A stretch of DNA of 64,000 nucleotides from Syntrophales bacterium (GTDB lineage: Bacteria; Desulfobacterota; Syntrophia; Syntrophales; PHBD01), in contig OY764159.1 in the NCBI GenBank assembly GCA_963668175.1, positions 2,048,001 to 2,112,000 of the forward strand, given 5' to 3'. Numbering within the stretch: position 1 is the first letter of the stretch; each line of letters begins with the position of its first letter. The notes below the pieces were generated by a model. The model ran no database searches. It was not told the origin of the DNA and worked only from the letters and a program-made list of their open reading frames with translations. Below are positions 1 to 64,000 of this stretch, piece after piece. Position numbers and translations under genes: made by a program.

Positions 1-185
1 TCTACCATCCAGATTTTTCTTTGATCGGAGAGAGAGCCTACAACAGATTCTTCAACCAGAATATCTTTACCCAACTGCCCTGGCCCGCGACCCAGTCTAC
101 GTACCTGTAAACCTTTACTGGAAAGCAATTCTTCGCACAGATCTTCGAACTTTTCATAGTCGGCGAGTTCGGAAAAATTAATCAT
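1..185 (-). CDS. N-terminal part (runs off window) of a putative Mrr-like PD-(D/E)xK restriction endonuclease
   Basis: Not in ORF track. Manual translation MINFSELADYEKFEDLCEELLSSKGLQVRRLGRGPGQLGKDILVEESVVGSLSDQRKIWMV(E) fits the FE..C..LL...G...D.....W.VE pattern. Its ATG overlaps the receiver gene stop (ATGA, 182-185). Confidence 0.65.
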   Translation of the reverse strand, partial: MINFSELADYEKFEDLCEELLSSKGLQVRRLGRGPGQLGKDILVEESVVGSLSDQRKIWMV

Positions 186-586
186 AATTTCTTTCTTCTT
201 TTAACATCCGACATTTTATCGACTAGTTGCCAAGGGTTCACATCCTTTTTTTCATATATAAAATGATTAGCGTGGCTGATTTCAGGAAGTGAACGAGTAT
301 CGGTATTCGTAAGACATATAACGGGGATTCTCTCATCTAAACCTCTCATTTTTTCTAAAAAACGCAGTCCTGTGCGCAATCCTTCTTTCGTATCCTGGTC
401 TTCAAACAGTCGTCCTGGAGGCATCATGATATCGAGGATCACAGCATCCACATCTTCAAGGTTTTCAACAATAGTCGCCCATGCTGCGTCGACGTTCGAA
501 ATTACATTGACTTGAAACCCAGAAAAACGAAATGCCTCAGTGAAAGGAGTAATATATTCCGGTTCATCGTCTATGAAAATTATCAT
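182..586 (-). CDS. Single-domain response regulator (receiver)
   Basis: MIIFIDDE...VILDIMMP...ICLT...K receiver motifs; ATG at 586; low GC. Confidence 0.9.
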   Translation of the reverse strand: MIIFIDDEPEYITPFTEAFRFSGFQVNVISNVDAAWATIVENLEDVDAVILDIMMPPGRLFEDQDTKEGLRTGLRFLEKMRGLDERIPVICLTNTDTRSLPEISHANHFIYEKKDVNPWQLVDKMSDVKRRKKL

Positions 587-1874
587 ATTGCTGCCTCCGG
601 ATGACTTGACTTTTTCCAATAGTTATTGCGAATTCAGTCGGATTAACCAGACTTGTGATTTCAATTTTCGCATCATGGACGGAAAGAAGATTTCTGACTG
701 TTGTTAGACCAATACCGGTTCCTGCTGTGACCTTCAGTTTGGCTTGCTTACCTCTGAATGTTGGTTCAAAAATACGTTCCATCTCTTCTTTCTCAATACC
801 TATTCCATAGTCTTGTATTAAAATACCAATATCTCCGGAAGGCAAGAATTCGACTTCAATATTGATTTGAAAAGCATCAGGATCATCATGGGCATACTTG
901 ATGGAATTGCCTAACATGTTGTTAAATATTTGACGGAATATTTTTCTGTCGATATTTAAGAGAGGCCAAGAGCCCCTATTTATGCATCTAATATTTGCTT
1001 GTTCAAATTTCCTTGAAGCAAGAAACGGCATCAGGCTGCCACGACATTTCGCAATCACATCTTTATAAAGATGACTTGGTTGTAAAACGAGATCCCTTTT
1101 AACCATCCGCCCAGATTTCGTATACATCGTCAATCCTTGAATAAGCGAAATAGCTTGCTCGCCGAATTTGATAACGTCATCGACACTACCAATCAAAGAT
1201 TCCCTAATGTCACGATCTGCAATAAAAGTTCCTTTTTGTACTATTCGTTGCATGAAGAATCCCGAATTCTTCATGCCCGATACAGGCGCGAGTAGTTCGT
1301 GCGTTACACTGTCTAAAAATGCTTCAAATCTTGTACGAAGCGTTGCTATAGTTATCAAAGATCCGATAGCATTACTAATAGATTCTGCTACTTGCACATC
1401 ATCATTATTGAATTCTATTATTTTGCCCAGTTTATTAAGTTTGTTTATTAGTCGTAATACGGCAATTTTATTATTTTTATCATCTAATATTGGATTTGCG
1501 ATAATTGATTTTGGTCGTTCAATATCTTCGAAAAATGTATCAGATGTCAATAATACTGACTTAAGGTTTTTTTCAGTTAGTAGTGTGGGAGTATCTGAAT
1601 TGAACATTTGCCAAATTGCTACTTCCTGGCCTAAGGGGGGAATCTCAATAGCGTTCTTAATGTTGGTACCTTGCAGATATTTGAGATTGCCTGCATACTC
1701 ATCATATAAGAAGACAGAGCATGCTTGGCATGGCAGGATAGATTTGAGGTGGTTTAGTGTAAACCTTATCTTGTCTTTTAAAGAATAGTCTTTCTTATAA
1801 AGTTCTAAGACAATCTTATTTTGGACATCTCCTATCACGCAACTTCTCCTAATAATCATTAAGATCGGATGCAT
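564..1874 (-). CDS. GAF-domain sensor histidine kinase (start uncertain)
   Basis: N-terminal GAF-like region; H-box THELLAP; N-box NSIKY; DYGIGI; GTGIGL; no TM helices; low GC. Confidence 0.9.
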   Translation of the reverse strand: MHPILMIIRRSCVIGDVQNKIVLELYKKDYSLKDKIRFTLNHLKSILPCQACSVFLYDEYAGNLKYLQGTNIKNAIEIPPLGQEVAIWQMFNSDTPTLLTEKNLKSVLLTSDTFFEDIERPKSIIANPILDDKNNKIAVLRLINKLNKLGKIIEFNNDDVQVAESISNAIGSLITIATLRTRFEAFLDSVTHELLAPVSGMKNSGFFMQRIVQKGTFIADRDIRESLIGSVDDVIKFGEQAISLIQGLTMYTKSGRMVKRDLVLQPSHLYKDVIAKCRGSLMPFLASRKFEQANIRCINRGSWPLLNIDRKIFRQIFNNMLGNSIKYAHDDPDAFQINIEVEFLPSGDIGILIQDYGIGIEKEEMERIFEPTFRGKQAKLKVTAGTGIGLTTVRNLLSVHDAKIEITSLVNPTEFAITIGKSQVIRRQQYDNFHRR

Positions 1875-2067
1875 CTAACAGATATCATAAAATATGCTAT
1901 AAATTATCAGATTTTATATAATAAATCAACTATTAATTTCATCAATTTCGGTAGATCGGGTTCTTCTTATTGCATTCACCTTCAGAAGAAATCCGGTTCA
2001 TTTTCACCTTGACATCCCCGCCTAATCATTGGTACAAATACCAATAAGCCAACAGAAGGAGTACAGT

Positions 2068-2385
2068 TTGATCACTTTTGCCGAGGCGGAGATCAGGACG
2101 AAGATCATCAAGGCGCTGGCGCATCCGGCGCGGCTTATGATCGTCGAACTGCTGAAAGAAGGGGAGGCCCCCTTCGGGAAGATCCACGGCCTGTTTACGT
2201 CCGACAAGTCCACCGTATCGAAGCATCTCCTCGTGCTAAAGGAGGCGGGCATCGTCTCGTCGCGCAAAAGCGGCCTCGACATGTTCTACAAGCTCGAAGT
2301 CCCCTGCATCACGGAATTCTTCGGCTGCGTCACCGCCGTCATCGAAAACAACGTGGAAAAGCAGCAGTGCTGCCTGCGCAAATAG
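2068..2385 (+). CDS. arsR: ArsR/SmtB family transcriptional repressor
   Basis: KALAHPARL..STVSKHL..LK.AG motif; C-terminal Cys residues; TTG start after AAGGAG. Confidence 0.88.
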   Translation: MITFAEAEIRTKIIKALAHPARLMIVELLKEGEAPFGKIHGLFTSDKSTVSKHLLVLKEAGIVSSRKSGLDMFYKLEVPCITEFFGCVTAVIENNVEKQQCCLRK

Positions 2386-2459
2386 CTGTATGCGCATATA
2401 TTTTTTACGTAACAGTTGGCCGGTTTGCCAACAGGCCATTTCAGTGAGGTGAATTTTCA

Positions 2460-3407
2460 ATGTTAAAGAGTGCCGCCGATTATCTCGTCTTCAACCTGAT
2501 GGGTTTCCAGCCGGGGACCCACAGCGGGGAAGCCGTCAACTTCTTCGTCTACGACACGGCCAAGGTCTTTCTCCTGCTCATCGTCATTATTTTTGCCGTG
2601 GCGGTCATCCGCAGCTTCTTCCCGCCGGAGCGGGCGAGGAAGCTCCTGAGCCATAAGCGGGAGTATGTGGGCAACACCCTTGCGGCGCTCCTCGGCATCG
2701 TCACGCCCTTCTGCTCGTGCTCCGCCGTGCCGATGTTCATCGGCTTCATCGAAGCCGGCCTGCCGCTCGGCGTCACCTTCTCCTTCCTCATCTCGTCGCC
2801 CGCCGTGAACGAGGTCGCCCTGATCATGCTCTGGGGGCTCTTCGGCTGGAAGGTCGCCCTCATCTACACGGCCACGGGCGTCATCATCGCCATCATCGCG
2901 GGGATCGTGATCGGGAAGCTGAACCTGGAAAACCAGGTGGAGGACTACGTCTACGAGATCAGGATGGGCGAGGCCGTCGTCATCGTGCCGACGTGGAAGG
3001 AGCGGCTGACCTATGCGCGGGACTACACGAAGGACATCCTGAAGCGCGTGTGGCTCTTCGTGCTCCTCGGCATCGGCCTGGGCGGCCTGATCCACGGCTA
3101 CGTGCCGATTGATTTCGTCGTCAAGTACGCCGGGCCGGACAACCCCTTCGCCGTCATCGTCGCGGTCATCCTCGGGGTGCCGCTTTACTCCAACGCCGCC
3201 GGGACCATTCCCATCGTCCAGGCGCTCGTCGGCAAGGGACTGCCCATGGGCACGGCGCTGGCCTTCATGATGGCGATCGTCGCCATCTCGCCGCCTGAGA
3301 TGATCATCCTGCGCAAGGTGATCAAGCCCAAGCTCATCGCCATTTTTGCCGGGGTCGTGTCGGCGGCCATCGTCGTCGTCGGCTACCTCTTCAACGCCAT
3401 TTTATAG
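2460..3407 (+). CDS. ArsP/DUF318 family permease
   Basis: TPFCSCS and GVPLY motifs; multi-TM; ars context. Confidence 0.88.
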   Translation: MLKSAADYLVFNLMGFQPGTHSGEAVNFFVYDTAKVFLLLIVIIFAVAVIRSFFPPERARKLLSHKREYVGNTLAALLGIVTPFCSCSAVPMFIGFIEAGLPLGVTFSFLISSPAVNEVALIMLWGLFGWKVALIYTATGVIIAIIAGIVIGKLNLENQVEDYVYEIRMGEAVVIVPTWKERLTYARDYTKDILKRVWLFVLLGIGLGGLIHGYVPIDFVVKYAGPDNPFAVIVAVILGVPLYSNAAGTIPIVQALVGKGLPMGTALAFMMAIVAISPPEMIILRKVIKPKLIAIFAGVVSAAIVVVGYLFNAIL

Positions 3408-3416
3408 AAGGGAGTT

Positions 3417-3650
3417 ATGAAAATGAAGATTCAGATCCTGGGGCCGGGCTGCGCCAACTGCGAGAAGCTCGCCAAGAACGCCGCCGAGGCCTGCAAGGCC
3501 AGGGGGCTCGAGTGCGAGATCGTGAAAGTCACGGACATGAAGGATATCCTGAGTATGGGCGTCATGCAGACGCCGGGCCTCGCCGTGGACGGGAAGGTGA
3601 AGAGCGTGGGCAGGGTGCTGTCGGCGGCGGACATCGAGAAACTCCTCTAA
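3417..3650 (+). CDS. Small thioredoxin-like redox protein (MTH895 type)
   Basis: LGPGCANC...TPGLAVDG. Confidence 0.9.
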   Translation: MKMKIQILGPGCANCEKLAKNAAEACKARGLECEIVKVTDMKDILSMGVMQTPGLAVDGKVKSVGRVLSAADIEKLL

Positions 3651-3651
3651 G

Positions 3652-3838
3652 AGGCAGTTGAAAAACGCCCATCTGCCGTGTTGTTTATCACCTTCAGGTG
3701 ACGCTTCGTCCCTCGGATGCTCACGTACCCTTATGTACGCTCCGCTCCTCGGCCCTCGCGCGCCTTGCAGCTGGACGTTTTTGAGCACCCCCTATACAGG
3801 GGGCATGGCCTGCGCAACATCGCGTTTTTTGACAAGCG
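3652..3838. repeat. MITE-like intergenic repeat, copy 1
   Basis: Starts GGCAGTTGAAAAACGCCCATCTG, ends GTTTTTTGACAAG; homologous to 16644-16870 and 49418-49487. Confidence 0.75.
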
Positions 3839-3928
3839 GACATTAAACAACCATTCGGCAGCGGACGGATGAATGCCCGGCCGCAGGCCGAGAGTCGAAC
3901 CATCTTCTTTTAAAGGGGGAAAAGGATT

Positions 3929-4303
3929 ATGTCGGAACAAAAAGCAACATGCTGCAGCGGAGAAGTCAAGACGCTGGTCCTGGCCTGTTCGGGCGGATCG
4001 AACGTGGGGCAGGTATCGAACAACGTCATGGTGGAACTGGACAAGAAGGGGCTGGGGAGCGGCTTCTGCCTGATCGGCCTGGGGGCGGACCTTTCGGGCT
4101 TCGTCGAAAGCTCGAAGGCGGCAAGGACGATCCTGATCGACGGCTGCACGGTGGCCTGCGGCAAGAAGGTCTTTGCCAAGCACGGCATCGAACCGTCGCA
4201 CTATTTTGTCGTGACCGATTTCGGCATCGAGAAGAAGCACGCCTTCGACACCCTCGCCGAAGAGACGGACCGGGCGCTGGGCAGAATCGTCCCGCAAATC
4301 TGA
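3929..4303 (+). CDS. Putative zinc-binding (DGC domain) protein
   Basis: [10 protein letters not shown]...C...IDGC..AC. Confidence 0.88.
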
Positions 4304-4401
4304 CGGCAGACAGGGACGCGGTCTTATTACCCGACGGCGCGACGTATCCATGCGGACGACGCCATCGTACAGTCGCATCCTGCACAGGAGAATCAATCAT
4401 T

Positions 4402-5493
4402 ATGGTACAGACAACGGTAAAACGCCTCGGTTTTCTCGATCGCTTTCTCACGCTCTGGATTTTTGCCGCGATGCTGATCGGCGTCCTCTGGGGTTACTTC
4501 TATCCAGGCATCCGGGAGACGATCAACGCCTTCCAGGCGGGCACCACCAACATCCCCATCGCCATCGGCCTGATCCTCATGATGTATCCGCCGCTCGCGC
4601 GCGTCCGTTACGAAGAGCTGGGCAAGGTCTTCCGCAATATCCGGATTCTCGGCCTTTCGCTGGTCCTCAACTGGATCGTGGGGCCGGTGCTGATGTTCGT
4701 GCTCGCCGTCGTCTTCCTGTCCGCGCACCAGGAATACATGGTGGGATTGATCCTGGTCGGCCTCGCCCGGTGCATCGCCATGGTCATCGTCTGGAACGAA
4801 CTGGCCGAAGGGAACAGGGAATACTGCGCGGGGCTCGTCGCCTTCAACGCCATCTTCCAGATGCTCCTCTATGCGGTCTACGCCTATTTCTTCATTACCG
4901 TACTGCCGGGATGGCTGGGCCTCAAGGGCATGACGGTGAATGTCGCCATGACCGATGTCGTGAAGACGGTCCTCGTCTATCTCGGCATCCCTTTCTTCGC
5001 CGGCATGCTGTCCCGGTATTTCCTGATCCGTTCCAAAGGAAGGGAATGGTACGAGGAGAAGTTCATCCCCCGGATCAGCCCGATTACGCTCGTGGCGCTG
5101 CTCTTCACGATCCTCGTCATGTTTTCGCTGAAGGGCGAGTACATCGTCCAGCTTCCGCTGGACGTCGTCCGGATTGCCATCCCGCTCACGATTTATTTTC
5201 TCCTGATGTTCTTCGCGACCTTTTATTTTTCCCGGAAAATCGGGGCCGACTATGCCACCGCCTCGACACTCTCCTTCACGTCGGCGTCGAACGATTTCGA
5301 ATTGGCCATCGCCGTGGCCGTCGCCGTCTTCGGCATCGATTCCAGCCAGGCCTTCGCCACGGTCATCGGCCCCCTGATGGAGGTTCCGGTGCTCATCGCC
5401 CTAGTGAATGCGGCCCTCTATTTCCGGAAAAAGTATTTTCCCTATGCCGTGGAAACCCCGGCAGGGGTCTGTTACATGAGCTGTAAGGAATGA
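4402..5493 (+). CDS. acr3: ACR3 family arsenite efflux transporter
   Basis: [45 protein letters not shown] 4402 after AGGAG. Confidence 0.93.
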
Positions 5494-5513
5494 CGTATTA
5501 AAGGAGAGAAACC

Positions 5514-5957
5514 ATGGGTGCCGTCGAGCGGGTCCTTTTCGTCTGCGTCCACAACAGCGCCCGCAGCCAGATGGCGGAGGCCTGGATGAACCGCCTGTGC
5601 GGGGACCGGTTCCGGGCGTCGAGTGCGGGCCTTGAGCCGGGGAAGCTGAATCCCCTGGTCGTGGCTGTTATGAAGGAAACGGGGATCGACCTGTCGGGCA
5701 AGGCCACGCGGGGAATCGACGACGTCGTCGCAGCGGGCGAGACGTTCGACTATGTCGTCACCGTCTGCGACGAGGCCTCGGCGGAGCGCTGCCCCTATTT
5801 TCCGGGGCAGGGCAGGCGGCTGCACATGGGCTTCGCCGATCCGGGCGCCGTGGAAGGAACGGACGAGGAGAAGCTGCGCACGATCCGGGCGATCCGGGAT
5901 TCCATCAGGGAGGCCGTGGATGCCTTCTGCCGCTACCGCGCCCGAAGGGACGTTTGA
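5514..5957 (+). CDS. arsC: Arsenate reductase (LMW-PTP fold)
   Basis: VLFVCVHNSARSQMAE, VTVCD, CP.FPG, F.DP. Confidence 0.92.
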   Translation: MGAVERVLFVCVHNSARSQMAEAWMNRLCGDRFRASSAGLEPGKLNPLVVAVMKETGIDLSGKATRGIDDVVAAGETFDYVVTVCDEASAERCPYFPGQGRRLHMGFADPGAVEGTDEEKLRTIRAIRDSIREAVDAFCRYRARRDV

Positions 5958-6059
5958 TCGAAAAAGCGTCCCCGGCAGCGCCGCCGGTCATGCCATGACG
6001 GCCTCATAACGCAGCATGGGGGGCGTAAGGGCTTTGTCCCCTTTCCTTAACATTGGCGG

Positions 6060-7130
6060 GTGAAGATGTTGAAACAGCCGATGTCCATAGCCGCCGTGCG
6101 GTCGCACCTGGCTTCCCGCCTCAGGACATGGTGGGAGCTGGAATGGATGCCCTGGCTCGACTGGGTGCAGGTCGAGGTCACCTCGCGCTGCAACGCCGCC
6201 TGCATCTATTGCCCGAGAACGGTCTACGGCCCCCGGTGGAAGAACCGGGACCTCTCCCCCGACACCTTTGAGAAGCTGCTGCCCGTTCTCTCCAAGACGA
6301 AGATGGTGCATCTGCAGGGATGGGGCGAACCGCTGCTGCACGGGCACTTTTACGACCTGGTTGCCCGCATCAAAAAAGCGGGATGCAGGGTGGGCACGAC
6401 GACCAACGGCATGCTCCTCGACCGCCGGGAGATAGGGAAGCTGGTGGCCTGCGGCATCGACCACGTCGCGTTTTCCCTGACGGGTATCGGCGAAAAAAAC
6501 GACGCCGTGCGGAGAGGCACAAGCTTCGAAAAGGTCGTCGAGACCATTGCCGGTATCGCCGCCGGGAAAAAGGCCCTCGGGGTCGAAACGCCCGCCGTCA
6601 ATGTGGCTTATCTGCTTCTCCGCTCCGACCTGCCGAACATCTGCAATATCGTTCCGGCGCTCGCGGGGCTTGGAATCCGGCAGGTCGTCGTCAGCACGCT
6701 CGACTTTGTCCCAGGTGGGGAGCTTCGGGAGGAACAGCTCATCCCCCGGGACGAGGCGGAAAACCGGGAACTGAAATCCGTCCTGGGCAGGCTGGCGGCC
6801 GCGGGCAAACGATCGGGGCTCAACGTCTCCTGCCGCCTGGCTTCGCCGGATGCGGGAGGGAGCGTCTGCACGGAGAATCCCGGCGCGAGCCTCTTCGTGT
6901 CGGCGGACGGGAACGTGTCGCCTTGCGTCTTCACGAATATCCCCGTCTCTGAAGCCTCGCACATCGCCGGGGGCAGGGAGCAGGAGTATCTGCCGCTCAC
7001 GTTCGGCACGGTCGCCGAAAAATCCGTGCCGGTCATCTGGCTGGGGAGCCGCTACAGGGCATTCCGGGACTCCTTCGGTTCGGAGCCCCGTCCCGGCTGC
7101 CTCGCATGTCCGAAACTCCGTGAAATCTGA
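6060..7130 (+). CDS. Radical SAM protein with SPASM/Twitch-type C-terminus
   Basis: CNAACIYC, GWGEPLL, C-terminal C...PC...CLAC. Confidence 0.88.
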   Translation: MKMLKQPMSIAAVRSHLASRLRTWWELEWMPWLDWVQVEVTSRCNAACIYCPRTVYGPRWKNRDLSPDTFEKLLPVLSKTKMVHLQGWGEPLLHGHFYDLVARIKKAGCRVGTTTNGMLLDRREIGKLVACGIDHVAFSLTGIGEKNDAVRRGTSFEKVVETIAGIAAGKKALGVETPAVNVAYLLLRSDLPNICNIVPALAGLGIRQVVVSTLDFVPGGELREEQLIPRDEAENRELKSVLGRLAAAGKRSGLNVSCRLASPDAGGSVCTENPGASLFVSADGNVSPCVFTNIPVSEASHIAGGREQEYLPLTFGTVAEKSVPVIWLGSRYRAFRDSFGSEPRPGCLACPKLREI

Positions 7131-7268
7131 AATGCCTCAAGCATGGGACGATCCGGGGAAAGGCCGGCGCAGGCCCGGCCGATTCGCGTTTCCTATGGGA
7201 GAACGGCGGGGGTGTTCCGCCGTGTGTGCGCGTACGAGCGATTGAACGCCGGAGCGGTTCCGAAGCCG

Positions 7269-9026
7269 TTATGCCGGATTGCGCCCGGCGTCGCCGCCGT
7301 GCTCGTCGAGGATCGACTGCTGCGCCCGCAGCAGGTCGTGAAGCGTGACGATGCCCGCGATCTCTCCCGTCTTCTCGTCGAGCAGAATAATGAAATCGTG
7401 GGGCGCCTCGGTGATCCTGGCGCTCACATCGCGGACGCTCTGGTCCGGCGAACAGACTACCGCGGGGGAAACGGCCGGGCTCTTCCCGCCCGCAAGGAGC
7501 GACGCCATCTGCTCGCGGGTGATGAGGCCCAGACGTTCGCCGTCGGCCTGAAACGGAAAACATCGATAGGGATGGCTGTCGAGGATCTCCCTGAGATGGC
7601 CCGCCTCCGTGCTCCGGACGATCACCGGCTTCCTGTTGGCGATCGACGAGATGGGCAGTTTCTGCCAGCTCTTGATATCCAGGGGAGGGCGGATCTTGAT
7701 CAGTTCGTGGCCGTCCTGCAATAGTATGGCGTCGTAGAAATTCTGCCTGCCGAAGGCGTGCGAGACGACGATGCTGACGACCGCGCCGATCATGAGCCCG
7801 GGGACGAAGGCGAACTGGTGGGTCATCTCGAAGACGATCAGGACCGAAGTCAGGGGGGCCCTGACGACGGCCCCGAGACAGGTGCTCATGCCGACGGCGG
7901 AAAGGATGATGCGGTCGGAAGGCGTCAGGGGGATATGGAAGTTGACGAGGGCGCCGATGAAATAGCCGCACATGCCGCCGAGGAAGAGCGTCGGCGAAAA
8001 GACGCCGCCGCAGGCGCCGAACCCGTAGGACAGAATCGTCGCGGCCAGTTTTGCGGCGACCATGATCCCCGCCACCCACCAGATATAGTCGTTTTCCAGG
8101 GCGCTGGAGAGGTCGTGATATCCCAGGCCGAAGACGCCGAATTTCCCCGTGAAATAATACACGGAAGCGCCGATGATCCAGACAAGGAAACCGCCGCAGC
8201 ACGGGAGAAGCCAGGGGGGCACGGTCTTCTGCCGCATAAGGCGACCCCGGAGAAACAGGGTGGCCTTCTGAAAAAGCGAGCCCGTCACGGCCGCCACCGC
8301 GGCGACGAGAGGCGCGACGGCGTAATGGACCCACGATATCTCTTCGACGGACGGCAGCTTGAAGGCGGGCTGCCTTCCGAGAAGGGCATAGACGACAAAG
8401 GCCCCGATCAGGGCGGCAAGGACGACCCGGCCGATAAAACGGCTGTTGAGGTCCCCCACGAACTCTTCCAGGATGAACGTGACCGCCGCCAGCGGCGCGT
8501 TGAAGGCCGCCGCCAAACCTGCGGCCGCGCCGGTAACGACGGCGAATCTTCTCTGCCTCACGGGGATGCCGAGGGCGCCCGCCACGTTCGACGCAATGCC
8601 GCCGCCGATATAGACCGTCGGTCCTTCCCGTCCCAGGCTGGCCCCGCCTCCGATGCTCAATATTCCTGCCGCGAATTTAACAAGGACGGGCAGAAACGGG
8701 ACATAACCGATCTCCTTCCAGTAGGCGGCCTTGAGCTGCGGTATGCCGCTGCCCGCCGACTCCGGGCTGAAGCGGTAGAGCAGGAGCCCCACGGCGAGGG
8801 ACGACCCCATGATCGTGAGAAAGCTCGCCGCCAGGAAGTATGGGACGGAGCGTCCCGCGAATCCGACGAATGTCCGGTCGAAAAGGTAATTGATGCCGAC
8901 CATGAAGGCGACGGCCGCCGCACCGGCGAACGCGCCGCAAACGATCGTATAGACGAGGACGCGGCTGTTATAGGGCAGGCGCCTGAGGGAAGAGAGCAGC
9001 CGGTCCGATGCTGTTCCGTAATTCAA
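7269..9026 (-). CDS. ClC chloride channel/H+ antiporter with CBS domains (start uncertain)
   Basis: GSGIP, GREGP, GGVFSP signatures; CBS-like tail. Confidence 0.92.
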   Translation of the reverse strand: MNYGTASDRLLSSLRRLPYNSRVLVYTIVCGAFAGAAAVAFMVGINYLFDRTFVGFAGRSVPYFLAASFLTIMGSSLAVGLLLYRFSPESAGSGIPQLKAAYWKEIGYVPFLPVLVKFAAGILSIGGGASLGREGPTVYIGGGIASNVAGALGIPVRQRRFAVVTGAAAGLAAAFNAPLAAVTFILEEFVGDLNSRFIGRVVLAALIGAFVVYALLGRQPAFKLPSVEEISWVHYAVAPLVAAVAAVTGSLFQKATLFLRGRLMRQKTVPPWLLPCCGGFLVWIIGASVYYFTGKFGVFGLGYHDLSSALENDYIWWVAGIMVAAKLAATILSYGFGACGGVFSPTLFLGGMCGYFIGALVNFHIPLTPSDRIILSAVGMSTCLGAVVRAPLTSVLIVFEMTHQFAFVPGLMIGAVVSIVVSHAFGRQNFYDAILLQDGHELIKIRPPLDIKSWQKLPISSIANRKPVIVRSTEAGHLREILDSHPYRCFPFQADGERLGLITREQMASLLAGGKSPAVSPAVVCSPDQSVRDVSARITEAPHDFIILLDEKTGEIAGIVTLHDLLRAQQSILDEHGGDAGRNPA

Positions 9027-9276
9027 GAAACGACTCCGGTCGGACAGGTCCGTTCGCTGGAACCATATCCGGTTCTTTAATCTTCAAACAATATATCATA
9101 TTTTTTTATCATGTATATCGATAATTTATCCCTGCCGGACGAAAAGGCCGCCGCGCCGCACACCCGATAAGTCTTTAAGACTGAGGGGCTTAAAAAAACT
9201 TGATTTCTATGCTAATCATCTGTATGCTAATCAAATAAAACCGTATCCGGGTGGAAGCCTTCGTTGAAAGGAGCAT

Positions 9277-9816
9277 ATGAAGGATACTGCAAAGCAGGTT
9301 GCAGAAATCGTGGACAACATACGGCGGGTCTTTCAGGTCGTCAACGAGCAATCGCAGAAAGTGAAGCGCGAAACCGGCCTCACGGGTCCGCAGATCTGGA
9401 CCGTCAAGACCATTCTCGACGAGGCCCCCCTGAGCATCAAGGAGCTTGCGCGCCGTGTGTATCTGCATCCTGCAACGGTGGTGGGGATCGTCGACCGCCT
9501 GGAGGAAAACGGCTATGTGACGAGAACGCGGTCCCTGGAAGACCGAAGGGTCGTTCTGGTCGCATTGACGGCGAAGGGAAGGAAACTGGTGGCGAACGCG
9601 CCCGCAGTCATCCAGGGCATCCTTATAACCGGCCTGGAAAAACTGCCGGCGAAAAAACGCAAGATTATCGACGACGGTCTCATCGAACTCGTGAAGATGC
9701 TGGGGATCGAGACCATGCCGCCGCAGCTCATTCTGTCGCAGGATTTGAATGTGCGGAGCCGCACAAAGAGCGGCGCGGGACGCGGGGCAAAGGGAATGAA
9801 GACGAAGAGGGTTTAG
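9277..9816 (+). CDS. MarR family regulator
   Basis: GLTGPQ..ELA...TV.GIVDRLE..G.V.R....DRR. Confidence 0.9.
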   Translation: MKDTAKQVAEIVDNIRRVFQVVNEQSQKVKRETGLTGPQIWTVKTILDEAPLSIKELARRVYLHPATVVGIVDRLEENGYVTRTRSLEDRRVVLVALTAKGRKLVANAPAVIQGILITGLEKLPAKKRKIIDDGLIELVKMLGIETMPPQLILSQDLNVRSRTKSGAGRGAKGMKTKRV

Positions 9817-9821
9817 CGGTC

Positions 9822-10367
9822 ATGAAGAGAGGGACTTATCGCAGCGTATCCGGATGGTCGATCGGGGTGTGCCTGCTGTCGCTTCTGCTGACCGCCGTTC
9901 CGGCGGGAGCGGATTACAAGACGGGCATGACGGACCAGGTCAAGGGCACATTCAACAGGTTCGCCGAGATGTACGGCAAAAAGGACATCAAGGGGATCAT
10001 GTCCATGTTCGCCGACGATCCGGACATTGTCGCCATCGGGCTCTGCGAAAGGCAGGCGGCGGTCGGACCTGCGGCCGTCAGGAAAATGTTCGAAAGGGAC
10101 ATGTCCTTATCCAAAGCGGCGATCAAGCTCCCATTCGACGTCGTCTCCGTGGACAGCCTGGGGCTTACGGCCTGGATGGCCGCAAGCGTTTACCCCTATG
10201 CCGTCTTGAGTAACGAAAAAATCGTAAAAGGAGTCCAGGGGAGTCTGACCATGGTCTTGAGAAAAATCAAGGGCCAGTGGCGCATTCTTCAGTTGCATTT
10301 TTCCGTCCCCACCGACGGCGGAAGCCTTGTTGGGGGCGATCGGCTGGCAGGGAAAAAGACGCCGTAG
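9822..10367 (+). CDS. Exported SnoaL/NTF2-like protein
   Basis: Signal peptide; C-terminal T.VLRK..G.WRI...HFS. Confidence 0.8.
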   Translation: MKRGTYRSVSGWSIGVCLLSLLLTAVPAGADYKTGMTDQVKGTFNRFAEMYGKKDIKGIMSMFADDPDIVAIGLCERQAAVGPAAVRKMFERDMSLSKAAIKLPFDVVSVDSLGLTAWMAASVYPYAVLSNEKIVKGVQGSLTMVLRKIKGQWRILQLHFSVPTDGGSLVGGDRLAGKKTP

Positions 10368-10501
10368 CCCGGGATGCGCATAAAGCATCTGCGGCGCCGT
10401 TTTTCCAATTCGGCTGCAACAGGGCGGGGCCTCATGCGCATGGAATACCTCCTTTCAGTTTCCAGGCACGCCCCGCTCTGATATGCAGATAAGGATAAGG
10501 C

Positions 10502-10831
10502 ATGAAGGTCGGTTTTGCATCGGTTCCGATGGTCATAAGCAGCCTGCTTCTTGCAGCCTGCACGGGCGACGTTCCTTACGGACCGCCGGGCCCGGGTGGC
10601 CCAGATGGATGGGCGGGCATGATGCGTTACGGATTTCATAGCAGTATCGGCGGCATCGCCGTATGGATCATGTACCTGATCGTCGTCGTTCTACTGATCT
10701 ATATCGTCCTGCATGTCGGGAGTTCCAAACCGCACGACGACACCCCCGTGGACATTTTAAAAAAGCGCTACGCCCGGGGCGAAATTGCGAAAGAGGAATA
10801 CGATAGGATGAGAAAGGACCTGGAAACGTAA
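10502..10831 (+). CDS. SHOCT-domain membrane protein (possible lipoprotein)
   Basis: LAAC lipobox-like; DILKKRYARGEI.KEEY. Confidence 0.85.
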   Translation: MKVGFASVPMVISSLLLAACTGDVPYGPPGPGGPDGWAGMMRYGFHSSIGGIAVWIMYLIVVVLLIYIVLHVGSSKPHDDTPVDILKKRYARGEIAKEEYDRMRKDLET

Positions 10832-10997
10832 TTCACGGAGCGGGGCAGCGGAAGCCGGAGCGCCGTGCGCGCAGCTCCTTCGTAAAGGCTTGCCCGCCCT
10901 GTCTGTACGATATGCGAAAATGGAGACAGCAGCCATGGATGAGCAGGAAAACCGCCTGCATCATTCATGTCAATAAATTAATGAAAGGAATGGAGTT

Positions 10998-11525
10998 ATG
11001 GGAAAGATTTTAAGGGTTGTCGTCGTTGCAGGGATTTGTTTATCGTTTATTGCCTTCCTGGGATGCGCGCAGAAAGCGGCGGTCAAGGACGAGAGCGCCG
11101 GAGAGCAGAAAGCCGTGGCGCAGGCTCCGGCGGCCAAACCGCCTGAGGCCAAGGTCGAGGAGCAGAAGAAGCCGGCGGAAGCAGCCGCCGCCTACGAACT
11201 GTCCAACGTTTATTTCGATTTCGACAAGGCCGTTATCAAGAAGGACGCGAAGGACGTTCTCAAGAAGCATGCCGACTGGCTGAAAGCGAACAATGCCGTG
11301 AACGTCACCGTCGCCGGCAACTGCGACGAGAGGGGGACGGCCGAGTATAACCTCGCCCTGGGCCAGAGAAGGGCGAATGCCGCCGCGAAGTTCCTCGTCG
11401 ATTCCGGCGTGGCCAAGAAGAGAGTCAAGACGGTGAGCTACGGCAAGGAAAAACCGCTCGATCCGGGCCATAACGAGGAAGCCTGGGCCAAGAACAGAAG
11501 AGACGAGTTCGTTATCAACAAATAG
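10998..11525 (+). CDS. pal: Peptidoglycan-associated lipoprotein
   Basis: Lipobox; VYFDFD, GNCDERGT.EYN.ALG.RRA, VSYGKE, NRR. Confidence 0.92.
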   Translation: MGKILRVVVVAGICLSFIAFLGCAQKAAVKDESAGEQKAVAQAPAAKPPEAKVEEQKKPAEAAAAYELSNVYFDFDKAVIKKDAKDVLKKHADWLKANNAVNVTVAGNCDERGTAEYNLALGQRRANAAAKFLVDSGVAKKRVKTVSYGKEKPLDPGHNEEAWAKNRRDEFVINK

Positions 11526-11748
11526 AAGCGAAGCAGCGTCAGCTTCTAAAATATATCGATGATGCCGCGTACATCCGTCCTGCCGTCCGGAATGCCGGAG
11601 AGCGGGACGGATGACGGCGTTCCTTTTATCCCGTCCGGCCTGACCGGGCGGTGCGATGGCATCCCTTGCTCCGCCCCGCGCCGTTAACGTATATGCAACG
11701 TGCCATCCACCATGCTCTCGCAAAGTATGGTTCTCGGAATCCCCGCGA

Positions 11749-12465
11749 TCACGCCCGTAAAGCAGTCAGCATTTCATGCAGATTGTGTGTCATCAGGCTC
11801 AAATAGACGATCAGCCCCAGATAGAAAGTTGCGTACATGATTTTGCGGGCCGAATCTATATTGCGATGTGAAGGTTCTTCTTCATCGGCAGGTTTATGCT
11901 TCCATGCTTTGATGGCGCCTGGAACAGCGAGAATTGCCATCAATACGAGGATCGGGCTTGGCCTTACGAAGAAGAGGCCGACAAGAATAACGGCCCCCAG
12001 CAGCCATATCTTCGGGCTGACGATTGCCGTGATTCGGCCGCCGTCGAAAGGATACAGAGGGATCAGATTGAACAGGTTCAGGAAAAACCCCGCATAGGCC
12101 AGCGCCAGCAGAAGCGTGCTGTCCGTGTTCCTCGCCAGCACATAGCAGCCTAATGCACCTAGCGTTCCGAGAAATGGTCCCGCAAAGGCAACGTACGCTT
12201 CTATTTCGGGATCAAGGAGAATCTCTTTGAGTTCGATCCACGCGCCCACAAACGGGATGAACACCGGCAATCCCACGTTCAGGCCCTTCTGGCGGGCAGC
12301 GATGTAATGACCGGTCTCATGAAGGAAAAGAAGGGCGACGAAACCGACGGCATACTTCCACCCCAGGACCAGGGAGTATGCGAAGACGGATAAAATCATG
12401 GAACCGCAACTGAGAAGGATTTTACCCAACTTCCCCGCTGTGAGAAGCAGAAACAGTGTCTTCAT
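11749..12465 (-). CDS. Site-2 protease (M50 family)
   Basis: HETGH, AGP, NLIP..P.DGG. Confidence 0.92.
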   Translation of the reverse strand: MKTLFLLLTAGKLGKILLSCGSMILSVFAYSLVLGWKYAVGFVALLFLHETGHYIAARQKGLNVGLPVFIPFVGAWIELKEILLDPEIEAYVAFAGPFLGTLGALGCYVLARNTDSTLLLALAYAGFFLNLFNLIPLYPFDGGRITAIVSPKIWLLGAVILVGLFFVRPSPILVLMAILAVPGAIKAWKHKPADEEEPSHRNIDSARKIMYATFYLGLIVYLSLMTHNLHEMLTALRA

Positions 12466-13364
12466 GCCGATGTCTTATTCTTATCGGATTTCTTTTTCCT
12501 GAAATAAACCAGGATGCCGGCAAGAGCCCCGCCGGCTCCGAGGATATATTTCGCAAGAATGGAAAACAACCCTATCTTCTTTGCCGCCGCGCCTGCGACG
12601 ACTGCCATAAGGCCGTACTCCGCCAGTTTGTCCGTGTCCTTGTTGAAGTCGGCGTATCTCTTTCCTTCCTTAAAAGTCGTCGACAACGCAATAGCGTTGA
12701 TTCCCGCTCGCAGGACGTCCAAGTCTCCCATCGGGGAATACGTTTCTATGCCGAGGCAGCCTTCCCTTCCGAGGATAACGGCATTGAAGGAGTGGTTCTT
12801 TTGCGGATTTCCTTTGATGCCGCGCGTATAGGCGAATGTGAACCGATGACTTGGTTCGTCATAGGCCGGCTTTTCGATCCAGCCGGTTTCCATGTCGGGC
12901 AGCCCCTTTTTCCGATTTTCCTCATTCGATTTATCGAAGCTTTGCTGGAGGAGCTCCTGGATCTTGTCGGCGGGATACTGTTTTAACTTATCGTCATTGA
13001 CATGCCCGGTTTTATCGAAACTGAGAGCCATACACCAGGACGCGTTCTGGTCCGTCATGGGAAATACGAGACCTGCAAAACTAGCGTCAAAATCCGCTTC
13101 CGAACGTCCAGCCGAGATGAGGAGTTTTTTGGCGGGCAGGGCAGGCATGTATCCGTAACCTTCGGGGAGATTTATCTCTGCCTGATCGAAAATGGGTATG
13201 ATCGCCGGGCCTTTTACAAGAGAGGCTTCGGCTTCTTTTGCCGCGGCGGTTGCCGCATCCGAGGATGTCCGGCTGCCGTCGGCCTCAGCAAAGGCGGATG
13301 CCGACATCAGGATGACCAGCAAAAGGGCGATCCAGATTATTGGTCTCGTGCTTGCAGGGTTCAT
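12462..13364 (-). CDS. DUF2167 family membrane-anchored protein
   Basis: GP..I...DQA...LPEGY, W.E.P.YD, LGREG, G.RYADF....DK.AEYGL; coupled to the M50 gene. Confidence 0.82.
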   Translation of the reverse strand: MNPASTRPIIWIALLLVILMSASAFAEADGSRTSSDAATAAAKEAEASLVKGPAIIPIFDQAEINLPEGYGYMPALPAKKLLISAGRSEADFDASFAGLVFPMTDQNASWCMALSFDKTGHVNDDKLKQYPADKIQELLQQSFDKSNEENRKKGLPDMETGWIEKPAYDEPSHRFTFAYTRGIKGNPQKNHSFNAVILGREGCLGIETYSPMGDLDVLRAGINAIALSTTFKEGKRYADFNKDTDKLAEYGLMAVVAGAAAKKIGLFSILAKYILGAGGALAGILVYFRKKKSDKNKTSA

Positions 13365-13905
13365 GTTCTTCTCATCTCCTTTCCGTGGTTTCATTGGTCG
13401 ATGCGGCATGTCTTTCCTTGGTTCGACGCCGTCGTTCATCTTCCGCTTTGCAGTTCGGGCATAGGAAACGTATCGCTGTCTGCGATATCCCGCTTGGTTG
13501 GAATATAATAGTCTTTTACTAATAAACAGATGTGATTTCAATCACAAATAATATCAATAATATCCACACGGTATGGTTTTGGACCGGACCGAATAGATGA
13601 TGGGCGAAACGGACGGCTATTGAAGAGTACGGCTTGAAAGGCGGCATGCCGGTGACGAGACCGTTCTTGAGGATTACGGGAAGCAATCGTGCGCCATTTT
13701 AAAACAAGACCGGCGCGACCGGGACGAATTATTCCTTGTGCCTCTCGGTGCGGACCGGAGGGTCTTTTTTGATCTTGGCGGGCTCTGTCTCGGCCTCCCG
13801 CCTGTTGACGTTTTGTTCGGTCATGCGGATTCCTGTTGGATGGCATGATTTATACTGCACATGTTACCTGAGCGACGGCATCAAGAATAACGTACCCCCC
13901 CCTTT

Positions 13906-14595
13906 CTATCGTTTCTCCATCCTGCGGTAAAAATTTGAGTCAAAGTCTATCTCTTTCGCACAGTTTTTATTCAAGCCGGCTAGAAAGTCCACGCTGAAGC
14001 CCATACCCATGGAATAATAGTTATAATATTTTCTATAGCTGTCCTTATATGTTACGATCCTGTCCTCTTTTCCGAAAATGTCCCTTAACAATTCCGGCGT
14101 GATACAAAATTTGTCGTAATCGAGAGAGAGATGGCGTATGCCTGTCTGAGATCTTTCTCCAGACACCCATCGATAGTTCGGATTCCGATTTTCTTTCTTA
14201 ACGTAGAGCACCCCATTGATTTCTTCGTATCTTTGTTCGATCGCCAAGCCCCGCGCCACATCCTCTACAAACGTCTGGAATGTGAATTTTTCACTTGCCC
14301 GTTCTCTCACTTTTTTATACTTTTTCAGAAACTCCTCGGGAGACTTTTCCGGTGTCATGCTTTTGCTTCTTAGCACTTTCACGTCTTCGCCCTTGGCCCT
14401 TAATTGTCGGACATGTTCCTGCCACTTTTCACTCGTTGTTTGTTCAGTCTTTCCTTCTCCCACTCCCAAAATCATAAACATCGCGACCATCAGCAGCGCC
14501 AGTAACATTCTCCCGGCTTTCGCTGCCGAAAACGGCGCGGACGATCCGGCCGCGTTCGCCTGAGAAAAAGGTTTTGTGCAATGGGATTTCGACAT
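13906..14595 (-). CDS. Hypothetical exported/membrane-anchored protein
   Basis: 229-aa ORF, one hydrophobic segment, AT-rich body. Confidence 0.6.
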   Translation of the reverse strand: MSKSHCTKPFSQANAAGSSAPFSAAKAGRMLLALLMVAMFMILGVGEGKTEQTTSEKWQEHVRQLRAKGEDVKVLRSKSMTPEKSPEEFLKKYKKVRERASEKFTFQTFVEDVARGLAIEQRYEEINGVLYVKKENRNPNYRWVSGERSQTGIRHLSLDYDKFCITPELLRDIFGKEDRIVTYKDSYRKYYNYYSMGMGFSVDFLAGLNKNCAKEIDFDSNFYRRMEKR

Positions 14596-14700
14596 CTTCG
14601 TTCCCCCCTTTCCGAACGACGTCTTGAAGAAAACTTCTGTGATGGTTGAACCGGCAGCGTCTGCCGGGACCGCCGCAATTAAAGGATGCTCAAGTATTCG

Positions 14701-16611
14701 TCACTTCCGGTCGCCGCGGAGGTCGAGGACGAGCTTGCGGAGGCCTTCGGCCGTGACGTCTTCGGCTGCTACGGGCGGTCCCGCGACGATCTCCACCTTC
14801 GACCAGAACCGCCTGGGCGCGTGGGTCATAGCATAGCCGCCCTTGTGGCTGAAGTAGCTCCCCCACAGTCCCTTGAGGGCCATGGGGATGACGGGGACGG
14901 GCGTCCGCTCGATAATCATTTCGATCCCCGGCCGGAAGACGTCCATCTCGCCGTCCTTCGTGATGGAGCCCTCGGGGAAGATGCCGACGATCTCCCCCTC
15001 GGCCAGGGCCGCCGCCACGTCGTCGAAGGCCTTCTTGAACGCCTCGGGGTTTTTCTTCTTCGAGTCGATGGGGATGGCCTTGCCGGTCCGGAAGATGAAG
15101 TTGAGGACGGGCAGGCGGTAGATCGGCTCGTACATGACGAAGCGTATCGGGCGGCGGCAGGAGCCGGCGATCAGCAGGCCGTCCACGTAGCTCACATGGT
15201 TGCAGACGATCACCGCCGGGCCCTCGTCGGGGATGTGGTGGAAGTTGCGGTGGGTCACCCGGTACATCGTGTGCGTGAGGATCCAGATGAGGAAGCGCAT
15301 CGCGAACTCGGGGATGGTCGTGTAGATGAAGGCGGCCACGCAGATGTTCATGACGACGAGGACGACGAAGAACTGCGGGATCGTGACGCCGGCGACGCCC
15401 AGGAGCAAGGCCCCGGCGATGCTCGCCACGACCATGAAGAGGGCGTTCATGATGTTGTTGGCGGCGATGACGCGCGCCCGGTGTTCCACGGCCGTGCGCT
15501 TCTGCACGAGGGTGTAGAGCGGGACGATGTAGATGCCGCCGAAGACTCCGACGAGGACGAAGTCCGCAAGGACCCGCCAGCTTCCCGGCACGGCGAGGAA
15601 CTGCGAAAGCGTGAGCAGCCCGGAGACGGCGGGCGTGGTGTAGGCGAAGACGAGGTCGAAGCCGAAGATGCTGAGGCCGATGGAGCCGAGCGGCACGAGG
15701 CCGAGCTCGAGCTTGCGGTCCGAGAGCCGTTCGCACAGGAGCGACCCGATGCCGACGCCGACGGAGAACATCGTAAGGAGGACCGTCACGACGCCCTCGC
15801 CGCCGCGGAGAACGTCCTTCGCGTAGTCGGGAAGCTGCGTGAGGTACGAGGCCCCGAGGAACCAGAACCACGAGATGCCCATGATGGAGAGGAAGACCGA
15901 TTCGGGCTCCCGGGCGAATTTGATATTATGCCACGTCTCGGCGAAGGGGTTCCAGCCGATCTTCAGACCGGCGGCCACGGGCGGCGCCTTCGGGATGAAG
16001 AGGCTCGCGAGATACCCGCCGACGGCGACGAGGCAGACGCACACGGAAAGCCACAGGGCGGAGCCGGACGTCTGGGTGAGGAGGGCGCCGACGATCGTCC
16101 CGATGAGGATGGCGACGAAGGTGCCCATCTCCACCATGGCGTTGCCGCCTACCAGCTCGTCTTCCGCCAGGTGCTGGGGGATGATGCTGTATTTGACCGG
16201 GCCGAAGAGGGTCGCCTGGAGGCCGAGGAAGAAGAGGAGGACCATGAGGAAGACCGTGTTGTGGAGGAAGAACCCCGCGGCGGCGACCGCCATGATCGCG
16301 ACTTCCAGGAGCTTGATGTAGCGGATGAGCCTTGCCTTGTCGTACTTGTCGGCGATCTGCCCGGCCAGGGCCGAGAAGAGAAAGAAGGGCAGGATGAAGA
16401 GCCCCGCGGCGACGTTCACCCACGTGTGGGAATGGCCGCTGATCTCTTTGCCCGCGTGAAACGCGATGATGAGGATCAGGGCGTTCTTGAAGACGTTGTC
16501 GTTGAAAGCCCCCAGGAACTGGGTGCAGAAGAACGGAGCGAAACGGCGGGACAGGAGGAGCGAAAACTGGCTCTTCTCCCGGCCCGCCGCCGTATCGTTG
16601 ATGTTGGACAC
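14701..16611 (-). CDS. MFS (LplT-like) fused to PlsC-type acyltransferase
   Basis: QFLGAFNDN.FKN; NHVSYVD; FPEG. Confidence 0.92.
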   Translation of the reverse strand: MSNINDTAAGREKSQFSLLLSRRFAPFFCTQFLGAFNDNVFKNALILIIAFHAGKEISGHSHTWVNVAAGLFILPFFLFSALAGQIADKYDKARLIRYIKLLEVAIMAVAAAGFFLHNTVFLMVLLFFLGLQATLFGPVKYSIIPQHLAEDELVGGNAMVEMGTFVAILIGTIVGALLTQTSGSALWLSVCVCLVAVGGYLASLFIPKAPPVAAGLKIGWNPFAETWHNIKFAREPESVFLSIMGISWFWFLGASYLTQLPDYAKDVLRGGEGVVTVLLTMFSVGVGIGSLLCERLSDRKLELGLVPLGSIGLSIFGFDLVFAYTTPAVSGLLTLSQFLAVPGSWRVLADFVLVGVFGGIYIVPLYTLVQKRTAVEHRARVIAANNIMNALFMVVASIAGALLLGVAGVTIPQFFVVLVVMNICVAAFIYTTIPEFAMRFLIWILTHTMYRVTHRNFHHIPDEGPAVIVCNHVSYVDGLLIAGSCRRPIRFVMYEPIYRLPVLNFIFRTGKAIPIDSKKKNPEAFKKAFDDVAAALAEGEIVGIFPEGSITKDGEMDVFRPGIEMIIERTPVPVIPMALKGLWGSYFSHKGGYAMTHAPRRFWSKVEIVAGPPVAAEDVTAEGLRKLVLDLRGDRK

Positions 16612-16643
16612 CTCTTGTCCCCCCCTTGTGTCCCGCTGTTAAC

Positions 16644-16870
16644 CGGCTGTTGAAAAACGCCCATCTGTCGCGTTGTTTATCACCTTCAGGTGACGCCGCA
16701 AGCCTCGTCATTCGACATACTTTTATGTATGCCTCATTCCTCGCTGCGCCCCCCGCATGGGGGGGCTTTTGCGCGTCCCCTAAAGGGGATCAACCTTACA
16801 TCTGGACATTTTTGAACACCCCCTATGCAGGGGGCATGGCCTGCCCGAAATCGAGTTTTTCAACAAGCGT
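16644..16870. repeat. MITE-like intergenic repeat, copy 2, with four nested hairpins
   Basis: Terminal inverted repeat TGTTGAAAAAC...GTTTTTCAACA. Confidence 0.78.
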
Positions 16871-19800
16871 TTAACCGGCGGCGGCCGTGCCGGGCATGTC
16901 GCCGTCCTCTTCTCCGCCCTTCATCTTCTCGTCCAGGCGCTCGGCCTGGAGGAGGAAGGCCTCCAGCTTGGCCGTGATGATCGGCGGGAAGAGGTTGCCG
17001 TCGCTTTCGATGGCGAGGAAGGGCAGGTCCTGGATGCCCTGTTCCGCGAGGCGGCGGTGGATCTCCTTCGCGCCGATGCTCATTTTCCCTTCCATGTTCA
17101 TTTCTTTCGTCAGGATCGCCTCGGCCAGGCGGTTCGGCATGCAGCCGAAGGGGCCGATGGCGATCGCGCCGCAGTAGTGGTCCACGACCTCGTTCAGGAC
17201 GGCCCCCACCGTGAGGATGGCCTCGCCGGTAAGCTCGGGGTTGACCAGGTGGGTCGAGTGCCTCATGATGTGGTCCACGTCCTCCATCTTGTCCGAGCAG
17301 AGGCCGGACGGCAGGAGGGCCTTGCGGAACGACCGCTCGTACTTCCTCATGACCGCGCCGCGGAAGGCCAGCGCCAGCCGGTCCGCGACGGAGGTCCGGA
17401 GGGCCGCCACCCTGTTCTGGACGCACCAGTCCGTATAGTAGATCCATTCCATGACCGACGAGACCTTGGCCGCGAATCCCCGTTCGGCAAGCTCTTCGAG
17501 CAGGTATTGCCGCGATATGCCGTCGTGGCGGACGAAGATCTCCCCGGCGAGAAGCACGACCGGCGTCTCCGCAAGGGTGCGCCTGACGGGGATGGCCGCC
17601 AGCACTTCCGCCGCTTCGGAGAGGGCGCGGGAGACGTTCTTGAGATTCGGCGATGTTTCCATCGCGGAGATGGCCTTCCGCCACTGCGTTTCGAAGATCT
17701 CCACCGCCTTCGCGCGGTCCACGGCGTTTGTGAGGAGCGTCGAGTAGATCTCCTCGAAGATCGAGGCCATGGTGACCGCGCCCCAGATGCCCATGGCAAG
17801 CCGCTGGCCGCCGAAGCCGCTGTAGCTGTTTTCCGCCGTGAACGAAAGCATGGCGACATGCTCGAGCTTCCGGTGGCGGATCAGGTCGGCAAGGAAGGTC
17901 GTGTACTGGCCGTAGCGGCAAGGCCCCGAGGCCGTGGGCATGAAGTAGATCAGCCTCTCCTCCGGCTTCTGCCGGTGCTTCGTATAGTCGAGGAGGCTCC
18001 CCGCGGTGATGATGAGGGGGAGGCATTCCTTGCAGGAGGAGCAGCCCCGGCCCGCCTTCAGGACCTCGTCGTCCGCCGGGGGCAGGGCGGAGGCCCGGTA
18101 GCCCAGGCCGCGGAAGGCCGCGGCGCCCGCCTCGGCGATGAACCGCCCCATGGACGGGATGATGATGTGGACGTTCGGGTCCGAGAGGTTGTAGCCCTTG
18201 CCGTGTGAATCGACATAGACCGCCCGGTCCTTGCTCGCATGGATGCGGGCCGGGAGGAACGTGTCCTCCTGGTCGGGAATCTTGTCGAGGCCGAGCTTGC
18301 GGTAGCGCTTCACGATGTCGATGAAGGCCTCGATCCTCGTTTCCAGACCGGCGTCGGCCACGTGGCTGTCGAGCTCCAGCGTCAGGGAGGGCTTCGTACC
18401 CATGACGTCGCGGAAGTAGCCGACGAGGAACGAATCGGGCCCGCAGGAGAAGTTCGTGACGTAGCAGCCGAAGAGTTGCGGGTGGTTCTTGACGAAGTCG
18501 CTCACCTGGAGGATGCGCTGCCCGGCGGACCAGTACATGTGGTCCTTGACGATCCTGCCCGACAGGGGCAGGGCGTTCAGCGGGACGACGCGGATGCCCC
18601 GGGAGGCGATCTTGTTGGGGATGCCCATGTGGGCCTCCGACACGAGGGCGTTGTACGAGCGGCCGAAGATGACGACGGCGAAGGCGTCCGGATCGGCCTC
18701 CAGTTCCGCGAGGACTTCCGCGCCGACCGCCTTGATCTCGTCCGCTGCTTTCTTCTGCGCGTCGAGGGCCTTGCGGAAGGCGGCGACGGCGGTGCTCCGC
18801 CCGATCCCCAGGCGGGCGGCCGTGGCGACGAAGGCGTCACGGGACTCGGGCAGGCCCTTGGAGAAGTCGAGGACGGGATCGAGGATCCGGCCTTCGGCCT
18901 TCAGGCGCCGGTATGTCGGGTGCTCCTTGAAAGCGGGGGCGAGATAGAAAGGTTCGCCCTGGGAGAGCGGGCAGGTGACGCCCTGGTGTTTTCCCGTGTC
19001 GACGAAGTCCCCCTTCAACTGCGGGAGGAAAAGGTAATCGGGCTTTTGATTGAGGAGGTCGAGGAAGTAGCCGTGGGCGATCTCCGCCGGGTAGCAGAAC
19101 GGCGCGCTCTTTTTGTCGATGCCCTCCTGGTCGATGCGTCCGGCCAGGACGACCTTGACGCCCAGGGCCTCGAAGAAGGTCCGGTAGAGGGGGTAATACG
19201 TATTGACCATGAACGACTTGTTGATGCCCACGACGGGCGCGCCCGCGGGTTTCGCTTCCGCTTCCTGCGCCGGCGGAAAGACGATGCGCTCGAAGCTTGC
19301 CACGCGGTTGAGCTTCCCCACGTCGAACTTCGCGTTCGACCGCATGTTGTACCAGCGGTTGCAGGCGCCGCCGAAGGGGTAGACCTTGCCGTCGATCCTG
19401 ATCCGGGCGATCTCGCAGCGGCGGTCGCAGTTCTCCTTGCCGCCGTTGCAGACGAAGGACGGCCCGTATTCCAGCTCGCGGTCGCGGAGCACCTCCAGCG
19501 AGTAGTTCTCCTCCTTGATGAAGCCGAGGTTCAGCCGGTCGATGATCTCCAGGGCGACGCCGAAAGCGCCCGTGAGCCCCGGATCGGGCGGGACGATGAT
19601 CGGCTTGCCGATGAGCGTCGCCATGGCGAGGGGGATGGCCTTGTTGTAGCAGACCCCGCCCTGCATGAAGACCTTCTGCCCCACCTTGCGGCTTCCCTTG
19701 ACGCGGTTCGCGTAGTTCATGCAGATGGAGTAGACGAGGCCCGCCACGATGTCCTCCATGGAGAGGCCCTCGTGGAAGGCGTTCTTGATGTCGCTCGATA

Positions 19801-21253
19801 TGAAGGCGGCGCACTGGTCGTTGAAGTTGGGCGGGTTCGTTCCCCTGACGGCGATTCCGGCGATCTCCTCCGTGGCGATGTTCAGGGCCTCCCGGGCCGC
19901 CTCCTCCAGGAAGGAGCCCGTGCCCGCGCTGCACGCCTCGTTCATGGCGTAGTCGGAGGGCACGCCGTTCGTGAGGTGCGTGTACTTGGCGTCCTGGCCG
20001 CCGATTTCGAAGATCGTGTCCACGTCGCCGTCGAAGTAGACGGCCCCGGCGGCGTGGGCGATGATCTCGTTGATGACGCCGTCCGTCATGGCGTGGAGGC
20101 CGGCGATCTGGCGACCCGAGCCCGTGACGCCGAGGCCGGCGATGGCGATCCTGCCGTTTAAATTCCCGATCTGGGCGGCGAGGCTCCGGTAGCAGGCCCG
20201 CGACGCCCCGACGGGATCGCCGTTCGTCCGGAGATAGTCGGAGGCGAGGATGAGCTGGTCGGACATCCTGACGAGCACGGCCTTCGTCGTCGTCGAGCCC
20301 ACATCGAGCCCGAGGACGCACCTGTCGCCCTCCTTGATCGTCCCCCGCGGGGCGGATTTGAAGGTGACCATGTCCTCCGCGTTTTTGAGGGGCGGCAGGT
20401 GGGGGAAGGCGTGTTTGCGCGGCTTGAAGAGATCGGAGGCCGCAGGCACCGGCAGGGTGTCGTTCGCAAGCGCCCAGAGCGCGCAGCCGAAGGCCTCGAA
20501 ATAGGGGGCCTCCTCGGGGATGACGATGCCGGGGACGTCCTTCTTCAGGTGGTCGATCATGACCTGGTTTAAGGCGCAGCCGCCGATGACCATGACGTGG
20601 CTGCGGGAGACCTTCTTGATCAGTTCCAGGATCTTCCCCGCCATCATCTGGCAGAGGCCCGACGTGACCCGCTCCTTGGGGATGCCCTTGTTCGTGGCGT
20701 GGGTGCAGTCGCTCTTGCAGAAGACGCTGCAGCGCCCCGAAACCTTGTACGGTTCCGCCGTGCGCGCTATCCGCACGGCCTCTTCGAGGCCCACGTCCAT
20801 CCTCCTGATCTGCTGGAGGAAGAATTCGCCGGTCCCGGAGGCGCATTTATTGCCGGCATGGACGGACGAGATGCGGCCGTCGGAACCTAATAGATAAAGG
20901 ATAAAGGCCTCGCTGCCGGCGCTGACGATGGCCTCGACGCCGTTGCCGCCGCCGCTCAGATGGAGGAAGGCCTGTTCGATGGCCTTCGGTTCCGGGATGG
21001 ACGACAGGTTGACGGAATGCCTGAATTTACGGCCCGTAACGGCGACCTTGAGGCCGGGGGCTCCCGGCAGGGATTTCATGACTTCTTCAAAGATGTGCTG
21101 GGGATTGCCTGCGTGGGCCTTCACGAACTGGTTCGTGACGGCGATGTGTCCGTTGGCGCTGCGCTCGACGGTAACGGTCTTGATGGTGGCTGTGCCGACG
21201 CAAATGCCCACGGCCTGTTGTATGGTGGTGTCGCAAGCGGTGCTGTGCTTCAT
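16871..21253 (-). CDS. Acyl-CoA dehydratase activase-related multidomain protein (two ASKHA/BadF modules + DUF2229-like region)
   Basis: CASGTG.F, GLDVGSTTTK, EIGGQDAK, NEACSAGTGSF, PFCYP, CGPDSF, GPCRYGQY, GPFGCMP; ATG 21253 after GAGGAG. Confidence 0.9.
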   Translation of the reverse strand: MKHSTACDTTIQQAVGICVGTATIKTVTVERSANGHIAVTNQFVKAHAGNPQHIFEEVMKSLPGAPGLKVAVTGRKFRHSVNLSSIPEPKAIEQAFLHLSGGGNGVEAIVSAGSEAFILYLLGSDGRISSVHAGNKCASGTGEFFLQQIRRMDVGLEEAVRIARTAEPYKVSGRCSVFCKSDCTHATNKGIPKERVTSGLCQMMAGKILELIKKVSRSHVMVIGGCALNQVMIDHLKKDVPGIVIPEEAPYFEAFGCALWALANDTLPVPAASDLFKPRKHAFPHLPPLKNAEDMVTFKSAPRGTIKEGDRCVLGLDVGSTTTKAVLVRMSDQLILASDYLRTNGDPVGASRACYRSLAAQIGNLNGRIAIAGLGVTGSGRQIAGLHAMTDGVINEIIAHAAGAVYFDGDVDTIFEIGGQDAKYTHLTNGVPSDYAMNEACSAGTGSFLEEAAREALNIATEEIAGIAVRGTNPPNFNDQCAAFISSDIKNAFHEGLSMEDIVAGLVYSICMNYANRVKGSRKVGQKVFMQGGVCYNKAIPLAMATLIGKPIIVPPDPGLTGAFGVALEIIDRLNLGFIKEENYSLEVLRDRELEYGPSFVCNGGKENCDRRCEIARIRIDGKVYPFGGACNRWYNMRSNAKFDVGKLNRVASFERIVFPPAQEAEAKPAGAPVVGINKSFMVNTYYPLYRTFFEALGVKVVLAGRIDQEGIDKKSAPFCYPAEIAHGYFLDLLNQKPDYLFLPQLKGDFVDTGKHQGVTCPLSQGEPFYLAPAFKEHPTYRRLKAEGRILDPVLDFSKGLPESRDAFVATAARLGIGRSTAVAAFRKALDAQKKAADEIKAVGAEVLAELEADPDAFAVVIFGRSYNALVSEAHMGIPNKIASRGIRVVPLNALPLSGRIVKDHMYWSAGQRILQVSDFVKNHPQLFGCYVTNFSCGPDSFLVGYFRDVMGTKPSLTLELDSHVADAGLETRIEAFIDIVKRYRKLGLDKIPDQEDTFLPARIHASKDRAVYVDSHGKGYNLSDPNVHIIIPSMGRFIAEAGAAAFRGLGYRASALPPADDEVLKAGRGCSSCKECLPLIITAGSLLDYTKHRQKPEERLIYFMPTASGPCRYGQYTTFLADLIRHRKLEHVAMLSFTAENSYSGFGGQRLAMGIWGAVTMASIFEEIYSTLLTNAVDRAKAVEIFETQWRKAISAMETSPNLKNVSRALSEAAEVLAAIPVRRTLAETPVVLLAGEIFVRHDGISRQYLLEELAERGFAAKVSSVMEWIYYTDWCVQNRVAALRTSVADRLALAFRGAVMRKYERSFRKALLPSGLCSDKMEDVDHIMRHSTHLVNPELTGEAILTVGAVLNEVVDHYCGAIAIGPFGCMPNRLAEAILTKEMNMEGKMSIGAKEIHRRLAEQGIQDLPFLAIESDGNLFPPIITAKLEAFLLQAERLDEKMKGGEEDGDMPGTAAAG

Positions 21254-21392
21254 GATCGAACTCCTCTTTTCAACATAACAGAAAAAGATATATAGCAGTA
21301 TAAAGACAATATCAATCAAAATCGTAATACACCTGATGACCGAATGGCCCCGCAGATGCCCGGGGCGTTTATGTATGCCTTGCCATCAATGA

Positions 21393-21408
21393 ATCAATAG
21401 TCGTGCCA
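21393..21408 (-). promoter_or_regulatory. Sigma54 (-24/-12) promoter for the activase gene
   Basis: TGGCACGACTATTGAT vs consensus TGGCACG-N4-TTGCW; divergent enhancer-binding protein gene adjacent. Confidence 0.65.
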
Positions 21409-21514
21409 CCTCCTTTGTTGTGTGCAATTAATGAATATCGTTAATGAATATTTCTGTCAACGGGCCGTCTCGGGTTGTTGCCGCCATTTTGCTTGACATT
21501 ATTTGAACATCAAA

Positions 21515-21531
21515 TGTACAATAAATGTACA
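21515..21531. promoter_or_regulatory. Candidate upstream activator site
   Basis: TGTACA-ATAAA-TGTACA (TGT-N11-ACA) about 110 bp upstream of the sigma54 promoter. Confidence 0.45.
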
Positions 21532-21549
21532 AAGAGGCTCGTCAAACGC

Positions 21550-23025
21550 ATGGGACAAGAAAAACTATCCAATGAAGACCGGCCGTTTTTTGCCCAGATC
21601 GCCAGGGCCGCCTTCAGCAACCCTTTCAGCGAGGAGCGCGACGCCGTCGATGCCGCCATAGCCGCGGCCTACGGCGCCGGAAGCTACGACAACGTCCTGG
21701 ACCCCGTCATCGACGCGCTGGCTGCGCGCCTCGAAAAACTGGCCGGAAGGCGAAGGGCCGATGTCCGCCTCTACGAGGGGGAGGATCGTTATCTCTTCAA
21801 AATGGCTGCGCTCTTTCATCTTTTTCACCGTTTTGCGGACCGGTTCGATGCCCTCATCATGAAACAGAATGCCATCGGAGACGTCTCATGTCCAGTCCCT
21901 TTTGCGGAAGAAGTTCTGACGCTTCTCGCCCGCTTCGGATTTTCCGCGCCCGACGCCGCCAGGTATTTGGCCGGAATGTACCAGATGCGGAGGGCCTTCT
22001 ACTTCATCCGCGAGGGCCTCGTCGGCCGGTGCCCGTCCATGCGCCGCCTGCGCCAGAGGCTCTGGAACACGGTCTTCACCCACGACACGCGCCTCTACGA
22101 CGAATTCCTCTGGATGCGGATGGAGGATTTTTCCACGCTGCTCCTGGGCGAGACGGGGACGGGGAAGGGCGCCGCGGCCTCCGCGGTCGGCCGCTCCGGG
22201 TTCATCCCCTACGATCCGGGGGCGGGCATGTTTAAGGAGAGCTTCACCCGGACGTTCACCGCCATCAACCTCTCCCAGTTTCCCGAAAGCCTGATCGAGT
22301 CGGAGCTCTTCGGCCACCGCAAGGGCGCATTCACCGGGGCCATCGACTCCTACGACGGCGTCTTTTCCCGGTGCAGCCCCTTTGGGTCCATCTTCCTCGA
22401 CGAGATCGGCGACGTCTCCATCCCCGTCCAGACGAAGCTCCTCCAGATTCTCCAGGAGCGGACGTACAGCCCCGTCGGCAGCCACGAGAAGAGGCGCTTC
22501 GAGGGACGGGTCGTCGCGGCGACCAACCGTTCCATCCAGGCATTGCGCAAGGAGGGGCTCTTCCGGGACGACTTCTATTACCGCGTCAGCTCCGACGTCA
22601 TCGTCGCGCCGCCGCTGCGGGAACGGCTGGCGGAGGACCCGGGGGAACTGGATATTCTGGTCGCCCACGTCGTCCGCCGGATGGCCGCCGCCGATGCGCC
22701 GGCGATCGTCCGCTTCGTGAAGGAGAAGATCGCCCGGTGCCTGCCTGCCGACTACCACTGGCCCGGCAACGTCCGGGAGCTTGAACAGTGCATCCGCCGC
22801 GTGCTTCTGACCGGTTCGTACGAAGGCGAAACCGCCCTGGAGGAAGCGGACGCCGAGGCAACCCTCGCCCGGAACATCGCGAAGCACGCCTACGACGCCG
22901 ACGGGCTTCTCGCCGACTACTGCGCCCTCCTCTACCGCCGCCTGGGGACATATGAGGAGGTCGCCCGCCGGGTGAGTCTGGACCGCCGGACCGTCAAGAA
23001 ATACCTGGAGAACCGCCGCCGGTGA
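21550..23025 (+). CDS. Sigma54-dependent enhancer-binding protein
   Basis: GETGTGK, ESELFGH.KGAFTGA, FLDEIGD, WPGNVREL, C-terminal HTH. Confidence 0.92.
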   Translation: MGQEKLSNEDRPFFAQIARAAFSNPFSEERDAVDAAIAAAYGAGSYDNVLDPVIDALAARLEKLAGRRRADVRLYEGEDRYLFKMAALFHLFHRFADRFDALIMKQNAIGDVSCPVPFAEEVLTLLARFGFSAPDAARYLAGMYQMRRAFYFIREGLVGRCPSMRRLRQRLWNTVFTHDTRLYDEFLWMRMEDFSTLLLGETGTGKGAAASAVGRSGFIPYDPGAGMFKESFTRTFTAINLSQFPESLIESELFGHRKGAFTGAIDSYDGVFSRCSPFGSIFLDEIGDVSIPVQTKLLQILQERTYSPVGSHEKRRFEGRVVAATNRSIQALRKEGLFRDDFYYRVSSDVIVAPPLRERLAEDPGELDILVAHVVRRMAAADAPAIVRFVKEKIARCLPADYHWPGNVRELEQCIRRVLLTGSYEGETALEEADAEATLARNIAKHAYDADGLLADYCALLYRRLGTYEEVARRVSLDRRTVKKYLENRRR

Positions 23026-23117
23026 ACGGGGCCGCGCCGGTCCGCCGACCGTCATGCGCCGCGGCCGCCGGCGTGACCGTCCGCAATGAAACAGGGCCTC
23101 TTCCGGCTTTCGGCGCA

Positions 23118-23149
23118 TAAAAAAAGGGCCCTCTGCAAAGGCCCTTTCC
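23118..23149 (-). terminator. Probable intrinsic terminator
   Basis: AAAGGGCC..GGCCCTTT stem next to an A-run, between convergent genes. Confidence 0.55.
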
Positions 23150-23191
23150 TGAACGTCCGTGAAACACGGCTGTGACCGCCCCGTCGATGTT

Positions 23192-23467
23192 TCAGGGTTT
23201 CTTCCCCTCTCCCATCGTGAAGTACTCCTCGATCTTCTTGAAATTATCGTCGGTAGCGGCCTTGAACATATCCCTCTTCTCCTTGTAAGCCTTGATCCAC
23301 TCCACGATCATCTGGTTCCCGTCCTGGGGGAACCAGGGGTACTGCTGGAATAGCGCCGTGAGCGTCTTTTCCGCCTGGTCCTGCAGGGCGCACATCGTTT
23401 TGTAGGAGTTGTCGAACGTGGTTTTGTAGAAGTTCATCATCTGTTTGCCGATTTGGTTTGAATCCAT
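23192..23467 (-). CDS. Small helical hypothetical protein (phasin-like)
   Basis: 91 aa, good RBS, KQM..F.KT.FDN...M..LQ.Q.E pattern. Confidence 0.65.
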   Translation of the reverse strand: MDSNQIGKQMMNFYKTTFDNSYKTMCALQDQAEKTLTALFQQYPWFPQDGNQMIVEWIKAYKEKRDMFKAATDDNFKKIEEYFTMGEGKKP

Positions 23468-23860
23468 GCTTAGCTCCCCTTTCCTGGAATAGTTGCTGCT
23501 TCGGATGCACCACTCACCAATGGTATTATCGGCGTTTTTAAGAATAAATCAAGCTTCAATACTGAAAATCGTGTATTACAGGCGCCCGTGCGGCGGGCGG
23601 AGATGCAAGACTGTCAAACCTTTGCCGGCAAAGAAACGTGCAAACCGATACTGTGAGGGAGAAGCGACCGCCCGTTCAGGCGAGTGCCGATACCCGTTCC
23701 GCATTGGGGCGGACTGACGGGAGGAGGGAGGGGAGGCGCCCCCGGCGGGCCATGCCCGTCTGACGGTGCATCGTCCTGAGCTTGATCTGCCGGTGCCTCC
23801 GCCGCGGCGCGGCCGGAAAGGGGCCGCGCCGTCGGCGGCAGGCGGTTGGAGTGTGCCGTC

Positions 23861-24706
23861 TCAGCCTGTCGTGTCGATGGTCGTCGACAGAAGGGCGGTG
23901 AGCAGGTTCTGTATCCTGCTGTAGGAGTTGCTGGCCGTGCTCGCGGTCAGCGAGTTGTTCTCCAGGTACGCGTTCAGCTCGTCTTCGCTGATGGTGCCGT
24001 CGCCGTTCGTGTCGATGGCGCTGAAGACCGACGTGGAACCGGAAGAGTTCTCGGCGCCGATGCCTCCGGCTCCGCCCGGCGGGGGCGGAGGCGGGGGGGG
24101 ACCCATGGCCTCGGTCGAATTGCCCATGGCCGTCTTCAGCTCGTCGAGGGTGACCGATCCGTCGCTGTCCGTATCGGCCGCGGCGAACTTGGAAGCGCCG
24201 TCCGTCGACCCGAAGACGGAGATCATCTCCTCTTCCGAGATGCTGCCGTCGCTGTTCGTGTCGAGCTTGGCGAAGAGCTCCTTGCTCATCTGCGTCTGCC
24301 GGCCGCTTTCCATGGCCGTTTTCAGCTCGGTGGCGGTGACCGACCCGTCGCCGTCCGTATCGGCTTCGGCGAACTTCGCGGCGCCGTCGGTCGAGCCGAA
24401 GGCCGCGATCATCTCTTCCTCGCTGATGGCATTGTCGCTGTTCGAATCCAGCTTGGCGAAGACGTCTTCGCTCGACTCCATCTTGTGCTGCCTTCCCATT
24501 TGCGAAAGGCCGGAATTGGATTCAAGCAGGCCGGACAGCGCGTCGCTGTTGTCGCCAAGGCTGCTCAAAAGCTCGCTGATGCTGCTGTCGCTCGAATCGG
24601 TGGTGCTCGTCGTAAACGCGCTGCTTTCCGACCCCTTGAGCAATGTCTGCCACAACTGAAGCAATGCAGACGAACTGCCGATGCCGCTTATTCCCGTTGT
24701 TGACAT
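23861..24706 (-). CDS. EF-hand repeat protein
   Basis: Five DxD/NxDGxI/VxxxE loops, GPPPPPP linker, Ser-rich. Confidence 0.9.
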   Translation of the reverse strand: MSTTGISGIGSSSALLQLWQTLLKGSESSAFTTSTTDSSDSSISELLSSLGDNSDALSGLLESNSGLSQMGRQHKMESSEDVFAKLDSNSDNAISEEEMIAAFGSTDGAAKFAEADTDGDGSVTATELKTAMESGRQTQMSKELFAKLDTNSDGSISEEEMISVFGSTDGASKFAAADTDSDGSVTLDELKTAMGNSTEAMGPPPPPPPPGGAGGIGAENSSGSTSVFSAIDTNGDGTISEDELNAYLENNSLTASTASNSYSRIQNLLTALLSTTIDTTG

Positions 24707-24781
24707 GGTCTAGCTCCTTTCTTTAATGAATTTGTCGGCTACCTTCACTTTGCTTATCGGCATTCTCCCACTCTATCTTCT

Positions 24782-25092
24782 GTAAACAATTGTTAATAAA
24801 ATGTTTTGCCCGACGACCGGGGGCAGGGAAACCTTAACAATTGTTTACCGGCTGTAACGGAACGGAAGGACTATGCCGGCAACCGGGTATCCTGAGGGCG
24901 ACGCAGCAAGGGACGTACCGGCGGAAAGGCCGGTTCGGCGGCTCCGAACGGTTTTACAATTGTTCACGGGCGGGCAGGTAGCGGCGATTGTCCGGCAACG
25001 GTATGCCGCAAAGGGGAAGGGGCTGCGGTACGGGCCTGACTGCTGCGGCGGCGCGGCCGGGCCAAGGGCGAAAATTAACAAATATTAACAAA
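24782..25092. promoter_or_regulatory. Four related TT(A/T)ACAA-N4-TT.AC boxes in a divergent intergenic region
   Basis: Boxes at about 24782-24796 (inverted), 24834-24848, 24953-24967 and 25075-25092. Confidence 0.5.
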
Positions 25093-25378
25093 TGGGAGGC
25101 TTCGGGGACGGTCTTTCCCGGGCTGCCGAGGGCCGTTGCGCGTGCCGGTCCGGCAACGGCTGCAGATCCTCCGGCAAAATTTGCCCGCCGGTTTCCGGGC
25201 GGGTCCGGTTACTGCCGGCGGGATATTTTTCCGGGAGATCAGGAAAAGCGAACCGGCGAATCGGGGAATACCTGATAGTAAAAACCTACCAATGGCCTAT
25301 CATAATCTCCGGATGGAACGGACCCGATAAGACGTGTATCATGCGCACGAAACTCATTTTATTAGGAGGCGGAAACGA

Positions 25379-25864
25379 ATGCGGAAAACTCCCACGATTA
25401 TTATGATAGCGGCGATGGTCATTCTGACGGCGGCAGCCGTGTATGCGGACGGTTCGTCCGGTAACGGCAAACCGGGCGTCATGATGCTGGCGGCGAAAGC
25501 CGATATGCAGAAGGCCCCCGACTTTCCTCCCATGGCGGGTCCGGGCAAGAAGGTCGCCATCGGGGGCGGCAGCTACCTCATCTATGATTTCGACAAGAAA
25601 CCGAAGATGGGAACGGTCATCATGAAGGTCGATATCTATAAGGCGGACGGCGGCAAAGAGACGTCGCTCACCGTCAAGGCCGACGCGGGGATGCCCTCCA
25701 TGCGGGGCGCCCACGACACGGGCGAGAAGCCCTTCCAGCTCAACAAGAAGGGGACCTACCTCATCCCGATATCCCTGGTGATGCCGGGCGACTGGGAAAT
25801 CAAGCTCTCCGTCTGGAAGGAGGGTAAAGCCATCTTCAGGGGCCGGTACAATTTTGATATTTAA
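25379..25864 (+). CDS. Exported YtkA/FixH-like protein
   Basis: Signal peptide; MPSM..AH; MPGDWEI; ATG after AGGAGG. Confidence 0.72.
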   Translation: MRKTPTIIMIAAMVILTAAAVYADGSSGNGKPGVMMLAAKADMQKAPDFPPMAGPGKKVAIGGGSYLIYDFDKKPKMGTVIMKVDIYKADGGKETSLTVKADAGMPSMRGAHDTGEKPFQLNKKGTYLIPISLVMPGDWEIKLSVWKEGKAIFRGRYNFDI

Positions 25865-26858
25865 GACGCTCGCCATCGTTCTATCGCTTTTCTGCTTCGC
25901 CTTCGCGGCGCAGGCGGCGGACCACCTCCTCTACTTCGAGGCCCAGGGGGTCGGCATGTGGTCGAGCGAAAAGAAGAAGACCGTCTTCTATTCCCAGAAC
26001 CCCGACGCGGAGATGCAAAAACCGGGCGTCGGTTTCGATTATCTGCAAAAACTCTCGGGCGAGTCGGGGGACTGGGGGAGCATCGCCCTCCAGGGGCGCC
26101 TCGCGCTCTCCGAGGACCTGGACAGCAACGAAAACGGCAACGCTTACAAGGTGGAACCCCAGATCTACAACGCCTACCTGAAGGTGAAGACGCCCGTCAC
26201 CTACGTCTGGGTCGGGCACAACCGCCCGGCCTTCGGCCTGTCGTCCTATTTCGACAGCCACGCCCTGATCCTCCGGACCCTGGCCATCCAGGGGTTCGGC
26301 TACGACCGCGACTGGGGGGCGGGGCTCTACCGGGACTTCTCCTGGGGAGATGTCGCCGCGACGGCCACGACCGGCTCGGGGATGCCGATCCTTTTTAAAG
26401 GCGGCAACTACATGACGGCGGCCCGCGTCTCCTACGGGGTATTGAGCCGCGACAATTACAACCTCGGCGTCTCCGGGGGATACGGCTATACCCTGGATAC
26501 GATGGGCTACAAGCTCATGGACCCGGAGCCGCAGCTCATGAGGATGGGGGCCGTCGATTTCACGTACCTCCGGAACAGCTTCGAGCACCGGTTCGACGTC
26601 TATGCCGGGACGTGGCTGGGCAAGGACATGCACGCCCTCTTTTACCGGCTCGGCTGGAACATCGACCGGGAGGCGCGCTTCAAGCTGGAGGGCCAGCCCG
26701 TGTTCTGGAAATTGGGGGACGACCGCAACTACCAGCTCTCGGTTTGCCTGTCCGTGGCGGTCACGTCGACCTTCACGGTCCGCCTGGGTTACACTTACGA
26801 CCATGCGGCGGACGACAACCAGGTCGTCCTGCAGCTCTACTTCTACCGGCCCATTTGA
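25854..26858 (+). CDS. Exported hypothetical protein, probable outer-membrane beta-barrel
   Basis: Signal peptide; alternating beta pattern; aromatic C-terminus. Confidence 0.7.
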   Translation: MIFKTLAIVLSLFCFAFAAQAADHLLYFEAQGVGMWSSEKKKTVFYSQNPDAEMQKPGVGFDYLQKLSGESGDWGSIALQGRLALSEDLDSNENGNAYKVEPQIYNAYLKVKTPVTYVWVGHNRPAFGLSSYFDSHALILRTLAIQGFGYDRDWGAGLYRDFSWGDVAATATTGSGMPILFKGGNYMTAARVSYGVLSRDNYNLGVSGGYGYTLDTMGYKLMDPEPQLMRMGAVDFTYLRNSFEHRFDVYAGTWLGKDMHALFYRLGWNIDREARFKLEGQPVFWKLGDDRNYQLSVCLSVAVTSTFTVRLGYTYDHAADDNQVVLQLYFYRPI

Positions 26859-26882
26859 GGCCGAGAAAAGGACTGAAACGAT

Positions 26883-27569
26883 ATGAGCGGAAAAATATTC
26901 CCGGGAATTCGGGGAGCATCGCCCTTGCTCCGCGCCGTGTGCCTGCTTGCGGCTTGCCTCCTGGTCCTGGCGTGGCACACGGCCCTCTGGGCCGCCGTCG
27001 GCTGCGACCTGAACGACCCGGATCGGGACGTGGCGCGGCTCTTCCCCGAATCGACAGGATACAAGACGGTCTATACCTCCATCCTGAAGGCGGGCGGCGA
27101 GAATCTCCTGACGAAGGTGGAGGCGCGGCTGGGGGATAAATTCAAGGGCATCTTCGAGACGGCGGACGTCCCCTACACGATCTACGAGATATACAAAGGC
27201 AAGCAACTGATCGGCTACATCCACGGCGTGAACCAGAAGGGCCAGTACGGCGGCATCCAGGTCTTTCTCTGTCTCGACATGGAGGGGAAGATCAAAGGCT
27301 TTTACATCCAGAAAATGACGAGCCAGTATGCCGCGAAGCTCCGCGACGCGAAGTTCGGCCGGCAGTTCACGGGTCTTTCCCTTGCGGACTTCATGCGGTA
27401 CGACGTCGCGTCCGGCAAGGGAACGGGGAAGGTCGAGGCGGTCAGGAACCCCGCCCCGGAGGCCGAAGAGGACTTCCGGGCGTCGCTCCGCGCGACGAAG
27501 AAAAACCTCATCCTCATGGACGAATTCGTCTATGCGGCGAAGGCGGTAAAGGGAGGACAGAAGAAATGA
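26883..27569 (+). CDS. Exported hypothetical protein (FMN-binding-like fold possible)
   Basis: Signal peptide; operon position; KG.YG.I motif. Confidence 0.65.
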   Translation: MSGKIFPGIRGASPLLRAVCLLAACLLVLAWHTALWAAVGCDLNDPDRDVARLFPESTGYKTVYTSILKAGGENLLTKVEARLGDKFKGIFETADVPYTIYEIYKGKQLIGYIHGVNQKGQYGGIQVFLCLDMEGKIKGFYIQKMTSQYAAKLRDAKFGRQFTGLSLADFMRYDVASGKGTGKVEAVRNPAPEAEEDFRASLRATKKNLILMDEFVYAAKAVKGGQKK

Positions 27570-28759
27570 TATCCAAGTTCCAGGTGGCCTATAAGAACCT
27601 GTTGCGGAAAAAGGTCCGTACGCTCCTCACCCTCGTCGGCATCTCGCTTTCGTCGTGGGTGCTCGTGAGCCTCCTCGGCTTCAACCAGGGCTACGAGGCG
27701 TCGCTCAACAGGGACATCGACAACATGGGCTTCCAGATCATGATCATGGCGAAGGGCTGCCCCTACGAGGCGGCCACCCTCATGCTCAAGGGCGGGACGG
27801 GCCTGCGCTACATGAAGGAAGACGTCATGAAGGACATCGCGAAGGAGCCGGACGTGGAGAAGCTGACGCCGATCCTCATGACGGCCCTCTTCGACCCCAA
27901 CAAGGGCGAGTCGGGCGGCATCGCGGCCTACTTCGGCATCGACTCGAAGACCTTCGCCGAACTGAAGCCCTTCCTGAAATTCAAGCAGGGCGGCTGGTTC
28001 TCGGGCGACGACGTCCGCGAGGTCGTCATGGGCTACGAGGCGGCGGAGCTGGAGCAGCGCGAGGTGGGCGACAAGATCCTCATGCCCGAAAAGAACATCG
28101 AGTTCAAGGTCGTGGGCATCCTGGAGCGGACGGGAACGCAGGACGACGGGACGATCTTCGCGCCCATCAAGACCCTCCAGAAGATCTTCGACCGGCCCGA
28201 CGAGATCACCACCATCGGCATCCGGCTGAAGAAGGGCGTGGACAGCACGCGCCTGGAGGACAAGCTCTACAAGCTCCCGGACGTCCAGGTGGTGAGCCTC
28301 GCGCAGGTGAAGGACACGATCATGAAGCTGATCTCGACGGCCAAGGTGATGGTCCTGTCGATCGCGGCCATCGCGATCCTCATCGCCATGGTGGGCGTGA
28401 TCAACACGATCCTGACGTCCGTGTGGGAGCGCTTTCAGGAGATCGGCATTTTGAAGACCGTGGGCGCCATGCCGTGGGACGTCTTCAAGCTCATCTGGAT
28501 CGAGACGCTCATCCTCTGCACGGCGGGCGGCATCGTCGGGATCGTGCTGGCGGTGTTGCTGGCCCGCATGACGGACGTGCTCATGCGGCGGCTCTTGCCT
28601 TACGCGCCGGGCGGGGGCCTCGTTATCATCGACTTTAAGCTCGTCGTGATCACGCTCTTCGGCATCCTCGCCATCGGGCTCGTCAGCGGCATCTATCCCG
28701 CCTGGCGGGCGGGGCGGATCAGGCCCCTGGAGGCGATCAGAGGGGAGGGCGGGCGATGA
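27566..28759 (+). CDS. MacB/FtsX-type ABC permease
   Basis: NL.R.K.RT.LT, ER..EIGILK.VGA, YPAWRA....P.EAIR. Confidence 0.92.
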   Translation: MISKFQVAYKNLLRKKVRTLLTLVGISLSSWVLVSLLGFNQGYEASLNRDIDNMGFQIMIMAKGCPYEAATLMLKGGTGLRYMKEDVMKDIAKEPDVEKLTPILMTALFDPNKGESGGIAAYFGIDSKTFAELKPFLKFKQGGWFSGDDVREVVMGYEAAELEQREVGDKILMPEKNIEFKVVGILERTGTQDDGTIFAPIKTLQKIFDRPDEITTIGIRLKKGVDSTRLEDKLYKLPDVQVVSLAQVKDTIMKLISTAKVMVLSIAAIAILIAMVGVINTILTSVWERFQEIGILKTVGAMPWDVFKLIWIETLILCTAGGIVGIVLAVLLARMTDVLMRRLLPYAPGGGLVIIDFKLVVITLFGILAIGLVSGIYPAWRAGRIRPLEAIRGEGGR

Positions 28760-29460
28760 ACCAAAACAATGGAGCCATCGAGGCGGCCGGCCTCACCAAG
28801 GTCTATTCCCGCGGCATCGAGAAGGTCGTTTCGGTGAACGAGGTTTCCTTCCGGATCGAAAAGGGAGACTTCGTCTCCGTCATCGGCCCGTCGGGGTCGG
28901 GCAAGACCACTCTCATCAACCTCCTGGGCTGCCTCGACAACCCCACGTCGGGCATCCTGAAACTGGGCGGCCGGCCGATCTTCGGCGACGGCAAGCCCCT
29001 GTCGGAGAAGGAGCTGACGCGGATCAGGCGGGAGACCTACGGCTACATCTTCCAGAACTTCTACCTCATCCCGACGCTCACCGTCCGGGAAAACGTCATG
29101 CTGCCCTGGACGTTCTATAAAAAAGCCGACGCGGAGAAGGACGTAGACCGCCTGCTCAAACTCTTCGGGATCGACCACCGCCAGGATCACCTGCCCGACC
29201 AGATCTCCGGCGGCGAGATGCAGCGCGTGGTGATCGCCCGGGCCATGGTGAACCGGCCGGAAATCCTTCTTGCCGACGAGCCGACGGGGAACCTCGACAC
29301 GAAGCGGTCCGTGGAGATCGTGACCGTCCTCAAGGAGCTGAATGTCGCGACGGGCCTGACCGTCGTCATGGTCACGCACAACCCGGAACTGGCGCGCTAC
29401 GCCGGCCGCATCTTCGAGATGCGCGACGGCCGGATCGACCGGATCGAGAAGGTCGCGTAG
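28756..29460 (+). CDS. ABC ATP-binding protein (LolD/MacB-like)
   Basis: [28 protein letters not shown]. Confidence 0.95.
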
Positions 29461-29541
29461 GCGGCGGCTACGGCGGCCGGAGGCGCGAATGCTCCGCGCC
29501 TCAATCCCGATAGCGGCGTTTGCGCCCACTGCGGGCCGCAA

Positions 29542-30447
29542 TCAGTACGGCGCCGTGGGCGGCGTGAAATTGGAAGTCCAGAGGGCCTTGCCCTTGGTGA
29601 TGTGGATTTCGTCAATATATCCGACAAAATTATAAGACCCGTCAAAGCGCCTCCCGATTTTCAATTCATTTGAACTTGGCCCCACTGTTCCACTGAAAGA
29701 ACAAGAGGCAACCGATGTTCCATCCATATATATGGTTATGGTGTTTGCGGACCTTACAAGTGCCAGATGGTACCATTGACCCGTATTCCATATTATCCCC
29801 GATGTTTCAACATGAAAATCATTCGTTTGTGAATTCCAGTTTTCAAAGCGGAGTTGATAGGATGGCGTGAAAGTAAATTCAAACCCCGAGTACCCTCTTG
29901 AGTCATGTGTGGCAAGGGGCACTTGCCACATTCCTTGATCCAATCGTTTGATCCAGAAATCGATCGTGAAATCGCCACTGCCGAAATTAAAATCATCGCT
30001 ATTCGGAATGGTCACATAACCGGACCCGTCCAGGTATAAAGATCCGGTGCCGAATTTTGGAGATGTTGTGGATATCTGCGCCGTGCCATGCACTATCGCA
30101 GTATGGGGTATGTATGACGAATCGGTAAATGTCGTCGAGCCGGAAGTTCCGTCGAAGTGCAGCAACAGTTTTTCATACGCACCGGGCATGAACGGCTGCC
30201 AGTTTGAACCGTTGCAAAATTCCATGATTTTATAAGTCGCGTTATAGCGAACAGCGCCTTCAATGGCTGAAGAGCAGGAAGCATTGCCATTGCCGACGCG
30301 GACGTCGCCGTTCACGTCCAGTTTCGATGCGGGGGAAGTCGTTCCGATACCGAGTTTCCCGTTGACGATCATATCCCCGTCCGCAGCAGACGCCGTTGTG
30401 CCGATGAGCAAAAACCCCAGGATGCATACCAACCGCATGGTCTTCAT
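29542..30447 (-). CDS. Exported LamG/concanavalin-like protein with fibre-type N-terminus
   Basis: Signal peptide; GIGTTSP..KLDV.G; C....EGA.RYN...EFCNG..W; DFTI.FW, WYHLA, GYIDE. Confidence 0.85.
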   Translation of the reverse strand: MKTMRLVCILGFLLIGTTASAADGDMIVNGKLGIGTTSPASKLDVNGDVRVGNGNASCSSAIEGAVRYNATYKIMEFCNGSNWQPFMPGAYEKLLLHFDGTSGSTTFTDSSYIPHTAIVHGTAQISTTSPKFGTGSLYLDGSGYVTIPNSDDFNFGSGDFTIDFWIKRLDQGMWQVPLATHDSRGYSGFEFTFTPSYQLRFENWNSQTNDFHVETSGIIWNTGQWYHLALVRSANTITIYMDGTSVASCSFSGTVGPSSNELKIGRRFDGSYNFVGYIDEIHITKGKALWTSNFTPPTAPY

Positions 30448-30462
30448 AAACCGCTTCCTTTC

Positions 30463-31482
30463 TTATTGCGTGTTCAAGATGAAATTCTTGATGGTTAGGG
30501 TCCCGCCGCCTGCATATGTACGGATCGACCCCGTGAGGGTGGTCGTTCCGGCGATACTCGAATAATCGGTGTTGTAGCCGCCTTCGATGGACACCGAGAT
30601 GTCGCGGTTTACGTTGAGGCTCTCGGTACGGCTCACGGCCTGCATCTGGATCGTTGCGCCGTTTGCCGCGGCGTCGTAGGCCGCCTGGAGCGTCGCGTAA
30701 TATGTGGGCGTCGCCCCCGCGATCCTGATCCAGGATGCGCCGATGAAGTAGGTCTCGGTCCTGATCGTTTCAAGGTTGCCCGCCAGGTCGGAGGCGAAGA
30801 ACTTCAGCGTCGTCGAGGCCGCGATGTTCAGGGCCGAGGCATATTGCGAAGACGCCGTCGTGGGCGTCGTGCCGTCGGTCGTGTAGTAGATCTTGTCGCA
30901 GCCCGAACCGGAGCCGTCGCCGCATGTCAACGCCACCGACTGGGCCGACGCAAACGACCCGCCCGCGGGCGAGGCGGACGTGGACGGCGCCACGGTGTCC
31001 AGGAGGACGGCATCGTTGAACGCCGCGGACCAGTTGCCTGCCGCGTCCTTGAACTTGGCATAGACGCCTTTGGTGCCGTCCCCCGACGCGAGGCTCCAGG
31101 ATTTGGTCGCGGCGAAGGCCTCGGGCGTGGAGTAGTTCGTGTCGTCGTTGGAGAACTTCATCTGCGCGCAGCCCGAAGGATCGCTGCACGTGAGCGTCAG
31201 GGCGACGACCGCGCTGTTCGTGGCGGATGCCCCGGCGTTGATCGAGACCGTTCCCGCGGGGGCGGTGACATCCGTGACGACTTTCTGGGTTCTGCTTCCC
31301 GTGTCGTCGTAGGTGTAAACGATCGTCGCGCCGTCGGGATAATCGACGCGCGTCAGGCGGTTTCCGTTGTCGTAGGTGTAAGAGACTGTTGCAGGGGAGG
31401 GGATTGCCGAAGCGAAAAACAACAGGACGGCTGCCAACGCTTCAGCGATCAAAATGTTTCTTCTCTTCTTTGTCATCGTCAT
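30463..31482 (-). CDS. Exported protein with YD repeat and Ig/FN3-like (CHB_HEX_C-like) domains
   Basis: Signal peptide; YTYD..NRLT.V.Y.DG..I.YTYD; D.AGN repeats; IYYTTDGT.P. Confidence 0.82.
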   Translation of the reverse strand: MTMTKKRRNILIAEALAAVLLFFASAIPSPATVSYTYDNGNRLTRVDYPDGATIVYTYDDTGSRTQKVVTDVTAPAGTVSINAGASATNSAVVALTLTCSDPSGCAQMKFSNDDTNYSTPEAFAATKSWSLASGDGTKGVYAKFKDAAGNWSAAFNDAVLLDTVAPSTSASPAGGSFASAQSVALTCGDGSGSGCDKIYYTTDGTTPTTASSQYASALNIAASTTLKFFASDLAGNLETIRTETYFIGASWIRIAGATPTYYATLQAAYDAAANGATIQMQAVSRTESLNVNRDISVSIEGGYNTDYSSIAGTTTLTGSIRTYAGGGTLTIKNFILNTQ

Positions 31483-31564
31483 TTTATGTCCCTCCGGGGT
31501 TGAACTCAATCTGTTTCTTTGATTGTAAATATTTCTATTAGTGCTTTATTCATCGTTGGATGTT

Positions 31565-31648
31565 CTAAGAGGCGAGCCCGTCGGCATGGTAGTAATAGGG
31601 CGTAAAGCTTGCCCCGTTCTTTGCCTCCACCGCCAGCGGTTCGTCGAT
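31565..31648 (-). pseudogene. Seventh orphan Rhs stub
   Basis: IDEPLAVEAKNGASFTPYYYHADGLAS* with the same upstream motif as the other orphans. Confidence 0.85.
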
Positions 31649-31771
31649 GTTATGTTGTCAAAGAACTAAAAATTCAAAGCAATAGTAACTTCAAATTCTT
31701 TTGTGAATACATTTATTTTCATAAATAGCAGAATAAGAATTAAAGTTAAATCGACGCCACTCCTGAATATC

Positions 31772-32113
31772 TCATTTGGGTTTTCCATAGGAACCGTTCT
31801 GCCAAGATTGCAGTTCGTCAATTAATTCCTCCACAGTAATGACATCATCTAACTGTGTTTCGGGAAAAGAATACACTTCCCCAACAGATTTTTCATTGCT
31901 ATTCGAATTTGCGGGCACTTCAATACCGGCACCGCTGTATGGACCATATTCCAAATAAGATTCAGCATCCTGGAAAAACCATGAAGTAACATCTTGTGTC
32001 CCCTCAAGGTTCTTCCCGATAAATACTAAAGAATTAATAATCGGGTACTCAAAATTTTTGTCCAAAAAATGCAATTGGAAATATGGTTTGCCATAAATGA
32101 AATGCTTATTCAT
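31772..32113 (-). CDS. Putative immunity protein, cassette 6
   Basis: AT-rich ORF directly after the orphan tip; AGGAG RBS. Confidence 0.7.
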   Translation of the reverse strand: MNKHFIYGKPYFQLHFLDKNFEYPIINSLVFIGKNLEGTQDVTSWFFQDAESYLEYGPYSGAGIEVPANSNSNEKSVGEVYSFPETQLDDVITVEELIDELQSWQNGSYGKPK

Positions 32114-32154
32114 ATATGCTCCTTTGCTTTTTCGGAGACTGGATTATCCTATAA

Positions 32155-32853
32155 TCAAGGTACGAATACGGGACCCCTTGAAGGTGATCCGACCCCTTCA
32201 CCTTGTCCACCGAATGAACCGCCTGGCACGAGGGGCGGAAACAATCTCCACCATGATTTATCTTCATTATTTGTTTTAGGACAATCATCATCTCCGCATT
32301 CACAATTAATGGTCTTGTCGAAATCAAGTCTTTCAAGCACGGTTCCATTCTTCTCTTTAACTCGTCTGATCTTTTTTGTCCTCTGAACTTGACACGCCAA
32401 TACGCCCTTGTTCCCGCAACGTAATTTACAGACGTCCCAGTCTGGCTTCTTGCATGGTTCGTAAGTTGTGTTCTGGTTTTGTTTCGCGAATCCATTTGGA
32501 TCTACAGAATTAATCGGATCATTTTGGACGTAAGTAGAGAGATTCACATCCCCACCTGCAAACCCGATGGGGTCTTTCGTCACGAATCGTCCAGCCTGGG
32601 GATCGTAGTAACGGGCGCGGTAGAAATACATGGACGTCTCGGCGTCGTATTCCCGGCCGGTGAACATAAAGGGTTGGCTGACATTACCGGAGCCGGAAAC
32701 CGTGACATTCCCGAAGGCATCGTAGCCGTATGTCTGCACCATCGTTCCTGTTGCATCGCTCAATCCCGTAATCGATCCCAGCCCGTCGGCATGGTAGTAA
32801 TAGGGCGTATATCCCGCCCCGCTCTTCGCCTCCACCGCCAGCGGTTCGTCGAT
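32155..32853 (-). pseudogene. Orphan Rhs C-terminal fragment 6 (Cys-rich tip)
   Basis: Core IDEPL...RYYDP..GRF...DPIG...DPNG plus unique tip; no ATG. Confidence 0.88.
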
Positions 32854-32885
32854 GTCATATTTTCAAAGAACGGTTAGCTATCCGT

Positions 32886-33028
32886 AATTAAGTATACTGT
32901 CCCCCGAATTATCTGTCCCCCGAATTATCCTAGTTTTCAAAGAACTTTCAATTACATTTATCTCAATTAAGTACCGCGTCCCCGACCAGGGGACGGGTCC
33001 CCCGAATGGGGATGCTGTCCCCGGAATT
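32886..33028. repeat. REP-like spacer motif AATTAAGTA..TGCTGTCCCC(C/G)GAATT, empty and hairpin-filled copies
   Basis: Empty 32886-32910; filled 32965-33028; further filled copies at 34451-34516, 37101-37146, 39785-39850. Confidence 0.7.
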
Positions 33029-33171
33029 ATTCTGATGCAAAAAGCAGGGGAATAGAGTCCATCAAAGCAATGCCCCTGTGGCTTAGTCTCATTAGCATCA
33101 TCCTATCCTTCCGGTGTGTAGGGTGCTTATCTATCAATTCGGTACCCTCAGATTTATGGAATAAAAGGTCA

Positions 33172-33612
33172 TTAATCCTTGACTATTTCATACTTTCCAT
33201 TTACATCAGAAGGCCTCATTCCGTCAGGATAGGACACCCAGTAGAGATTAAGGTAAATATGTTTTCGATCTGTATCAACCCATGCATAACCAATATCCCA
33301 AATAGGTGTTTTACAGGATATCTTGTCAGGACTGTAAAAAAAGCCTTTTTGGTCACGGTAAGACCAATTCTCTCCTTTGCCGGTTAAGTTGATCGTATAA
33401 CGGCTATTTTCTTTTTTTAAAAAACCGTCAGCTGTGAATAAAGTCGTCTTATTAACTTCTATTTCCATAGTATATCCACCATCAGGATTTGTGCTGACTT
33501 TATAATTTATATCTTTAGCGGAACAATTTTCTACAATAATAAAATTTAAAAACAGAATTGATGCACTCAACAAAGGTATATATTTCATAATTCTCGTTTT
33601 CTTGTTTGACAT
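33172..33612 (-). CDS. Putative exported immunity protein, cassette 5
   Basis: Signal peptide; GGAGG RBS; follows tip. Confidence 0.72.
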   Translation of the reverse strand: MSNKKTRIMKYIPLLSASILFLNFIIVENCSAKDINYKVSTNPDGGYTMEIEVNKTTLFTADGFLKKENSRYTINLTGKGENWSYRDQKGFFYSPDKISCKTPIWDIGYAWVDTDRKHIYLNLYWVSYPDGMRPSDVNGKYEIVKD

Positions 33613-33616
33613 GTAA

Positions 33617-34414
33617 TTACCTCCCCGGACATGAACACTTTTCATGCCATCTATTCAACCATATTTTCGTCCATTCTTCTGCTCTACGCCATGCAGCATC
33701 ATCATTATCTGTGCTAAAGCCATCAAAAAAATGTCCAAAACCTAAGTTTTTCCAATACCGAAAAGGCATCCAACGATATCCTTTGGCAAAGTGCACAAAA
33801 TAATCTTGTCCACGATGCATAGCCCTTTGAAAATCATTACTGCTACAATTTGCGATTGCAGCTGATACATGTGCTTCTGACAAAGATAAATCGCGAAAAT
33901 GTCTTTCCGGATTACCAAATATTGTCGGCCCCGTTACGGGGTCTGTATCTTCAAGATAGTAGTCAAAAATATTAGAGCCTGAAAAATCCCTATGCCCTTT
34001 ATAGGCAGAACCTGGACCGCCTTTGTCAAATAACCCCAATGGATCATTTCCGTTTACGGGATCATTTGATACATAAGCATACTTGTTAATACCGCCTGCA
34101 AACCCTATCGGGTCCCTGGTCACGAATCGTCCTGCCTGGGGATCGTAGTATCTCGCCCGGCCCCCTATGCAGGGGGCGCAGTAGAAGTACATCTGTGTTT
34201 CCGCGTCGTACTCCCGGCCGGTGAACATGAACGGCTGGGCGACATTTCCGGAGCCGGAAACGGTGACATTTCCGAAGGCGTCGTAGCCGTATGTCTGCAC
34301 CATCGTTCCCGTCGCATCGCTCAATCCCGTGATCGAACCCAGGCCGTCGGCATGGTAGTAATAGGGCGTGAAACTGCTCCCCGCCTTGACTTCCACCGCC
34401 AGCGGCTCGTCGAT
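33617..34414 (-). pseudogene. Orphan Rhs fragment 5 (H..QD...H tip; carries 21-nt insertion)
   Basis: Rhs core with YFY-CAPCIGG-RARYY; DPLG; tip AMHRGQDYFVH. Confidence 0.88.
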
Positions 34415-34577
34415 TTATGTTTTCAAAGAACTTTAAATTGCATCTATCTCAATGAAGTACCGCGTCCCCTGACCAGGGGACGGGTCCCCCGAATGGGGGA
34501 TGCTATTCCCGGAGTTATTGTTTCCCCCGAATTATTTGAAGATGTCGAAAATATTTGCATCCAGGAAATATTATACA

Positions 34578-35090
34578 TCACTGTTCAGTCGTTACGTTAA
34601 TCGTACTTTGTACGTTAATTTCTAATTCTTGGATTTTTTGCATCGCATAACTATCACACCACTGTTCTTCCGCTTTCGACGAAGATCCGATTAATTTATT
34701 ATTTGAATAGTGTTCAGAATAAACTACATGTCCAATCTCGTGAAATAACAAGAATATAGCATAACGTTTTGCATCAGCTAATTTCCATTTTATCAATCTA
34801 GTTTTTTTGTCGACAATACCCGAGAAGCGCTGGATTTGGTTTATATATTCTTTTTCATCTGTAAGAATCAAACTACTATAATTCTTTAGGCAGAAATTAA
34901 TTCGTATGTCATAATAATTTCCCTTTTGAACAGTCCGTCCTTCTTGAGTTGTTCTTGTATTGCAGCCAAATTCAATTAGTCGTATTTTATTTATATCTTC
35001 AATTGAAACGACGTTCTTAACTTTTGCCGCTTCACTTTTCGATAATGGATATAAATATTCGGCGGACACTTTATTGTATATGATTTTCAT
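34578..35090 (-). CDS. Putative immunity protein with HExxH motif, cassette 4
   Basis: LLFHEIGH...EEQWCD.YA; AT-rich. Confidence 0.7.
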   Translation of the reverse strand: MKIIYNKVSAEYLYPLSKSEAAKVKNVVSIEDINKIRLIEFGCNTRTTQEGRTVQKGNYYDIRINFCLKNYSSLILTDEKEYINQIQRFSGIVDKKTRLIKWKLADAKRYAIFLLFHEIGHVVYSEHYSNNKLIGSSSKAEEQWCDSYAMQKIQELEINVQSTINVTTEQ

Positions 35091-35121
35091 GTTATTCCCG
35101 TTATGTGCATGATTTAGCTAC

Positions 35122-35856
35122 TTATCTTCTGCGCGGCCCTTTAGGTCCTTTCGGTACCCTATTATGTTCTTCACCGTCAGGATGCCCAACATTTCGTTCC
35201 CTTTCTCCACATTGTTTTCGTTCATCTGCTCCTTTACGCTTATTGGGATTTTCAGGTTTTGTATATTTATCCCTTCGGCTTTCCATCGGGGCATTGATCA
35301 AATCATATAATCCTTCACCAATGCCGCCTTCATAGAGTTGATGAGAAAGCCAATCTAAAATACCTACAGCATCATTACCGGCCTGTCGATATGCTTCATC
35401 TAATTGTTTGCTCTGCGGTGTTGGAAGTACAATTGGTAACGGTATAGGACCCGGTAATGCAATTGTCTGTAGACCCTCAGGATCATAATAATTCACAGGA
35501 TCATTTAGGACAAACGAAAATAGATTTACATCACCTGCCTCGAACCCGATGGGGTCTTTCGTCACGAATCGTCCCACAACGGGGTCATAGTAGCGGGCGC
35601 GGCCCCCTATGCAGGGGGCGCAGTAAAAATACATCCCGGTTTCCGCGTCGTACTCACGCCCTGTGAACATAAAGGGCTGGGCGACATTGCCGGAGCCGGA
35701 AACCGTGACATTCCCGAAGGCATCGTAGCCGTATGTCTGCACCATCGTTCCCGTCGCATCGCTCAATCCCGTGATCGAACCCAATCCGTCGGCGTGGTAG
35801 TAATAGGGCGTGAAACTGTTCCCCGCCTTCGCTTCCACCGCCAGCGGTTCGTCGAT
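35122..35856 (-). pseudogene. Orphan Rhs fragment 4 (basic tip; 21-nt insertion)
   Basis: Core plus DPEG; tip ERNVGHPDGEEHNRVPKG. Confidence 0.88.
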
Positions 35857-35903
35857 GTTCGATTGTCAAAGAACTATCAGTTTAGGAGAAGAGAAAATCA
35901 ACA

Positions 35904-36395
35904 TTATCGCGCATCAGCGATCTTTGCATCACGGAGGATACCTTCTTTTGATCGCTGCTTTCCCATGAGATAAACAGAAAATCCATCCCTTACATTTTCA
36001 CAGTCTTTAATCGCATCAGAATAATAGCCCGCCTGATAATTCGCTTCTGCACGATAGAAGAACGAACTTTCTGTATAGTAATGATCGCTTATATCCTTTT
36101 CAATTCTAATTACTTCAGTAAAATCTTTGATCGCATCATCAATATTTCCAGATATTAAATTCCAACGACCTCTCGAGAAATAATCATCAGGTTCTATTGG
36201 TCCTATATTAATTATGGTATTGATATCTTCTATTGCGTCATTCCAACGTTCCATTCGGGCTAATATAAATGATCTTTGTTTATAGCCATCCCGTTCATTA
36301 GGATGATTCAAAATAAAATCATTACATATTTTGAGACCTTTTTCATAGAGACCAGCTTTTGCATATTGATATGCATTTTGGAGATTATCTTTCAT
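35904..36395 (-). CDS. TPR-repeat putative immunity protein, cassette 3
   Basis: Repeated Y..R.......AI.D TPR units. Confidence 0.78.
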   Translation of the reverse strand: MKDNLQNAYQYAKAGLYEKGLKICNDFILNHPNERDGYKQRSFILARMERWNDAIEDINTIINIGPIEPDDYFSRGRWNLISGNIDDAIKDFTEVIRIEKDISDHYYTESSFFYRAEANYQAGYYSDAIKDCENVRDGFSVYLMGKQRSKEGILRDAKIADAR

Positions 36396-36409
36396 TGCGC
36401 ACCTCAAGA

Positions 36410-37063
36410 CTATGGATACCACTCAACTGGATTTCCACCACATCTTTGACTAACATGTCCACGAGCACAATCATGTATATTTCCGTATCCTCCGGTAATA
36501 CCCCTGCTGGGATTAGGCTTATTCAATTCTTTTCTGCACAATTCATAAGCATCTTCCCACTCTTTATCACAATCGTCTTTGCTATCTTCACATTTGGCCG
36601 TCTTAAATAATGGCTTGGGAGGATTCTTTATCAGTTGCGAGATCGCCAATATAACTGGCGGTCCATATACAACTGCCCATTGAATAATTTGAGTATAAAG
36701 ACCTTCTGGATCGTTATATCGAATGGAATTATTTTTAACATAAGTAAACAGATTAAAATCCCCGCCTGCGAACCCAATCGGGTCTTTCGTCAAGAATCGT
36801 CCTGCCTGGGGGTCGTAGTAACGGGCGCGGTAGAAATACATGGACGTCTCGGCGTCGTATTCCCGGCCGGTGAACATAAAGGGTTGGCTGACATTACCGG
36901 AGCCGGAAACCGTGACATTCCCGAAGGCATCGTAGCCGTATGTCTGCACCATCGTACCTGTCGCATCGCTCAATCCCGTAATCGATCCCAGGCCGTCGGC
37001 GTGGTAGTAATAGGGCGTATATCCTGCCCCGCTCTTCGCCTCCACCGCCAGCGGTTCATCGAT
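36410..37063 (-). pseudogene. Orphan Rhs fragment 3
   Basis: Core plus DPEG; tip CDKEW..AYELC...CARG.VSQRCGGNPV. Confidence 0.88.
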
Positions 37064-37167
37064 GTTAGATTTTCAAAGAACTTTAAATTACGTTTTTCTC
37101 AATTAATTACCGGGTCCCCTGACTAGGGGATGCTGTTCCCGAAATTACATAGACCCAAAAAATAAAA

Positions 37168-37509
37168 CTAATTACAGACTGTTTGTTTGCCGTCTCTCAT
37201 TAATTTATATTTTCCTTCAAGTACAAAACCGCTGCGTCCATCGGGTAAGCGTATTTCGATGATCATGTAGCTTTTCACATCTACGCATTTTGTAACTGGC
37301 ACACTTTGACTAGAAGACAGCGTTGCCATCGCATCAGGATGAGGCCATGTCATTGCCTCCTTTTCAGTTGCATAGACAGCCACTATATCTTCTGCAGTTA
37401 ATGTCATTCCGTTGGTCGACAGAATACGATGGATCGAAAAAGCTATCCCGAGTATGAGTAGAATCACTATAATTATGCTGATCAGCATCTTTTTTTTCAA
37501 TGTGCCCAT
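37168..37509 (-). CDS. Putative membrane-anchored immunity protein, cassette 2
   Basis: N-terminal TM; overlaps tip stop. Confidence 0.7.
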   Translation of the reverse strand: MGTLKKKMLISIIIVILLILGIAFSIHRILSTNGMTLTAEDIVAVYATEKEAMTWPHPDAMATLSSSQSVPVTKCVDVKSYMIIEIRLPDGRSGFVLEGKYKLMRDGKQTVCN

Positions 37510-38312
37510 GGCGCGTCTCTCCAATAATCGCGTGACGGACCTTGATAGAATTTTAATCTGTCAAGGTATATCGAGTTAAGTAAATCGTTGCCGATATTGA
37601 CTGGAAAATTTGAATCCGAGAAAGTCATTCCCGTGGCCTCTTTCAAGCATTCTTTATGCGGATCTCCACAGTTATTGGTAAATGTATTGTAATCCTTGCG
37701 TTTCTTTGCATAACATTCAATCAGTTTCTTTTCTTGATCAGGTGTAAGCCTAAGAATCGTACCAACACCGGAACGAAACTTCTCTTGGTTCTGAGCGTAG
37801 CTTGAAGCACTCGGATTACTATCCCATCCTCCTGGAGCCCAAGAGTAGTTTATTCCATTTACATTGGCTGATATATGACCAAATGAAGAACTACCCCATG
37901 TAACCGGCTGCCAGACAATTATTTCTGTATAGAATCCAAAGGAATCAACATAATTGACTGTGTTGTTTCCCACATACCCATACAAATTAAAATCCCCGCC
38001 CTCAAACCCGATGGGGTCTTTCGTCACGAATCGTCCTGCCTGGGGATCGTAGTATCTCGCCCGGCCCCCTATGCAGGGGGCGCAGTAGAAATACATGAAC
38101 GTTTCCGCGTCGTACTCACGGCCGGTGAACATGAAGGGCTGCGAGACGACGCCACTGGCCGTGACTTGGCCAAAGGCATCATAGCCGTATGTCTGGACCA
38201 TCGTTCCCGTTGCATCGCTCAATCCCGTGATCGATCCCAGGCCGTCGGCATGGTAGTAGTAGGGCGTATATCCCGCCCCGCTCTTGACCTCCACCGCCAG
38301 CGCCTCGTCGAT
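37497..38312 (-). pseudogene. Orphan Rhs fragment 2 (permuted papain-like tip; 21-nt insertion)
   Basis: Tip FGHI....G..YSW...Y....NNC (His before Cys). Confidence 0.88.
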
Positions 38313-38360
38313 TTATGTTTTCAAAGAACGGTTAGTTAACTTGGTTTGACCCGTTGAGCG

Positions 38361-38951
38361 TCAAATATAATCAAAAAAGAAATCATTAACTGATAGCAAG
38401 ATGTTTGAGCCACACACCACAAGCGGAGAATGTGGAGCATGCTCAGGTATTAAATCATCGAATAATTGAGCCATTTTCTCGGCACTTCGAATATCTTCAA
38501 TTAATCCATAACTGTTTAATATTAAATGATTGTCTTCAATTAGATTTTCCTTAGAAAAGCGCAAGCTAAATCCGTAAATCGCACTTGTCTGCGTCATAGG
38601 ATCAACTACATCAAACCCGACAAAATCCCAGCCCTCTCGCATGTCAATCTCCGGGAGAGGTTGTGGCCTTGAGACATTACCTCTTAACAGGCGTACAACT
38701 AAATCGGTCGGCAGATCGAATGCAATAATGCGGGCTCCTAAAGGAAATTCCAATGATGAGATACTCGATGGATCAACAAAAAAAAGGTTGATCCCAGATC
38801 GATACTCTCGAGAATTCTCATAGATATTCTCATAGCGCACATCATTGTCATATGAAGTCATAAATAAGTTCTTCAGAGATGAGCTCTTTCGAATGTCAAA
38901 TCCAATAACGGTTCTTTCTGCTGCACAGAGTTTATCGGTTTTTTCTATCAT
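38361..38951 (-). CDS. Putative immunity protein, cassette 1
   Basis: Starts 2 nt after tip stop; GFDI..W.FVGFDV..LN.YGL..PEHAP. Confidence 0.72.
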   Translation of the reverse strand: MIEKTDKLCAAERTVIGFDIRKSSSLKNLFMTSYDNDVRYENIYENSREYRSGINLFFVDPSSISSLEFPLGARIIAFDLPTDLVVRLLRGNVSRPQPLPEIDMREGWDFVGFDVVDPMTQTSAIYGFSLRFSKENLIEDNHLILNSYGLIEDIRSAEKMAQLFDDLIPEHAPHSPLVVCGSNILLSVNDFFFDYI

Positions 38952-38952
38952 C

Positions 38953-39747
38953 TCATCTGCTCCTACGGCCTTGAAAATCTGGGTAACTCGAACAGGGTTT
39001 CATGCCTGCCAGTGGTTCTTCCATAACACCAATACCAACCTTCCCACCAAGATATTGCCACTCACATTTCCCGGAAACCTTGAACATTTGGTAGATGTGA
39101 TAATGATTATTTAACGTTCCGTGACCATGTGTAGTGTGGGGTCCTTCGTAACACTTTGTTCCTACAGGTGGTTTGCAGTCTTGATCACTATTGCATTTCT
39201 TAGATGCAGTATCTTGTATCGAGTCAATCCAATTCTTGATATTTTCCCTTGGTCGACTAAAAAATTCTGTGAAGTCCTGCCATTGTTTCGGCGATAACTT
39301 TATTACGGGTATACCCCAAGATATGGGACCAAATCCTACTCGACTTCCTTCTGCGGAATCTAACCCGTCAGGGTCTATCAAGTTAACAGGCGAGTTCTCA
39401 ACATAAGCATAGAGATTAACATCCCCGCCTGCGAACCCGATGGGGTCTTTCGTCACGAATCGTCCAGCCTGGGGGTCGTAGTAACGGGCGCGGCCCCCTA
39501 TGCAGGGGGCGCAGTAAAAATACATCTGTGTTTCGGAATCGTACTCCCGGCCGGTGAACATGAACGGCTGGCTGACATTTCCGGAGCCGGAAACCGCGAC
39601 ATTCCCAAAGGCGTCGTAGCCGTATGTCTGCACCATCGTTCCCGTCGCATCGCTCAATCCCGTGATCGAACCCAGGCCGTCGGCATGGTAGTAATAGGGC
39701 GTATATCCCGCCCCGCTCTTCACTTCCACCGCCAGCGGCTCGTCGAT
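38953..39747 (-). pseudogene. Orphan Rhs fragment 1 (His-rich tip; 21-nt insertion)
   Basis: Core plus DPDG; tip HTTHGH...HYH. Confidence 0.88.
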
Positions 39748-39882
39748 GTTCGATTGTCAAAGAACTATCAATTACATCTATCTCAATGAAGTACCGCGTC
39801 CCCTGACCAGGGGACGGGTTCCCCGAATGGGGGATGCTGTCCCCGGAATTCTTGTCCTGCTTTCTTCAAGAAGTGGTCTATT

Positions 39883-40482
39883 TTAATTTGATTTTCTTCC
39901 AATATTTAGAATTATCTTTTTTAATAGTATTGCGCATGCAATAATAAAAATAGATTGAAACACCGCCAGCGCAGACATACTAAACCAAATACTCATCACT
40001 CCTTGAATTGCATAAGGGAACAAATTTACAAAGTATTCCCTTATTATACTGGAGATATCTATTAATACAGTTGGAGCAAGATTGACGAACATATTTGATG
40101 GAACAATTACAGGGAAATAGGTTACATAAACTACAATATCAGCGCCGTTTGATCTCTCCCAGTGAGACATGCCCATTGAAAACGACAGGAAGAATAATAA
40201 CGCAGAAATATCAATAGCGAACCAGATAACCATTAATTTATAAAGTCGTTTCCGGCTGATATAAAGAACAGTAGAAATTATCCAAACAAACCATACAAAC
40301 GGTATATATAAGACCAGCCAAGCGAAAAGAGTCTTCTCCGTACCAGCAAAAAAGAAGCTTATAAAAGGCGCGAGAATAGCGATAATGGTAATAACGATCA
40401 GGAAATTCATGAAAGCATCTTCAATACTAAAACGGCGGAGTGAGTAAAATCTATCTTTTATAATAGTACTAAGCCATTTCAT
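39883..40482 (-). CDS. Multi-TM cognate immunity protein of full-length Rhs
   Basis: ATGA overlap with Rhs stop; about 5 hydrophobic segments; AT-rich. Confidence 0.78.
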   Translation of the reverse strand: MKWLSTIIKDRFYSLRRFSIEDAFMNFLIVITIIAILAPFISFFFAGTEKTLFAWLVLYIPFVWFVWIISTVLYISRKRLYKLMVIWFAIDISALLFFLSFSMGMSHWERSNGADIVVYVTYFPVIVPSNMFVNLAPTVLIDISSIIREYFVNLFPYAIQGVMSIWFSMSALAVFQSIFIIACAILLKKIILNIGRKSN

Positions 40483-43400
40483 TGGAAGCATTCCTTTCTG
40501 CATGAATCATAAATGCCCTGCTGAACACGCTTACAATCTGCACCGTATTTCACACTGTAAAACAATACTTCTTGTTCTAATCTTTGCCATAGCCTTTCCG
40601 CACACTTGTCCATGCACTTGTTATTGTCATCTGCACCACAGACTGATTTTCCGTGACTAACATTTTCCCCGTCTTTCAAAATCTTTCCTTTTACGATACC
40701 GATAATTGCATTATCTATCCTGGAATTAGGATCTCTGCCATATCCGCGACACACTTGCTTCCCGTCTGAGCCAGTCCAGCAATGATATTCATGTGCCGCC
40801 GGACCAACCTGAGCACCCCAAAGAGCATCCAAGCCTGAGCTGCATTGCTGTAATAGTCCTTCTGGATCTATAAAATTCGCTGGATTGTTTTGTACATATC
40901 CAAACAGATTTATGTTTCCACCCCTGAACCCAATGGGGTCTTTCGTCACGAATCGTCCTGCCTGGGGATCGTAGTATCTCGCGCGGTAGAAGTACATTCC
41001 GGTTTCGGAATCGTACTCCCGGCCGGTGAACATGAATGGCTGGCTGACGCCGCCTGTCGCAACGACATTTCCGAAGGCATCGTAGCCGTATGTCTGCACC
41101 ATCGTACCCGTCGCATCGCTCAATCCCGTGATCGATCCCAGGCCGTCGGCATGGTAGTAATAGGGCGTATAGCTTGCCCCGCTCTTTACCTCCACCGCCA
41201 GCGGTTCGTCGATGTTCGGCCCGTGGGTATACCGGGCTGTTATTTCATTGCTACTATTATACTCTAAGATAATCGATTTGTCATCAAAAATGTAATACGT
41301 TGTACGCGGGCAGGTGTTCGGGCTTGTGCAGAGATTTCCGATGCCGTCGCTGACGACGGTCTTCGACACCCTGCGGCCGAAGGGGTCGTAGGCGAAAGTC
41401 AACTGCCGGACCTGGCCGTTCCTGTTCATCTGAATGCCCGTCAGGCGGTTCTCGTCGTCGTACGTGTAGGTCGTCGTTTCGTTCCCGGGGGGGACGGCGT
41501 CGGCGTTTTTCGTCAGGCGGTTGCCCACCTCGTCGTAGGTGTAGGCCTCCGTCTGGTGGACGCCCCCCGTGGGCGCGGCCTGCGTCAGGCGGTAGACGTC
41601 GTCGTAGGCATAGGCGTAGCTCTCCGCCGGTGCGGTCCGGGTGAGGCGGTTGCCCGCGTTGTCGTGGGTGTAGGTTACGCTGTCGACGGGCGCGCTGTTC
41701 TTCGTTGTCGCAATCCCCGTGAGGCGGCTGCTGGCGTCGTAGCCGTAGGCGGAGACGGTCCCGTTGGGGAGGGTCCGGGACATTCTCCTGTTCGCCGCGT
41801 CGTAGGCGAAGTCGAAGTTCCCCAGGGCCGTGGCGATACGGGCGGGGAGGCCGTTGTTGTCGTAGGTGTAGGTCAGGGTCCTGTTCTCCGGCGTGACCAT
41901 CGTCTGCCGGTTGCCCGCCGCGTCGTAGGTGTACCGGATCGTCCGGCTGTTCCCATCGACGATTTGCGTGACGCGGTTGTTCGCGTCGTAGGTGAAGGTA
42001 TAGGCTATGGCGGCGTTCCCCGCATAGGTCATGTTGCCCGCGTCGTCGTACTGGAAAGTCGCCGTGGAGCTGTCCGAATAGGTCTTGCCCGTGAGGCGGT
42101 TGTTGCCGTCGTACGTATAGGTGACGGTCTTGCTGTCGGGCCGGGTCAGGGTGTGCAGGTTGCCGTTCGCATCGTACGTATACGTCGTCGTCTTGCTCAG
42201 CGGGTCCGTCTCCCTGGTCAGTTCCCCGCCGGTGTTGTATTCGTACGCGGTGATATGGCTTTTCGCGTCCGTCACCGCCGTCAGCTTGTCCACGCCCGTG
42301 CCGCAGCCGGAGCAGCCGGAGCCGCTGTAGGCGAGATTGGTGATGTTGCCCAGGGCGTCGGTGATCCGCGTGAGCTGGTCGCGGTAATTGTAGAGGTAGT
42401 GAGCGGCTTTCGTGTTGGCGTCGGTGGACGACAGGCGGTTGCCCTTATAGTCGTAGGTATAGGCCGTGACGCGGTTACCGGGGTCCGTTGCCTGCGTGAG
42501 CTGGTTCAGGCTGTTGTACTGGAAATACGTGGTGTTGCCCAGGGCGTCCTTCTGCGAAAGCATGTTGCCCAGGCCGTCGTAAGTCATCTCGACGACGCCC
42601 AGCTTCGGGTCGGTGACGAACCGCAGGTTGTCGTACTGGTCGTATTCGAGGGTCGTGGTTTTGTTCAGGGGGTTCGTGATGCTTGCGATGTTCCCCCTGG
42701 CGTCGTAACCATAGTACGTGACGGCGTTCCCCGGCGCGGCGACGGACGTCAGGTTGCCCGCCGTGTCGTAGCCGTACTGCGTGACGTTGCTCCGGGGGTC
42801 GGTGACGGTCTCCACCAGGTTCAGGGCGTTGTACGTGTACGCCGTGGTCTTGTTCAGCGGGTCCGTCGCGGTGTGGAGGTTGCCGTTGGCATAGTAGGTG
42901 TATGTCGTGTAGCCCCCGCCGGGGTCCGTCTTTTTCGTGATGTTCCGGTTGGCGTCGTATTCGTAGGTCGTCTTGTGGCCCTGCGGGTCCGTCTTCTCGA
43001 TGAGGACGCCCAGGGCCTGATCGTACTTGTACGTCCAGACGCCGTTGTCCCTCTCCGTCACGAGCGTCGTGGCCGTCGCCGGGTCGTACGCCACGGTCCG
43101 CGTCTTGCTTTCCGGGTCCAGGGCCTGCGTCACTTTATGATCGGCGTCGTAGGTGTACCGGGTCTCGTTGCCGTCCGGGTCGGTCTTCGTCAGCATGAAG
43201 AGCTGGGCGTCGTACGTGAAGCCCCAGGTCTTTGTCCCCATGGGGGTCTGGGAGGCGATTTGCGTGAGGGCGTCGCCCGTGTACGTGAAGGTGTGGGTGT
43301 TGTTGTTGGGGTCGGTGATCGTGTCGATCCGGTTCCCCGCGTTGTACGCGAAGCCGATGGACTTGCCCCTGGGGTCCGTCACGGTTTCGAGGTAGCCGTT

Positions 43401-44903
43401 GCCGTCGTATGTCAGGGAGAGGGTGTTGCCGTTCCTGTCGGCGATGCTCGCGAGCTTATCGGCGTTGAACGTATAGACGGTGCCGTCCCTGAAGGCGAGG
43501 GTGCCCACGTCGTCCTGGTTTACGCTGAGCACCGGGTAGGGGGAGTATTCGGGCCTGTAGACGCCGCCGTCCGGATACAGGACGGTCTTACCGCCGTCCC
43601 CCCAGACGACCGTGTAGTAATCGTTGTTCTGGAGGCTGATATTATAGGAATGCGTCCAGCCCGTGGCGAGGAGGCCGTTGGCCCTGTCCGTGCTGTTGTA
43701 GGTCAGGGCGAGGTCCGGCATGAGGCGGGAATTGGGCACCCTGAAGAGCGTCTGGGTGTGTTGAAGATTGCCGCTCGCCACATTCGCCGTCGAGCCGAAA
43801 ACGAGCTTGAGCATCTTGGGGCCGCACTTGTCGCCATCGCTGCTTTCCGTAATAGTGAAGGTTGTGGTGGCAATTGCCGTACATGATCCTACTGTGGCGG
43901 TCAGGACGGCGGCATAGGTATTTCCGGGATTCAGCGGTCTGGTGCTTGCTATGCTTTTCCAGGTTCCGTCGGCGCTGGTGCCCGTACCGCTCAGGATCGG
44001 TACGTCGTCTACTGCGATATTCCAGGTTATCCCGGCGGGATTCGAGCCGGCGATGGTGCCGTTGAAAGTGATCGTTCCGCCGGTGCTGGGATCGATCTTT
44101 GTGGACGAAGCGCTAAACGACGAGATCGAAAGGCTGCACGGGGACGTGAGGGCCGCGGGACAGCAGCCCGCGGTTTTCATGGCAGCCGTTCTTTTATCGT
44201 AAGGACTATGTTCAATGTTATAGCGTGCGGACCCGGGAAGAAAATAATAGGCACAGGTGTTTCCATCTCTACGGCATAACATGAGATTTATACCATCTCC
44301 ACCTGCAGTATACAAATCGTTATAGGCTGTGCTGTCATGCACACAATAACTATAATCTCCTGGATGACAGCCCCTGTCATTACAGATATCGGCGTCCTTG
44401 GTCCCGCTTATGCAGCACTTTGCCGCCGATTCTGTTCCATCGCACTTATACCCGGTGGTGCATATACTGGCCGTATAAACACTACATCCTGTACAATATT
44501 GTGGACAGCCAAATTGGCAATCCGAATATTTGCTAACGGTAAAATCGGAAAAGGTGCGATACGCTTCTGCCGTTGAGGTGGAACCGTTCACCGCAATCTG
44601 CACTTCAGCAATCTGGCCGCATTCGTCGGTGACGCGGACGACGGGATTGCTGGCGCAGTTGGGATTCGATGAGGGGGCCGTGTAGACGCCGGCCTGTGTG
44701 ATGCTCCCGCCGCCGGTAACCGACCAGGTTTTGGTTCCGTCGCACCCGCCGGAGGCCGTCAGCGTCTGGCTGGTGTTGACGGCCATGGTCGGCTGCGGCA
44801 CCGAAATCGTCAGCGGAACGGCCCAGGCCGCGCCTGTCCAAAGCAGAAGAAAACCGTACATAACGGCCGCCGGCAGAAGATATCGTCTCGCCTGTCTTTT
44901 CAT
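40479..44903 (-). CDS. Full-length Rhs/YD-repeat polymorphic toxin with Sec-type signal peptide
   Basis: MKRQARR..AAWA signal; ANVASGNL..YNS..GWTHSY (DUF6531-like); many YD repeats; FTGREYD..RYYDP..GRF..DPEG; variable tip. Confidence 0.95.
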   Translation of the reverse strand: MKRQARRYLLPAAVMYGFLLLWTGAAWAVPLTISVPQPTMAVNTSQTLTASGGCDGTKTWSVTGGGSITQAGVYTAPSSNPNCASNPVVRVTDECGQIAEVQIAVNGSTSTAEAYRTFSDFTVSKYSDCQFGCPQYCTGCSVYTASICTTGYKCDGTESAAKCCISGTKDADICNDRGCHPGDYSYCVHDSTAYNDLYTAGGDGINLMLCRRDGNTCAYYFLPGSARYNIEHSPYDKRTAAMKTAGCCPAALTSPCSLSISSFSASSTKIDPSTGGTITFNGTIAGSNPAGITWNIAVDDVPILSGTGTSADGTWKSIASTRPLNPGNTYAAVLTATVGSCTAIATTTFTITESSDGDKCGPKMLKLVFGSTANVASGNLQHTQTLFRVPNSRLMPDLALTYNSTDRANGLLATGWTHSYNISLQNNDYYTVVWGDGGKTVLYPDGGVYRPEYSPYPVLSVNQDDVGTLAFRDGTVYTFNADKLASIADRNGNTLSLTYDGNGYLETVTDPRGKSIGFAYNAGNRIDTITDPNNNTHTFTYTGDALTQIASQTPMGTKTWGFTYDAQLFMLTKTDPDGNETRYTYDADHKVTQALDPESKTRTVAYDPATATTLVTERDNGVWTYKYDQALGVLIEKTDPQGHKTTYEYDANRNITKKTDPGGGYTTYTYYANGNLHTATDPLNKTTAYTYNALNLVETVTDPRSNVTQYGYDTAGNLTSVAAPGNAVTYYGYDARGNIASITNPLNKTTTLEYDQYDNLRFVTDPKLGVVEMTYDGLGNMLSQKDALGNTTYFQYNSLNQLTQATDPGNRVTAYTYDYKGNRLSSTDANTKAAHYLYNYRDQLTRITDALGNITNLAYSGSGCSGCGTGVDKLTAVTDAKSHITAYEYNTGGELTRETDPLSKTTTYTYDANGNLHTLTRPDSKTVTYTYDGNNRLTGKTYSDSSTATFQYDDAGNMTYAGNAAIAYTFTYDANNRVTQIVDGNSRTIRYTYDAAGNRQTMVTPENRTLTYTYDNNGLPARIATALGNFDFAYDAANRRMSRTLPNGTVSAYGYDASSRLTGIATTKNSAPVDSVTYTHDNAGNRLTRTAPAESYAYAYDDVYRLTQAAPTGGVHQTEAYTYDEVGNRLTKNADAVPPGNETTTYTYDDENRLTGIQMNRNGQVRQLTFAYDPFGRRVSKTVVSDGIGNLCTSPNTCPRTTYYIFDDKSIILEYNSSNEITARYTHGPNIDEPLAVEVKSGASYTPYYYHADGLGSITGLSDATGTMVQTYGYDAFGNVVATGGVSQPFMFTGREYDSETGMYFYRARYYDPQAGRFVTKDPIGFRGGNINLFGYVQNNPANFIDPEGLLQQCSSGLDALWGAQVGPAAHEYHCWTGSDGKQVCRGYGRDPNSRIDNAIIGIVKGKILKDGENVSHGKSVCGADDNNKCMDKCAERLWQRLEQEVLFYSVKYGADCKRVQQGIYDSCRKECFQ

Positions 44904-45281
44904 TGCCCCTGTCTCCCGATTGTGGATTGCGGTTCGGCGGCGTTCCGTCCGTGGCGGTTTCGGCGGCTTCGCGGCGAAGCCTCGAAGGCCGCGGCCGGGG
45001 GACGCGCCTCATCGGGAGGGATGATATCACCGGGTTTGGCGGCGGATGGGCGGATAGCGGGCTTTCGCGGGGTTTCCGGGGGGGCTTCGGGGGGTGTTTC
45101 GGGGGTTATCGGGGTGTTATTTTTCTTGACGGGTTTTCGGATACGGTCAGGGGCGGACGCACGGACGAAGCGGTGAACGGGCTGCCCGTTTACGGACCCT
45201 GACAGCCTTTTTATGGAAGGGCCGGCGGCTTTTTTCCTGTGAAAACGGTCGAAGCGGGTTCCCGAAAAACGTAATTATCGC

Positions 45282-45524
45282 TCACTCCCCGCCGTGTTCC
45301 GGTCTGCCGTTCTCCCGGACGGAAAAGCGCGTGTAGGCCCTGAAGTACTCGTCGATGTTGTCCGCGTAGGCGAGCCAGCGGCTGTCCTCGAAGCGGGCGG
45401 GCATGCCCCGGCCGATGTACTTCTTGAACATATATTCGGAGCAGGGCTCGCCGGATATCTTCCGGATGTACCCCTGGATCGCCTGCTTGCTCGTCAAAAG
45501 CTTGATCTGATTTTCCTCGCCCAT
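45282..45524 (-). CDS. Small phage-like DNA-binding (excisionase-like) protein
   Basis: 80 aa, GGAGG RBS, ..KYI.RGMPA....RW.A....IDE.F pattern. Confidence 0.55.
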   Translation of the reverse strand: MGEENQIKLLTSKQAIQGYIRKISGEPCSEYMFKKYIGRGMPARFEDSRWLAYADNIDEYFRAYTRFSVRENGRPEHGGE

Positions 45525-45785
45525 GGCTTCGCCTCCCGTCGGCTTTTTGCCGGACCGTTTCCCCGATTCTTTGTCGTCGTCCGATGACCGCAAGTATTCC
45601 ATAAATGAAATTATTAATCAACAAATAATTGCACAAATAGAATATGCGGCCGGGCTGCGCCGGACGTCGTTATGTGCAAGGCGGCGTTGCAATGGCGTTT
45701 ATTGATTACGTAAGGTGCGAAAGATATGGGCGATTATTCCTGACGAGGCACGAAGGAGGCCGGGGATCGGAGGGATTCGGCGCGC

Positions 45786-46607
45786 TTATCGGCCCGCCTT
45801 CCGGTTCTTCAGGGCTCTTGCGGCCTTCACGAGGACGTAGGCCGTAAGCAGCCCGCCGGCAAAAATACCGAAGAATAGGACCGTTGAAAGGACCGTCGCT
45901 TTCAGGTGATCCAGGGAGAAAAACGCCAGGTCCTTTACCAGTCCGGGAAAGAAGAGGAATCCTAAAATCACCTGAACAAGGTGGCATCCCAGCGCCAGGA
46001 AAAATGCGAGCCAAAATAGCTGCCGAACAGGAAGCTTCATCACGGCGGCGAACAACAGAGCGGTCATGGCTGCGAAGAAGACAACGTAGGTTATATCCTT
46101 GCCGGGATCGGCAAAACGGCTCTGGGCAATGCCGATAAAGGCGAGAAGGGAAACGAGCTCGATCAGGAGGCCCCACGCCGTTATTTTTGTCAGATCTTTC
46201 TTTATCAGCGGTTGTGCGGTTTTCGCAATCTTCACAAGAACGAAGGCCGAAAACAGCCCGCCCGCGGAGTGAGCTAAATATATAACCGTCCCGCGGACTA
46301 TGTGTTCTAAGTGAAGAAGGGAAAAGAACTCTATGCCTTTCACCAGGCCGGGAAAGAAGAGGTAGCCTAAAATATCCTCAATGATTTTACACCCCAGTGC
46401 GAGGAAAAACGCGAGTAGAAAGAGATGCCGCACAGACAGACGCAGAACGGCGTAAATCGATAGGGCGGCCATAGCCGCATAGGAGACGATTTCGACGATT
46501 TCCTTGCCGGGATCGGCCAGGTTGGAATGGGCGATGCGGATGAAAACAACAATGGCGATGAGCTCGATCAAGAGACCCCATGCCGCGATTTTCGCCAGAT
46601 CTTTCAT
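45786..46607 (-). CDS. Membrane protein made of two tandem ~135-aa repeats (putative immunity)
   Basis: KDLAKIAAWGLLIEL..ADPGK..LFFPGLVK repeated as KDLTKITAWGLLIEL..ADPGK..LFFPGLVK; ATGA-coupled to upstream gene. Confidence 0.75.
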   Translation of the reverse strand: MKDLAKIAAWGLLIELIAIVVFIRIAHSNLADPGKEIVEIVSYAAMAALSIYAVLRLSVRHLFLLAFFLALGCKIIEDILGYLFFPGLVKGIEFFSLLHLEHIVRGTVIYLAHSAGGLFSAFVLVKIAKTAQPLIKKDLTKITAWGLLIELVSLLAFIGIAQSRFADPGKDITYVVFFAAMTALLFAAVMKLPVRQLFWLAFFLALGCHLVQVILGFLFFPGLVKDLAFFSLDHLKATVLSTVLFFGIFAGGLLTAYVLVKAARALKNRKAGR

Positions 46608-47137
46608 TGTCTCACGATGACAAGAATGGGCTCCATATGCATCATTAATTTCGGTAATAACTCCTTATCACGATTCCCGATATTAATGCAACCCCCTGTT
46701 CCGATATGTGTGCCGCCGTGTAAATAGAATCCTGTTCTACCATAGGTGTCGGTTCCATCGGGAAGGAGTGCCGCCCGGTAGTTACCCCATGCTGCTCGAT
46801 CTTGAGGTCTCACGTCTTCGATTTTTGAGGGATCTAAAAGATATGTTCCGGGAGGAATGGGGCCTTTCCAGGGGATAGATGGATCTTTCTCTCCTGGTTG
46901 GCCGCTCTGAGCTGGATAGGAACCTATGAGCTTTCCACCCGAGCCGTAATAATGGACGTATCCGTCCTCGAAAATCAGCATGGGCCGCCGCCAGAGGTGT
47001 TCCCTGACGGTTACGCCGTCCTGATCGACGTCCTCAATAATATCCCGATCCTTGTCGTAATAACGATATTTCCCATCCTCAAAGATCAGGACAGGGGAAT
47101 TAGAACTCTCATTTTTGTTGTTCGTACTGTCTGCCAT
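46604..47137 (-). CDS. Tlde1/DUF2778-like L,D-transpeptidase-fold protein
   Basis: SG...GPIPPG.Y...R.GFYLHGG.....GCI. Confidence 0.78.
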   Translation of the reverse strand: MADSTNNKNESSNSPVLIFEDGKYRYYDKDRDIIEDVDQDGVTVREHLWRRPMLIFEDGYVHYYGSGGKLIGSYPAQSGQPGEKDPSIPWKGPIPPGTYLLDPSKIEDVRPQDRAAWGNYRAALLPDGTDTYGRTGFYLHGGTHIGTGGCINIGNRDKELLPKLMMHMEPILVIVRQ

Positions 47138-47564
47138 GATTTGTTTGTCTCCTTTCTTGGCCCGCCTCTCAAGGCGGGGCCGCAGGGGGAGGTTCTTAAA
47201 AAAATGCTTCGGACCCTGCGGCGTCAGGTGGGTAAATAGGTAAATCTTAACGTCCGGGAATGGCGGCGGTTCGCGGGATATCCGGGGGACGCCGCCGAAT
47301 GCGGGGCATGTAACAACAAAAGGGAGCCGGCGGCTTTTTTGTTACGGTCAACCTTTATCCATACACACAGGCCGGGAGATGTCTCGGGGCAGGAGAACGT
47401 GCGGCCGTTTTCGATGCCGATAAACGCTGTCCGCACACGCAAGCAGCACCGTGCGGGTACGGCGGCACGAAAGCAACCGGCCGCACCGCGCCGCATCGAT
47501 CTCCATGCTCCGCGCATGGACAACACGGCGCAGGAAAACCCTCCGCGCTGCCATGAAAAAGCGA

Positions 47565-47954
47565 TCAAAAGGGCAGGCCGTTTCCGTCGCCGTTTTCGCC
47601 GTTCGGGCCGTCGCCATTACCGGCCGCCTTCCTGCTTTCCAGGATTCGGAGCGACGTGGCGACGATCTCCGTCGTCATGCGGCGGGAACCGTCCCGGTCC
47701 TCCCAGGGGCGCGTCCGGATCTTGCCCTCGATGTAGAGCAGGGCCCCCCGCTCGGCGCCGCTTGCGGCATGCTCCGCGAGGTCGCCCTTGACGACGACCT
47801 TGTGCCATTCCGTCCGGCTCTGGGGCTTGCCTTCCTTGTCCTTCCACCGGTCCACTGTGGCGACGGACAGGCTCACGACCATGACGGCGTCGGGTGTGTA
47901 GCGCACTTCGGGGTCGATGCCGAGGCGGCCGACGAGGAAGACCTTGTTGATCAT
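47565..47954 (-). CDS. ssb: Single-stranded DNA-binding protein
   Basis: MINKVFLVGRLG.DPE.RY, TEWH, YIEG..RTR.W, LPF tail. Confidence 0.92.
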   Translation of the reverse strand: MINKVFLVGRLGIDPEVRYTPDAVMVVSLSVATVDRWKDKEGKPQSRTEWHKVVVKGDLAEHAASGAERGALLYIEGKIRTRPWEDRDGSRRMTTEIVATSLRILESRKAAGNGDGPNGENGDGNGLPF

Positions 47955-48859
47955 GGTTCCTCGCCGCCTCCGGGGTCCGCCCAGAGGCCGAACGCCTCGC
48001 GGGCGCTCGCCCAGTTCTCGATGAGGCTCTTGGCATTCTTCCTGAGCATCGTGGCGAAGGAGGGCTTGCCGTGCTTCCTGCCGAGCCAGCGGACGGCCAG
48101 GAGCCATTCCTTGAAGAGGGCGCGGTCGATGCCGGCTTCGCGGATCAGGGCCTCGATCTTCTTGTGCATGGGCGACCCGGCGATAAGCATCGCGCCCGAT
48201 CCCGCGCCGCGTCCCCCGGGGGCCGCTTTTGCGGCGGCATGATCGCGTCCGGCCGCTGCCGCGCCGCCTGCGGGATTTTCGGACGTTGCGGGCGTTCCGC
48301 CGTCGGCGTCGGCGCCGGTCCCGGCCTGCGCCGGTCTTGCGTCGGCCGCCGGATTGCTTCCGCCGGAAGACGGTTCCGCCTGGCCTGCGGCCTCCGCCTT
48401 TTTTTCTGCTGCCGTTCCGGCGTCCTCGCGCCTTTTCCCGGGAGGCCGTTTAGGTTCCGCATCGGGATCGTCCCCGTCCGTGGGGATGTTGAAAAACCTG
48501 AGGAGGAAATACTTCTCCGCGTAGGTGAGGGCCTTGCCCACGCCCTTCTCGCCCTCGTCGAGGCCCTGGCCCACCCACTGGCAGGCGATGCGCTCGTCGG
48601 GGTTGTCGGCGTTCACCCAGGTGAATTCGATGTTGAGGACGGTGAAGTAGAGGCGGTCGCCCCGTTTGGTCTGGTGTTCGAGGACGCGCTCCGAGGCGAG
48701 GCGGGGGATAAGGAGAAGCCCGTGGGCATCCATCGCCTGCCGGAGCGCGCCCAATATCCGGGACGAGGATACGAACCGGACCCGTGCGCCCCGGCTGTTC
48801 TTGGAAAGCGCGGGGACGGCCTTCCGGACCTCGATCAGCTTCCGGTAGATGTTCGTCAT
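47951..48859 (-). CDS. ERF family single-strand annealing recombinase
   Basis: NIY.KL..V, G.G.D..EK..GKALTYAEKYFL..FFNIPT..DDPD. Confidence 0.85.
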   Translation of the reverse strand: MTNIYRKLIEVRKAVPALSKNSRGARVRFVSSSRILGALRQAMDAHGLLLIPRLASERVLEHQTKRGDRLYFTVLNIEFTWVNADNPDERIACQWVGQGLDEGEKGVGKALTYAEKYFLLRFFNIPTDGDDPDAEPKRPPGKRREDAGTAAEKKAEAAGQAEPSSGGSNPAADARPAQAGTGADADGGTPATSENPAGGAAAAGRDHAAAKAAPGGRGAGSGAMLIAGSPMHKKIEALIREAGIDRALFKEWLLAVRWLGRKHGKPSFATMLRKNAKSLIENWASAREAFGLWADPGGGEEP

Positions 48860-49185
48860 GGGGTCCTGCCGCCCGCGTGCGGTCCGCAGCCGTCCGTGCA
48901 GGACGCCTGGCCCGCTGCTGCGTCCGTTTCGCCGCCGTCCGCGCGGGATGCGGGGCTTGCGCTTTCGTCGGCCGTTCCGTTGTGCCGCGTGCAGACGCCG
49001 GCCCCTGCGTGCGCTCCGCAGCAGGCTTCGGGATGTTCCCGTTGCGGCGCGGGGATATGCTGCGCGAGCGAGGAGAGGGCGGCCTGTATGGCCCGGATCT
49101 CTTTGCAGTCGCGGTCGTCCCAGCGGTCCTTGTGCTGGATGGCCGTCAGACGCTGCCGCAGGCTCTCTCTCGTTTCGGCGGTCAT
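48856..49185 (-). CDS. Hypothetical protein, phage-like operon
   Basis: ATGA overlaps at both ends. Confidence 0.55.
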   Translation of the reverse strand: MTAETRESLRQRLTAIQHKDRWDDRDCKEIRAIQAALSSLAQHIPAPQREHPEACCGAHAGAGVCTRHNGTADESASPASRADGGETDAAAGQASCTDGCGPHAGGRTP

Positions 49186-49403
49186 GATGCGGCGGCGGCC
49201 AGCGTAACGGCGAGGATGAAGGCCAGCGCCGAGGCGAAGCCGATCAGAAACCATGCCGCGTGGGCAAGGGCCGACCCCAGCGAATCTGCATCCCCGCCGT
49301 TCAGGGCCGGGAGCCTTTCGCCGATCCCCCGCCTTTCCGGTTTCGCGGAATAGATCGCGAGGCGCTCCTCGGCGGAGATGCCATCGGAGAATGTCTGTTT
49401 CAT
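49182..49403 (-). CDS. Small hypothetical protein with C-terminal TM
   Basis: GGAGG RBS; ATGA-coupled to next gene. Confidence 0.55.
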   Translation of the reverse strand: MKQTFSDGISAEERLAIYSAKPERRGIGERLPALNGGDADSLGSALAHAAWFLIGFASALAFILAVTLAAAAS

Positions 49404-49417
49404 GGACCGGCCTCCAC

Positions 49418-49487
49418 AGGCTGTTGAAAAACGCCCATCTGTCGCTTGTCACCTTCAGGTGACGCTGTGCCCCCTGCATAGGGGGCT
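49418..49487. repeat. MITE-like repeat, truncated copy 3
   Basis: AGGCTGTTGAAAAACGCCCATCTGTCGC plus hairpins TCACCTTCAGGTGA and GCCCCCTGCATAGGGGGC. Confidence 0.72.
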
Positions 49488-49928
49488 CATAAACTGGATT
49501 TCCAAAAAGCTGCTAAATGGATGGGGGGAGGGTCTCTTCCTCCCCCCAAAGTCCCTGCAACAATGGTTTCCGCTGCTTCTTGCGGTGAAGCGTAACCGCC
49601 GGCGGGGAGGCGTACTCCCATGCAGCCGCGCGTTGCTGCGTCTTGACGACATTTTAAACGACGCCGGATTCGTAGGTTGGGCGGGTGTTCCGGGGCCGGC
49701 TACCGGGGACCCTTTGCCGCCGACGCCCGGAACGACATCTCCCGCCCCTGTCCGCACTGCTTTGCCCTGCGTCCTGGGCCTGCCCTCCCGGGTTTGGCTC
49801 CGACTTTGCCACCGGTGGAGGTCGCGCCTATGGTCTGCACTGGGGTATCGCCTACCCTCGCGGCATCGGTATGAATGGCGCGTTCTCGCGGGCGAACTGC
49901 TTTGTCTTTCCTCTTGTGTCTGGCAGGT

Positions 49929-49957
49929 ATTGTTTCATAAGTGGAGTGAATTGTCAA
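49929..49957 (-). promoter_or_regulatory. Sigma70-type promoter for the ERF-SSB operon
   Basis: TTGACA-N17-AACAAT; CACTTATG occurs twice (49936-43, 49968-75). Confidence 0.5.
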
Positions 49958-50354
49958 GGTTTAATTGCATAAGTGAATATATATTGAACACCTAATGATG
50001 TGTGTTCTATGGTAAGGCATTGAAATAAAACTAGAATATGAAACTGAGGATTGGAAAGTGAATTAATGCAGATATTGATAGAGATTTAATCTGGGCATTA
50101 CATTATTAGGCTAGATTTATTGTGAATCTAATGATAAACATTATCTAATTATTATATTTTGTATATTCTGCTCTGATTGATCTAACCTGAGGGATATATG
50201 GAGTAGCTTACAGAAGCCCCGAATGTGTCAAACGGATTTCGGGGTTTTGTATTTTTGAAAATTTAAAAGCTTTTGATGATTCTTTGACATGTGGTAATAT
50301 TCAATTATTATCGTCATTTCAACGAATTAGTATAGAGATGGAGGGACTTTATTT

Positions 50355-51539
50355 ATGTCACTTGTAGAGCTCTGGCAGTCTTCGCCGAAACAGTTATCGG
50401 AAAAACATGTTCAGCAAGTCATTGCATTTGCAGGAGATGGCAAACTTAAAGATGGAAATCTCACTAGTAATGAATTTCGGACTTTCATTGAATTGATCCC
50501 CTCATCATCACTTGCGCGTTACGCATCTGAATGTCTCGAATCCCGCTTTGATGATTCCGGTTTTGCTTTACAGGATATTGTTAATCAATCTGGTAGAAGA
50601 CTCGGTTTCCAAGTTCAGGATGGTCGTTATCGGGGAGCACAAAACACTATTGGATATGACGGACTGTGGGCATCTCCTTACGGTGACCAGATTGTGGTTG
50701 AAGTCAAGACGACGGATGTATATCGAATTGACCTTAATAAAATTGCAGAATATCGTCGTGCTTTAATTAGAGGTGGAACTATTGCGGAGGAGCGTTCGTC
50801 AATCCTAATTGTAGTAGGTATACAAGACACAGGAGATCTTGAAGCTCAGATACGCGGGTCAAGACATGCCTGGGATGTACGTCTATTAAGCGTTAATTCT
50901 TTGTTTCGTTTAGTTAGTATTCGTGAAGAAATTGAAGGCCCAGCCATTGCGCAAAAAATCTGCGATATCCTTATCCCACGGGAATATACACGCGTTGACA
51001 GTATTATTGATTTAGTATTTGCAACGGCTGCCGAAGCACGTTCTGAGATGCCGACCGATGAAATGAACGATGCGGATGTTACCGATGACCAAACTAAGGG
51101 AGAAAAAAAGCCCAAGTTTACACCGGTTAGTTTTCATGAAGAATGTGTTGTCCGTATTCAGGAAAAACTTAGAGTCCCTCTCGTTAGGCGATCTAAAGCA
51201 TCATTCATTTCACCGAACAAAGAAGTAGCATTGATCTGTGCTGTCTCTAGAGAGCACCCCGCAGGTCGAGGCGTGGGGTACTGGTTTGCCTTTCATCCTC
51301 ACCAGCAGGACATTCTTGGTGGCTTTGTGAATGCCTATGTTGCATTTGGGTGTGGCTCTGCTAAATCAATCTTATTAATACCTTTTAAAGACTTTCGAAT
51401 GTGGCTGAGTGGTATGAATATGACTCATGCGGAAGATAGAGAATACTGGCATGTTCAAATTATCAAAGATAAGAATAAATATACTCTACAACAAAAGGCC
51501 GGCTTAGATAAAGTCGATGTAACAAGATATCTTATTTAA
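50355..51539 (+). CDS. PD-(D/E)xK restriction-endonuclease-like protein
   Basis: LQD.VN..G..LGF.V..G.Y.G....G.DGLW......IVVEVKT; low GC; GGAGG RBS. Confidence 0.72.
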   Translation: MSLVELWQSSPKQLSEKHVQQVIAFAGDGKLKDGNLTSNEFRTFIELIPSSSLARYASECLESRFDDSGFALQDIVNQSGRRLGFQVQDGRYRGAQNTIGYDGLWASPYGDQIVVEVKTTDVYRIDLNKIAEYRRALIRGGTIAEERSSILIVVGIQDTGDLEAQIRGSRHAWDVRLLSVNSLFRLVSIREEIEGPAIAQKICDILIPREYTRVDSIIDLVFATAAEARSEMPTDEMNDADVTDDQTKGEKKPKFTPVSFHEECVVRIQEKLRVPLVRRSKASFISPNKEVALICAVSREHPAGRGVGYWFAFHPHQQDILGGFVNAYVAFGCGSAKSILLIPFKDFRMWLSGMNMTHAEDREYWHVQIIKDKNKYTLQQKAGLDKVDVTRYLI

Positions 51540-51568
51540 TTCTGATTTCAAGAATTTTATCATGCAGA

Positions 51569-51692
51569 TTAAGCATCCGAGAATATTGTTTTCCCCTGCC
51601 ATGTAAACGCCCGGAAGTCCCGGAGGGATTTGGCGAGGACGCGGGGCTTCATGACGGACTGGATGTTGGAATACTTGTCCGTCCACGGCCGC
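51569..51692 (-). repeat. Diverged displaced copy of spermidine-synthase-like gene 3' end
   Basis: RPWTDKYSNIQSVMKPRVLAKSLRDFRAFTWQGKTIFSDA*. Confidence 0.85.
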
Positions 51693-51745
51693 CCGGCGTC
51701 GAGATATCCGTTGACAAATCATTATAAAATAATTATGGTTTAATT

Positions 51746-52033
51746 ATGATCGGCTTTGCCTGGGATGACCGGAAAAGCGAAACGAACAGGAAAAAGCACG
51801 GCGTTTCGTTCGACGAGGCCAGAACGGTATTTTACGACGAGCACGCCGTCCGGTATTTCGATCCCGATCATTCCGGGGACGAAGACAGGTTCATTATGCT
51901 GGGATTGAGCCAAAAGCTCAGAACCATCGTCGTGTGCCACTGTTTTCGCGAGGACGATTCGATCATCCGGATCATCTCCGCCAGGAAAGCGACCCAAAGA
52001 GAAGAAGACCAGTACTGGAAGGAACGGGCATGA
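51746..52033 (+). CDS. brnT: BrnT family toxin
   Basis: F.WD..K...N.KKHGVSF.EA..VF.D...E.R...G...RIISARKAT. Confidence 0.92.
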   Translation: MIGFAWDDRKSETNRKKHGVSFDEARTVFYDEHAVRYFDPDHSGDEDRFIMLGLSQKLRTIVVCHCFREDDSIIRIISARKATQREEDQYWKERA

Positions 52034-52254
52034 GGAAAGAGTACGATTTCGGAAAAATGAAGGGGCAGAAGAACCCTTACATCAAGGAGCTGAAGAGCCA
52101 GGTCACCATCCGGCTCGACAGGGACACCATCGCCTATTTCAAAGGGTTGGCGAAGAAAACCGGCATGTCGTACCAGAACCTCATCAATCTCTATCTGCGC
52201 GACTGCGTCGAACGGAAGCAGGAGCCCGTCATCCGCTGGTCCGGCCCCGCCTGA
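52030..52254 (+). CDS. brnA: BrnA family antitoxin
   Basis: MRKEYDF..NPY..VTIRLD...YFK......YQ.LIN.YLR; ATGA overlap. Confidence 0.9.
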   Translation: MRKEYDFGKMKGQKNPYIKELKSQVTIRLDRDTIAYFKGLAKKTGMSYQNLINLYLRDCVERKQEPVIRWSGPA

Positions 52255-52553
52255 GGGTTCGGCCATGCAGCGCCGCCGCCCCGCGCCGCCCGGCGGCCAC
52301 CGGCTATCGGCGGCAGGCGTAAGCGGCTCAGGCCGTTCTCTTCCGCCGCCGTCCCGCCGCCGACTATCCCCCCGGCCATGCAAGCGCCCGGACGTTCCGG
52401 AGGGCGTTGCCGAAGAGCGCCGGTGCGGGATCGATGCGGCGAAAAGATCGCGCCCGCCGGGAAAAAACGATTAAGCCATTGACAAAACTGGCTGATCCCG
52501 GTATGACTTCTCCACACACACGCCAATCAAATCTTTTAAGGGGGAAAAGACTC

Positions 52554-53516
52554 ATGAAGAAGATTTTTTCACTCTTAGCAATCCTGACGTTTGTTTTCGC
52601 AAGCACCGCCGCCGCCATGGAAATCAAGTTCGCCCACGTGGTGAACGAGAAGGACGCCTTCCACGTGGCCGCGGAAAAATTCAAGGAACTGGTGGAGAAG
52701 CGCTCCCAGGGCGCCCTCACCGTCAACATCTTTCCCAACGCGAAACTCGGCGACGAACGCACGCTCCTGGAGCGGATGAAGATGGGGATCGTCGATGCGG
52801 GCATCATCACCAACGGCCCGATCATCAATTTCGTTCCCTCCTTCGGCGCCGTCGACCTGCCTTTCCTCTTCCGCGACCCGAAGCATGCGTACAAGGTCCT
52901 GGACGGCAACATCGGCAAGAAGCTCATGGCCGACCTGGAGTCTCAGGGGTGGAAGGGGCTGGCCTTCGGCGAGCGCGGGTTCCGCAACCTGACGAACAGC
53001 AAGCACGCCGTCAAGACGCCCGCCGACATCAAGGGGCTGAAAATCAGGGTCATGCAGAACCCGGTCTACGTGGATTCCTTCAAGGCGCTGGGGGCCAACG
53101 CGGTGCCCATGGCCTGGACGGAAGTCCTCACCGCCCTCCAGCAGGGCACGGTGGACGGCCAGGAGAACCCCCTCAACGTCATCATGGCCTTCAAACTTTA
53201 CGAAACGCAGAAATACCTCAGCATCACGCGCCACGCCTACGCCCCCGCGCCGATCATCATGAGCATGGCCACCTGGAAGAAGCTCACCCCGGCCCAGCAG
53301 GGTATCGTCATGAAGGCCGCCCAGGAAGCGGCCGAGTTCGAGCGCGCCTGGGACAACAGGATGGAGGCCGAGTGGATGAAGGAGCTGAAGGCCAAAGGCA
53401 TGGTCATCGCCACGCCGGACCTCGCGCCCTTCCAGAAGGCGGTCAAGCCGGTCTACGACCAGTATTCGGCCAAGTTCGGAAAGGACCTGATCGAAGCCAT
53501 CCAGAAGACGAAGTGA
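52554..53516 (+). CDS. dctP: TRAP transporter solute-binding protein
   Basis: GFRN, D.KGLKIRV, LQQG.VDGQENP. Confidence 0.93.
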   Translation: MKKIFSLLAILTFVFASTAAAMEIKFAHVVNEKDAFHVAAEKFKELVEKRSQGALTVNIFPNAKLGDERTLLERMKMGIVDAGIITNGPIINFVPSFGAVDLPFLFRDPKHAYKVLDGNIGKKLMADLESQGWKGLAFGERGFRNLTNSKHAVKTPADIKGLKIRVMQNPVYVDSFKALGANAVPMAWTEVLTALQQGTVDGQENPLNVIMAFKLYETQKYLSITRHAYAPAPIIMSMATWKKLTPAQQGIVMKAAQEAAEFERAWDNRMEAEWMKELKAKGMVIATPDLAPFQKAVKPVYDQYSAKFGKDLIEAIQKTK

Positions 53517-53524
53517 TGTAACCC

Positions 53525-54037
53525 ATGACGGAAACAGACACCAAGACGGGGGAGGCGGCCGAGCCCTCCTCCCTTCTTCTCAGACTGAGCGACGTGGTCA
53601 ACGTCTGGAGCGAAAGGCTCCTGTTCGTGCTCATGCTGGCCATGATCTTCTTCACGACGATCCAGGTTGTCTTCCGCGTGTTCTTCACGGCCTTTTCCTG
53701 GACCGAGGAGATCACCTGCTTCCTGCTTTTCTATGCCTCCCTCGTGGGGGCCGCCGTGGCCTTCAAAAGGGGGTCCCACATCGCCGTCACGTTCATCGTG
53801 GATCTGTTCCCCGGCGGCGGGCGGAAGTTCCTGGCCGTCGTGGTCCATCTTCTGGGCATCCTCTTTTTCGCCGTCGTCGCGATCTACGGCTCCATGCTCG
53901 TGCAGACCGAGGCCGTGCAGCTCTCCCCGGGCATGCAGATTTCCATGTCCGTGATCTATGTGGCGTTTCCCGTGGTCGGCGCGGTGGTCATGCTGCATCT
54001 TGTCGCCGGCATCCGGCAGACGCTGAGGAGGGGCTGA
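53525..54037 (+). CDS. dctQ: TRAP transporter small permease
   Basis: QV.FR...WTEE...HI.V; 4 TM. Confidence 0.9.
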   Translation: MTETDTKTGEAAEPSSLLLRLSDVVNVWSERLLFVLMLAMIFFTTIQVVFRVFFTAFSWTEEITCFLLFYASLVGAAVAFKRGSHIAVTFIVDLFPGGGRKFLAVVVHLLGILFFAVVAIYGSMLVQTEAVQLSPGMQISMSVIYVAFPVVGAVVMLHLVAGIRQTLRRG

Positions 54038-54040
54038 ACC

Positions 54041-55324
54041 ATGGGCTGGATTCTCTTCGGGACCTTTTTCTTTTTCCTGCTCATCGGCGTCCCCGTTGGG
54101 CTGGCGGTGGGCCTTTCGGCCCTCATCATCTTCATCGTGTCGGGCATCCCGCTGCAGATGGTGCCCCAGACCTTCTTCGAGGGCAGCAGCTCCTACGCCC
54201 TGGTCGCCGTTCCCTTCTTCATCCTCGCCGGGGACATCCTGGCGCGGGGCGGCATATCCGAGCGGATACTGGCCATCGCGGAGGCGACCATCGGCCGCGT
54301 CCGGGGCGGCCTCGGGATCGTGGCCACGGCCGCCTCGATGTTCATCGCCGCGATTTCCGGATCGGGCGCGGCGACAACGGCCGCCGTCGGGGCGTCGCTT
54401 ATGCCGGAGATGGAGAAGAAGAAATACGACGTGGATTTCTCCGCGGCGCTCATCGCCTCGTCGGGGACCATCGGCGTCGTCATTCCGCCCAGCGTTCCCA
54501 TGGTGCTCTACGCGGTCATCGCCGGGGAGTCCGTGGCGAAGCTTTTCATGGGCGGGTTCATTCCGGGGACGATCATGGGCGTCGGCCTGATGGGCTATGC
54601 CCTGTGGTTCGCGAACAAGCACGGCTACCTGTCGAGCGAGAAGATGCCCGGCAGCGTTGTGGCGCGGCGCTTCGTCGATTCCCTGTGGGGGCTCTTCACG
54701 CCGATCATCATCCTGGGCGGTATTTTCGGGGGCTACTTCACCCCCTCGGAAGCGGCCGCCATCGCCGTGGACTACACGCTGCTCATCGCGTGGCTCGTCT
54801 ACCGGTCCCTGACCTTCAAGCGGTTCTACGAGCTGGTGGTGGGCGCGGGCGTCACCTCCGCCCTCATCATGTTCATCATCGGCACGGCGAAGATCTTCGG
54901 CTGGGGGCTGGCCTTCTACGAAATCCCCGAGGCCGTGGCGAAGGCCATGATCTCCGTCGCCGGGAACAGCAGTTTTCTCATCTACCTCATGATCAACATC
55001 ATCGTCCTGATCGCCGGGTGTTTCATGGAGACGGCCTCCGCCCTGATCATCCTGACGCCCATCTTCCTGCCGCTCATCACGTCCGTCGGCGGGGACATGG
55101 TCCATTTCGGCGTTATCCTCACGATAGGCCTCGCCATCGGCATGGCGACGCCGCCCATGGCGATCAACATCTTCGTGGCGAGCGCGATCAGCGGCCGCAC
55201 CCTGGAACAGATCAGCAAGGCCATCTGGCCCATGGTCGTGATCCTCATCGTGGCGCTCATGATCTGCACCTACTTCCCCTGGTTCGTCATGGTCCTCCCG
55301 AGAACCTTCATGGGCGTGCAGTAA
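54041..55324 (+). CDS. dctM: TRAP transporter large permease
   Basis: AVPFFILAG, ISGS, IPPS, TPSE, HFG, TPP. Confidence 0.93.
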   Translation: MGWILFGTFFFFLLIGVPVGLAVGLSALIIFIVSGIPLQMVPQTFFEGSSSYALVAVPFFILAGDILARGGISERILAIAEATIGRVRGGLGIVATAASMFIAAISGSGAATTAAVGASLMPEMEKKKYDVDFSAALIASSGTIGVVIPPSVPMVLYAVIAGESVAKLFMGGFIPGTIMGVGLMGYALWFANKHGYLSSEKMPGSVVARRFVDSLWGLFTPIIILGGIFGGYFTPSEAAAIAVDYTLLIAWLVYRSLTFKRFYELVVGAGVTSALIMFIIGTAKIFGWGLAFYEIPEAVAKAMISVAGNSSFLIYLMINIIVLIAGCFMETASALIILTPIFLPLITSVGGDMVHFGVILTIGLAIGMATPPMAINIFVASAISGRTLEQISKAIWPMVVILIVALMICTYFPWFVMVLPRTFMGVQ

Positions 55325-55527
55325 AAGTATCGCCCGCCCCGCGGATTGAAGGCCGATACGGGCCGATACGTGCGCCAAAAATAATCCTGCCCTTTTACCG
55401 TTCGTTCGGGTAAAATAGTCTCAGGCGGCGGGGGACGGCCGCATCGTGGGCGCGGTATCCGGCGAAACGGGGCGGCATCGGCCCGCTTGGCAACACAGTA
55501 TACTCGATTATCGTTCAGGAGGTCGTC

Positions 55528-55965
55528 ATGGAAGATCTGAAGAAGGCCGTTTTGGACTACATGGGCTCATGCGCTTCGTGCACCGTTGCGACGGCAGGAC
55601 CGGACGGCGAGCCGGATGCATCGACGGTCTATTTCTCCGTCTCGGGGCTCGATATCTATTTCAATACGGCGAAGAACAGCGAGAAGATCAAGAACATCAA
55701 GGCCAATCCGCGGGTCGCCATCGTGATGCAGAAGAACCCCGCGCCGAAGACCGATCGGGAAATCAGCGGCATTCAATACAGGGGCACGGCAAAAATCGTG
55801 ACGGCGAAAGAGCATGACGGCGTGCCCGGCCCCGTCATGGCCCGTCACAACGTATTCAACAGCATCAAGCCCGGCAATTCCGTCATTGTCAGGGTGACGC
55901 CCGTGGAAATCTACCTCATCGATTATACGAAAGGCTTCCGCCACCGCGACCGCCTCAAGGTCTAA
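55528..55965 (+). CDS. Pyridoxamine 5'-phosphate oxidase family protein
   Basis: VAT....G.P....V, IYF.T...S.K..NI..NP.V, GIQ..G.A. Confidence 0.85.
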   Translation: MEDLKKAVLDYMGSCASCTVATAGPDGEPDASTVYFSVSGLDIYFNTAKNSEKIKNIKANPRVAIVMQKNPAPKTDREISGIQYRGTAKIVTAKEHDGVPGPVMARHNVFNSIKPGNSVIVRVTPVEIYLIDYTKGFRHRDRLKV

Positions 55966-56005
55966 GCCCTGAGCTTCACACCGCTTGAACCTTTCTTTCG
56001 GGACC

Positions 56006-56097
56006 GTGTGCCCTTCAGGGGTACGTGTGCCCTTCAGGGTACGTGTGCCCTTCAGGGGTACGTGTGCCCTTTAGGGTGCGTGTGCCCTTTAGGGTGC
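56006..56097. repeat. Five tandem 18-19-nt hairpin units GTGTGCCCTT(C/T)AGGG(G)T(A/G)C
   Basis: 56006-24, 56025-42, 56043-61, 56062-79, 56080-97; no spacers. Confidence 0.9.
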
Positions 56098-56164
56098 GGG
56101 TATGCGTTCCATCGGGTGAAACGAAAAGAAAAGGCTCGTATTCGCAAGGAACCCACTCCCCCCC

Positions 56165-56262
56165 CTACCACTTGAACGGCTGGAAGTCCCGGAGGGAGTT
56201 GACGAGGACACGGGGCTTCATGACGGAGGGCAGGTTGGAATACTTGTCCGTCCATGGCCGCA
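56165..56262 (-). repeat. Near-identical displaced copy of spermidine-synthase-like gene 3' end
   Basis: 98-bp match to 57812-57909; 3 differences by manual alignment. Confidence 0.92.
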
Positions 56263-56414
56263 AATCCGAATATTACGATCCCGGACAAATGGAAGTTGTG
56301 TGATAAGATGTGTAAGTAACGGATGTGATGTCTAAGAGGTAAAGACTTTTTGTAACCGGCTGGAGCGGCAGAAAATCTCGATTTGGCCTTGGTGAAAGAT
56401 GGATTTCGCTGAAA

Positions 56415-57551
56415 TCAGTCTAATGTGCGTAAATTCAATTTGTATCGATCGTTTTCCTGCGATAGAACAGTCAACTCCACCAATTTTGCAAGATCTCTTC
56501 TCGCCGTACGTTCGCTCACGCTCCTGTATAAGGCATTATAAGGAGGTTCTTGAAATAGTTCTTTTAGAGATATCGTACCGCCCCGATTCAGCAGGTTGCT
56601 TAACAAGTCGTGCTGCCTCTGGGTGATGACCTTGCCGGCATAGAGCGATGCATACAAATCCCGTATGACCAATTCACGAATTCTAAGCGTCACATCGTCT
56701 TTAATCTTATTCAAAGACTCGACGACGCCTTCCATCATAAATTTAAGAAACGGCGTTACGTCGTTGTCCGCCGCTTTTCTGGTGAGTGAAAAAGCCCAAT
56801 AATAATCGTCCATATTCCTGTAGTAGTAGTTCGACAGCATGGTCGGTACGTATTTCATGCCGGACGTTCTAAGGAGCAGCGCTTCGATGACCCGAATGGT
56901 CCGGCCGTTGCCGTTGCCGAAGGGATGGATCAACCCCAAATGATAATGCGCCAAGGCCGCCCTGACGAGCCCGTCCAATGCCAGGACTTCTTCGCTATTG
57001 ATCCAACCCACAAATTCTTTCATCAGATTGACAATGTCCGGCTGACATTTGGGCGGCGTATGGATGCCGCCGTGTTCTTTGTCGCCGACTTTTACGACGT
57101 GGTTTCTGTAACCGCCGGGAAGATTATCGGTCCGCTCGATGCCGCTTGTGATGATGCGGTGAGATTCTTTGATTATTTCCTCGGTCAACTTGAGGGGGGC
57201 TGCCGCCGGGGCAATCGTCTTGATCCGGTCATAGACTTTTTTAAGGTTCCGGATGGCTTTTTCCGCGTCGGTGATCTTTTGACCGCTTTCCGCTTGGGCT
57301 ATAATTTCCCCGACCTCTTCTTCTTTCAGGGGATTGCCTTCTAGTGCGGCCGTACTGAAAATGGACCGGCGAATGAGTTCTTGTTCCAAATGGGCCGACC
57401 ACGCCGGCAGGACAGGCAAATCGTCTATCGTTTTGTACAAAAGCTTGGACTCGAAAAGGAGATTATGAAGTTCGGAGGCGTCATATTTCGCGCTGAATGC
57501 AAAGTGACCGGATTTGAAGGTCATGACTTTTTTAACAAGATTGATGTCCAT
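56415..57551 (-). CDS. Fic family protein with C-terminal HTH
   Basis: HPFGNGNGRTIR; N-terminal TAALEGN inhibitory-helix motif; SERTARRDL..L. Confidence 0.9.
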   Translation of the reverse strand: MDINLVKKVMTFKSGHFAFSAKYDASELHNLLFESKLLYKTIDDLPVLPAWSAHLEQELIRRSIFSTAALEGNPLKEEEVGEIIAQAESGQKITDAEKAIRNLKKVYDRIKTIAPAAAPLKLTEEIIKESHRIITSGIERTDNLPGGYRNHVVKVGDKEHGGIHTPPKCQPDIVNLMKEFVGWINSEEVLALDGLVRAALAHYHLGLIHPFGNGNGRTIRVIEALLLRTSGMKYVPTMLSNYYYRNMDDYYWAFSLTRKAADNDVTPFLKFMMEGVVESLNKIKDDVTLRIRELVIRDLYASLYAGKVITQRQHDLLSNLLNRGGTISLKELFQEPPYNALYRSVSERTARRDLAKLVELTVLSQENDRYKLNLRTLD

Positions 57552-57811
57552 GATCTTGTCGCCCAAATAACCCGATTATACAATTCATTCGAAAAAGGTC
57601 ATGCCGTTTGCCGTCAAAAATGTATGGCGCCAGGATGTCCATATAACAATGACCGAAACGATTGTCAAGTATTATGACACATAAAATGTCAACATATAAT
57701 GTTATAATATCGACAAGATGAGTTAGCTGTGTTCCGATATATGTCATAAAATATGTCAATATGATTGGCCGATGATTGCAGGGATGGCATAGGGTGGGAT
57801 TTCGCCGCCCC

Positions 57812-60043
57812 TTACCACTTGAACGGCTGGAAGTCCCGGAGGGAGTTGACGAGGACGCGGGGCTTCATGACGGAGGGCAGGTTGGAATACTTGTCCGTCC
57901 AGGGCCGCACAGGCTTCAGCTCTGCATCCGCCGTCCTGTCCTGCCACTGCATCTGCGCCGTCAGCGTATCCCTGATCTTCCCGTTCCACGTCAGCGCCGC
58001 CCAGTCCGAAGCGAGAAGCGCGGAGCCCTGCGCCGTGTTCGAGGCGAAGAGCGCAAAAGCGCCGACGGCCCTGGCGTTGCTTACGATTACGGGCGCAAGG
58101 TCGATGTACCGGTTGCTGATGTGGAAGAGGATCAGGCCGTTGTCCTTCACGCGGGCCCTGTATTCCCCGATCGCCTCCGTCGTCAGGAGGTGCACGGGGA
58201 CCGAATCGCCGCTGAAGGCGTCGATGACGAGGACGTCGTAACAGGACGGCGGCATCTTCCGCAGGGCGAGCCGCGCGTCGTCATAGTAGAAGTTGAGCTT
58301 CGCCTTCGAAAGCGCAAGGTAGTCGAACATGCCGACGAAGGCCGGCATGTCCGGGTCAAGCTCGAAGAAGTCCATCTGCCCGCCCTTTTTCCCGTAGGCG
58401 GAGAGCGTCCCCACGCCCAGTCCCACGACCGCGACCCGGTCCATCGCGAACCTGCCGCCGCCGAGGATCTTCCCCACGGGCGTGTCGCGGTGGTAGTAGG
58501 CCAGGGGCTCCGCCCGCTCCTCGGGGTCCGGCGTCCTGTACTGCAAGCCGTGGAGCGTCGTCCCGTTTGCGAACTTGAGAAGGTGCCCGCTCGCCCTGAT
58601 CTCGTAGATGCCGTAGTAGTTCCGGAAGGTGCCGATGGCCTTGCCGTCCGCCGTCCAGGTGTTGTCCACGAACGGCTCTATGGCGAAGACGGCGAGGAGG
58701 CAGAGCGCGAGCGCCGTCCTGTGTCCCGCGAGGTCCCGGAAGATATAGGCAAATGCGATGAGCGCGATCCCGACGCCGAAGACGTTGTACTGCTTGAACT
58801 CCATCGGCCAGGCGATCACGAGGATGACGACGTACGCGATCAGGCGCAGGCGGTAGAAGCCGATCCGCGAGAAACCCTCTTTCAGCGCGAGGGACAGGCC
58901 GATGAGGAAGAGGCCGAGGAGGAACTCCACCGTCGAGGTGAAGAGGCGCGGGATGATCCACGTCACGACCATGCTCCCCGCGAATCCGCCCAGGGAGACG
59001 ATCAGGTAGAAGCCCGTGAGGCCGTCCTTCTCCGCGGGCCGGCTTTCGTACAGCTCGTGCTGGCAGAACATGCAGAGCGCGAAGAGCGCGACGGCAAACG
59101 CGATCAGCCCCGGCATGACGGGCAGTATCCGCCCCTGGACGAAGAAGTAGACGAGCACGCTGAAACCCATTACCAGGTGGAATTGCCGGCCGATCCATTC
59201 CGGGTAGAACGGCCGGTCCCGGAAGGTGAGCGTGAACGACGCGAGATAGATGCAAAGCGGGATGACCCAGAGAAGAGGGCAGGGAACGATCTCGTAGGTG
59301 ACGATGTTCGTGACGGAAAGGAAGAGGACGCACCCCGCCGCCGACAGGAGGAACCAGCAGAGCTTCCGCCTTGCGCCCTCGCCGGACATCCGGAAAGCCT
59401 CCCGGAAGCCCGATCCGCCGGAGAGCGCGCCGCCGGGGGCGCACGCCGCCGGGAAGCGGATCGCCCGGAGCGACAGGATATACGCGACGATGAAAAGGAC
59501 ATAGAGGATGCGCCAGATAACCACCTGCACGTCCAGGTCGAAATAAACCTCGAAAAGGAACGGGTAGCTCAGAAGCCCCAAAAACGACCCGACGTTCGAC
59601 ACGGCATACAGCATGTAGGGGTTGCCGCTTTCGGGCAGCTCGCTGTAGGCGAGCCAGCTTTGCGTGACGATGCTGATCGTGGAGAGGACGAAGAAGGCCA
59701 TCCCGATGGAGAGCGCAAGCTGCATGAAGATGTCGAGCACGAGCGGGATGCCGGGGTGCGCGGCGATCTCCGGGAGCGCCCGGCCGGGGAAGAAGAGAAG
59801 CGGAAGCGCGACGAGGATCAGGTGCAGGTAGCGGTACCTGTATATCCCGCATTTCCGTACGGCGACGTGGGCGTAGAGGTAGCCCAAGAGGAGCGCGAAC
59901 TGGAAGAAGACGATGCACGAGCCCCACACGAGATAGCTCCCGCCGAACCGGGGCAGGAATATCTTCGCGATGACAAGCTCGATCTGAAAAAGCAGGAACG
60001 CCGACAGGAAGCTCAAGGCATAGAGATAGTGGACCCGTTTCAT
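57812..60043 (-). CDS. Fused membrane/spermidine-synthase-like SAM-dependent protein
   Basis: FLSAFLLF..E....K..LP.FGG; NGTTLHG; VGLGVG; IDAFSGD..P.HLLT.EA; WTD.YSN. Confidence 0.9.
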   Translation of the reverse strand: MKRVHYLYALSFLSAFLLFQIELVIAKIFLPRFGGSYLVWGSCIVFFQFALLLGYLYAHVAVRKCGIYRYRYLHLILVALPLLFFPGRALPEIAAHPGIPLVLDIFMQLALSIGMAFFVLSTISIVTQSWLAYSELPESGNPYMLYAVSNVGSFLGLLSYPFLFEVYFDLDVQVVIWRILYVLFIVAYILSLRAIRFPAACAPGGALSGGSGFREAFRMSGEGARRKLCWFLLSAAGCVLFLSVTNIVTYEIVPCPLLWVIPLCIYLASFTLTFRDRPFYPEWIGRQFHLVMGFSVLVYFFVQGRILPVMPGLIAFAVALFALCMFCQHELYESRPAEKDGLTGFYLIVSLGGFAGSMVVTWIIPRLFTSTVEFLLGLFLIGLSLALKEGFSRIGFYRLRLIAYVVILVIAWPMEFKQYNVFGVGIALIAFAYIFRDLAGHRTALALCLLAVFAIEPFVDNTWTADGKAIGTFRNYYGIYEIRASGHLLKFANGTTLHGLQYRTPDPEERAEPLAYYHRDTPVGKILGGGRFAMDRVAVVGLGVGTLSAYGKKGGQMDFFELDPDMPAFVGMFDYLALSKAKLNFYYDDARLALRKMPPSCYDVLVIDAFSGDSVPVHLLTTEAIGEYRARVKDNGLILFHISNRYIDLAPVIVSNARAVGAFALFASNTAQGSALLASDWAALTWNGKIRDTLTAQMQWQDRTADAELKPVRPWTDKYSNLPSVMKPRVLVNSLRDFQPFKW

Positions 60044-60541
60044 GGTTTCCCTCCCGGCGCGGATTATCGCGGATTCGGCGCGGCGCCGTCAAGCATTGAT
60101 TTGAATCGGCTGGGGGGGCCGCCGCCGGGGCGGTTCCTGCCCGGGGATACGCCGTCACGGAGCGCCGGGCGGGCGGTGCAGGAAGAACGGCGGCTGCGCT
60201 GCTTCATGCGAATTGTTTTCCCTTTCCGTTCCGGTCCGGATGAGGTAGAATTTTTGAAGGTTCCGGGAGAACGGAAGCCTTGCCGGCGAAAGCGAAAGGG
60301 AAGGGGAAGGCAGCCCGCGCCGCCCGACGCAAGAACAGAGAGCCGAATGCCCCGCCGCAAGCGAGGGCCGTGTCAATAATGGCCGCCCCGCCGAAAGCGC
60401 CTGCCGGAAGCTCGGCCCGCAAGCGCCGACGGCGAAAAACAAAGGCAGGGCAAACCGGGATGACACGCGCAACACGCGCGGATTCTCCGCGAAGGGACGG
60501 ATGACGATGCAGGGCGCGGACTATCCGCGAAAGGGGAAAGC

Positions 60542-61342
60542 ATGAGCCTGTCCGACGAGCCGGTCCTGAGACTCGCCTTTTTCTTCGGCGTCCTGGCGGC
60601 GGTGGCCGCCTGGGAGGCCGTCGCCCCGCGCCGCCCGCTTACGGACAGCAAGGCGCGCCGCTGGTTTGCGAACCTGTCCCTGGTCGCCGTCAACACGGCG
60701 GCCGCCCGGGTCCTTTTCCCCCTCCTGCCCGTCGGGATGGCCGTTCTCGCCGGGCAGCGGGGCTGGGGCATCCTCCCCGCCCTCGCCCTGCCGCCGTGGG
60801 CCGGGTTTGCCGTTTCCGTCGCGGCCCTCGACTTCGTCATTTACATCCAGCACGTGCTTTTCCATTTTCTCCCCGTCCTCTGGCGCTTCCACCGGATGCA
60901 CCACACGGACCTCGACATCGACGTCACCACGGGCAGCCGCTTCCATCCCGTCGAGATCGTTATTTCCTTCGGCATCAAACTGGCGGCGGTCGCCCTGATC
61001 GGCCCCCCGGCCCCGGCGGTCCTCGCCTTCGAGATCCTCCTGAACGCGACGTCCCAGTTCAATCACGGCAATGTCCGCATGCCCGCCGCGCTGGACCGCC
61101 TGCTGCGGCTCTTCGTCGTCACGCCGGACATGCACCGGGTCCATCATTCCGTCGTCCCCCGCGAGACGAACAGCAATTTCGGCTTCAACCTGCCCTGGTG
61201 GGACCGCCTCTGCGGCACCTACCGCCGGGAGCCCGAGGAGGGGCACGCGGGGATGACCATCGGCCTCAGGGAATACCGGGACCCGGCGCTCCTCACGCTG
61301 CCCAGGCTCCTCGTCCAGCCGTTCGTCCGGCCGAAGGCGTGA
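60542..61342 (+). CDS. Sterol desaturase/fatty-acid hydroxylase family protein
   Basis: HVLFH, HRMHH, FNHGN, HRVHH His boxes. Confidence 0.92.
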   Translation: MSLSDEPVLRLAFFFGVLAAVAAWEAVAPRRPLTDSKARRWFANLSLVAVNTAAARVLFPLLPVGMAVLAGQRGWGILPALALPPWAGFAVSVAALDFVIYIQHVLFHFLPVLWRFHRMHHTDLDIDVTTGSRFHPVEIVISFGIKLAAVALIGPPAPAVLAFEILLNATSQFNHGNVRMPAALDRLLRLFVVTPDMHRVHHSVVPRETNSNFGFNLPWWDRLCGTYRREPEEGHAGMTIGLREYRDPALLTLPRLLVQPFVRPKA

Positions 61343-61628
61343 CGGCCGCAACGTTCCCGAAAACCGGCGCAGGGCCGCCCGGCGGCCGGCGATAAAATCG
61401 CAGGTGTCTTTCCGGCCCGCTTTCCACGCTGTTTTCCCTTTCCGTTCCGGCCCGAATAGGGTAAAATAAGGCGGACGACAAAAAACAAAAAGCCCCGTAT
61501 ATGAAACGCTCGACGGCCCCGGCGCATGCCAGACCTCCGGTGCAAGTGGATGCAGTATGGGTAGGGCGAAGGCCCGGCCCGCGGACTCGCTGATCGTCGG
61601 CTGAAACTGAGAAAGAAAGGCGCCTCAC

Positions 61629-62822
61629 ATGCAGGGTTACGAACTGGAACCGGATGCGCAAAGCGTCCCCGTTCCCGTCCTCGGAGGGAAATCCGTGCTG
61701 GGTCCGCAGGTCCGGGTTGCGCTCGCCGGGATCCGGAAGGGGACGCACGCCCACGGCATCGTCCAGGCGGTCCGCGACGCGGTCCTGGACATCACCGACT
61801 TCCGCTGGCTCTCCCGGGGCGACACCGTCTTCGTCAAGACGGCCAACAGCTCGCCCTTCCGCTATCCCGCCACAACGCATCCCCTGGCCGTGGTCGCCGT
61901 CGTCGGGCTCCTCCGGGAGCACGGGGCGGGCAGGGTCATCGTGGGCGACATGTCCGGCGTCCGTTACCTGCGCTTCACGCCCACGTCGTGCACCGGCAGC
62001 ACCCGCATGCTGATGGCCGATTCCGGCATGGCGGCGGCCGTCCTGGCGGCGGGCGGCGAGCTGCATTGCTTCGAGGAGCCCGGCTGGGACCACTTTTACG
62101 AGGAGAATCCCGCGCCGGGTTCGCACTGGAAGTACGGCCTCACGATGCCCGCCATCCTCAGGGAGGTCCGGCACATCGTCCTCATGCCCCGCTGCTCGAG
62201 GCACGTCATCACCGGCAGCACCCTGGGCCTGAAGGCGGCGGCGGGCTACTGGCGCCCCGACACGCGGCTGGAGTTCCACCGCGACGCCTCCACCCTGCAG
62301 GAGAAGACGGCGGAGGGCAACACGGTCCCGACCCTCCTCAAAAAACAGCGCCTGGTGGTTTCGATGGCGCACAAGATACTCACGACCGTGGGGCCGGACC
62401 GGGGCCACGTCTTCCAGCCCGGATACGGCCTGGTCCTCGCCTCCGAATCGGTCGTCGCCCACGACATGGTGGCGCTCGCGTGGCTTCTGGACAACCGGCG
62501 GTCCGTGCCCTTCTGGCGCTGGGACCGCTGGGTGGACCGCAGCGAGTACGCGGCCCGCTTCGCGAACCGCCTCGTCACGAACTGGCTGGGAGGGTGGCGC
62601 ACGGCCATGGAGGGGGAGCGGGTGAACAAGGACCCGCTGAACACCATCTGGGACGACCGGGTGCTGCTGCGCAGCTACGAGCTCTTCGGCGGCGTTCCCG
62701 ACATCCTGCTCGCCCCGGCCAACAAGGACATCGTCTCCGGCCTCCGGACCCGCCTCGCCCGGCTGACGGCCCCCCCGCCCGTCTATCCGCCCGAGAAAAC
62801 CGAAGAGCCCTATCTGGATTGA
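61629..62822 (+). CDS. DUF362 domain protein
   Basis: GD.VFVK..N....YPATTHP, V.VGD, H......TLGLK...G, VA.D. Confidence 0.82.
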   Translation: MQGYELEPDAQSVPVPVLGGKSVLGPQVRVALAGIRKGTHAHGIVQAVRDAVLDITDFRWLSRGDTVFVKTANSSPFRYPATTHPLAVVAVVGLLREHGAGRVIVGDMSGVRYLRFTPTSCTGSTRMLMADSGMAAAVLAAGGELHCFEEPGWDHFYEENPAPGSHWKYGLTMPAILREVRHIVLMPRCSRHVITGSTLGLKAAAGYWRPDTRLEFHRDASTLQEKTAEGNTVPTLLKKQRLVVSMAHKILTTVGPDRGHVFQPGYGLVLASESVVAHDMVALAWLLDNRRSVPFWRWDRWVDRSEYAARFANRLVTNWLGGWRTAMEGERVNKDPLNTIWDDRVLLRSYELFGGVPDILLAPANKDIVSGLRTRLARLTAPPPVYPPEKTEEPYLD

Positions 62823-63123
62823 AAAGGGAAGGCCCGCCGCCTTCCCCCGGAGGCATCCGGCATTCGCGGTTCGATTCCGGCCGTTCCCTGTTCCGCCGTT
62901 CGGCCTCGCGGTGCGCCGTGCTTCAAGATAATGACGCTTTTACCCGCCGCCCCAAGGTTCAACCTACCACTTTCCATCCCAACAACTATGCTTGTATGTC
63001 GTCGTCGGCCCCTGTAATCTGAGGACGTACAAGGGGTTGAGCGATTGCAGGAAAAGCGCTGCGGTCCGCATCGTCCGGGCGGCTGCTGCTTCGCCGGCGG
63101 CACTTCTATAGGAGGGAAAAGTT

Positions 63124-63726
63124 ATGAAGAAATACATTCTGACAGCGGTTTTCGCATGGGCGCTCATGGCGGCGCCGGTCCAGGCGGCGATAGTCGATTT
63201 CAGCGGGCTGCCCGCCACCGTCGATATTACGTTCGAGAATAATCCCGCCGGCCTGACGCTGAACGGGGTCACCATGGGGTACGATAATTTCGGCAGCGCA
63301 ACCGACTTTGCCGCGGCCGATCAACTGGGCATTTACGGCACGACTTACGGCGTCCTCGTTTTCAACTTCGCCACCCCGTCCGTCGGGTTGAAATTCAATT
63401 ATTCCGTCTATTACACCGGCGGGCCCGATCCCAATGCCCTGGTCACGCTCTTTTACAACCTGGGAAACTCCGGCGATGTGGCGACGAATGCGGGAGTGTA
63501 CGATCCTTCCATGGATTCCATCAGCGGCGTATTCGACTATAGCGGCGCCGTTTTCGACCAGGTGTTCATGTACTTCAGCCCGTTTCAGACGGACCCCAAC
63601 CTGTCGCCCTATATCTTCACCGTCGATCATATCGAGTATACGCCCGCGCCCGAACCGGCATCCATGCTGCTTTTGGGCCTGGGGGCCGTCGGCGTCGCCT
63701 TCCTGAGGAGAAAGACCAAAGCATAG
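63124..63726 (+). CDS. PEP-CTERM sorted surface protein
   Basis: Signal peptide; C-terminal APEPASMLLLGLG....LRRK. Confidence 0.92.
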   Translation: MKKYILTAVFAWALMAAPVQAAIVDFSGLPATVDITFENNPAGLTLNGVTMGYDNFGSATDFAAADQLGIYGTTYGVLVFNFATPSVGLKFNYSVYYTGGPDPNALVTLFYNLGNSGDVATNAGVYDPSMDSISGVFDYSGAVFDQVFMYFSPFQTDPNLSPYIFTVDHIEYTPAPEPASMLLLGLGAVGVAFLRRKTKA

Positions 63727-64000
63727 ACCCATCGTCCATCCCGTCGTCCATCCGGCCGACACCGTAGGCAGGGCAGGCAATGCCCTGCCTTTTCTTTTTC
63801 GCGATTTCTCGCACCGTCCCCCATCGGGAAAATCGTCCTTTTTTGAAGCTGCGTCGCGCAGCGGGAAGCCGGATGCGGGGCGGCGATTCGGCTGTGCTTG
63901 TGACGGCGCCGCCGTAAAGCGGACCGGAAAACCGGGCGAAGGCCGCGCCGCCGTGGGTTTTCAACGGCGACAAGGCACGCCGGACGGGGGCCGCTGCCGG

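Follow-up and report, generated by a model that had tools for sequence, protein, structure and literature searches.

Polymorphic toxin biology leaves open how an orphan toxin cassette is kept useful, with its immunity gene expressed and its toxin silent, and the question is raised here by an array of Rhs fragments in a Syntrophales genome. The window analysed was the whole stretch of 64,000 nt in which the array lies. A reading of this DNA made from the letters alone (hereafter the sequence-only reading) had proposed that a boxA-like anti-termination element heads every silent cassette, so that RNA polymerase would cross the untranslated toxin sequence and still express the immunity gene behind it, and had named a recombinase site as the alternative. 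Overall, that interpretation is partly supported by the analysis that follows.

Organization of the Rhs array

The locus is a Rhs orphan cassette array, in which a full-length gene is accompanied by start-less fragments of its core whose toxin tips are mutually unalike, with a small ORF downstream of each full orphan. Its features, in the order in which the coding strand is read, are as follows.

40479..44903, minus strand: full-length Rhs gene encoding 1474 aa, including a C-terminal toxin tip of its own (Pfam matches: RHS_repeat at E 1.5e-97; TEN_YD-shell; DUF6531)
41256..41284, minus strand: putative site of sigma-70 type, ATGACA-17-TATAAT, within the full-length gene, 11/12 match
39883..40503, minus strand: putative immunity gene paired with the full-length toxin; the ORF overlaps the Rhs stop and has AGGA 9 nt before an ATG at 40482
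39766..39850, minus strand: G+C-rich hairpin spacer element with GGGGAC/GTCCCC arms (predicted stems)
38953..39747, minus strand: orphan 1, a start-less Rhs core 3' fragment with a distinct toxin tip
38361..38951, minus strand: immunity ORF 1, 196 aa, AGGAG 8 nt before the ATG
37497..38312, minus strand: orphan 2
37168..37524, minus strand: immunity ORF 2, 118 aa
36410..37063, minus strand: orphan 3
35904..36422, minus strand: immunity ORF 3, a TPR protein (Pfam TPR_2, E 8.8e-11)
35122..35856, minus strand: orphan 4
34578..35090, minus strand: immunity ORF 4, 170 aa
33617..34414, minus strand: orphan 5
33172..33645, minus strand: immunity ORF 5, 157 aa, GGAGG 7 nt before an ATG at 33612
32155..32853, minus strand: orphan 6
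31772..32113, minus strand: immunity ORF 6, 113 aa, AGGAG 5 nt before the ATG
31565..31648, minus strand: orphan 7, an 84-nt Rhs core remnant that ends in TAG

All seven fragments of the sequence-only reading were recovered, the last of them only as the remnant listed, and its estimate of 0.65-0.8 kb for the untranslated stretches needs a small correction, the measured range being 0.66-0.82 kb. When orphan 1 was used as the query, DNA identity was 84-100% for the six full orphan core fragments (100% being orphan 1 itself), 81% for the core of the full-length gene, and 85% for a 68-nt match in the orphan-7 remnant. No Pfam family matched the immunity ORF at 39883..40503. As had been claimed, the orphans have a close upstream in-frame stop and no translation start of their own: in seven of seven, an interval of 0-3 codons separates the end of the stop from the ATC that opens the core homology (the stop is the TGA of the motif described below in five, TAA in two), and the first in-frame ATG, at +111 nt, lacks a Shine-Dalgarno match. 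The same is true of a GTG at +18 in 6/7 orphans, orphan 2 being the exception, with GAGG 8 nt upstream.

The putative promoter inside the full-length gene ends 40 nt before the start of the orphan homology and falls within the lowest-GC 60-nt window of the gene's first 3950 nt (23% vs 60%); matches of at least 11/12 occur genome-wide at a density of 20.9 per Mb of strand. The promoter scan found no promoter-like site in the orphan core fragments. Immunity genes 1, 2, and 4, three of the six behind orphans, each have a low-stringency (9/12) promoter-like site within the preceding 160 nt or so and may therefore have promoters of their own. A scan of the coding strand between modules found no intrinsic-terminator-like site. 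The sense strands of the orphans contain more G than C (C 0.21-0.23, G 0.26-0.28), and C-rich, G-poor windows of 80 nt are few or absent, a composition that offers no obvious Rho loading substrates.

Position and conservation of the motif

An exact search for GTTCTTTGAMAA returned eight matches in the window, all on the minus strand, which is the coding strand of the Rhs genes; 0.03 were expected by chance, and eight copies were reached in none of 100 shuffles.

39754..39765, minus strand: boxA-like motif 1, GTTCTTTGACAA; 23.3 bits, the top non-rRNA score in the genome, tied with motif 4
38318..38329, minus strand: boxA-like motif 2, GTTCTTTGAAAA, exact match
37070..37081, minus strand: boxA-like motif 3, GTTCTTTGAAAA; 19.2 bits
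35863..35874, minus strand: boxA-like motif 4, GTTCTTTGACAA; 23.3 bits
34420..34431, minus strand: boxA-like motif 5, GTTCTTTGAAAA, exact match
32934..32945, minus strand: extra boxA-like motif, between the two hexamers of a promoter-like site, TTGAAA-16-GATAAT (32951..32924)
32860..32871, minus strand: boxA-like motif 6, GTTCTTTGAAAA, exact match
31655..31666, minus strand: boxA-like motif 7, GTTCTTTGACAA; 16.1 bits

Seven of these copies precede a start-less Rhs fragment by 5 nt (n = 2) or 6 nt (n = 5), with ATCGAYGA, the first bases of the Rhs-core homology, directly after the gap; the extra copy has a spacer repeat downstream and no Rhs fragment. All eight stand exactly where the sequence-only reading had placed them, and its observation that the full-length gene lacks the motif was borne out as well, the site equivalent to the orphan junction reading ...CACGGGCCGAACATCGACGAACCG in that gene. 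Once the eight copies were aligned, the motif proved to be an island of conservation, with 11 of its 12 columns invariant vs 2/45 in the upstream flank and 57/80 in the Rhs core. The 5-6-nt gap is variable in sequence, and the flanks, with a mean pairwise identity of 0.42, have diverged past alignment in about half of the copies. The hairpin spacer element recurs at approximately 37082-37152, 34432-34533, and 32946-33030 and precedes four of the eight motif copies. The 12-mer is not palindromic, and in predicted RNA folds it is no more single-stranded than its surroundings.

Across the 4.57-Mb genome there are 11 exact copies, comprising the eight of the Rhs array, one in the rrn spacer, and two others that, judged by eye, are apparently within reading frames.

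Comparison with the boxA of the host rrn operon

The host genome has a single rrn operon, and the identification of the motif as boxA-like survived comparison with it, the first test that the sequence-only reading had itself proposed. The boxA of the 16S-23S spacer, approximately 50 nt before the 23S, is GTTCTTTGACAA and agrees with the C form of the motif at 12/12 positions, and that of the 16S leader, which stands downstream of the second promoter, is GTTCTTTGGAAA and agrees with the A form at 11/12. The spacer boxA is also GTTCTTTGACAA in all six genomes of the order from which a spacer was recovered. With a 20-nt boxA matrix trained on 29 rrn sites only, four sites in the whole genome scored at least 20 bits, namely the two rrn boxAs and the copies at orphans 1 and 4. 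Half of the array copies (4/8) reached at least 16 bits; the rrn-like downstream extension is well matched at orphans 1 and 4 only. Genes for Rho and NusB are present in the host genome.

On this sequence evidence, the 12-mer is most likely a real NusB/NusE boxA. Like the rrn boxA, which serves the ribosomal anti-termination complex (NusB, NusE/S10, NusA, NusG, SuhB), the array motif has the sense orientation and would head a long untranslated RNA, and the array, like rrn with its leader and spacer copies, would carry more than one boxA per transcription unit. A predicted hairpin stands approximately 40 nt before the motif in the four copies that have the spacer element. Unlike its rrn counterpart, the array motif heads degenerate protein-coding cassettes between translated immunity genes rather than structural RNA, and the downstream extension typical of the phylum at rrn (..GAATAG or ..CATAT) is matched only in part. 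That the same 12-base signal is found at the cassettes and before the 23S suggests that the cell may use its rRNA anti-termination machinery to cross silent toxins.

Occurrence in other genomes and in mobile DNA

The motif recurs in a second Rhs lineage. In G032, a distant relative of another family whose Rhs core is approximately 38-41% identical, 14 sense-strand copies of GTTCTTTGACAT, an 11/12 version of the motif, are distributed over three arrays, and the rrn spacer boxA is again GTTCTTTGACAA. In one of these arrays (L066), a gap of 10 nt separates the end of every copy from the orphan homology, whose starting point in Rhs is about 298 codons upstream of that in the Syntrophales window genome, and the full-length Rhs gene of G032 lacks the motif at the equivalent site. 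Single rrn-like boxAs precede one orphan each in G107 (20.1 bits, 40 nt before) and G122 (19.0 bits, 78 nt before). No rrn-like boxA was found at the orphans of 12 further genomes within the order or of 11 from other orders. The enrichment upstream of orphans that had been anticipated for related genomes was thus strong in G032 and limited to isolated cases in two others, and boxA before Rhs orphans is not a general feature, most other arrays examined being without it.

A second spacer block, TTC(C/G)GGGGACAGTATACTTAATT (approximately 24/25 nt), is common to G000 and G032, so that the two arrays may not have arisen independently. In the Syntrophales window genome the block is also dispersed about 15 times, and at C1:2168066-2171568 it forms palindromes of approximately 70 nt between small ORFs that resemble cassette boundaries. 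Relatives carry the same 13-mer in several insertion sequences, in the leader of the transposase gene, at 53 and 80 nt before the transposase start codons in two insertion sequences checked with Pfam, in each case within the leader and not at the termini; these copies suggest that mobile DNA is tied to the Nus/Rho system more widely.

Alternative explanations

The motif could lack any RNA function and be an inherited cassette edge, or a site in the DNA used by a host protein or by recombination, that travels with the spacer repeat whenever cassettes are duplicated, exchanged, or passed on horizontally and that resembles boxA incidentally. The single junction common to all seven orphans fits descent from one ancestral junction, the shared, dispersed, and locally palindromic spacer block points the same way, and so does the lack of the motif in most Rhs arrays. 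Against this reading stands the contrast between the near-invariant motif and its diverged flanks and variable adjoining gap, together with its identity to the rrn spacer boxA and the location of 9/11 genomic copies in rrn or the Rhs array. It is further opposed by the lack of palindromy and by the internal position in insertion-sequence leaders. The recombinase site proposed as the alternative drew no support, nor did a site-specific recombination site of the integron attC, shufflon, or dif-like kind: the 12-mer is not palindromic, Pfam scanning of 56 window ORFs found no site-specific recombinase, and the five matches to PF00589 (tyrosine recombinase) in the genome, at 0.53, 1.44, 2.98, and 3.39 Mb only, are all more than 500 kb from the array. 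Taken as a whole, we consider a motif without RNA function unlikely. Far less probable still, to the point of being barely credible, is that TTGACA/TTGAAA within the motif serves as the -35 element of a promoter at each cassette. TTGACA is the consensus -35 hexamer, and the host rrn P2 promoter, GTTCTTGACAA, is one T shorter than the motif. However, the -10 hexamer of a sigma-70 promoter is missing 16-18 nt further on, where the copies run into G+C-rich Rhs coding DNA that contains no TAnnnT; none of the promoter-like sites listed by the scan uses TTGAMA of the motif as its first hexamer at any of the eight copies, and inspection by eye of the insertion-sequence leaders likewise gave no fit.

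The boxA could also be functional and act in the opposite sense, as a silencer of the kind described at suhB, with the Nus complex, bound at each cassette head, blocking spurious translation initiation on the toxin fragment and promoting Rho termination so that the orphan toxins stay off. Expression of transposase genes is usually held low, and the 13-mer in their leaders would be in keeping with such a role. According to PMC5725501, boxA and Nus factors repress suhB by inhibiting its translation, after which Rho termination follows, and they directly repress a gene for a ParE-like toxin in Citrobacter koseri. Those boxAs lie in a 5' UTR, at most about 50 nt from the start codon, and repress translation; the Rhs array shares with them a non-rRNA boxA before a toxin-related gene, but its orphans have neither a start codon nor a ribosome-binding site beside the motif to repress. 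Termination at each cassette would moreover cut off the downstream immunity genes unless these have their own promoters. We judge silencing to be quite improbable.

Proposed mechanism and significance

To the remaining reading, that the motif is a genuine boxA copied from the signal of the host rRNA operon, heading every start-less Rhs cassette and bringing anti-termination through the array, we assign an about even chance. The sequence data establish the match to the rrn boxA, the rarity of the motif elsewhere in the genome, its strand and position, its conservation amid diverged flanks, and its recurrence in a second Rhs lineage; we infer that the array is read as one transcript, that NusB/NusE bind it, and that anti-termination results. 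Counting against this particular mechanism are the G-rich sense strands of the orphans, the promoter-like sites before three immunity genes, and the capacity of boxA with Nus factors to repress. Transcription would start upstream, at the Rhs promoter or at the promoter-like AT island at 41284..41256 inside the gene. On each passage of polymerase from a translated immunity gene into the next untranslated toxin stretch (0.66-0.82 kb), NusB/NusE would be recruited by the boxA in the nascent RNA; NusB, with NusE (S10), at the boxA RNA would load the Nus complex onto RNA polymerase, and the elongation complex would become Rho-resistant, so that the next immunity gene, with its own ribosome-binding site, would still be transcribed. 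The toxin tips would stay untranslated until homologous recombination in the core fragment of approximately 270 nt fused one of them to the full-length gene.

Baniulyte et al. 2017 (PMC5725501) show that Nus factors also act outside rRNA, and, as a precedent, boxA upstream of CRISPR arrays is stated to promote the expression of distal spacers (PMC7862264, citing Stringer et al. 2020, eLife). There, as in the Rhs array, boxA precedes many untranslated units that were gained horizontally, and it is proposed to prevent premature Rho termination so that the distal units are expressed; the CRISPR leader has one boxA, whereas the Rhs array has one at each cassette head, between translated genes of toxin-immunity modules. 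The rhs main and orphan genes of Salmonella Typhimurium, as described in passages of PMC7043789, have the same layout of 3' core fragments with a different tip and an immunity gene, and homologous recombination can join an orphan to the main gene, as is proposed here. Orphan toxin and immunity genes are expressed in Salmonella from promoters inside the rhs frame (conserved core), and these passages report no boxA, whereas here boxA heads core fragments that have no promoter-like site. Our full-text literature search found no paper in which boxA or the Nus factors are connected with Rhs arrays or with arrays of orphan toxins.

More tentatively, and with less confidence than the mechanism itself, we suggest that mobile DNA of the order may have co-opted the host rRNA boxA, in Rhs arrays of at least two families and in several unrelated insertion-sequence families. 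One boxA per cassette would make an 8-kb, mostly untranslated silent toxin-tip library Rho-proof, with the immunity bank expressed without toxin translation, and boxA capture might be a general escape of poorly translated foreign DNA from Rho-mediated silencing. If the proposed mechanism is true, a host rRNA anti-termination signal in each cassette would be a concrete and readily testable answer to how orphan cassettes are kept useful, and the short list of non-rRNA Nus targets (suhB, the ParE-like toxin gene, and CRISPR arrays) would extend to loci of interbacterial competition.

Motif copies and cassette layout

An exact search for the boxA-like 12-mer GTTCTTTGAMAA returned eight copies in the 64-kb window, all on the minus strand (0.03 expected; none of 100 shuffles reached eight) and all at the positions given by the sequence-only reading. 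Behind the full-length Rhs gene, on the minus strand, lie a small overlapping ORF and then six complete cassettes and one remnant. A complete cassette has three parts: a fragment with homology to the final ~270 nt of the Rhs core, an AT-rich C-terminal tip that differs per cassette, and a small ORF, which in most cases has its own Shine-Dalgarno sequence. Relative to the orphan-1 query, the core DNA of the six full cassettes is 84–100% identical; the corresponding values are 81% for the full-length gene and 85% for the orphan-7 remnant.

Features of the array region (window coordinates, all on the minus strand)
45211-48859: ORFs preceding the Rhs gene (Tlde1/YkuD-like domain; SSB; ERF-family recombinase)
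44903..40479: full-length Rhs gene, 1474 aa, RHS_repeat (E 1.5e-97)
41284..41256: sigma-70-like site ATGACA-17-TATAAT (11/12 match), within the full-length Rhs gene
~39500-39525, 38075-38100, 35610-35635, 34175-34200: palindromic inserts in orphan cores
32934-45: eighth motif copy, with only spacer repeats downstream
30463-31509: gene for a 348-aa protein, with its own ribosome-binding site; CHB_HEX_C_1, Fn3_assoc, and a single weak RHS repeat

The motif ends 5 nt (two cassettes) or 6 nt (five cassettes) before the ATC codon at which homology with the full-length gene starts, in agreement with the spacing first described, and inspection of the equivalent site in the full-length gene bore out its reported absence there. 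The description of the orphans as lacking start signals likewise stood: in all seven an in-frame stop ends 0–3 codons ahead of the ATC, and the earliest in-frame ATG lies 111 nt in, without a Shine-Dalgarno match. The cassette sizes had to be amended, as cassette 7 is reduced to an 84-nt remnant and the untranslated stretches measure 0.66–0.82 kb; the remainder of that observation held.

Several other properties of the region were recorded. The ORF group that precedes the Rhs gene resembles the remains of a phage-like or mobile element. Orphan cores 1, 2, 4, and 5 (four of seven) contain an in-frame 21-nt palindromic insert that yields FYCAPCIGGRARYYDP in place of FYRARYYDP, and the 27–28-mer concerned also recurs elsewhere in the genome (e.g., C1:2576014, 2851437, and 1347596). 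The gene for the 348-aa protein lies beyond the final boxA copy and the Rhs remnant of cassette 7 and is followed by a gene for a Laminin_G_3 protein. No type VI secretion genes were found among the window ORFs scanned, and no Rfam family reached its gathering score in the window. Contigs from the public runs (four runs from one sample of one study) break at the repeated cores, with few low-depth joints whose sides are 21–35 nt; within the 3′ portion of immunity ORF 1 (window 38431), contigs from all four runs are 2 bases shorter than the window sequence.

Correspondence with the host rrn boxA and conservation of the motif

The closed 4.57-Mb host genome (G000) has one rrn operon, with a boxA of GCTGTTCTTTGACAATTGCATATCG in the 16S–23S spacer, downstream of two tRNA genes and ~50 nt ahead of the 23S gene, and a boxA of CTGGTTCTTTGGAAATTGAATAG in the 16S leader, downstream of the second promoter. 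The cassette motif matches the spacer boxA exactly and the leader boxA at all but one base, and the objection that the host rrn boxA might differ from the motif therefore falls away. Exact copies of the motif number 11 genome-wide: eight in the array, one in the rrn spacer, and two inside reading frames, the last two judged by eye. A 20-nt matrix built solely from this phylum's rrn boxAs (29 leader and spacer sites, one training row being mis-picked) gave just four sites of at least 20 bits in the whole genome. The two highest are the 16S-leader boxA at 34.5 bits and the spacer boxA at 30.5; orphans 1 and 4 follow with 23.3 each. Lowering the threshold to 16 bits brings the total to 12 sites, four of which are at orphans. 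The genome encodes Rho and NusB, and no Nus-factor genes were evident downstream of eight one-mismatch motif sites elsewhere in the genome.

When the eight copies were aligned on the motif, 11 of its 12 columns were invariant, compared with two of 45 columns upstream (mean pairwise identity 0.42), where four copies adjoin a G+C-rich hairpin element and four adjoin unrelated sequence. The 5–6-nt stretch between motif and homology has five different spellings, and the downstream Rhs core has 57 of 80 columns invariant, with a longest invariant run of 13. Given these variable flanks, the motif is an island of conservation rather than the border of some longer conserved repeat.

Rhs arrays in other genomes

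A protein search with the core fragment gave hits in 73 of the 339 genomes in the class, every one of them in a single order, within which we compared 20 array loci from 14 genomes, finding orphan junctions by self-comparison. G032, a relative from a different family whose core is 38–41% identical to the query, carries GTTCTTTGACAT 14 times on the sense strand, divided among three arrays (5 + 7 + 2), and its spacer boxA is GTTCTTTGACAA. In its array L066 every copy ends 10 nt ahead of the orphan homology, which begins ~298 codons further upstream in Rhs than in G000, with modules of 2.6–3.3 kb; the motif is absent at the equivalent place in the full-length gene. Two further relatives, whose own rrn operons are unassembled, were scored with the phylum matrix: G107 has GCTCTTTAACAATTGCATG (20.1 bits) 40 nt upstream of its orphan, and G122 has GATCTTTGATAAAGAAATAT (19.0 bits) 78 nt upstream of one of its two orphans. 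No site of at least 13 bits was found at the orphans of G123, G143, G126, G155, G093, G250, G241, G242, G006, G005, or G174. The enrichment expected upstream of orphans in relatives was thus seen in the G032 arrays and at single orphans of G107 and G122, and not in the other genomes examined. A motif-free Rhs pattern, ATCGAYGARSCNCTGGCGGTGGA, occurred at 14 genome and 20 metagenome loci, none of them an orphan of the array's type; the loci were either full-length Rhs or unrelated genes whose products are IDEALAVE-like peptides.

Across the phylum, the Rhs core was present in 57 of 401 sampled genomes, and none of 12 array loci from 11 genomes of other orders had an rrn-like boxA upstream of orphans; rrn boxAs were obtained for four of the five other-order genomes sought. 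The GTTCTTGATAAG-like and GTTCTTTATTGA-like strings upstream of orphans in G541 and G636 were rejected, as they mismatch those genomes' own rrn boxAs and score below 13 bits. Upstream of the orphan Rhs fragments of locus L151 (G513:C5; oriented positions ~2050-2190 and ~3900-4045) there is a G+C-rich hairpin followed by a T-run, which is terminator-like and without boxA, the opposite design to the boxA of the G000 array. Since boxA is present in the G000 and G032 arrays and absent before most other orphans, the statement that it heads every cassette holds for these two long arrays and is not general for Rhs arrays.

The boxA 13-mer in leaders of insertion-sequence-like repeats

The boxA 13-mer AGTTCTTTGAMAW occurs 0–3 times in most of the 339 genomes (reversed-pattern control mostly 0–2), with outliers in G220 (19), G032 (18), G252 (14), G091 and G120 (9 each), and G000, G238, G066, and G164 (8 each). 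Outside G000 and G032 we inspected 20 copies in 18 loci, 19 of which lie in dispersed repeats, often ~70–110 nt from contig ends. In at least four repeat types the 13-mer lies in sense orientation upstream of the element's long ORF, 30–110 nt in from one end.

Insertion-sequence-like repeats with the boxA 13-mer (loci and genomes)
L133-L137: G220
L139-L143: G238, G252
L144-L145: G164
L146-L147: G120
L148: G091
L150: G066

A Pfam check supported a transposase-like ORF in both repeat types tested: a DDE transposase (DDE_Tnp_1_6, DUF772, DDE_Tnp_1) in one, with 80 nt between the motif's end and the ATG, and an HTH_23 protein with an integrase-core match slightly below cut-off in the other, with 53 nt between them. 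Several of the leaders extend the motif as ...GACAATCGAATAG, spelled like the G513 spacer boxA and near the 16S-leader extension, and the rrn-like extension ..AATCGAATAG was seen in several of the insertion-sequence-like types; at orphans 1 and 4 of G000 the motif continues ...GACAATCGAACAT.

Discussion

BoxA elements are known outside rRNA operons. In our full-text literature search, none turned up that had been described at an Rhs array or another array of orphan toxins. For the candidate boxA presented here the sequence evidence is strong.

Other readings of the motif were weighed. It contains TTGACA or TTGAAA, as a promoter might, yet no copy has a −10 element 16–18 nt downstream. The proposal that it is a recombinase site found no support, as the motif is non-palindromic, a scan of 56 window ORFs yielded no site-specific recombinase, and each of the genome's five tyrosine-recombinase matches lies more than 500 kb off. 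The spacers may instead be a shared mobile unit on which the motif hitch-hikes, in which case the G000 and G032 arrays might not be independent: both have a second spacer block, TTC(C/G)GGGGACAGTATACTTAATT, which recurs ~15 times elsewhere in G000, but hitch-hiking leaves the sole invariance of the 12-mer unexplained. Outside the window the block, as ATTCCGGGGACA(C/G)CATACTTAATT, is a dispersed repeat at C1:2168066-2171568, 2047083, 2609819, 2660196-2660941, and 2901291. In the first of these intervals the block and an inverted partner form ~70-nt imperfect palindromes separating small same-strand ORFs, a layout that recalls the attC sites of an integrase-less cassette cluster. An integron was considered on account of these attC-like palindromes, but no integrase lies near them or the array.

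Two alternatives concern expression. BoxA could conceivably silence the cassettes, given that boxA and Nus factors repress suhB and a ParE-like toxin gene (Baniulyte et al., PMC5725501), and repression may fit the transposase leaders better. Immunity genes could also have their own promoters: genes 1, 2, and 4 have low-stringency promoter-like sites within ~160 nt upstream, and such sites number 29 against 19.4 ± 4.2 in shuffles (both strands, 15 kb). In Salmonella, a promoter within the conserved core expresses the orphan toxin and immunity gene (PMC7043789).

We regard the chances as about even that the motif is a functional boxA loading NusB/NusE on the array transcript. Loading would occur each time the transcript enters untranslated toxin sequence, and the loaded complex would protect elongation from Rho across it, a role resembling that proposed for the boxA elements that precede CRISPR arrays (PMC7862264). 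In terms of Rho-loading composition, the G-richness of the orphan sense strands counts weakly and not decisively against a strong Rho substrate. The predicted unpaired probability of the motif is 0.27–0.63 (window means 0.36–0.44), with one of eight copies in the top 10%, so accessibility is uninformative; such predicted folds leave the motif unexposed and are a point against the mechanism.

A possible source of the array transcript is the sigma-70-like site in the full-length gene, which lies in an AT-rich island (41238-41297; 23% G+C vs 60%), the lowest-GC 60-nt window of the gene's first 3950 nt; the frequency of equally good sites is 20.9 per Mb of strand. The site ends 40 nt upstream of the point at which orphan homology starts, so boxA in the orphans stands at roughly the corresponding place, and the site may be an internal promoter like P2 inside Salmonella rhs (PMC7043789).

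Unrelated mobile elements carry the host rrn signal internally and in sense. This points to a conserved host factor, more than to recombinases particular to each element, as what probably recognizes the signal.

What the first reader, a model, noticed from the sequence alone, without database searches (positions are those of the whole stretch)
34160..39513. Identical 21-nt hairpin inserted in frame at one site in four Rhs cores
Seen: TGCGCCCCCTGCATAGGGGGC (coding strand) sits between the Y and R codons of YFY|RARYY at 34160-80, 35602-22, 38064-84 and 39493-513, adding CAPCIGG. Orphans 3 and 6 and the full-length gene keep the empty site, and there is no target duplication. Flanking codons differ among filled copies (CGG GCG AGA vs CGC GCC CG(C/T)). 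The same hairpin occurs in unrelated non-coding contexts (3788-3804, 16819-35, 49466-86). At 16745-66 it shows a compensatory T-A to C-G stem change. Inference: a minimal mobile hairpin, spread here by repeated insertion or gene conversion, possibly by a HUH/RAYT-type enzyme acting in trans; no such enzyme is in the window.
Basis: partly seen in the sequence, partly recalled or inferred. Interest (0 to 1): 0.8.

Follow-up and report, generated by a model that had tools for sequence, protein, structure and literature searches.

The report
In-frame hairpin repeat in Rhs orphans
A tiny 21-base hairpin repeat that normally sits between genes in this bacterium has been copied, in frame, into the same spot of four spare toxin-gene cassettes, giving a clean natural example of a very small DNA element that moves without any recognisable transposase.

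Summary
Four exact copies of TGCGCCCCCTGCATAGGGGGC lie in frame between YFY and RARYY in four of the six orphan rhs modules. The full-length gene and orphans 3 and 6 are empty.

The insert is derived and recent. None of the other 119 best homologues and none of 83 metagenomic core motifs carries it. The orthologue of orphan 2 in another assembly, with an identical toxin domain, lacks exactly these 7 residues.

The hairpin is the genome's dominant perfect hairpin (28 exact copies, next best 5). It was not found in 40 relatives. Elsewhere it is a module of an older palindromic MITE-like scaffold, which an outgroup carries without any hairpin. Scaffold copies show filled and empty states at four sites, one holding the identical 21-mer. 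So a 20-21-nt unit (4-5-nt leader plus 16-nt hairpin) inserts without target duplication.

The four filled cores differ by 10-23% in their flanks and by 0 of 21 bases in the insert, and the flanks are mosaic. One or two insertions spread by recombination is the most likely history.

This is a new member of a known kind (intragenic REP-like elements and very small dispersed repeats). Interest is moderate.

The parts
39493..39513 (-). 21-nt hairpin unit in orphan 1 (flank haplotype A: TTT TAC | CGC GCC CGT)
   Evidence: Exact match. In frame as CAPCIGG. The orthologous toxin modules P0006 and P0002 lack it.
38064..38084 (-). 21-nt hairpin unit in orphan 2 (flank haplotype B: TTC TAC | CGG GCG AGA)
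   Evidence: Orthologue P0013 is in the same 90% cluster, has an identical toxin domain and shows a 7-residue gap exactly here.
35602..35622 (-). 21-nt hairpin unit in orphan 4 (haplotype A: TTT TAC | CGC GCC CGC)
34160..34180 (-). 21-nt hairpin unit in orphan 5 (haplotype B)
40479..44903 (-). Full-length rhs/YD-repeat gene (1474 aa). Empty site between 40986 and 40985 (TAC|CGC GCG AGA).
   Evidence: The C-terminal core aligns to solved Rhs structures without a gap at this site.
36410..37045 (-). Orphan 3. Empty site 36830|36829 (TAC|CGC GCC CGT), which is the unfilled form of haplotype A.
32155..32835 (-). Orphan 6. Empty site 32620|32619.
31772..40503 (-). Array of six orphan rhs C-terminal modules, each followed by a small ORF that is a putative immunity gene (39883-40503, 38361-38951, 37168-37524, 35904-36422, 34578-35090, 33172-33645, 31772-32113). 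G+C is low, 41-47%.
   Evidence: This is the only rhs locus with this core in the genome.
16646..16868 (+). Composite MITE-like scaffold copy. It carries the variant unit CTGCG+CCCCCCGCATGGGGGG (16744-16764, scaffold site 3) and a reverse-oriented unit CCCCCTATGCAGGGGG+CATG (16819-16838, site 1).
49420..49510 (+). Short MITE-like copy with the hairpin at 49470-49485
3700..3837 (+). MITE-like copy with a 1-mismatch hairpin variant CCCCCTATACAGGGGG at 3788-3803 (boundaries approximate)

Best explanation
The 21 bases are one unit of a lineage-specific, REP-like hairpin repeat. A unit is a 4-5-nt leader C(T)GCG / CRYG plus the 16-nt hairpin CCCCCTGCATAGGGGG, 20-21 nt in all.

In this genome the units have been inserted, without target duplication and in either orientation, into an older palindromic MITE-like scaffold and into a few other intergenic places.

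One such unit (possibly two) landed in an orphan rhs core, directly 5' of a target (CCGCGCC/G) that mimics the leader-plus-stem start of another unit. The position is the turn of the last YD-repeat beta-hairpin. The unit is 21 nt long and stop-free in that frame, so it adds seven loop residues (CAPCIGG) and leaves the toxin cassette open.

Homologous recombination and gene conversion among the seven paralogous core ends then carried the insert into four modules. The same process shuffles these cores and lets orphans replace the expressed toxin. The 21-nt heterology itself probably limited conversion tracts, so the flanks were overwritten right up to its edges.

Shown: the insert is derived, recent, identical in all four copies and part of a genome-wide unit family with empty/filled pairs; no Y1/HUH transposase is present. 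Inferred: the number of insertions, the role of conversion, the insertion mechanism (host replication/repair template switching guided by the CCGCGCC microhomology, or an unidentified enzyme), and neutrality for the protein.
For: Derived and recent:
- 110 of the 120 best homologues have zero spacing at YFY|RARYY. Seven of the 9 regex misses are also visibly contiguous. Only P0001, which is o5 itself, has the 7 residues.
- All 83 of 83 core motifs in 78 metagenome loci are uninterrupted, and none of those loci holds the hairpin.
- o2 against P0013 is 91% identical overall. The toxin domain is identical, and one 7-residue gap falls exactly at CAPCIGG. o1 against P0006 shows the same gap.
- The solved Rhs structures 7q97 and 8h8b align through the site without a gap.

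Unit family:
- The 16-mer is the most abundant perfect 6-bp-stem hairpin in the genome, with 28 copies against 5 for the next. There are 37 copies including variants.
- It was found in 0 of 40 relatives.
- Filled/empty paralogues exist at four scaffold sites, with inserts of 20 or 21 nt. Site 4 is filled by the exact Rhs 21-mer and has at least 5 empty copies.
- The outgroup G016 scaffold is colinear and empty at all four sites.
- The hairpin is 93% identical among 10 site-1 copies, against 53-65% for their flanks.

Recombination:
- The filled cores differ by 24-54 of 238 aligned left-flank columns but by 0 of 21 in the insert.
- The flanks are mosaic. o1 and o5 share positions -16..-13. o4 and o5 share -204..-190. 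o2, o5 and the full-length gene share the right flank.
- The sister assembly pairs the o2 toxin with an o5-like core.

Target mimicry: CCGCGCCC follows 5 of the 37 hairpins, including tandem arrays. It pre-exists at the empty o3 and o6 sites, and its genome frequency is 4.4e-5 per position.

No transposase.
Against: - Haplotypes A (o1, o4) and B (o2, o5) share only positions -3 to +2 around the insert. A single insertion therefore needs conversion tracts ending within 3 nt of both edges, or flank overwriting, plus a C>G change at +3 that is seen only in filled copies.
- Two independent hits at the same site explain this equally well.
- The B-type target (CCGCGCG in the full-length gene) also resembles the leader, which would favour repeated targeting.
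- No DNA of the empty orthologues could be obtained, so the ancestral codons are unknown.
- The mechanism is not demonstrated. The left junctions show no microhomology, and the 20-nt and 21-nt units differ in length.
- Perfect conservation of the insert could instead reflect selection for a function.
- The model of the loop position has low confidence: pLDDT is below 50 across residues 54-146.
Confidence: 0.6

Rival explanations
1. Repeated site-specific insertion. The 20-21-nt unit is actively mobilised by an unidentified trans-acting activity that is not a Y1/HUH enzyme. This activity prefers to insert 5' of CCGCGC, next to leader-like sequence. It hit the Rhs core independently at least twice (haplotypes A and B), perhaps four times.
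For: - A and B share only -3..+2 around the insert.
- Both empty haplotypes carry CCGCGC at the junction.
- The same unit boundaries are seen at unrelated sites: scaffold site 4 has the identical 21-mer, and site 3 has CTGCG plus the variant hairpin.
- Tandem 21-nt arrays at genome 2851424-61 look like insertion next to an existing unit.
- The hairpin is far better conserved than its scaffold.
Against: - No candidate enzyme was found, and no IS-sized partner of the scaffold TIRs was evident.
- CCGCGC occurs 3438 times in the genome but only a handful of sites are filled.
- Other filled sites lack this motif.
- Unit length varies between 20 and 21 nt.
- Rampant recombination among the cores offers a simpler route.
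Confidence: 0.25
2. Selected cis-function. The hairpin is kept in orphan cores because it does something there. It could be a DNA or RNA structure that stimulates or limits recombination with the expressed rhs gene, or that stabilises or attenuates transcripts. Alternatively the CAPCIGG loop could modulate autoproteolysis and so release of the toxin.
For: - There are 0 differences in 21 nt among cores that differ by 10-23% nearby.
- Compensatory stem variants occur genome-wide.
- The hairpin is stable, at -8.5 to -10.3 kcal/mol as ssDNA.
- The site lies about 17 residues before the first DPxG motif of the Rhs core end.
Against: - The insert is absent from the expressed gene, from two orphans, from all sister-assembly modules seen and from all other homologues.
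- No U-tract follows the hairpin on either strand (and the sequences).
- Fold z-scores against shuffles are only -1.6 to -2.0.
- Recency alone explains the identity.
Confidence: 0.08
3. Assembly or polishing artefact that copied a repeat k-mer into the rhs array.
For: The public contigs laid on the region break in the repeated core ends. The listed pieces do not visibly bridge the four sites. The runs that hold the region come from the sample that probably gave the assembly.
Against: - There are four insertions at the exact codon junction, all in frame, in four distinct unique contexts of a single-contig genome.
- All 30 bins are covered in two runs and no 21-nt 'left out' variant is listed.
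- The o2 and o5 proteins with the insert are on record in the public protein collection from the genome record.
Confidence: 0.03

Closest known systems
Intragenic REP / palindromic elements (Rickettsia RPEs; intragenic GTAG and CGTC REPs of Di Nocera, De Gregorio and Rocco 2013, PMC3733652; passages read)
   Same: A short G+C-rich stem-loop repeat that is normally extragenic is found inside a known protein-coding gene with the reading frame kept. That paper also reports REP families (CGTC type) with no dedicated transposase, and single units inside genes.
   Different: There is no GTAG or CGTC tag; the leader is C(T)GCG or CRYG. The stem is only 6-7 bp. The copy number is only 37. The same homologous site is filled in four paralogous toxin cassettes. 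The units are nested in an older MITE-like scaffold.
REPIN-RAYT systems (Bertels and Rainey 2011, PMC3116915; abstract and passages read)
   Same: An over-represented 16-mer palindrome, with some inverted doublets (for example genome 2563176/2563205), tandem clusters and better conservation than the surrounding DNA.
   Different: No RAYT is present in the genome. The inserted entity is a single hairpin, not a doublet. The paper regards singlets as immobile remnants.
Small dispersed repeats of cyanobacteria (Elhai et al. 2008, Genome Res 18:1484). The paper is not held. Its existence is confirmed from a reference list. Its content is recalled, not read.
   Same: As recalled: 21-27-nt hairpin-forming units inferred to be mobile from filled/empty comparisons, often nested inside larger repeats, with no known enzyme.
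   Different: The sequence family and the phylum are unrelated. Here the decisive case is an in-frame insertion in a polymorphic toxin gene family. I could not check that paper's criteria.
BIMEs and BOX-type mosaic repeats (recalled; BIMEs are mentioned in PMC3116915)
   Same: Intergenic mosaic elements built from variable numbers and orientations of small hairpin modules on a conserved frame.
   Different: Here an outgroup shows the frame without any module, which gives the polarity: the modules were added later.
Rhs orphan toxin cassettes (Poole et al. 2011, PMC3150448; Koskiniemi et al. 2014, PMC3967940; only search listing and abstract starts seen)
   Same: A full-length rhs gene is followed by C-terminal toxin/immunity modules. 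These keep about 240-330 nt of core homology and recombine with the main gene.
   Different: No hairpin-repeat insertion in the homology tract has been described in what I saw. I did not read these papers in full.

Membership tests
REP / REPIN-RAYT | Short imperfect palindrome, repeated and mainly extragenic | tested here: met
   There are 37 copies. All non-Rhs copies are intergenic or at ORF extremes. It is the dominant hairpin of the genome.
REP / REPIN-RAYT | Conserved GTAG (or CGTC) tetranucleotide at one end | tested here: not met
   The leaders are CTGCG, CCGCG, CGTG, CGCG, CATG, CACG and TATG, and the trailers are variable. The tag definition is from PMC3733652.
REP / REPIN-RAYT | Cognate Y1 (HUH) transposase gene in the genome | tested here: not met
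   PF01797 and NF033573 give 0 matches in the 100%-complete single-contig genome. The controls match in 6 of 14 and 5 of 14 genomes.
REP / REPIN-RAYT | Inverted doublet as the replicative unit | tested here: not met
   The Rhs inserts and scaffold sites 2-4 hold single units. A doublet is seen only at some loci.
IS200/IS605-type single-strand transposition | No target duplication | tested here: met
   Filled/empty comparisons at 5 sites
IS200/IS605-type single-strand transposition | Fixed tetra- or pentanucleotide target next to one end, and strand bias relative to replication | tested here: not met
   The left flanks are TTCTA(C), GCGCTG(C), CCTCG, CAGGC and GCCTG. Orientation is 18 + against 17 - on the replichore that holds 35 of the 37 copies.
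MITE | Terminal inverted repeats plus target-site duplication, derived from an IS | tested here: not met
   The unit has no TIR beyond its own stem and no TSD. The host scaffold does have TIR-like ends, but no IS-sized partner was found.
In-frame intragenic palindromic element (RPE-like) | A repeat family member lies inside an otherwise conserved ORF, in frame and without a stop, and is absent from orthologues | tested here: met
Cyanobacterial small dispersed repeats | 21-27-nt unit, mobility inferred from filled/empty sites, nesting in larger repeats (criteria recalled) | not testable with these tools
   The paper is not held. The size, the filled/empty pairs and the nesting seen here fit what I recall.
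Rhs orphan toxin/immunity cassette | Core-end homology to a full-length rhs gene, a DPxG...DPxGL core end, a divergent C-terminal domain and a downstream small ORF | tested here: met

The most novel reading that the evidence does not exclude
The 20-21-nt unit is itself a mobile entity, among the smallest known. It moves without any HUH/Y1 transposase, either through an undescribed activity or through host replication/repair that copies a hairpin unit to sites mimicking the start of another unit (CCGCGC). On this reading it struck the same codon junction of the Rhs core at least twice independently. The outgroup-polarised empty/filled pairs at five or more sites would make this genome a tractable system for the long-open question of how transposase-less REP-like repeats spread.
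Probability: 0.25. Interest if true: 0.7.

Novelty: new member of a known kind. Interest (0 to 1): 0.45.

Why it matters
How very small palindromic repeats multiply when no RAYT is present is unresolved. The 2013 survey I read leaves this open for the CGTC REPs.

This locus gives unusually clean evidence that a single 20-21-nt hairpin unit can be added to DNA. There is an unambiguous ancestral state (a universally conserved Rhs motif), an orthologous empty allele in a near-identical strain, identical unit boundaries at unrelated sites, and an outgroup scaffold without modules.

It also shows that the homology tract used for Rhs toxin switching can pick up and pass on passenger sequence. If an orphan recombined upstream of the insert, a seven-residue loop would be placed close to the autoproteolytic core end of the expressed toxin.

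For annotation, it warns that such inserts weaken profile matches. The filled orphans lose the weak YD-shell hit that the empty ones keep.

Tried and rejected
- RAYT/IS200 TnpA and TnpB searches of the own genome gave no match, so the HUH model was rejected for this genome.
- Rfam on the whole window gave no family.
- Search for an autonomous IS with the scaffold's TIRs. The only IS-sized pair I inspected encloses a deoxyhypusine synthase gene.
- The metagenome scan for Rhs relatives returned only loci at 41-71% identity. The near-identical contigs that encode the empty orthologues were not delivered, so their DNA could not be compared.
- The GTDB-wide scan for the 17-mer found the same hairpin core in unrelated repeat families and in one CRISPR repeat. 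None of the four multi-copy groups whose flanks I printed has this genome's leader or flanks; the remaining single-copy loci I did not inspect. It is therefore no evidence of relatedness.
- Sequencing runs: no RNA holder is listed. Four runs of one sample hold the region as contigs, but these break in the core repeats. The raw-read run X6 laid 0 reads. The small-share run X5 gave only short pieces and an uninterpretable joint with a 22-letter side. Read-level confirmation and allele polymorphism remain untested.
- The first version of the empty-site script timed out. It was rerun on the repeat loci only, so empty counterparts outside those 47 regions were not sought.
- Ungapped flank comparison was invalid upstream of a 6-nt indel. 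It was replaced by an aligned version.
- The structure model of orphan 1 has mean pLDDT 53.5. It places the insert between two strands but is too uncertain to count as evidence.
- Earlier notes of this scan returned nothing.
- The Elhai et al. 2008 paper could not be read.
- Rejected readings: a terminator (no U-tract), an ancient conserved Rhs feature, and a strict target-site duplication.

Full report
**Observation**

The 21-mer TGCGCCCCCTGCATAGGGGGC occurs four times exactly, all on the minus strand, at 34160-80, 35602-22, 38064-84 and 39493-513. Near-copies lie at 49466-86 (1 mismatch) and 16745-65 (3 mismatches). That is 6 matches against 0.01 expected from shuffles.

The region is a classical rhs locus on the minus strand. 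It holds:
- a 1474-aa YD-repeat gene at 40479-44903;
- six orphan C-terminal modules: o1 38953-39729, o2 37497-38294, o3 36410-37045, o4 35122-35838, o5 33617-34396 and o6 32155-32835;
- a small ORF after each module.

In o1, o2, o4 and o5 the 21 nt sit exactly between the TAC of YFY and the first R codon of RARYY, and read CAPCIGG. The full-length gene, o3 and o6 are uninterrupted there. This is the only rhs locus with this core in the 4.57-Mb single-contig genome. It has seven core ends plus a 73-nt remnant.

**The insert is derived and young**

I searched 5.8 billion proteins with the o1 core and checked the 120 best hits:
- 110 have YFY and RARYY adjacent;
- 7 of the 9 regex misses are visibly contiguous variants;
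- only P0001, which is o5 itself, has the seven residues.

All 83 core motifs in 78 metagenome loci are uninterrupted, and none of those loci holds the hairpin. Solved Rhs structures align through the site without a gap.

Orthologous modules in other assemblies are empty.
- P0013 falls in the same 90% cluster as o2. Its toxin domain is identical, and a single 7-residue gap falls exactly at CAPCIGG.
- P0006 and P0002 carry the o1 toxin without the insert.
- The five modules from one 85.6-kb contig that I saw (P0002, P0003, P0005, P0010, P0013) are all empty.

So CAPCIGG is not a feature of Rhs proteins. It arose after the split from a very close relative.

**What the 21 nt are**

Genome-wide there are 37 copies of the 16-nt hairpin core, counting close variants. 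Of these, 28 are the exact CCCCCTGCATAGGGGG. That makes it the most abundant perfect 6-bp-stem hairpin in the genome, with the next at 5 copies. Five copies carry the doubly compensated stem CCCCCCGCATGGGGGG and two are C.A intermediates. The 18-mer was not found in 40 relatives, allowing up to 1 mismatch; the genome is the only one of its genus in the set.

All non-Rhs copies are intergenic or at the extreme ends of stop-to-stop frames. Nearly all lie inside a composite, palindromic MITE-like repeat with ends GCTGTTGAAAAAC...GTTTTTCAACAAGC. That repeat gave 49 BLAST segments in about 30 loci.

The scaffold is older than the hairpin.
- Its terminal block is present in 8 of 8 genomes of the same family and in one genome of another family.
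- In the seven relatives' loci I printed, the stretches shown show no module.
- A five-sequence alignment shows the outgroup element colinear with the G000 copies and empty at every place where the G000 copies carry a hairpin module.

**Unit and insertion sites**

I compared each hairpin copy with paralogous scaffold copies. This gives filled/empty pairs at four scaffold sites.

| Site | Sequence at the junction | Insert |
|---|---|---|
| 1 | acaggc\|tgttcaaaaat | 20 nt, CRYG plus hairpin |
| 2 | agcctg\|ttcaaaatcga | 20 nt |
| 3 | ctcattcctcg\|gcttttgcgcg | 21 nt, CTGCG plus the variant hairpin (window 16744-64); at least 8 empty copies |
| 4 | gcgttgcgctg(c)\|(c)aagcctcgtc | 21 nt; at least 5 empty copies |

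At site 4 the insert is letter for letter the Rhs 21-mer, with the same one-base ambiguity of placement. The exact 21-mer occurs 7 times in the genome.

Two tandem units with a 21-nt period lie in an otherwise unrelated intergenic region at genome 2851424-61, and a solitary unit lies at 2371583. None of the sites shows a target duplication or a shared target word, and units occur in both orientations. The hairpin is far better conserved than its surroundings: 93% against 53-65% mean pairwise identity in 10 site-1 copies.

**Enzyme**

The genome is 100% complete in one contig. It has no match to PF01797, NF033573 (IS200 TnpA) or PF07282 (TnpB), while the control genomes do match.

Further points against a RAYT/HUH agent:
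- The unit has neither of the REP tags (GTAG, CGTC) defined in PMC3733652.
- Cumulative GC skew puts the origin near 0.56 Mb and the terminus near 2.89 Mb. Of the 35 copies on that replichore, 18 are + and 17 are -, so there is no strand bias.
- I found no IS-sized partner of the scaffold ends.

The RAYT/HUH proposal is thus not supported, and the agent is unknown.

One clue is target mimicry. The empty A-type Rhs site reads TAC|CGCGCCCG. The 8-mer CCGCGCCC that follows the inserted hairpin is the same 8-mer that follows it in tandem arrays, where it is leader CCGCG plus the first Cs of the next stem. It follows 5 of the 37 hairpins, and its genome frequency is 4.4e-5 per position. The filled o1/o4 allele shares 28 consecutive bases with the array at genome 2576018.

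This fits two readings. One is a preference for inserting next to unit-like sequence. The other is templated copying from an array with re-annealing on this microhomology. The left junctions show no homology, and neither mechanism is demonstrated.

**How four cores came to carry it**

After alignment, the four filled cores differ from one another at 24-54 of 238 left-flank columns and at 7-21 of 66 right-flank positions. They differ at 0 of 21 positions in the insert.

The flanks are mosaic:
- o1 and o5 share the ACAG patch at -16..-13;
- o4 and o5 share -204..-190;
- o2 and o5 share -238..-235 and, with the full-length gene, the right flank;
- o1 groups with o3 and o6 on the right.

The sister assembly even pairs the o2 toxin with an o5-like core. 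Recombination among the core ends is therefore frequent, as expected for orphan cassettes that replace the expressed toxin by homologous recombination (background: PMC3967940 and PMC3150448, listing and abstract starts only).

There are two filled haplotypes.
- Haplotype A (o1, o4) shares -13..+8.
- Haplotype B (o2, o5) shares -6..+41.
- A and B share only -3..+2.

A single insertion then requires very short conversion tracts. More plausibly, the flanks were overwritten by empty donors up to the edge of the 21-nt heterology. It also requires one C>G change at +3. Two independent insertions are the alternative. This is credible because both empty haplotypes read CCGCGC at the junction.

My estimate is about 0.6 for one insertion, or at most two, followed by recombinational spread. 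I give about 0.25 to an actively targeted, repeatedly inserting element.

**Consequences**

The insert falls in the last YD repeat (MYFY-RARYYDPxxGRF), about 17 residues before the first DPxG of the DPIGF...DPxGL core end.

The low-confidence model of o1 places it in a loop between strands 69-73 and 81-85. Its mean pLDDT is 53.5 and the region is below 50, so this is only a hint.

Only one of the six reading frames of the unit contains a stop (read directly from the 21-mer). A 21-nt unit therefore keeps the cassette open. The 20-nt form would not, which may be why only a 21-nt unit is seen here. All four filled cassettes remain open through their toxin domains.

The hairpin is stable, at -8.5 to -10.3 kcal/mol as single-stranded DNA. 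It is not followed by a U-tract. I see no evidence for a function and regard it as a tolerated passenger. A cis-role in recombination or expression remains possible at about 0.08.

**Assembly check**

Public contigs from the probable source sample cover all 30 bins, and no 21-nt deletion variant is listed. However, the pieces shown break inside the core repeats, and the one raw-read run laid no reads. Read-level support is therefore untested. An artefact is very unlikely given four in-frame insertions in four unique contexts.

**Comparison and novelty**

REP-like stem-loops inside genes with the frame preserved, and REP families without a dedicated transposase, are described in PMC3733652 (passages read). 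REPINs need RAYTs and doublets (PMC3116915), which this element lacks.

The closest parallel I recall is the 21-27-nt small dispersed repeats of cyanobacteria (Elhai et al. 2008). I could confirm it only as a citation, not read it.

This is a new member of that known but mechanistically unexplained kind. It is notable for its clean polarity, the identical unit boundaries at unrelated sites, and its spread through a polymorphic-toxin cassette array.

Noticed in passing
window 16646-16868, 49420-49510, about 3700-3837; genome-wide about 30 loci: A palindromic MITE-like scaffold with ends GCTGTTGAAAAAC...GTTTTTCAACAAGC and a core of roughly 125 nt forming a long imperfect hairpin. Its terminal block is conserved in 8 of 8 genomes of the family and in one genome of another family of the order. 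No Rfam family matches and no autonomous partner was found.
   Followed up: partly
genome 2166818, 1987143, 2870355, 2575990; window 16680-16695, 16779-16790: Other small hairpin modules populate the same scaffold and are absent from the outgroup copy: CCCCCTTCAGGGGG/CCCCCTGAAGGGGG, CACCTTCAGGTG, CCCCCCGAATGGGGGG and CCCCTAAAGGGG. At least one looks like an 18-nt unit with leader CTTG and has filled/empty forms.
   Followed up: partly
whole genome: Thirty-five of the 37 hairpin copies lie between 1.32 and 2.87 Mb, on the replichore running from the skew minimum (about 0.56 Mb) to the maximum (about 2.89 Mb). Only 2 lie on the other replichore. The scaffold copies show the same concentration. 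This is unexplained.
   Followed up: no
L079-L150 (other species): The same 17-mer GCCCCCTGCATAGGGGG is the core of unrelated multi-copy repeats in a Dehalococcoidia MAG (including 36-nt tandem arrays), in Dialister succinatiphilus and in a Nitrospirae MAG. It is also part of a CRISPR repeat in an Oscillospiraceae MAG. This is apparently convergent use of one hairpin.
   Followed up: partly
window about 31575-31647 (-): A 73-nt remnant, 94.5% identical to the start of the rhs core homology tract, lies downstream of the last orphan/immunity pair. It is a truncated seventh cassette boundary.
   Followed up: no
window 38431 (inside ORF 38361-38951, -): All contigs of two public runs lack 2 letters here relative to the window (depth with the change equals total depth: 21.6 of 21.6 and 58.8 of 58.8). 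This could be a 2-nt assembly error or a variant. It would shift the frame near the 3' end of the putative immunity ORF of orphan 1.
   Followed up: no
P0002, P0013 against window o1, o2, o5: In the sister assembly the o2 toxin is joined to an o5-like core. P0002 has the first part of the o1 toxin followed by a different C-terminus. This is direct evidence of cassette and core shuffling between close strains.
   Followed up: partly
window 32000-40000: The orphan array has 41-47% G+C against 55.8% for the genome, and the toxin and immunity ORFs have no Pfam match except a TPR protein at 35904-36422. The empty cores keep a weak TEN_YD-shell hit that the filled cores lose.
   Followed up: no
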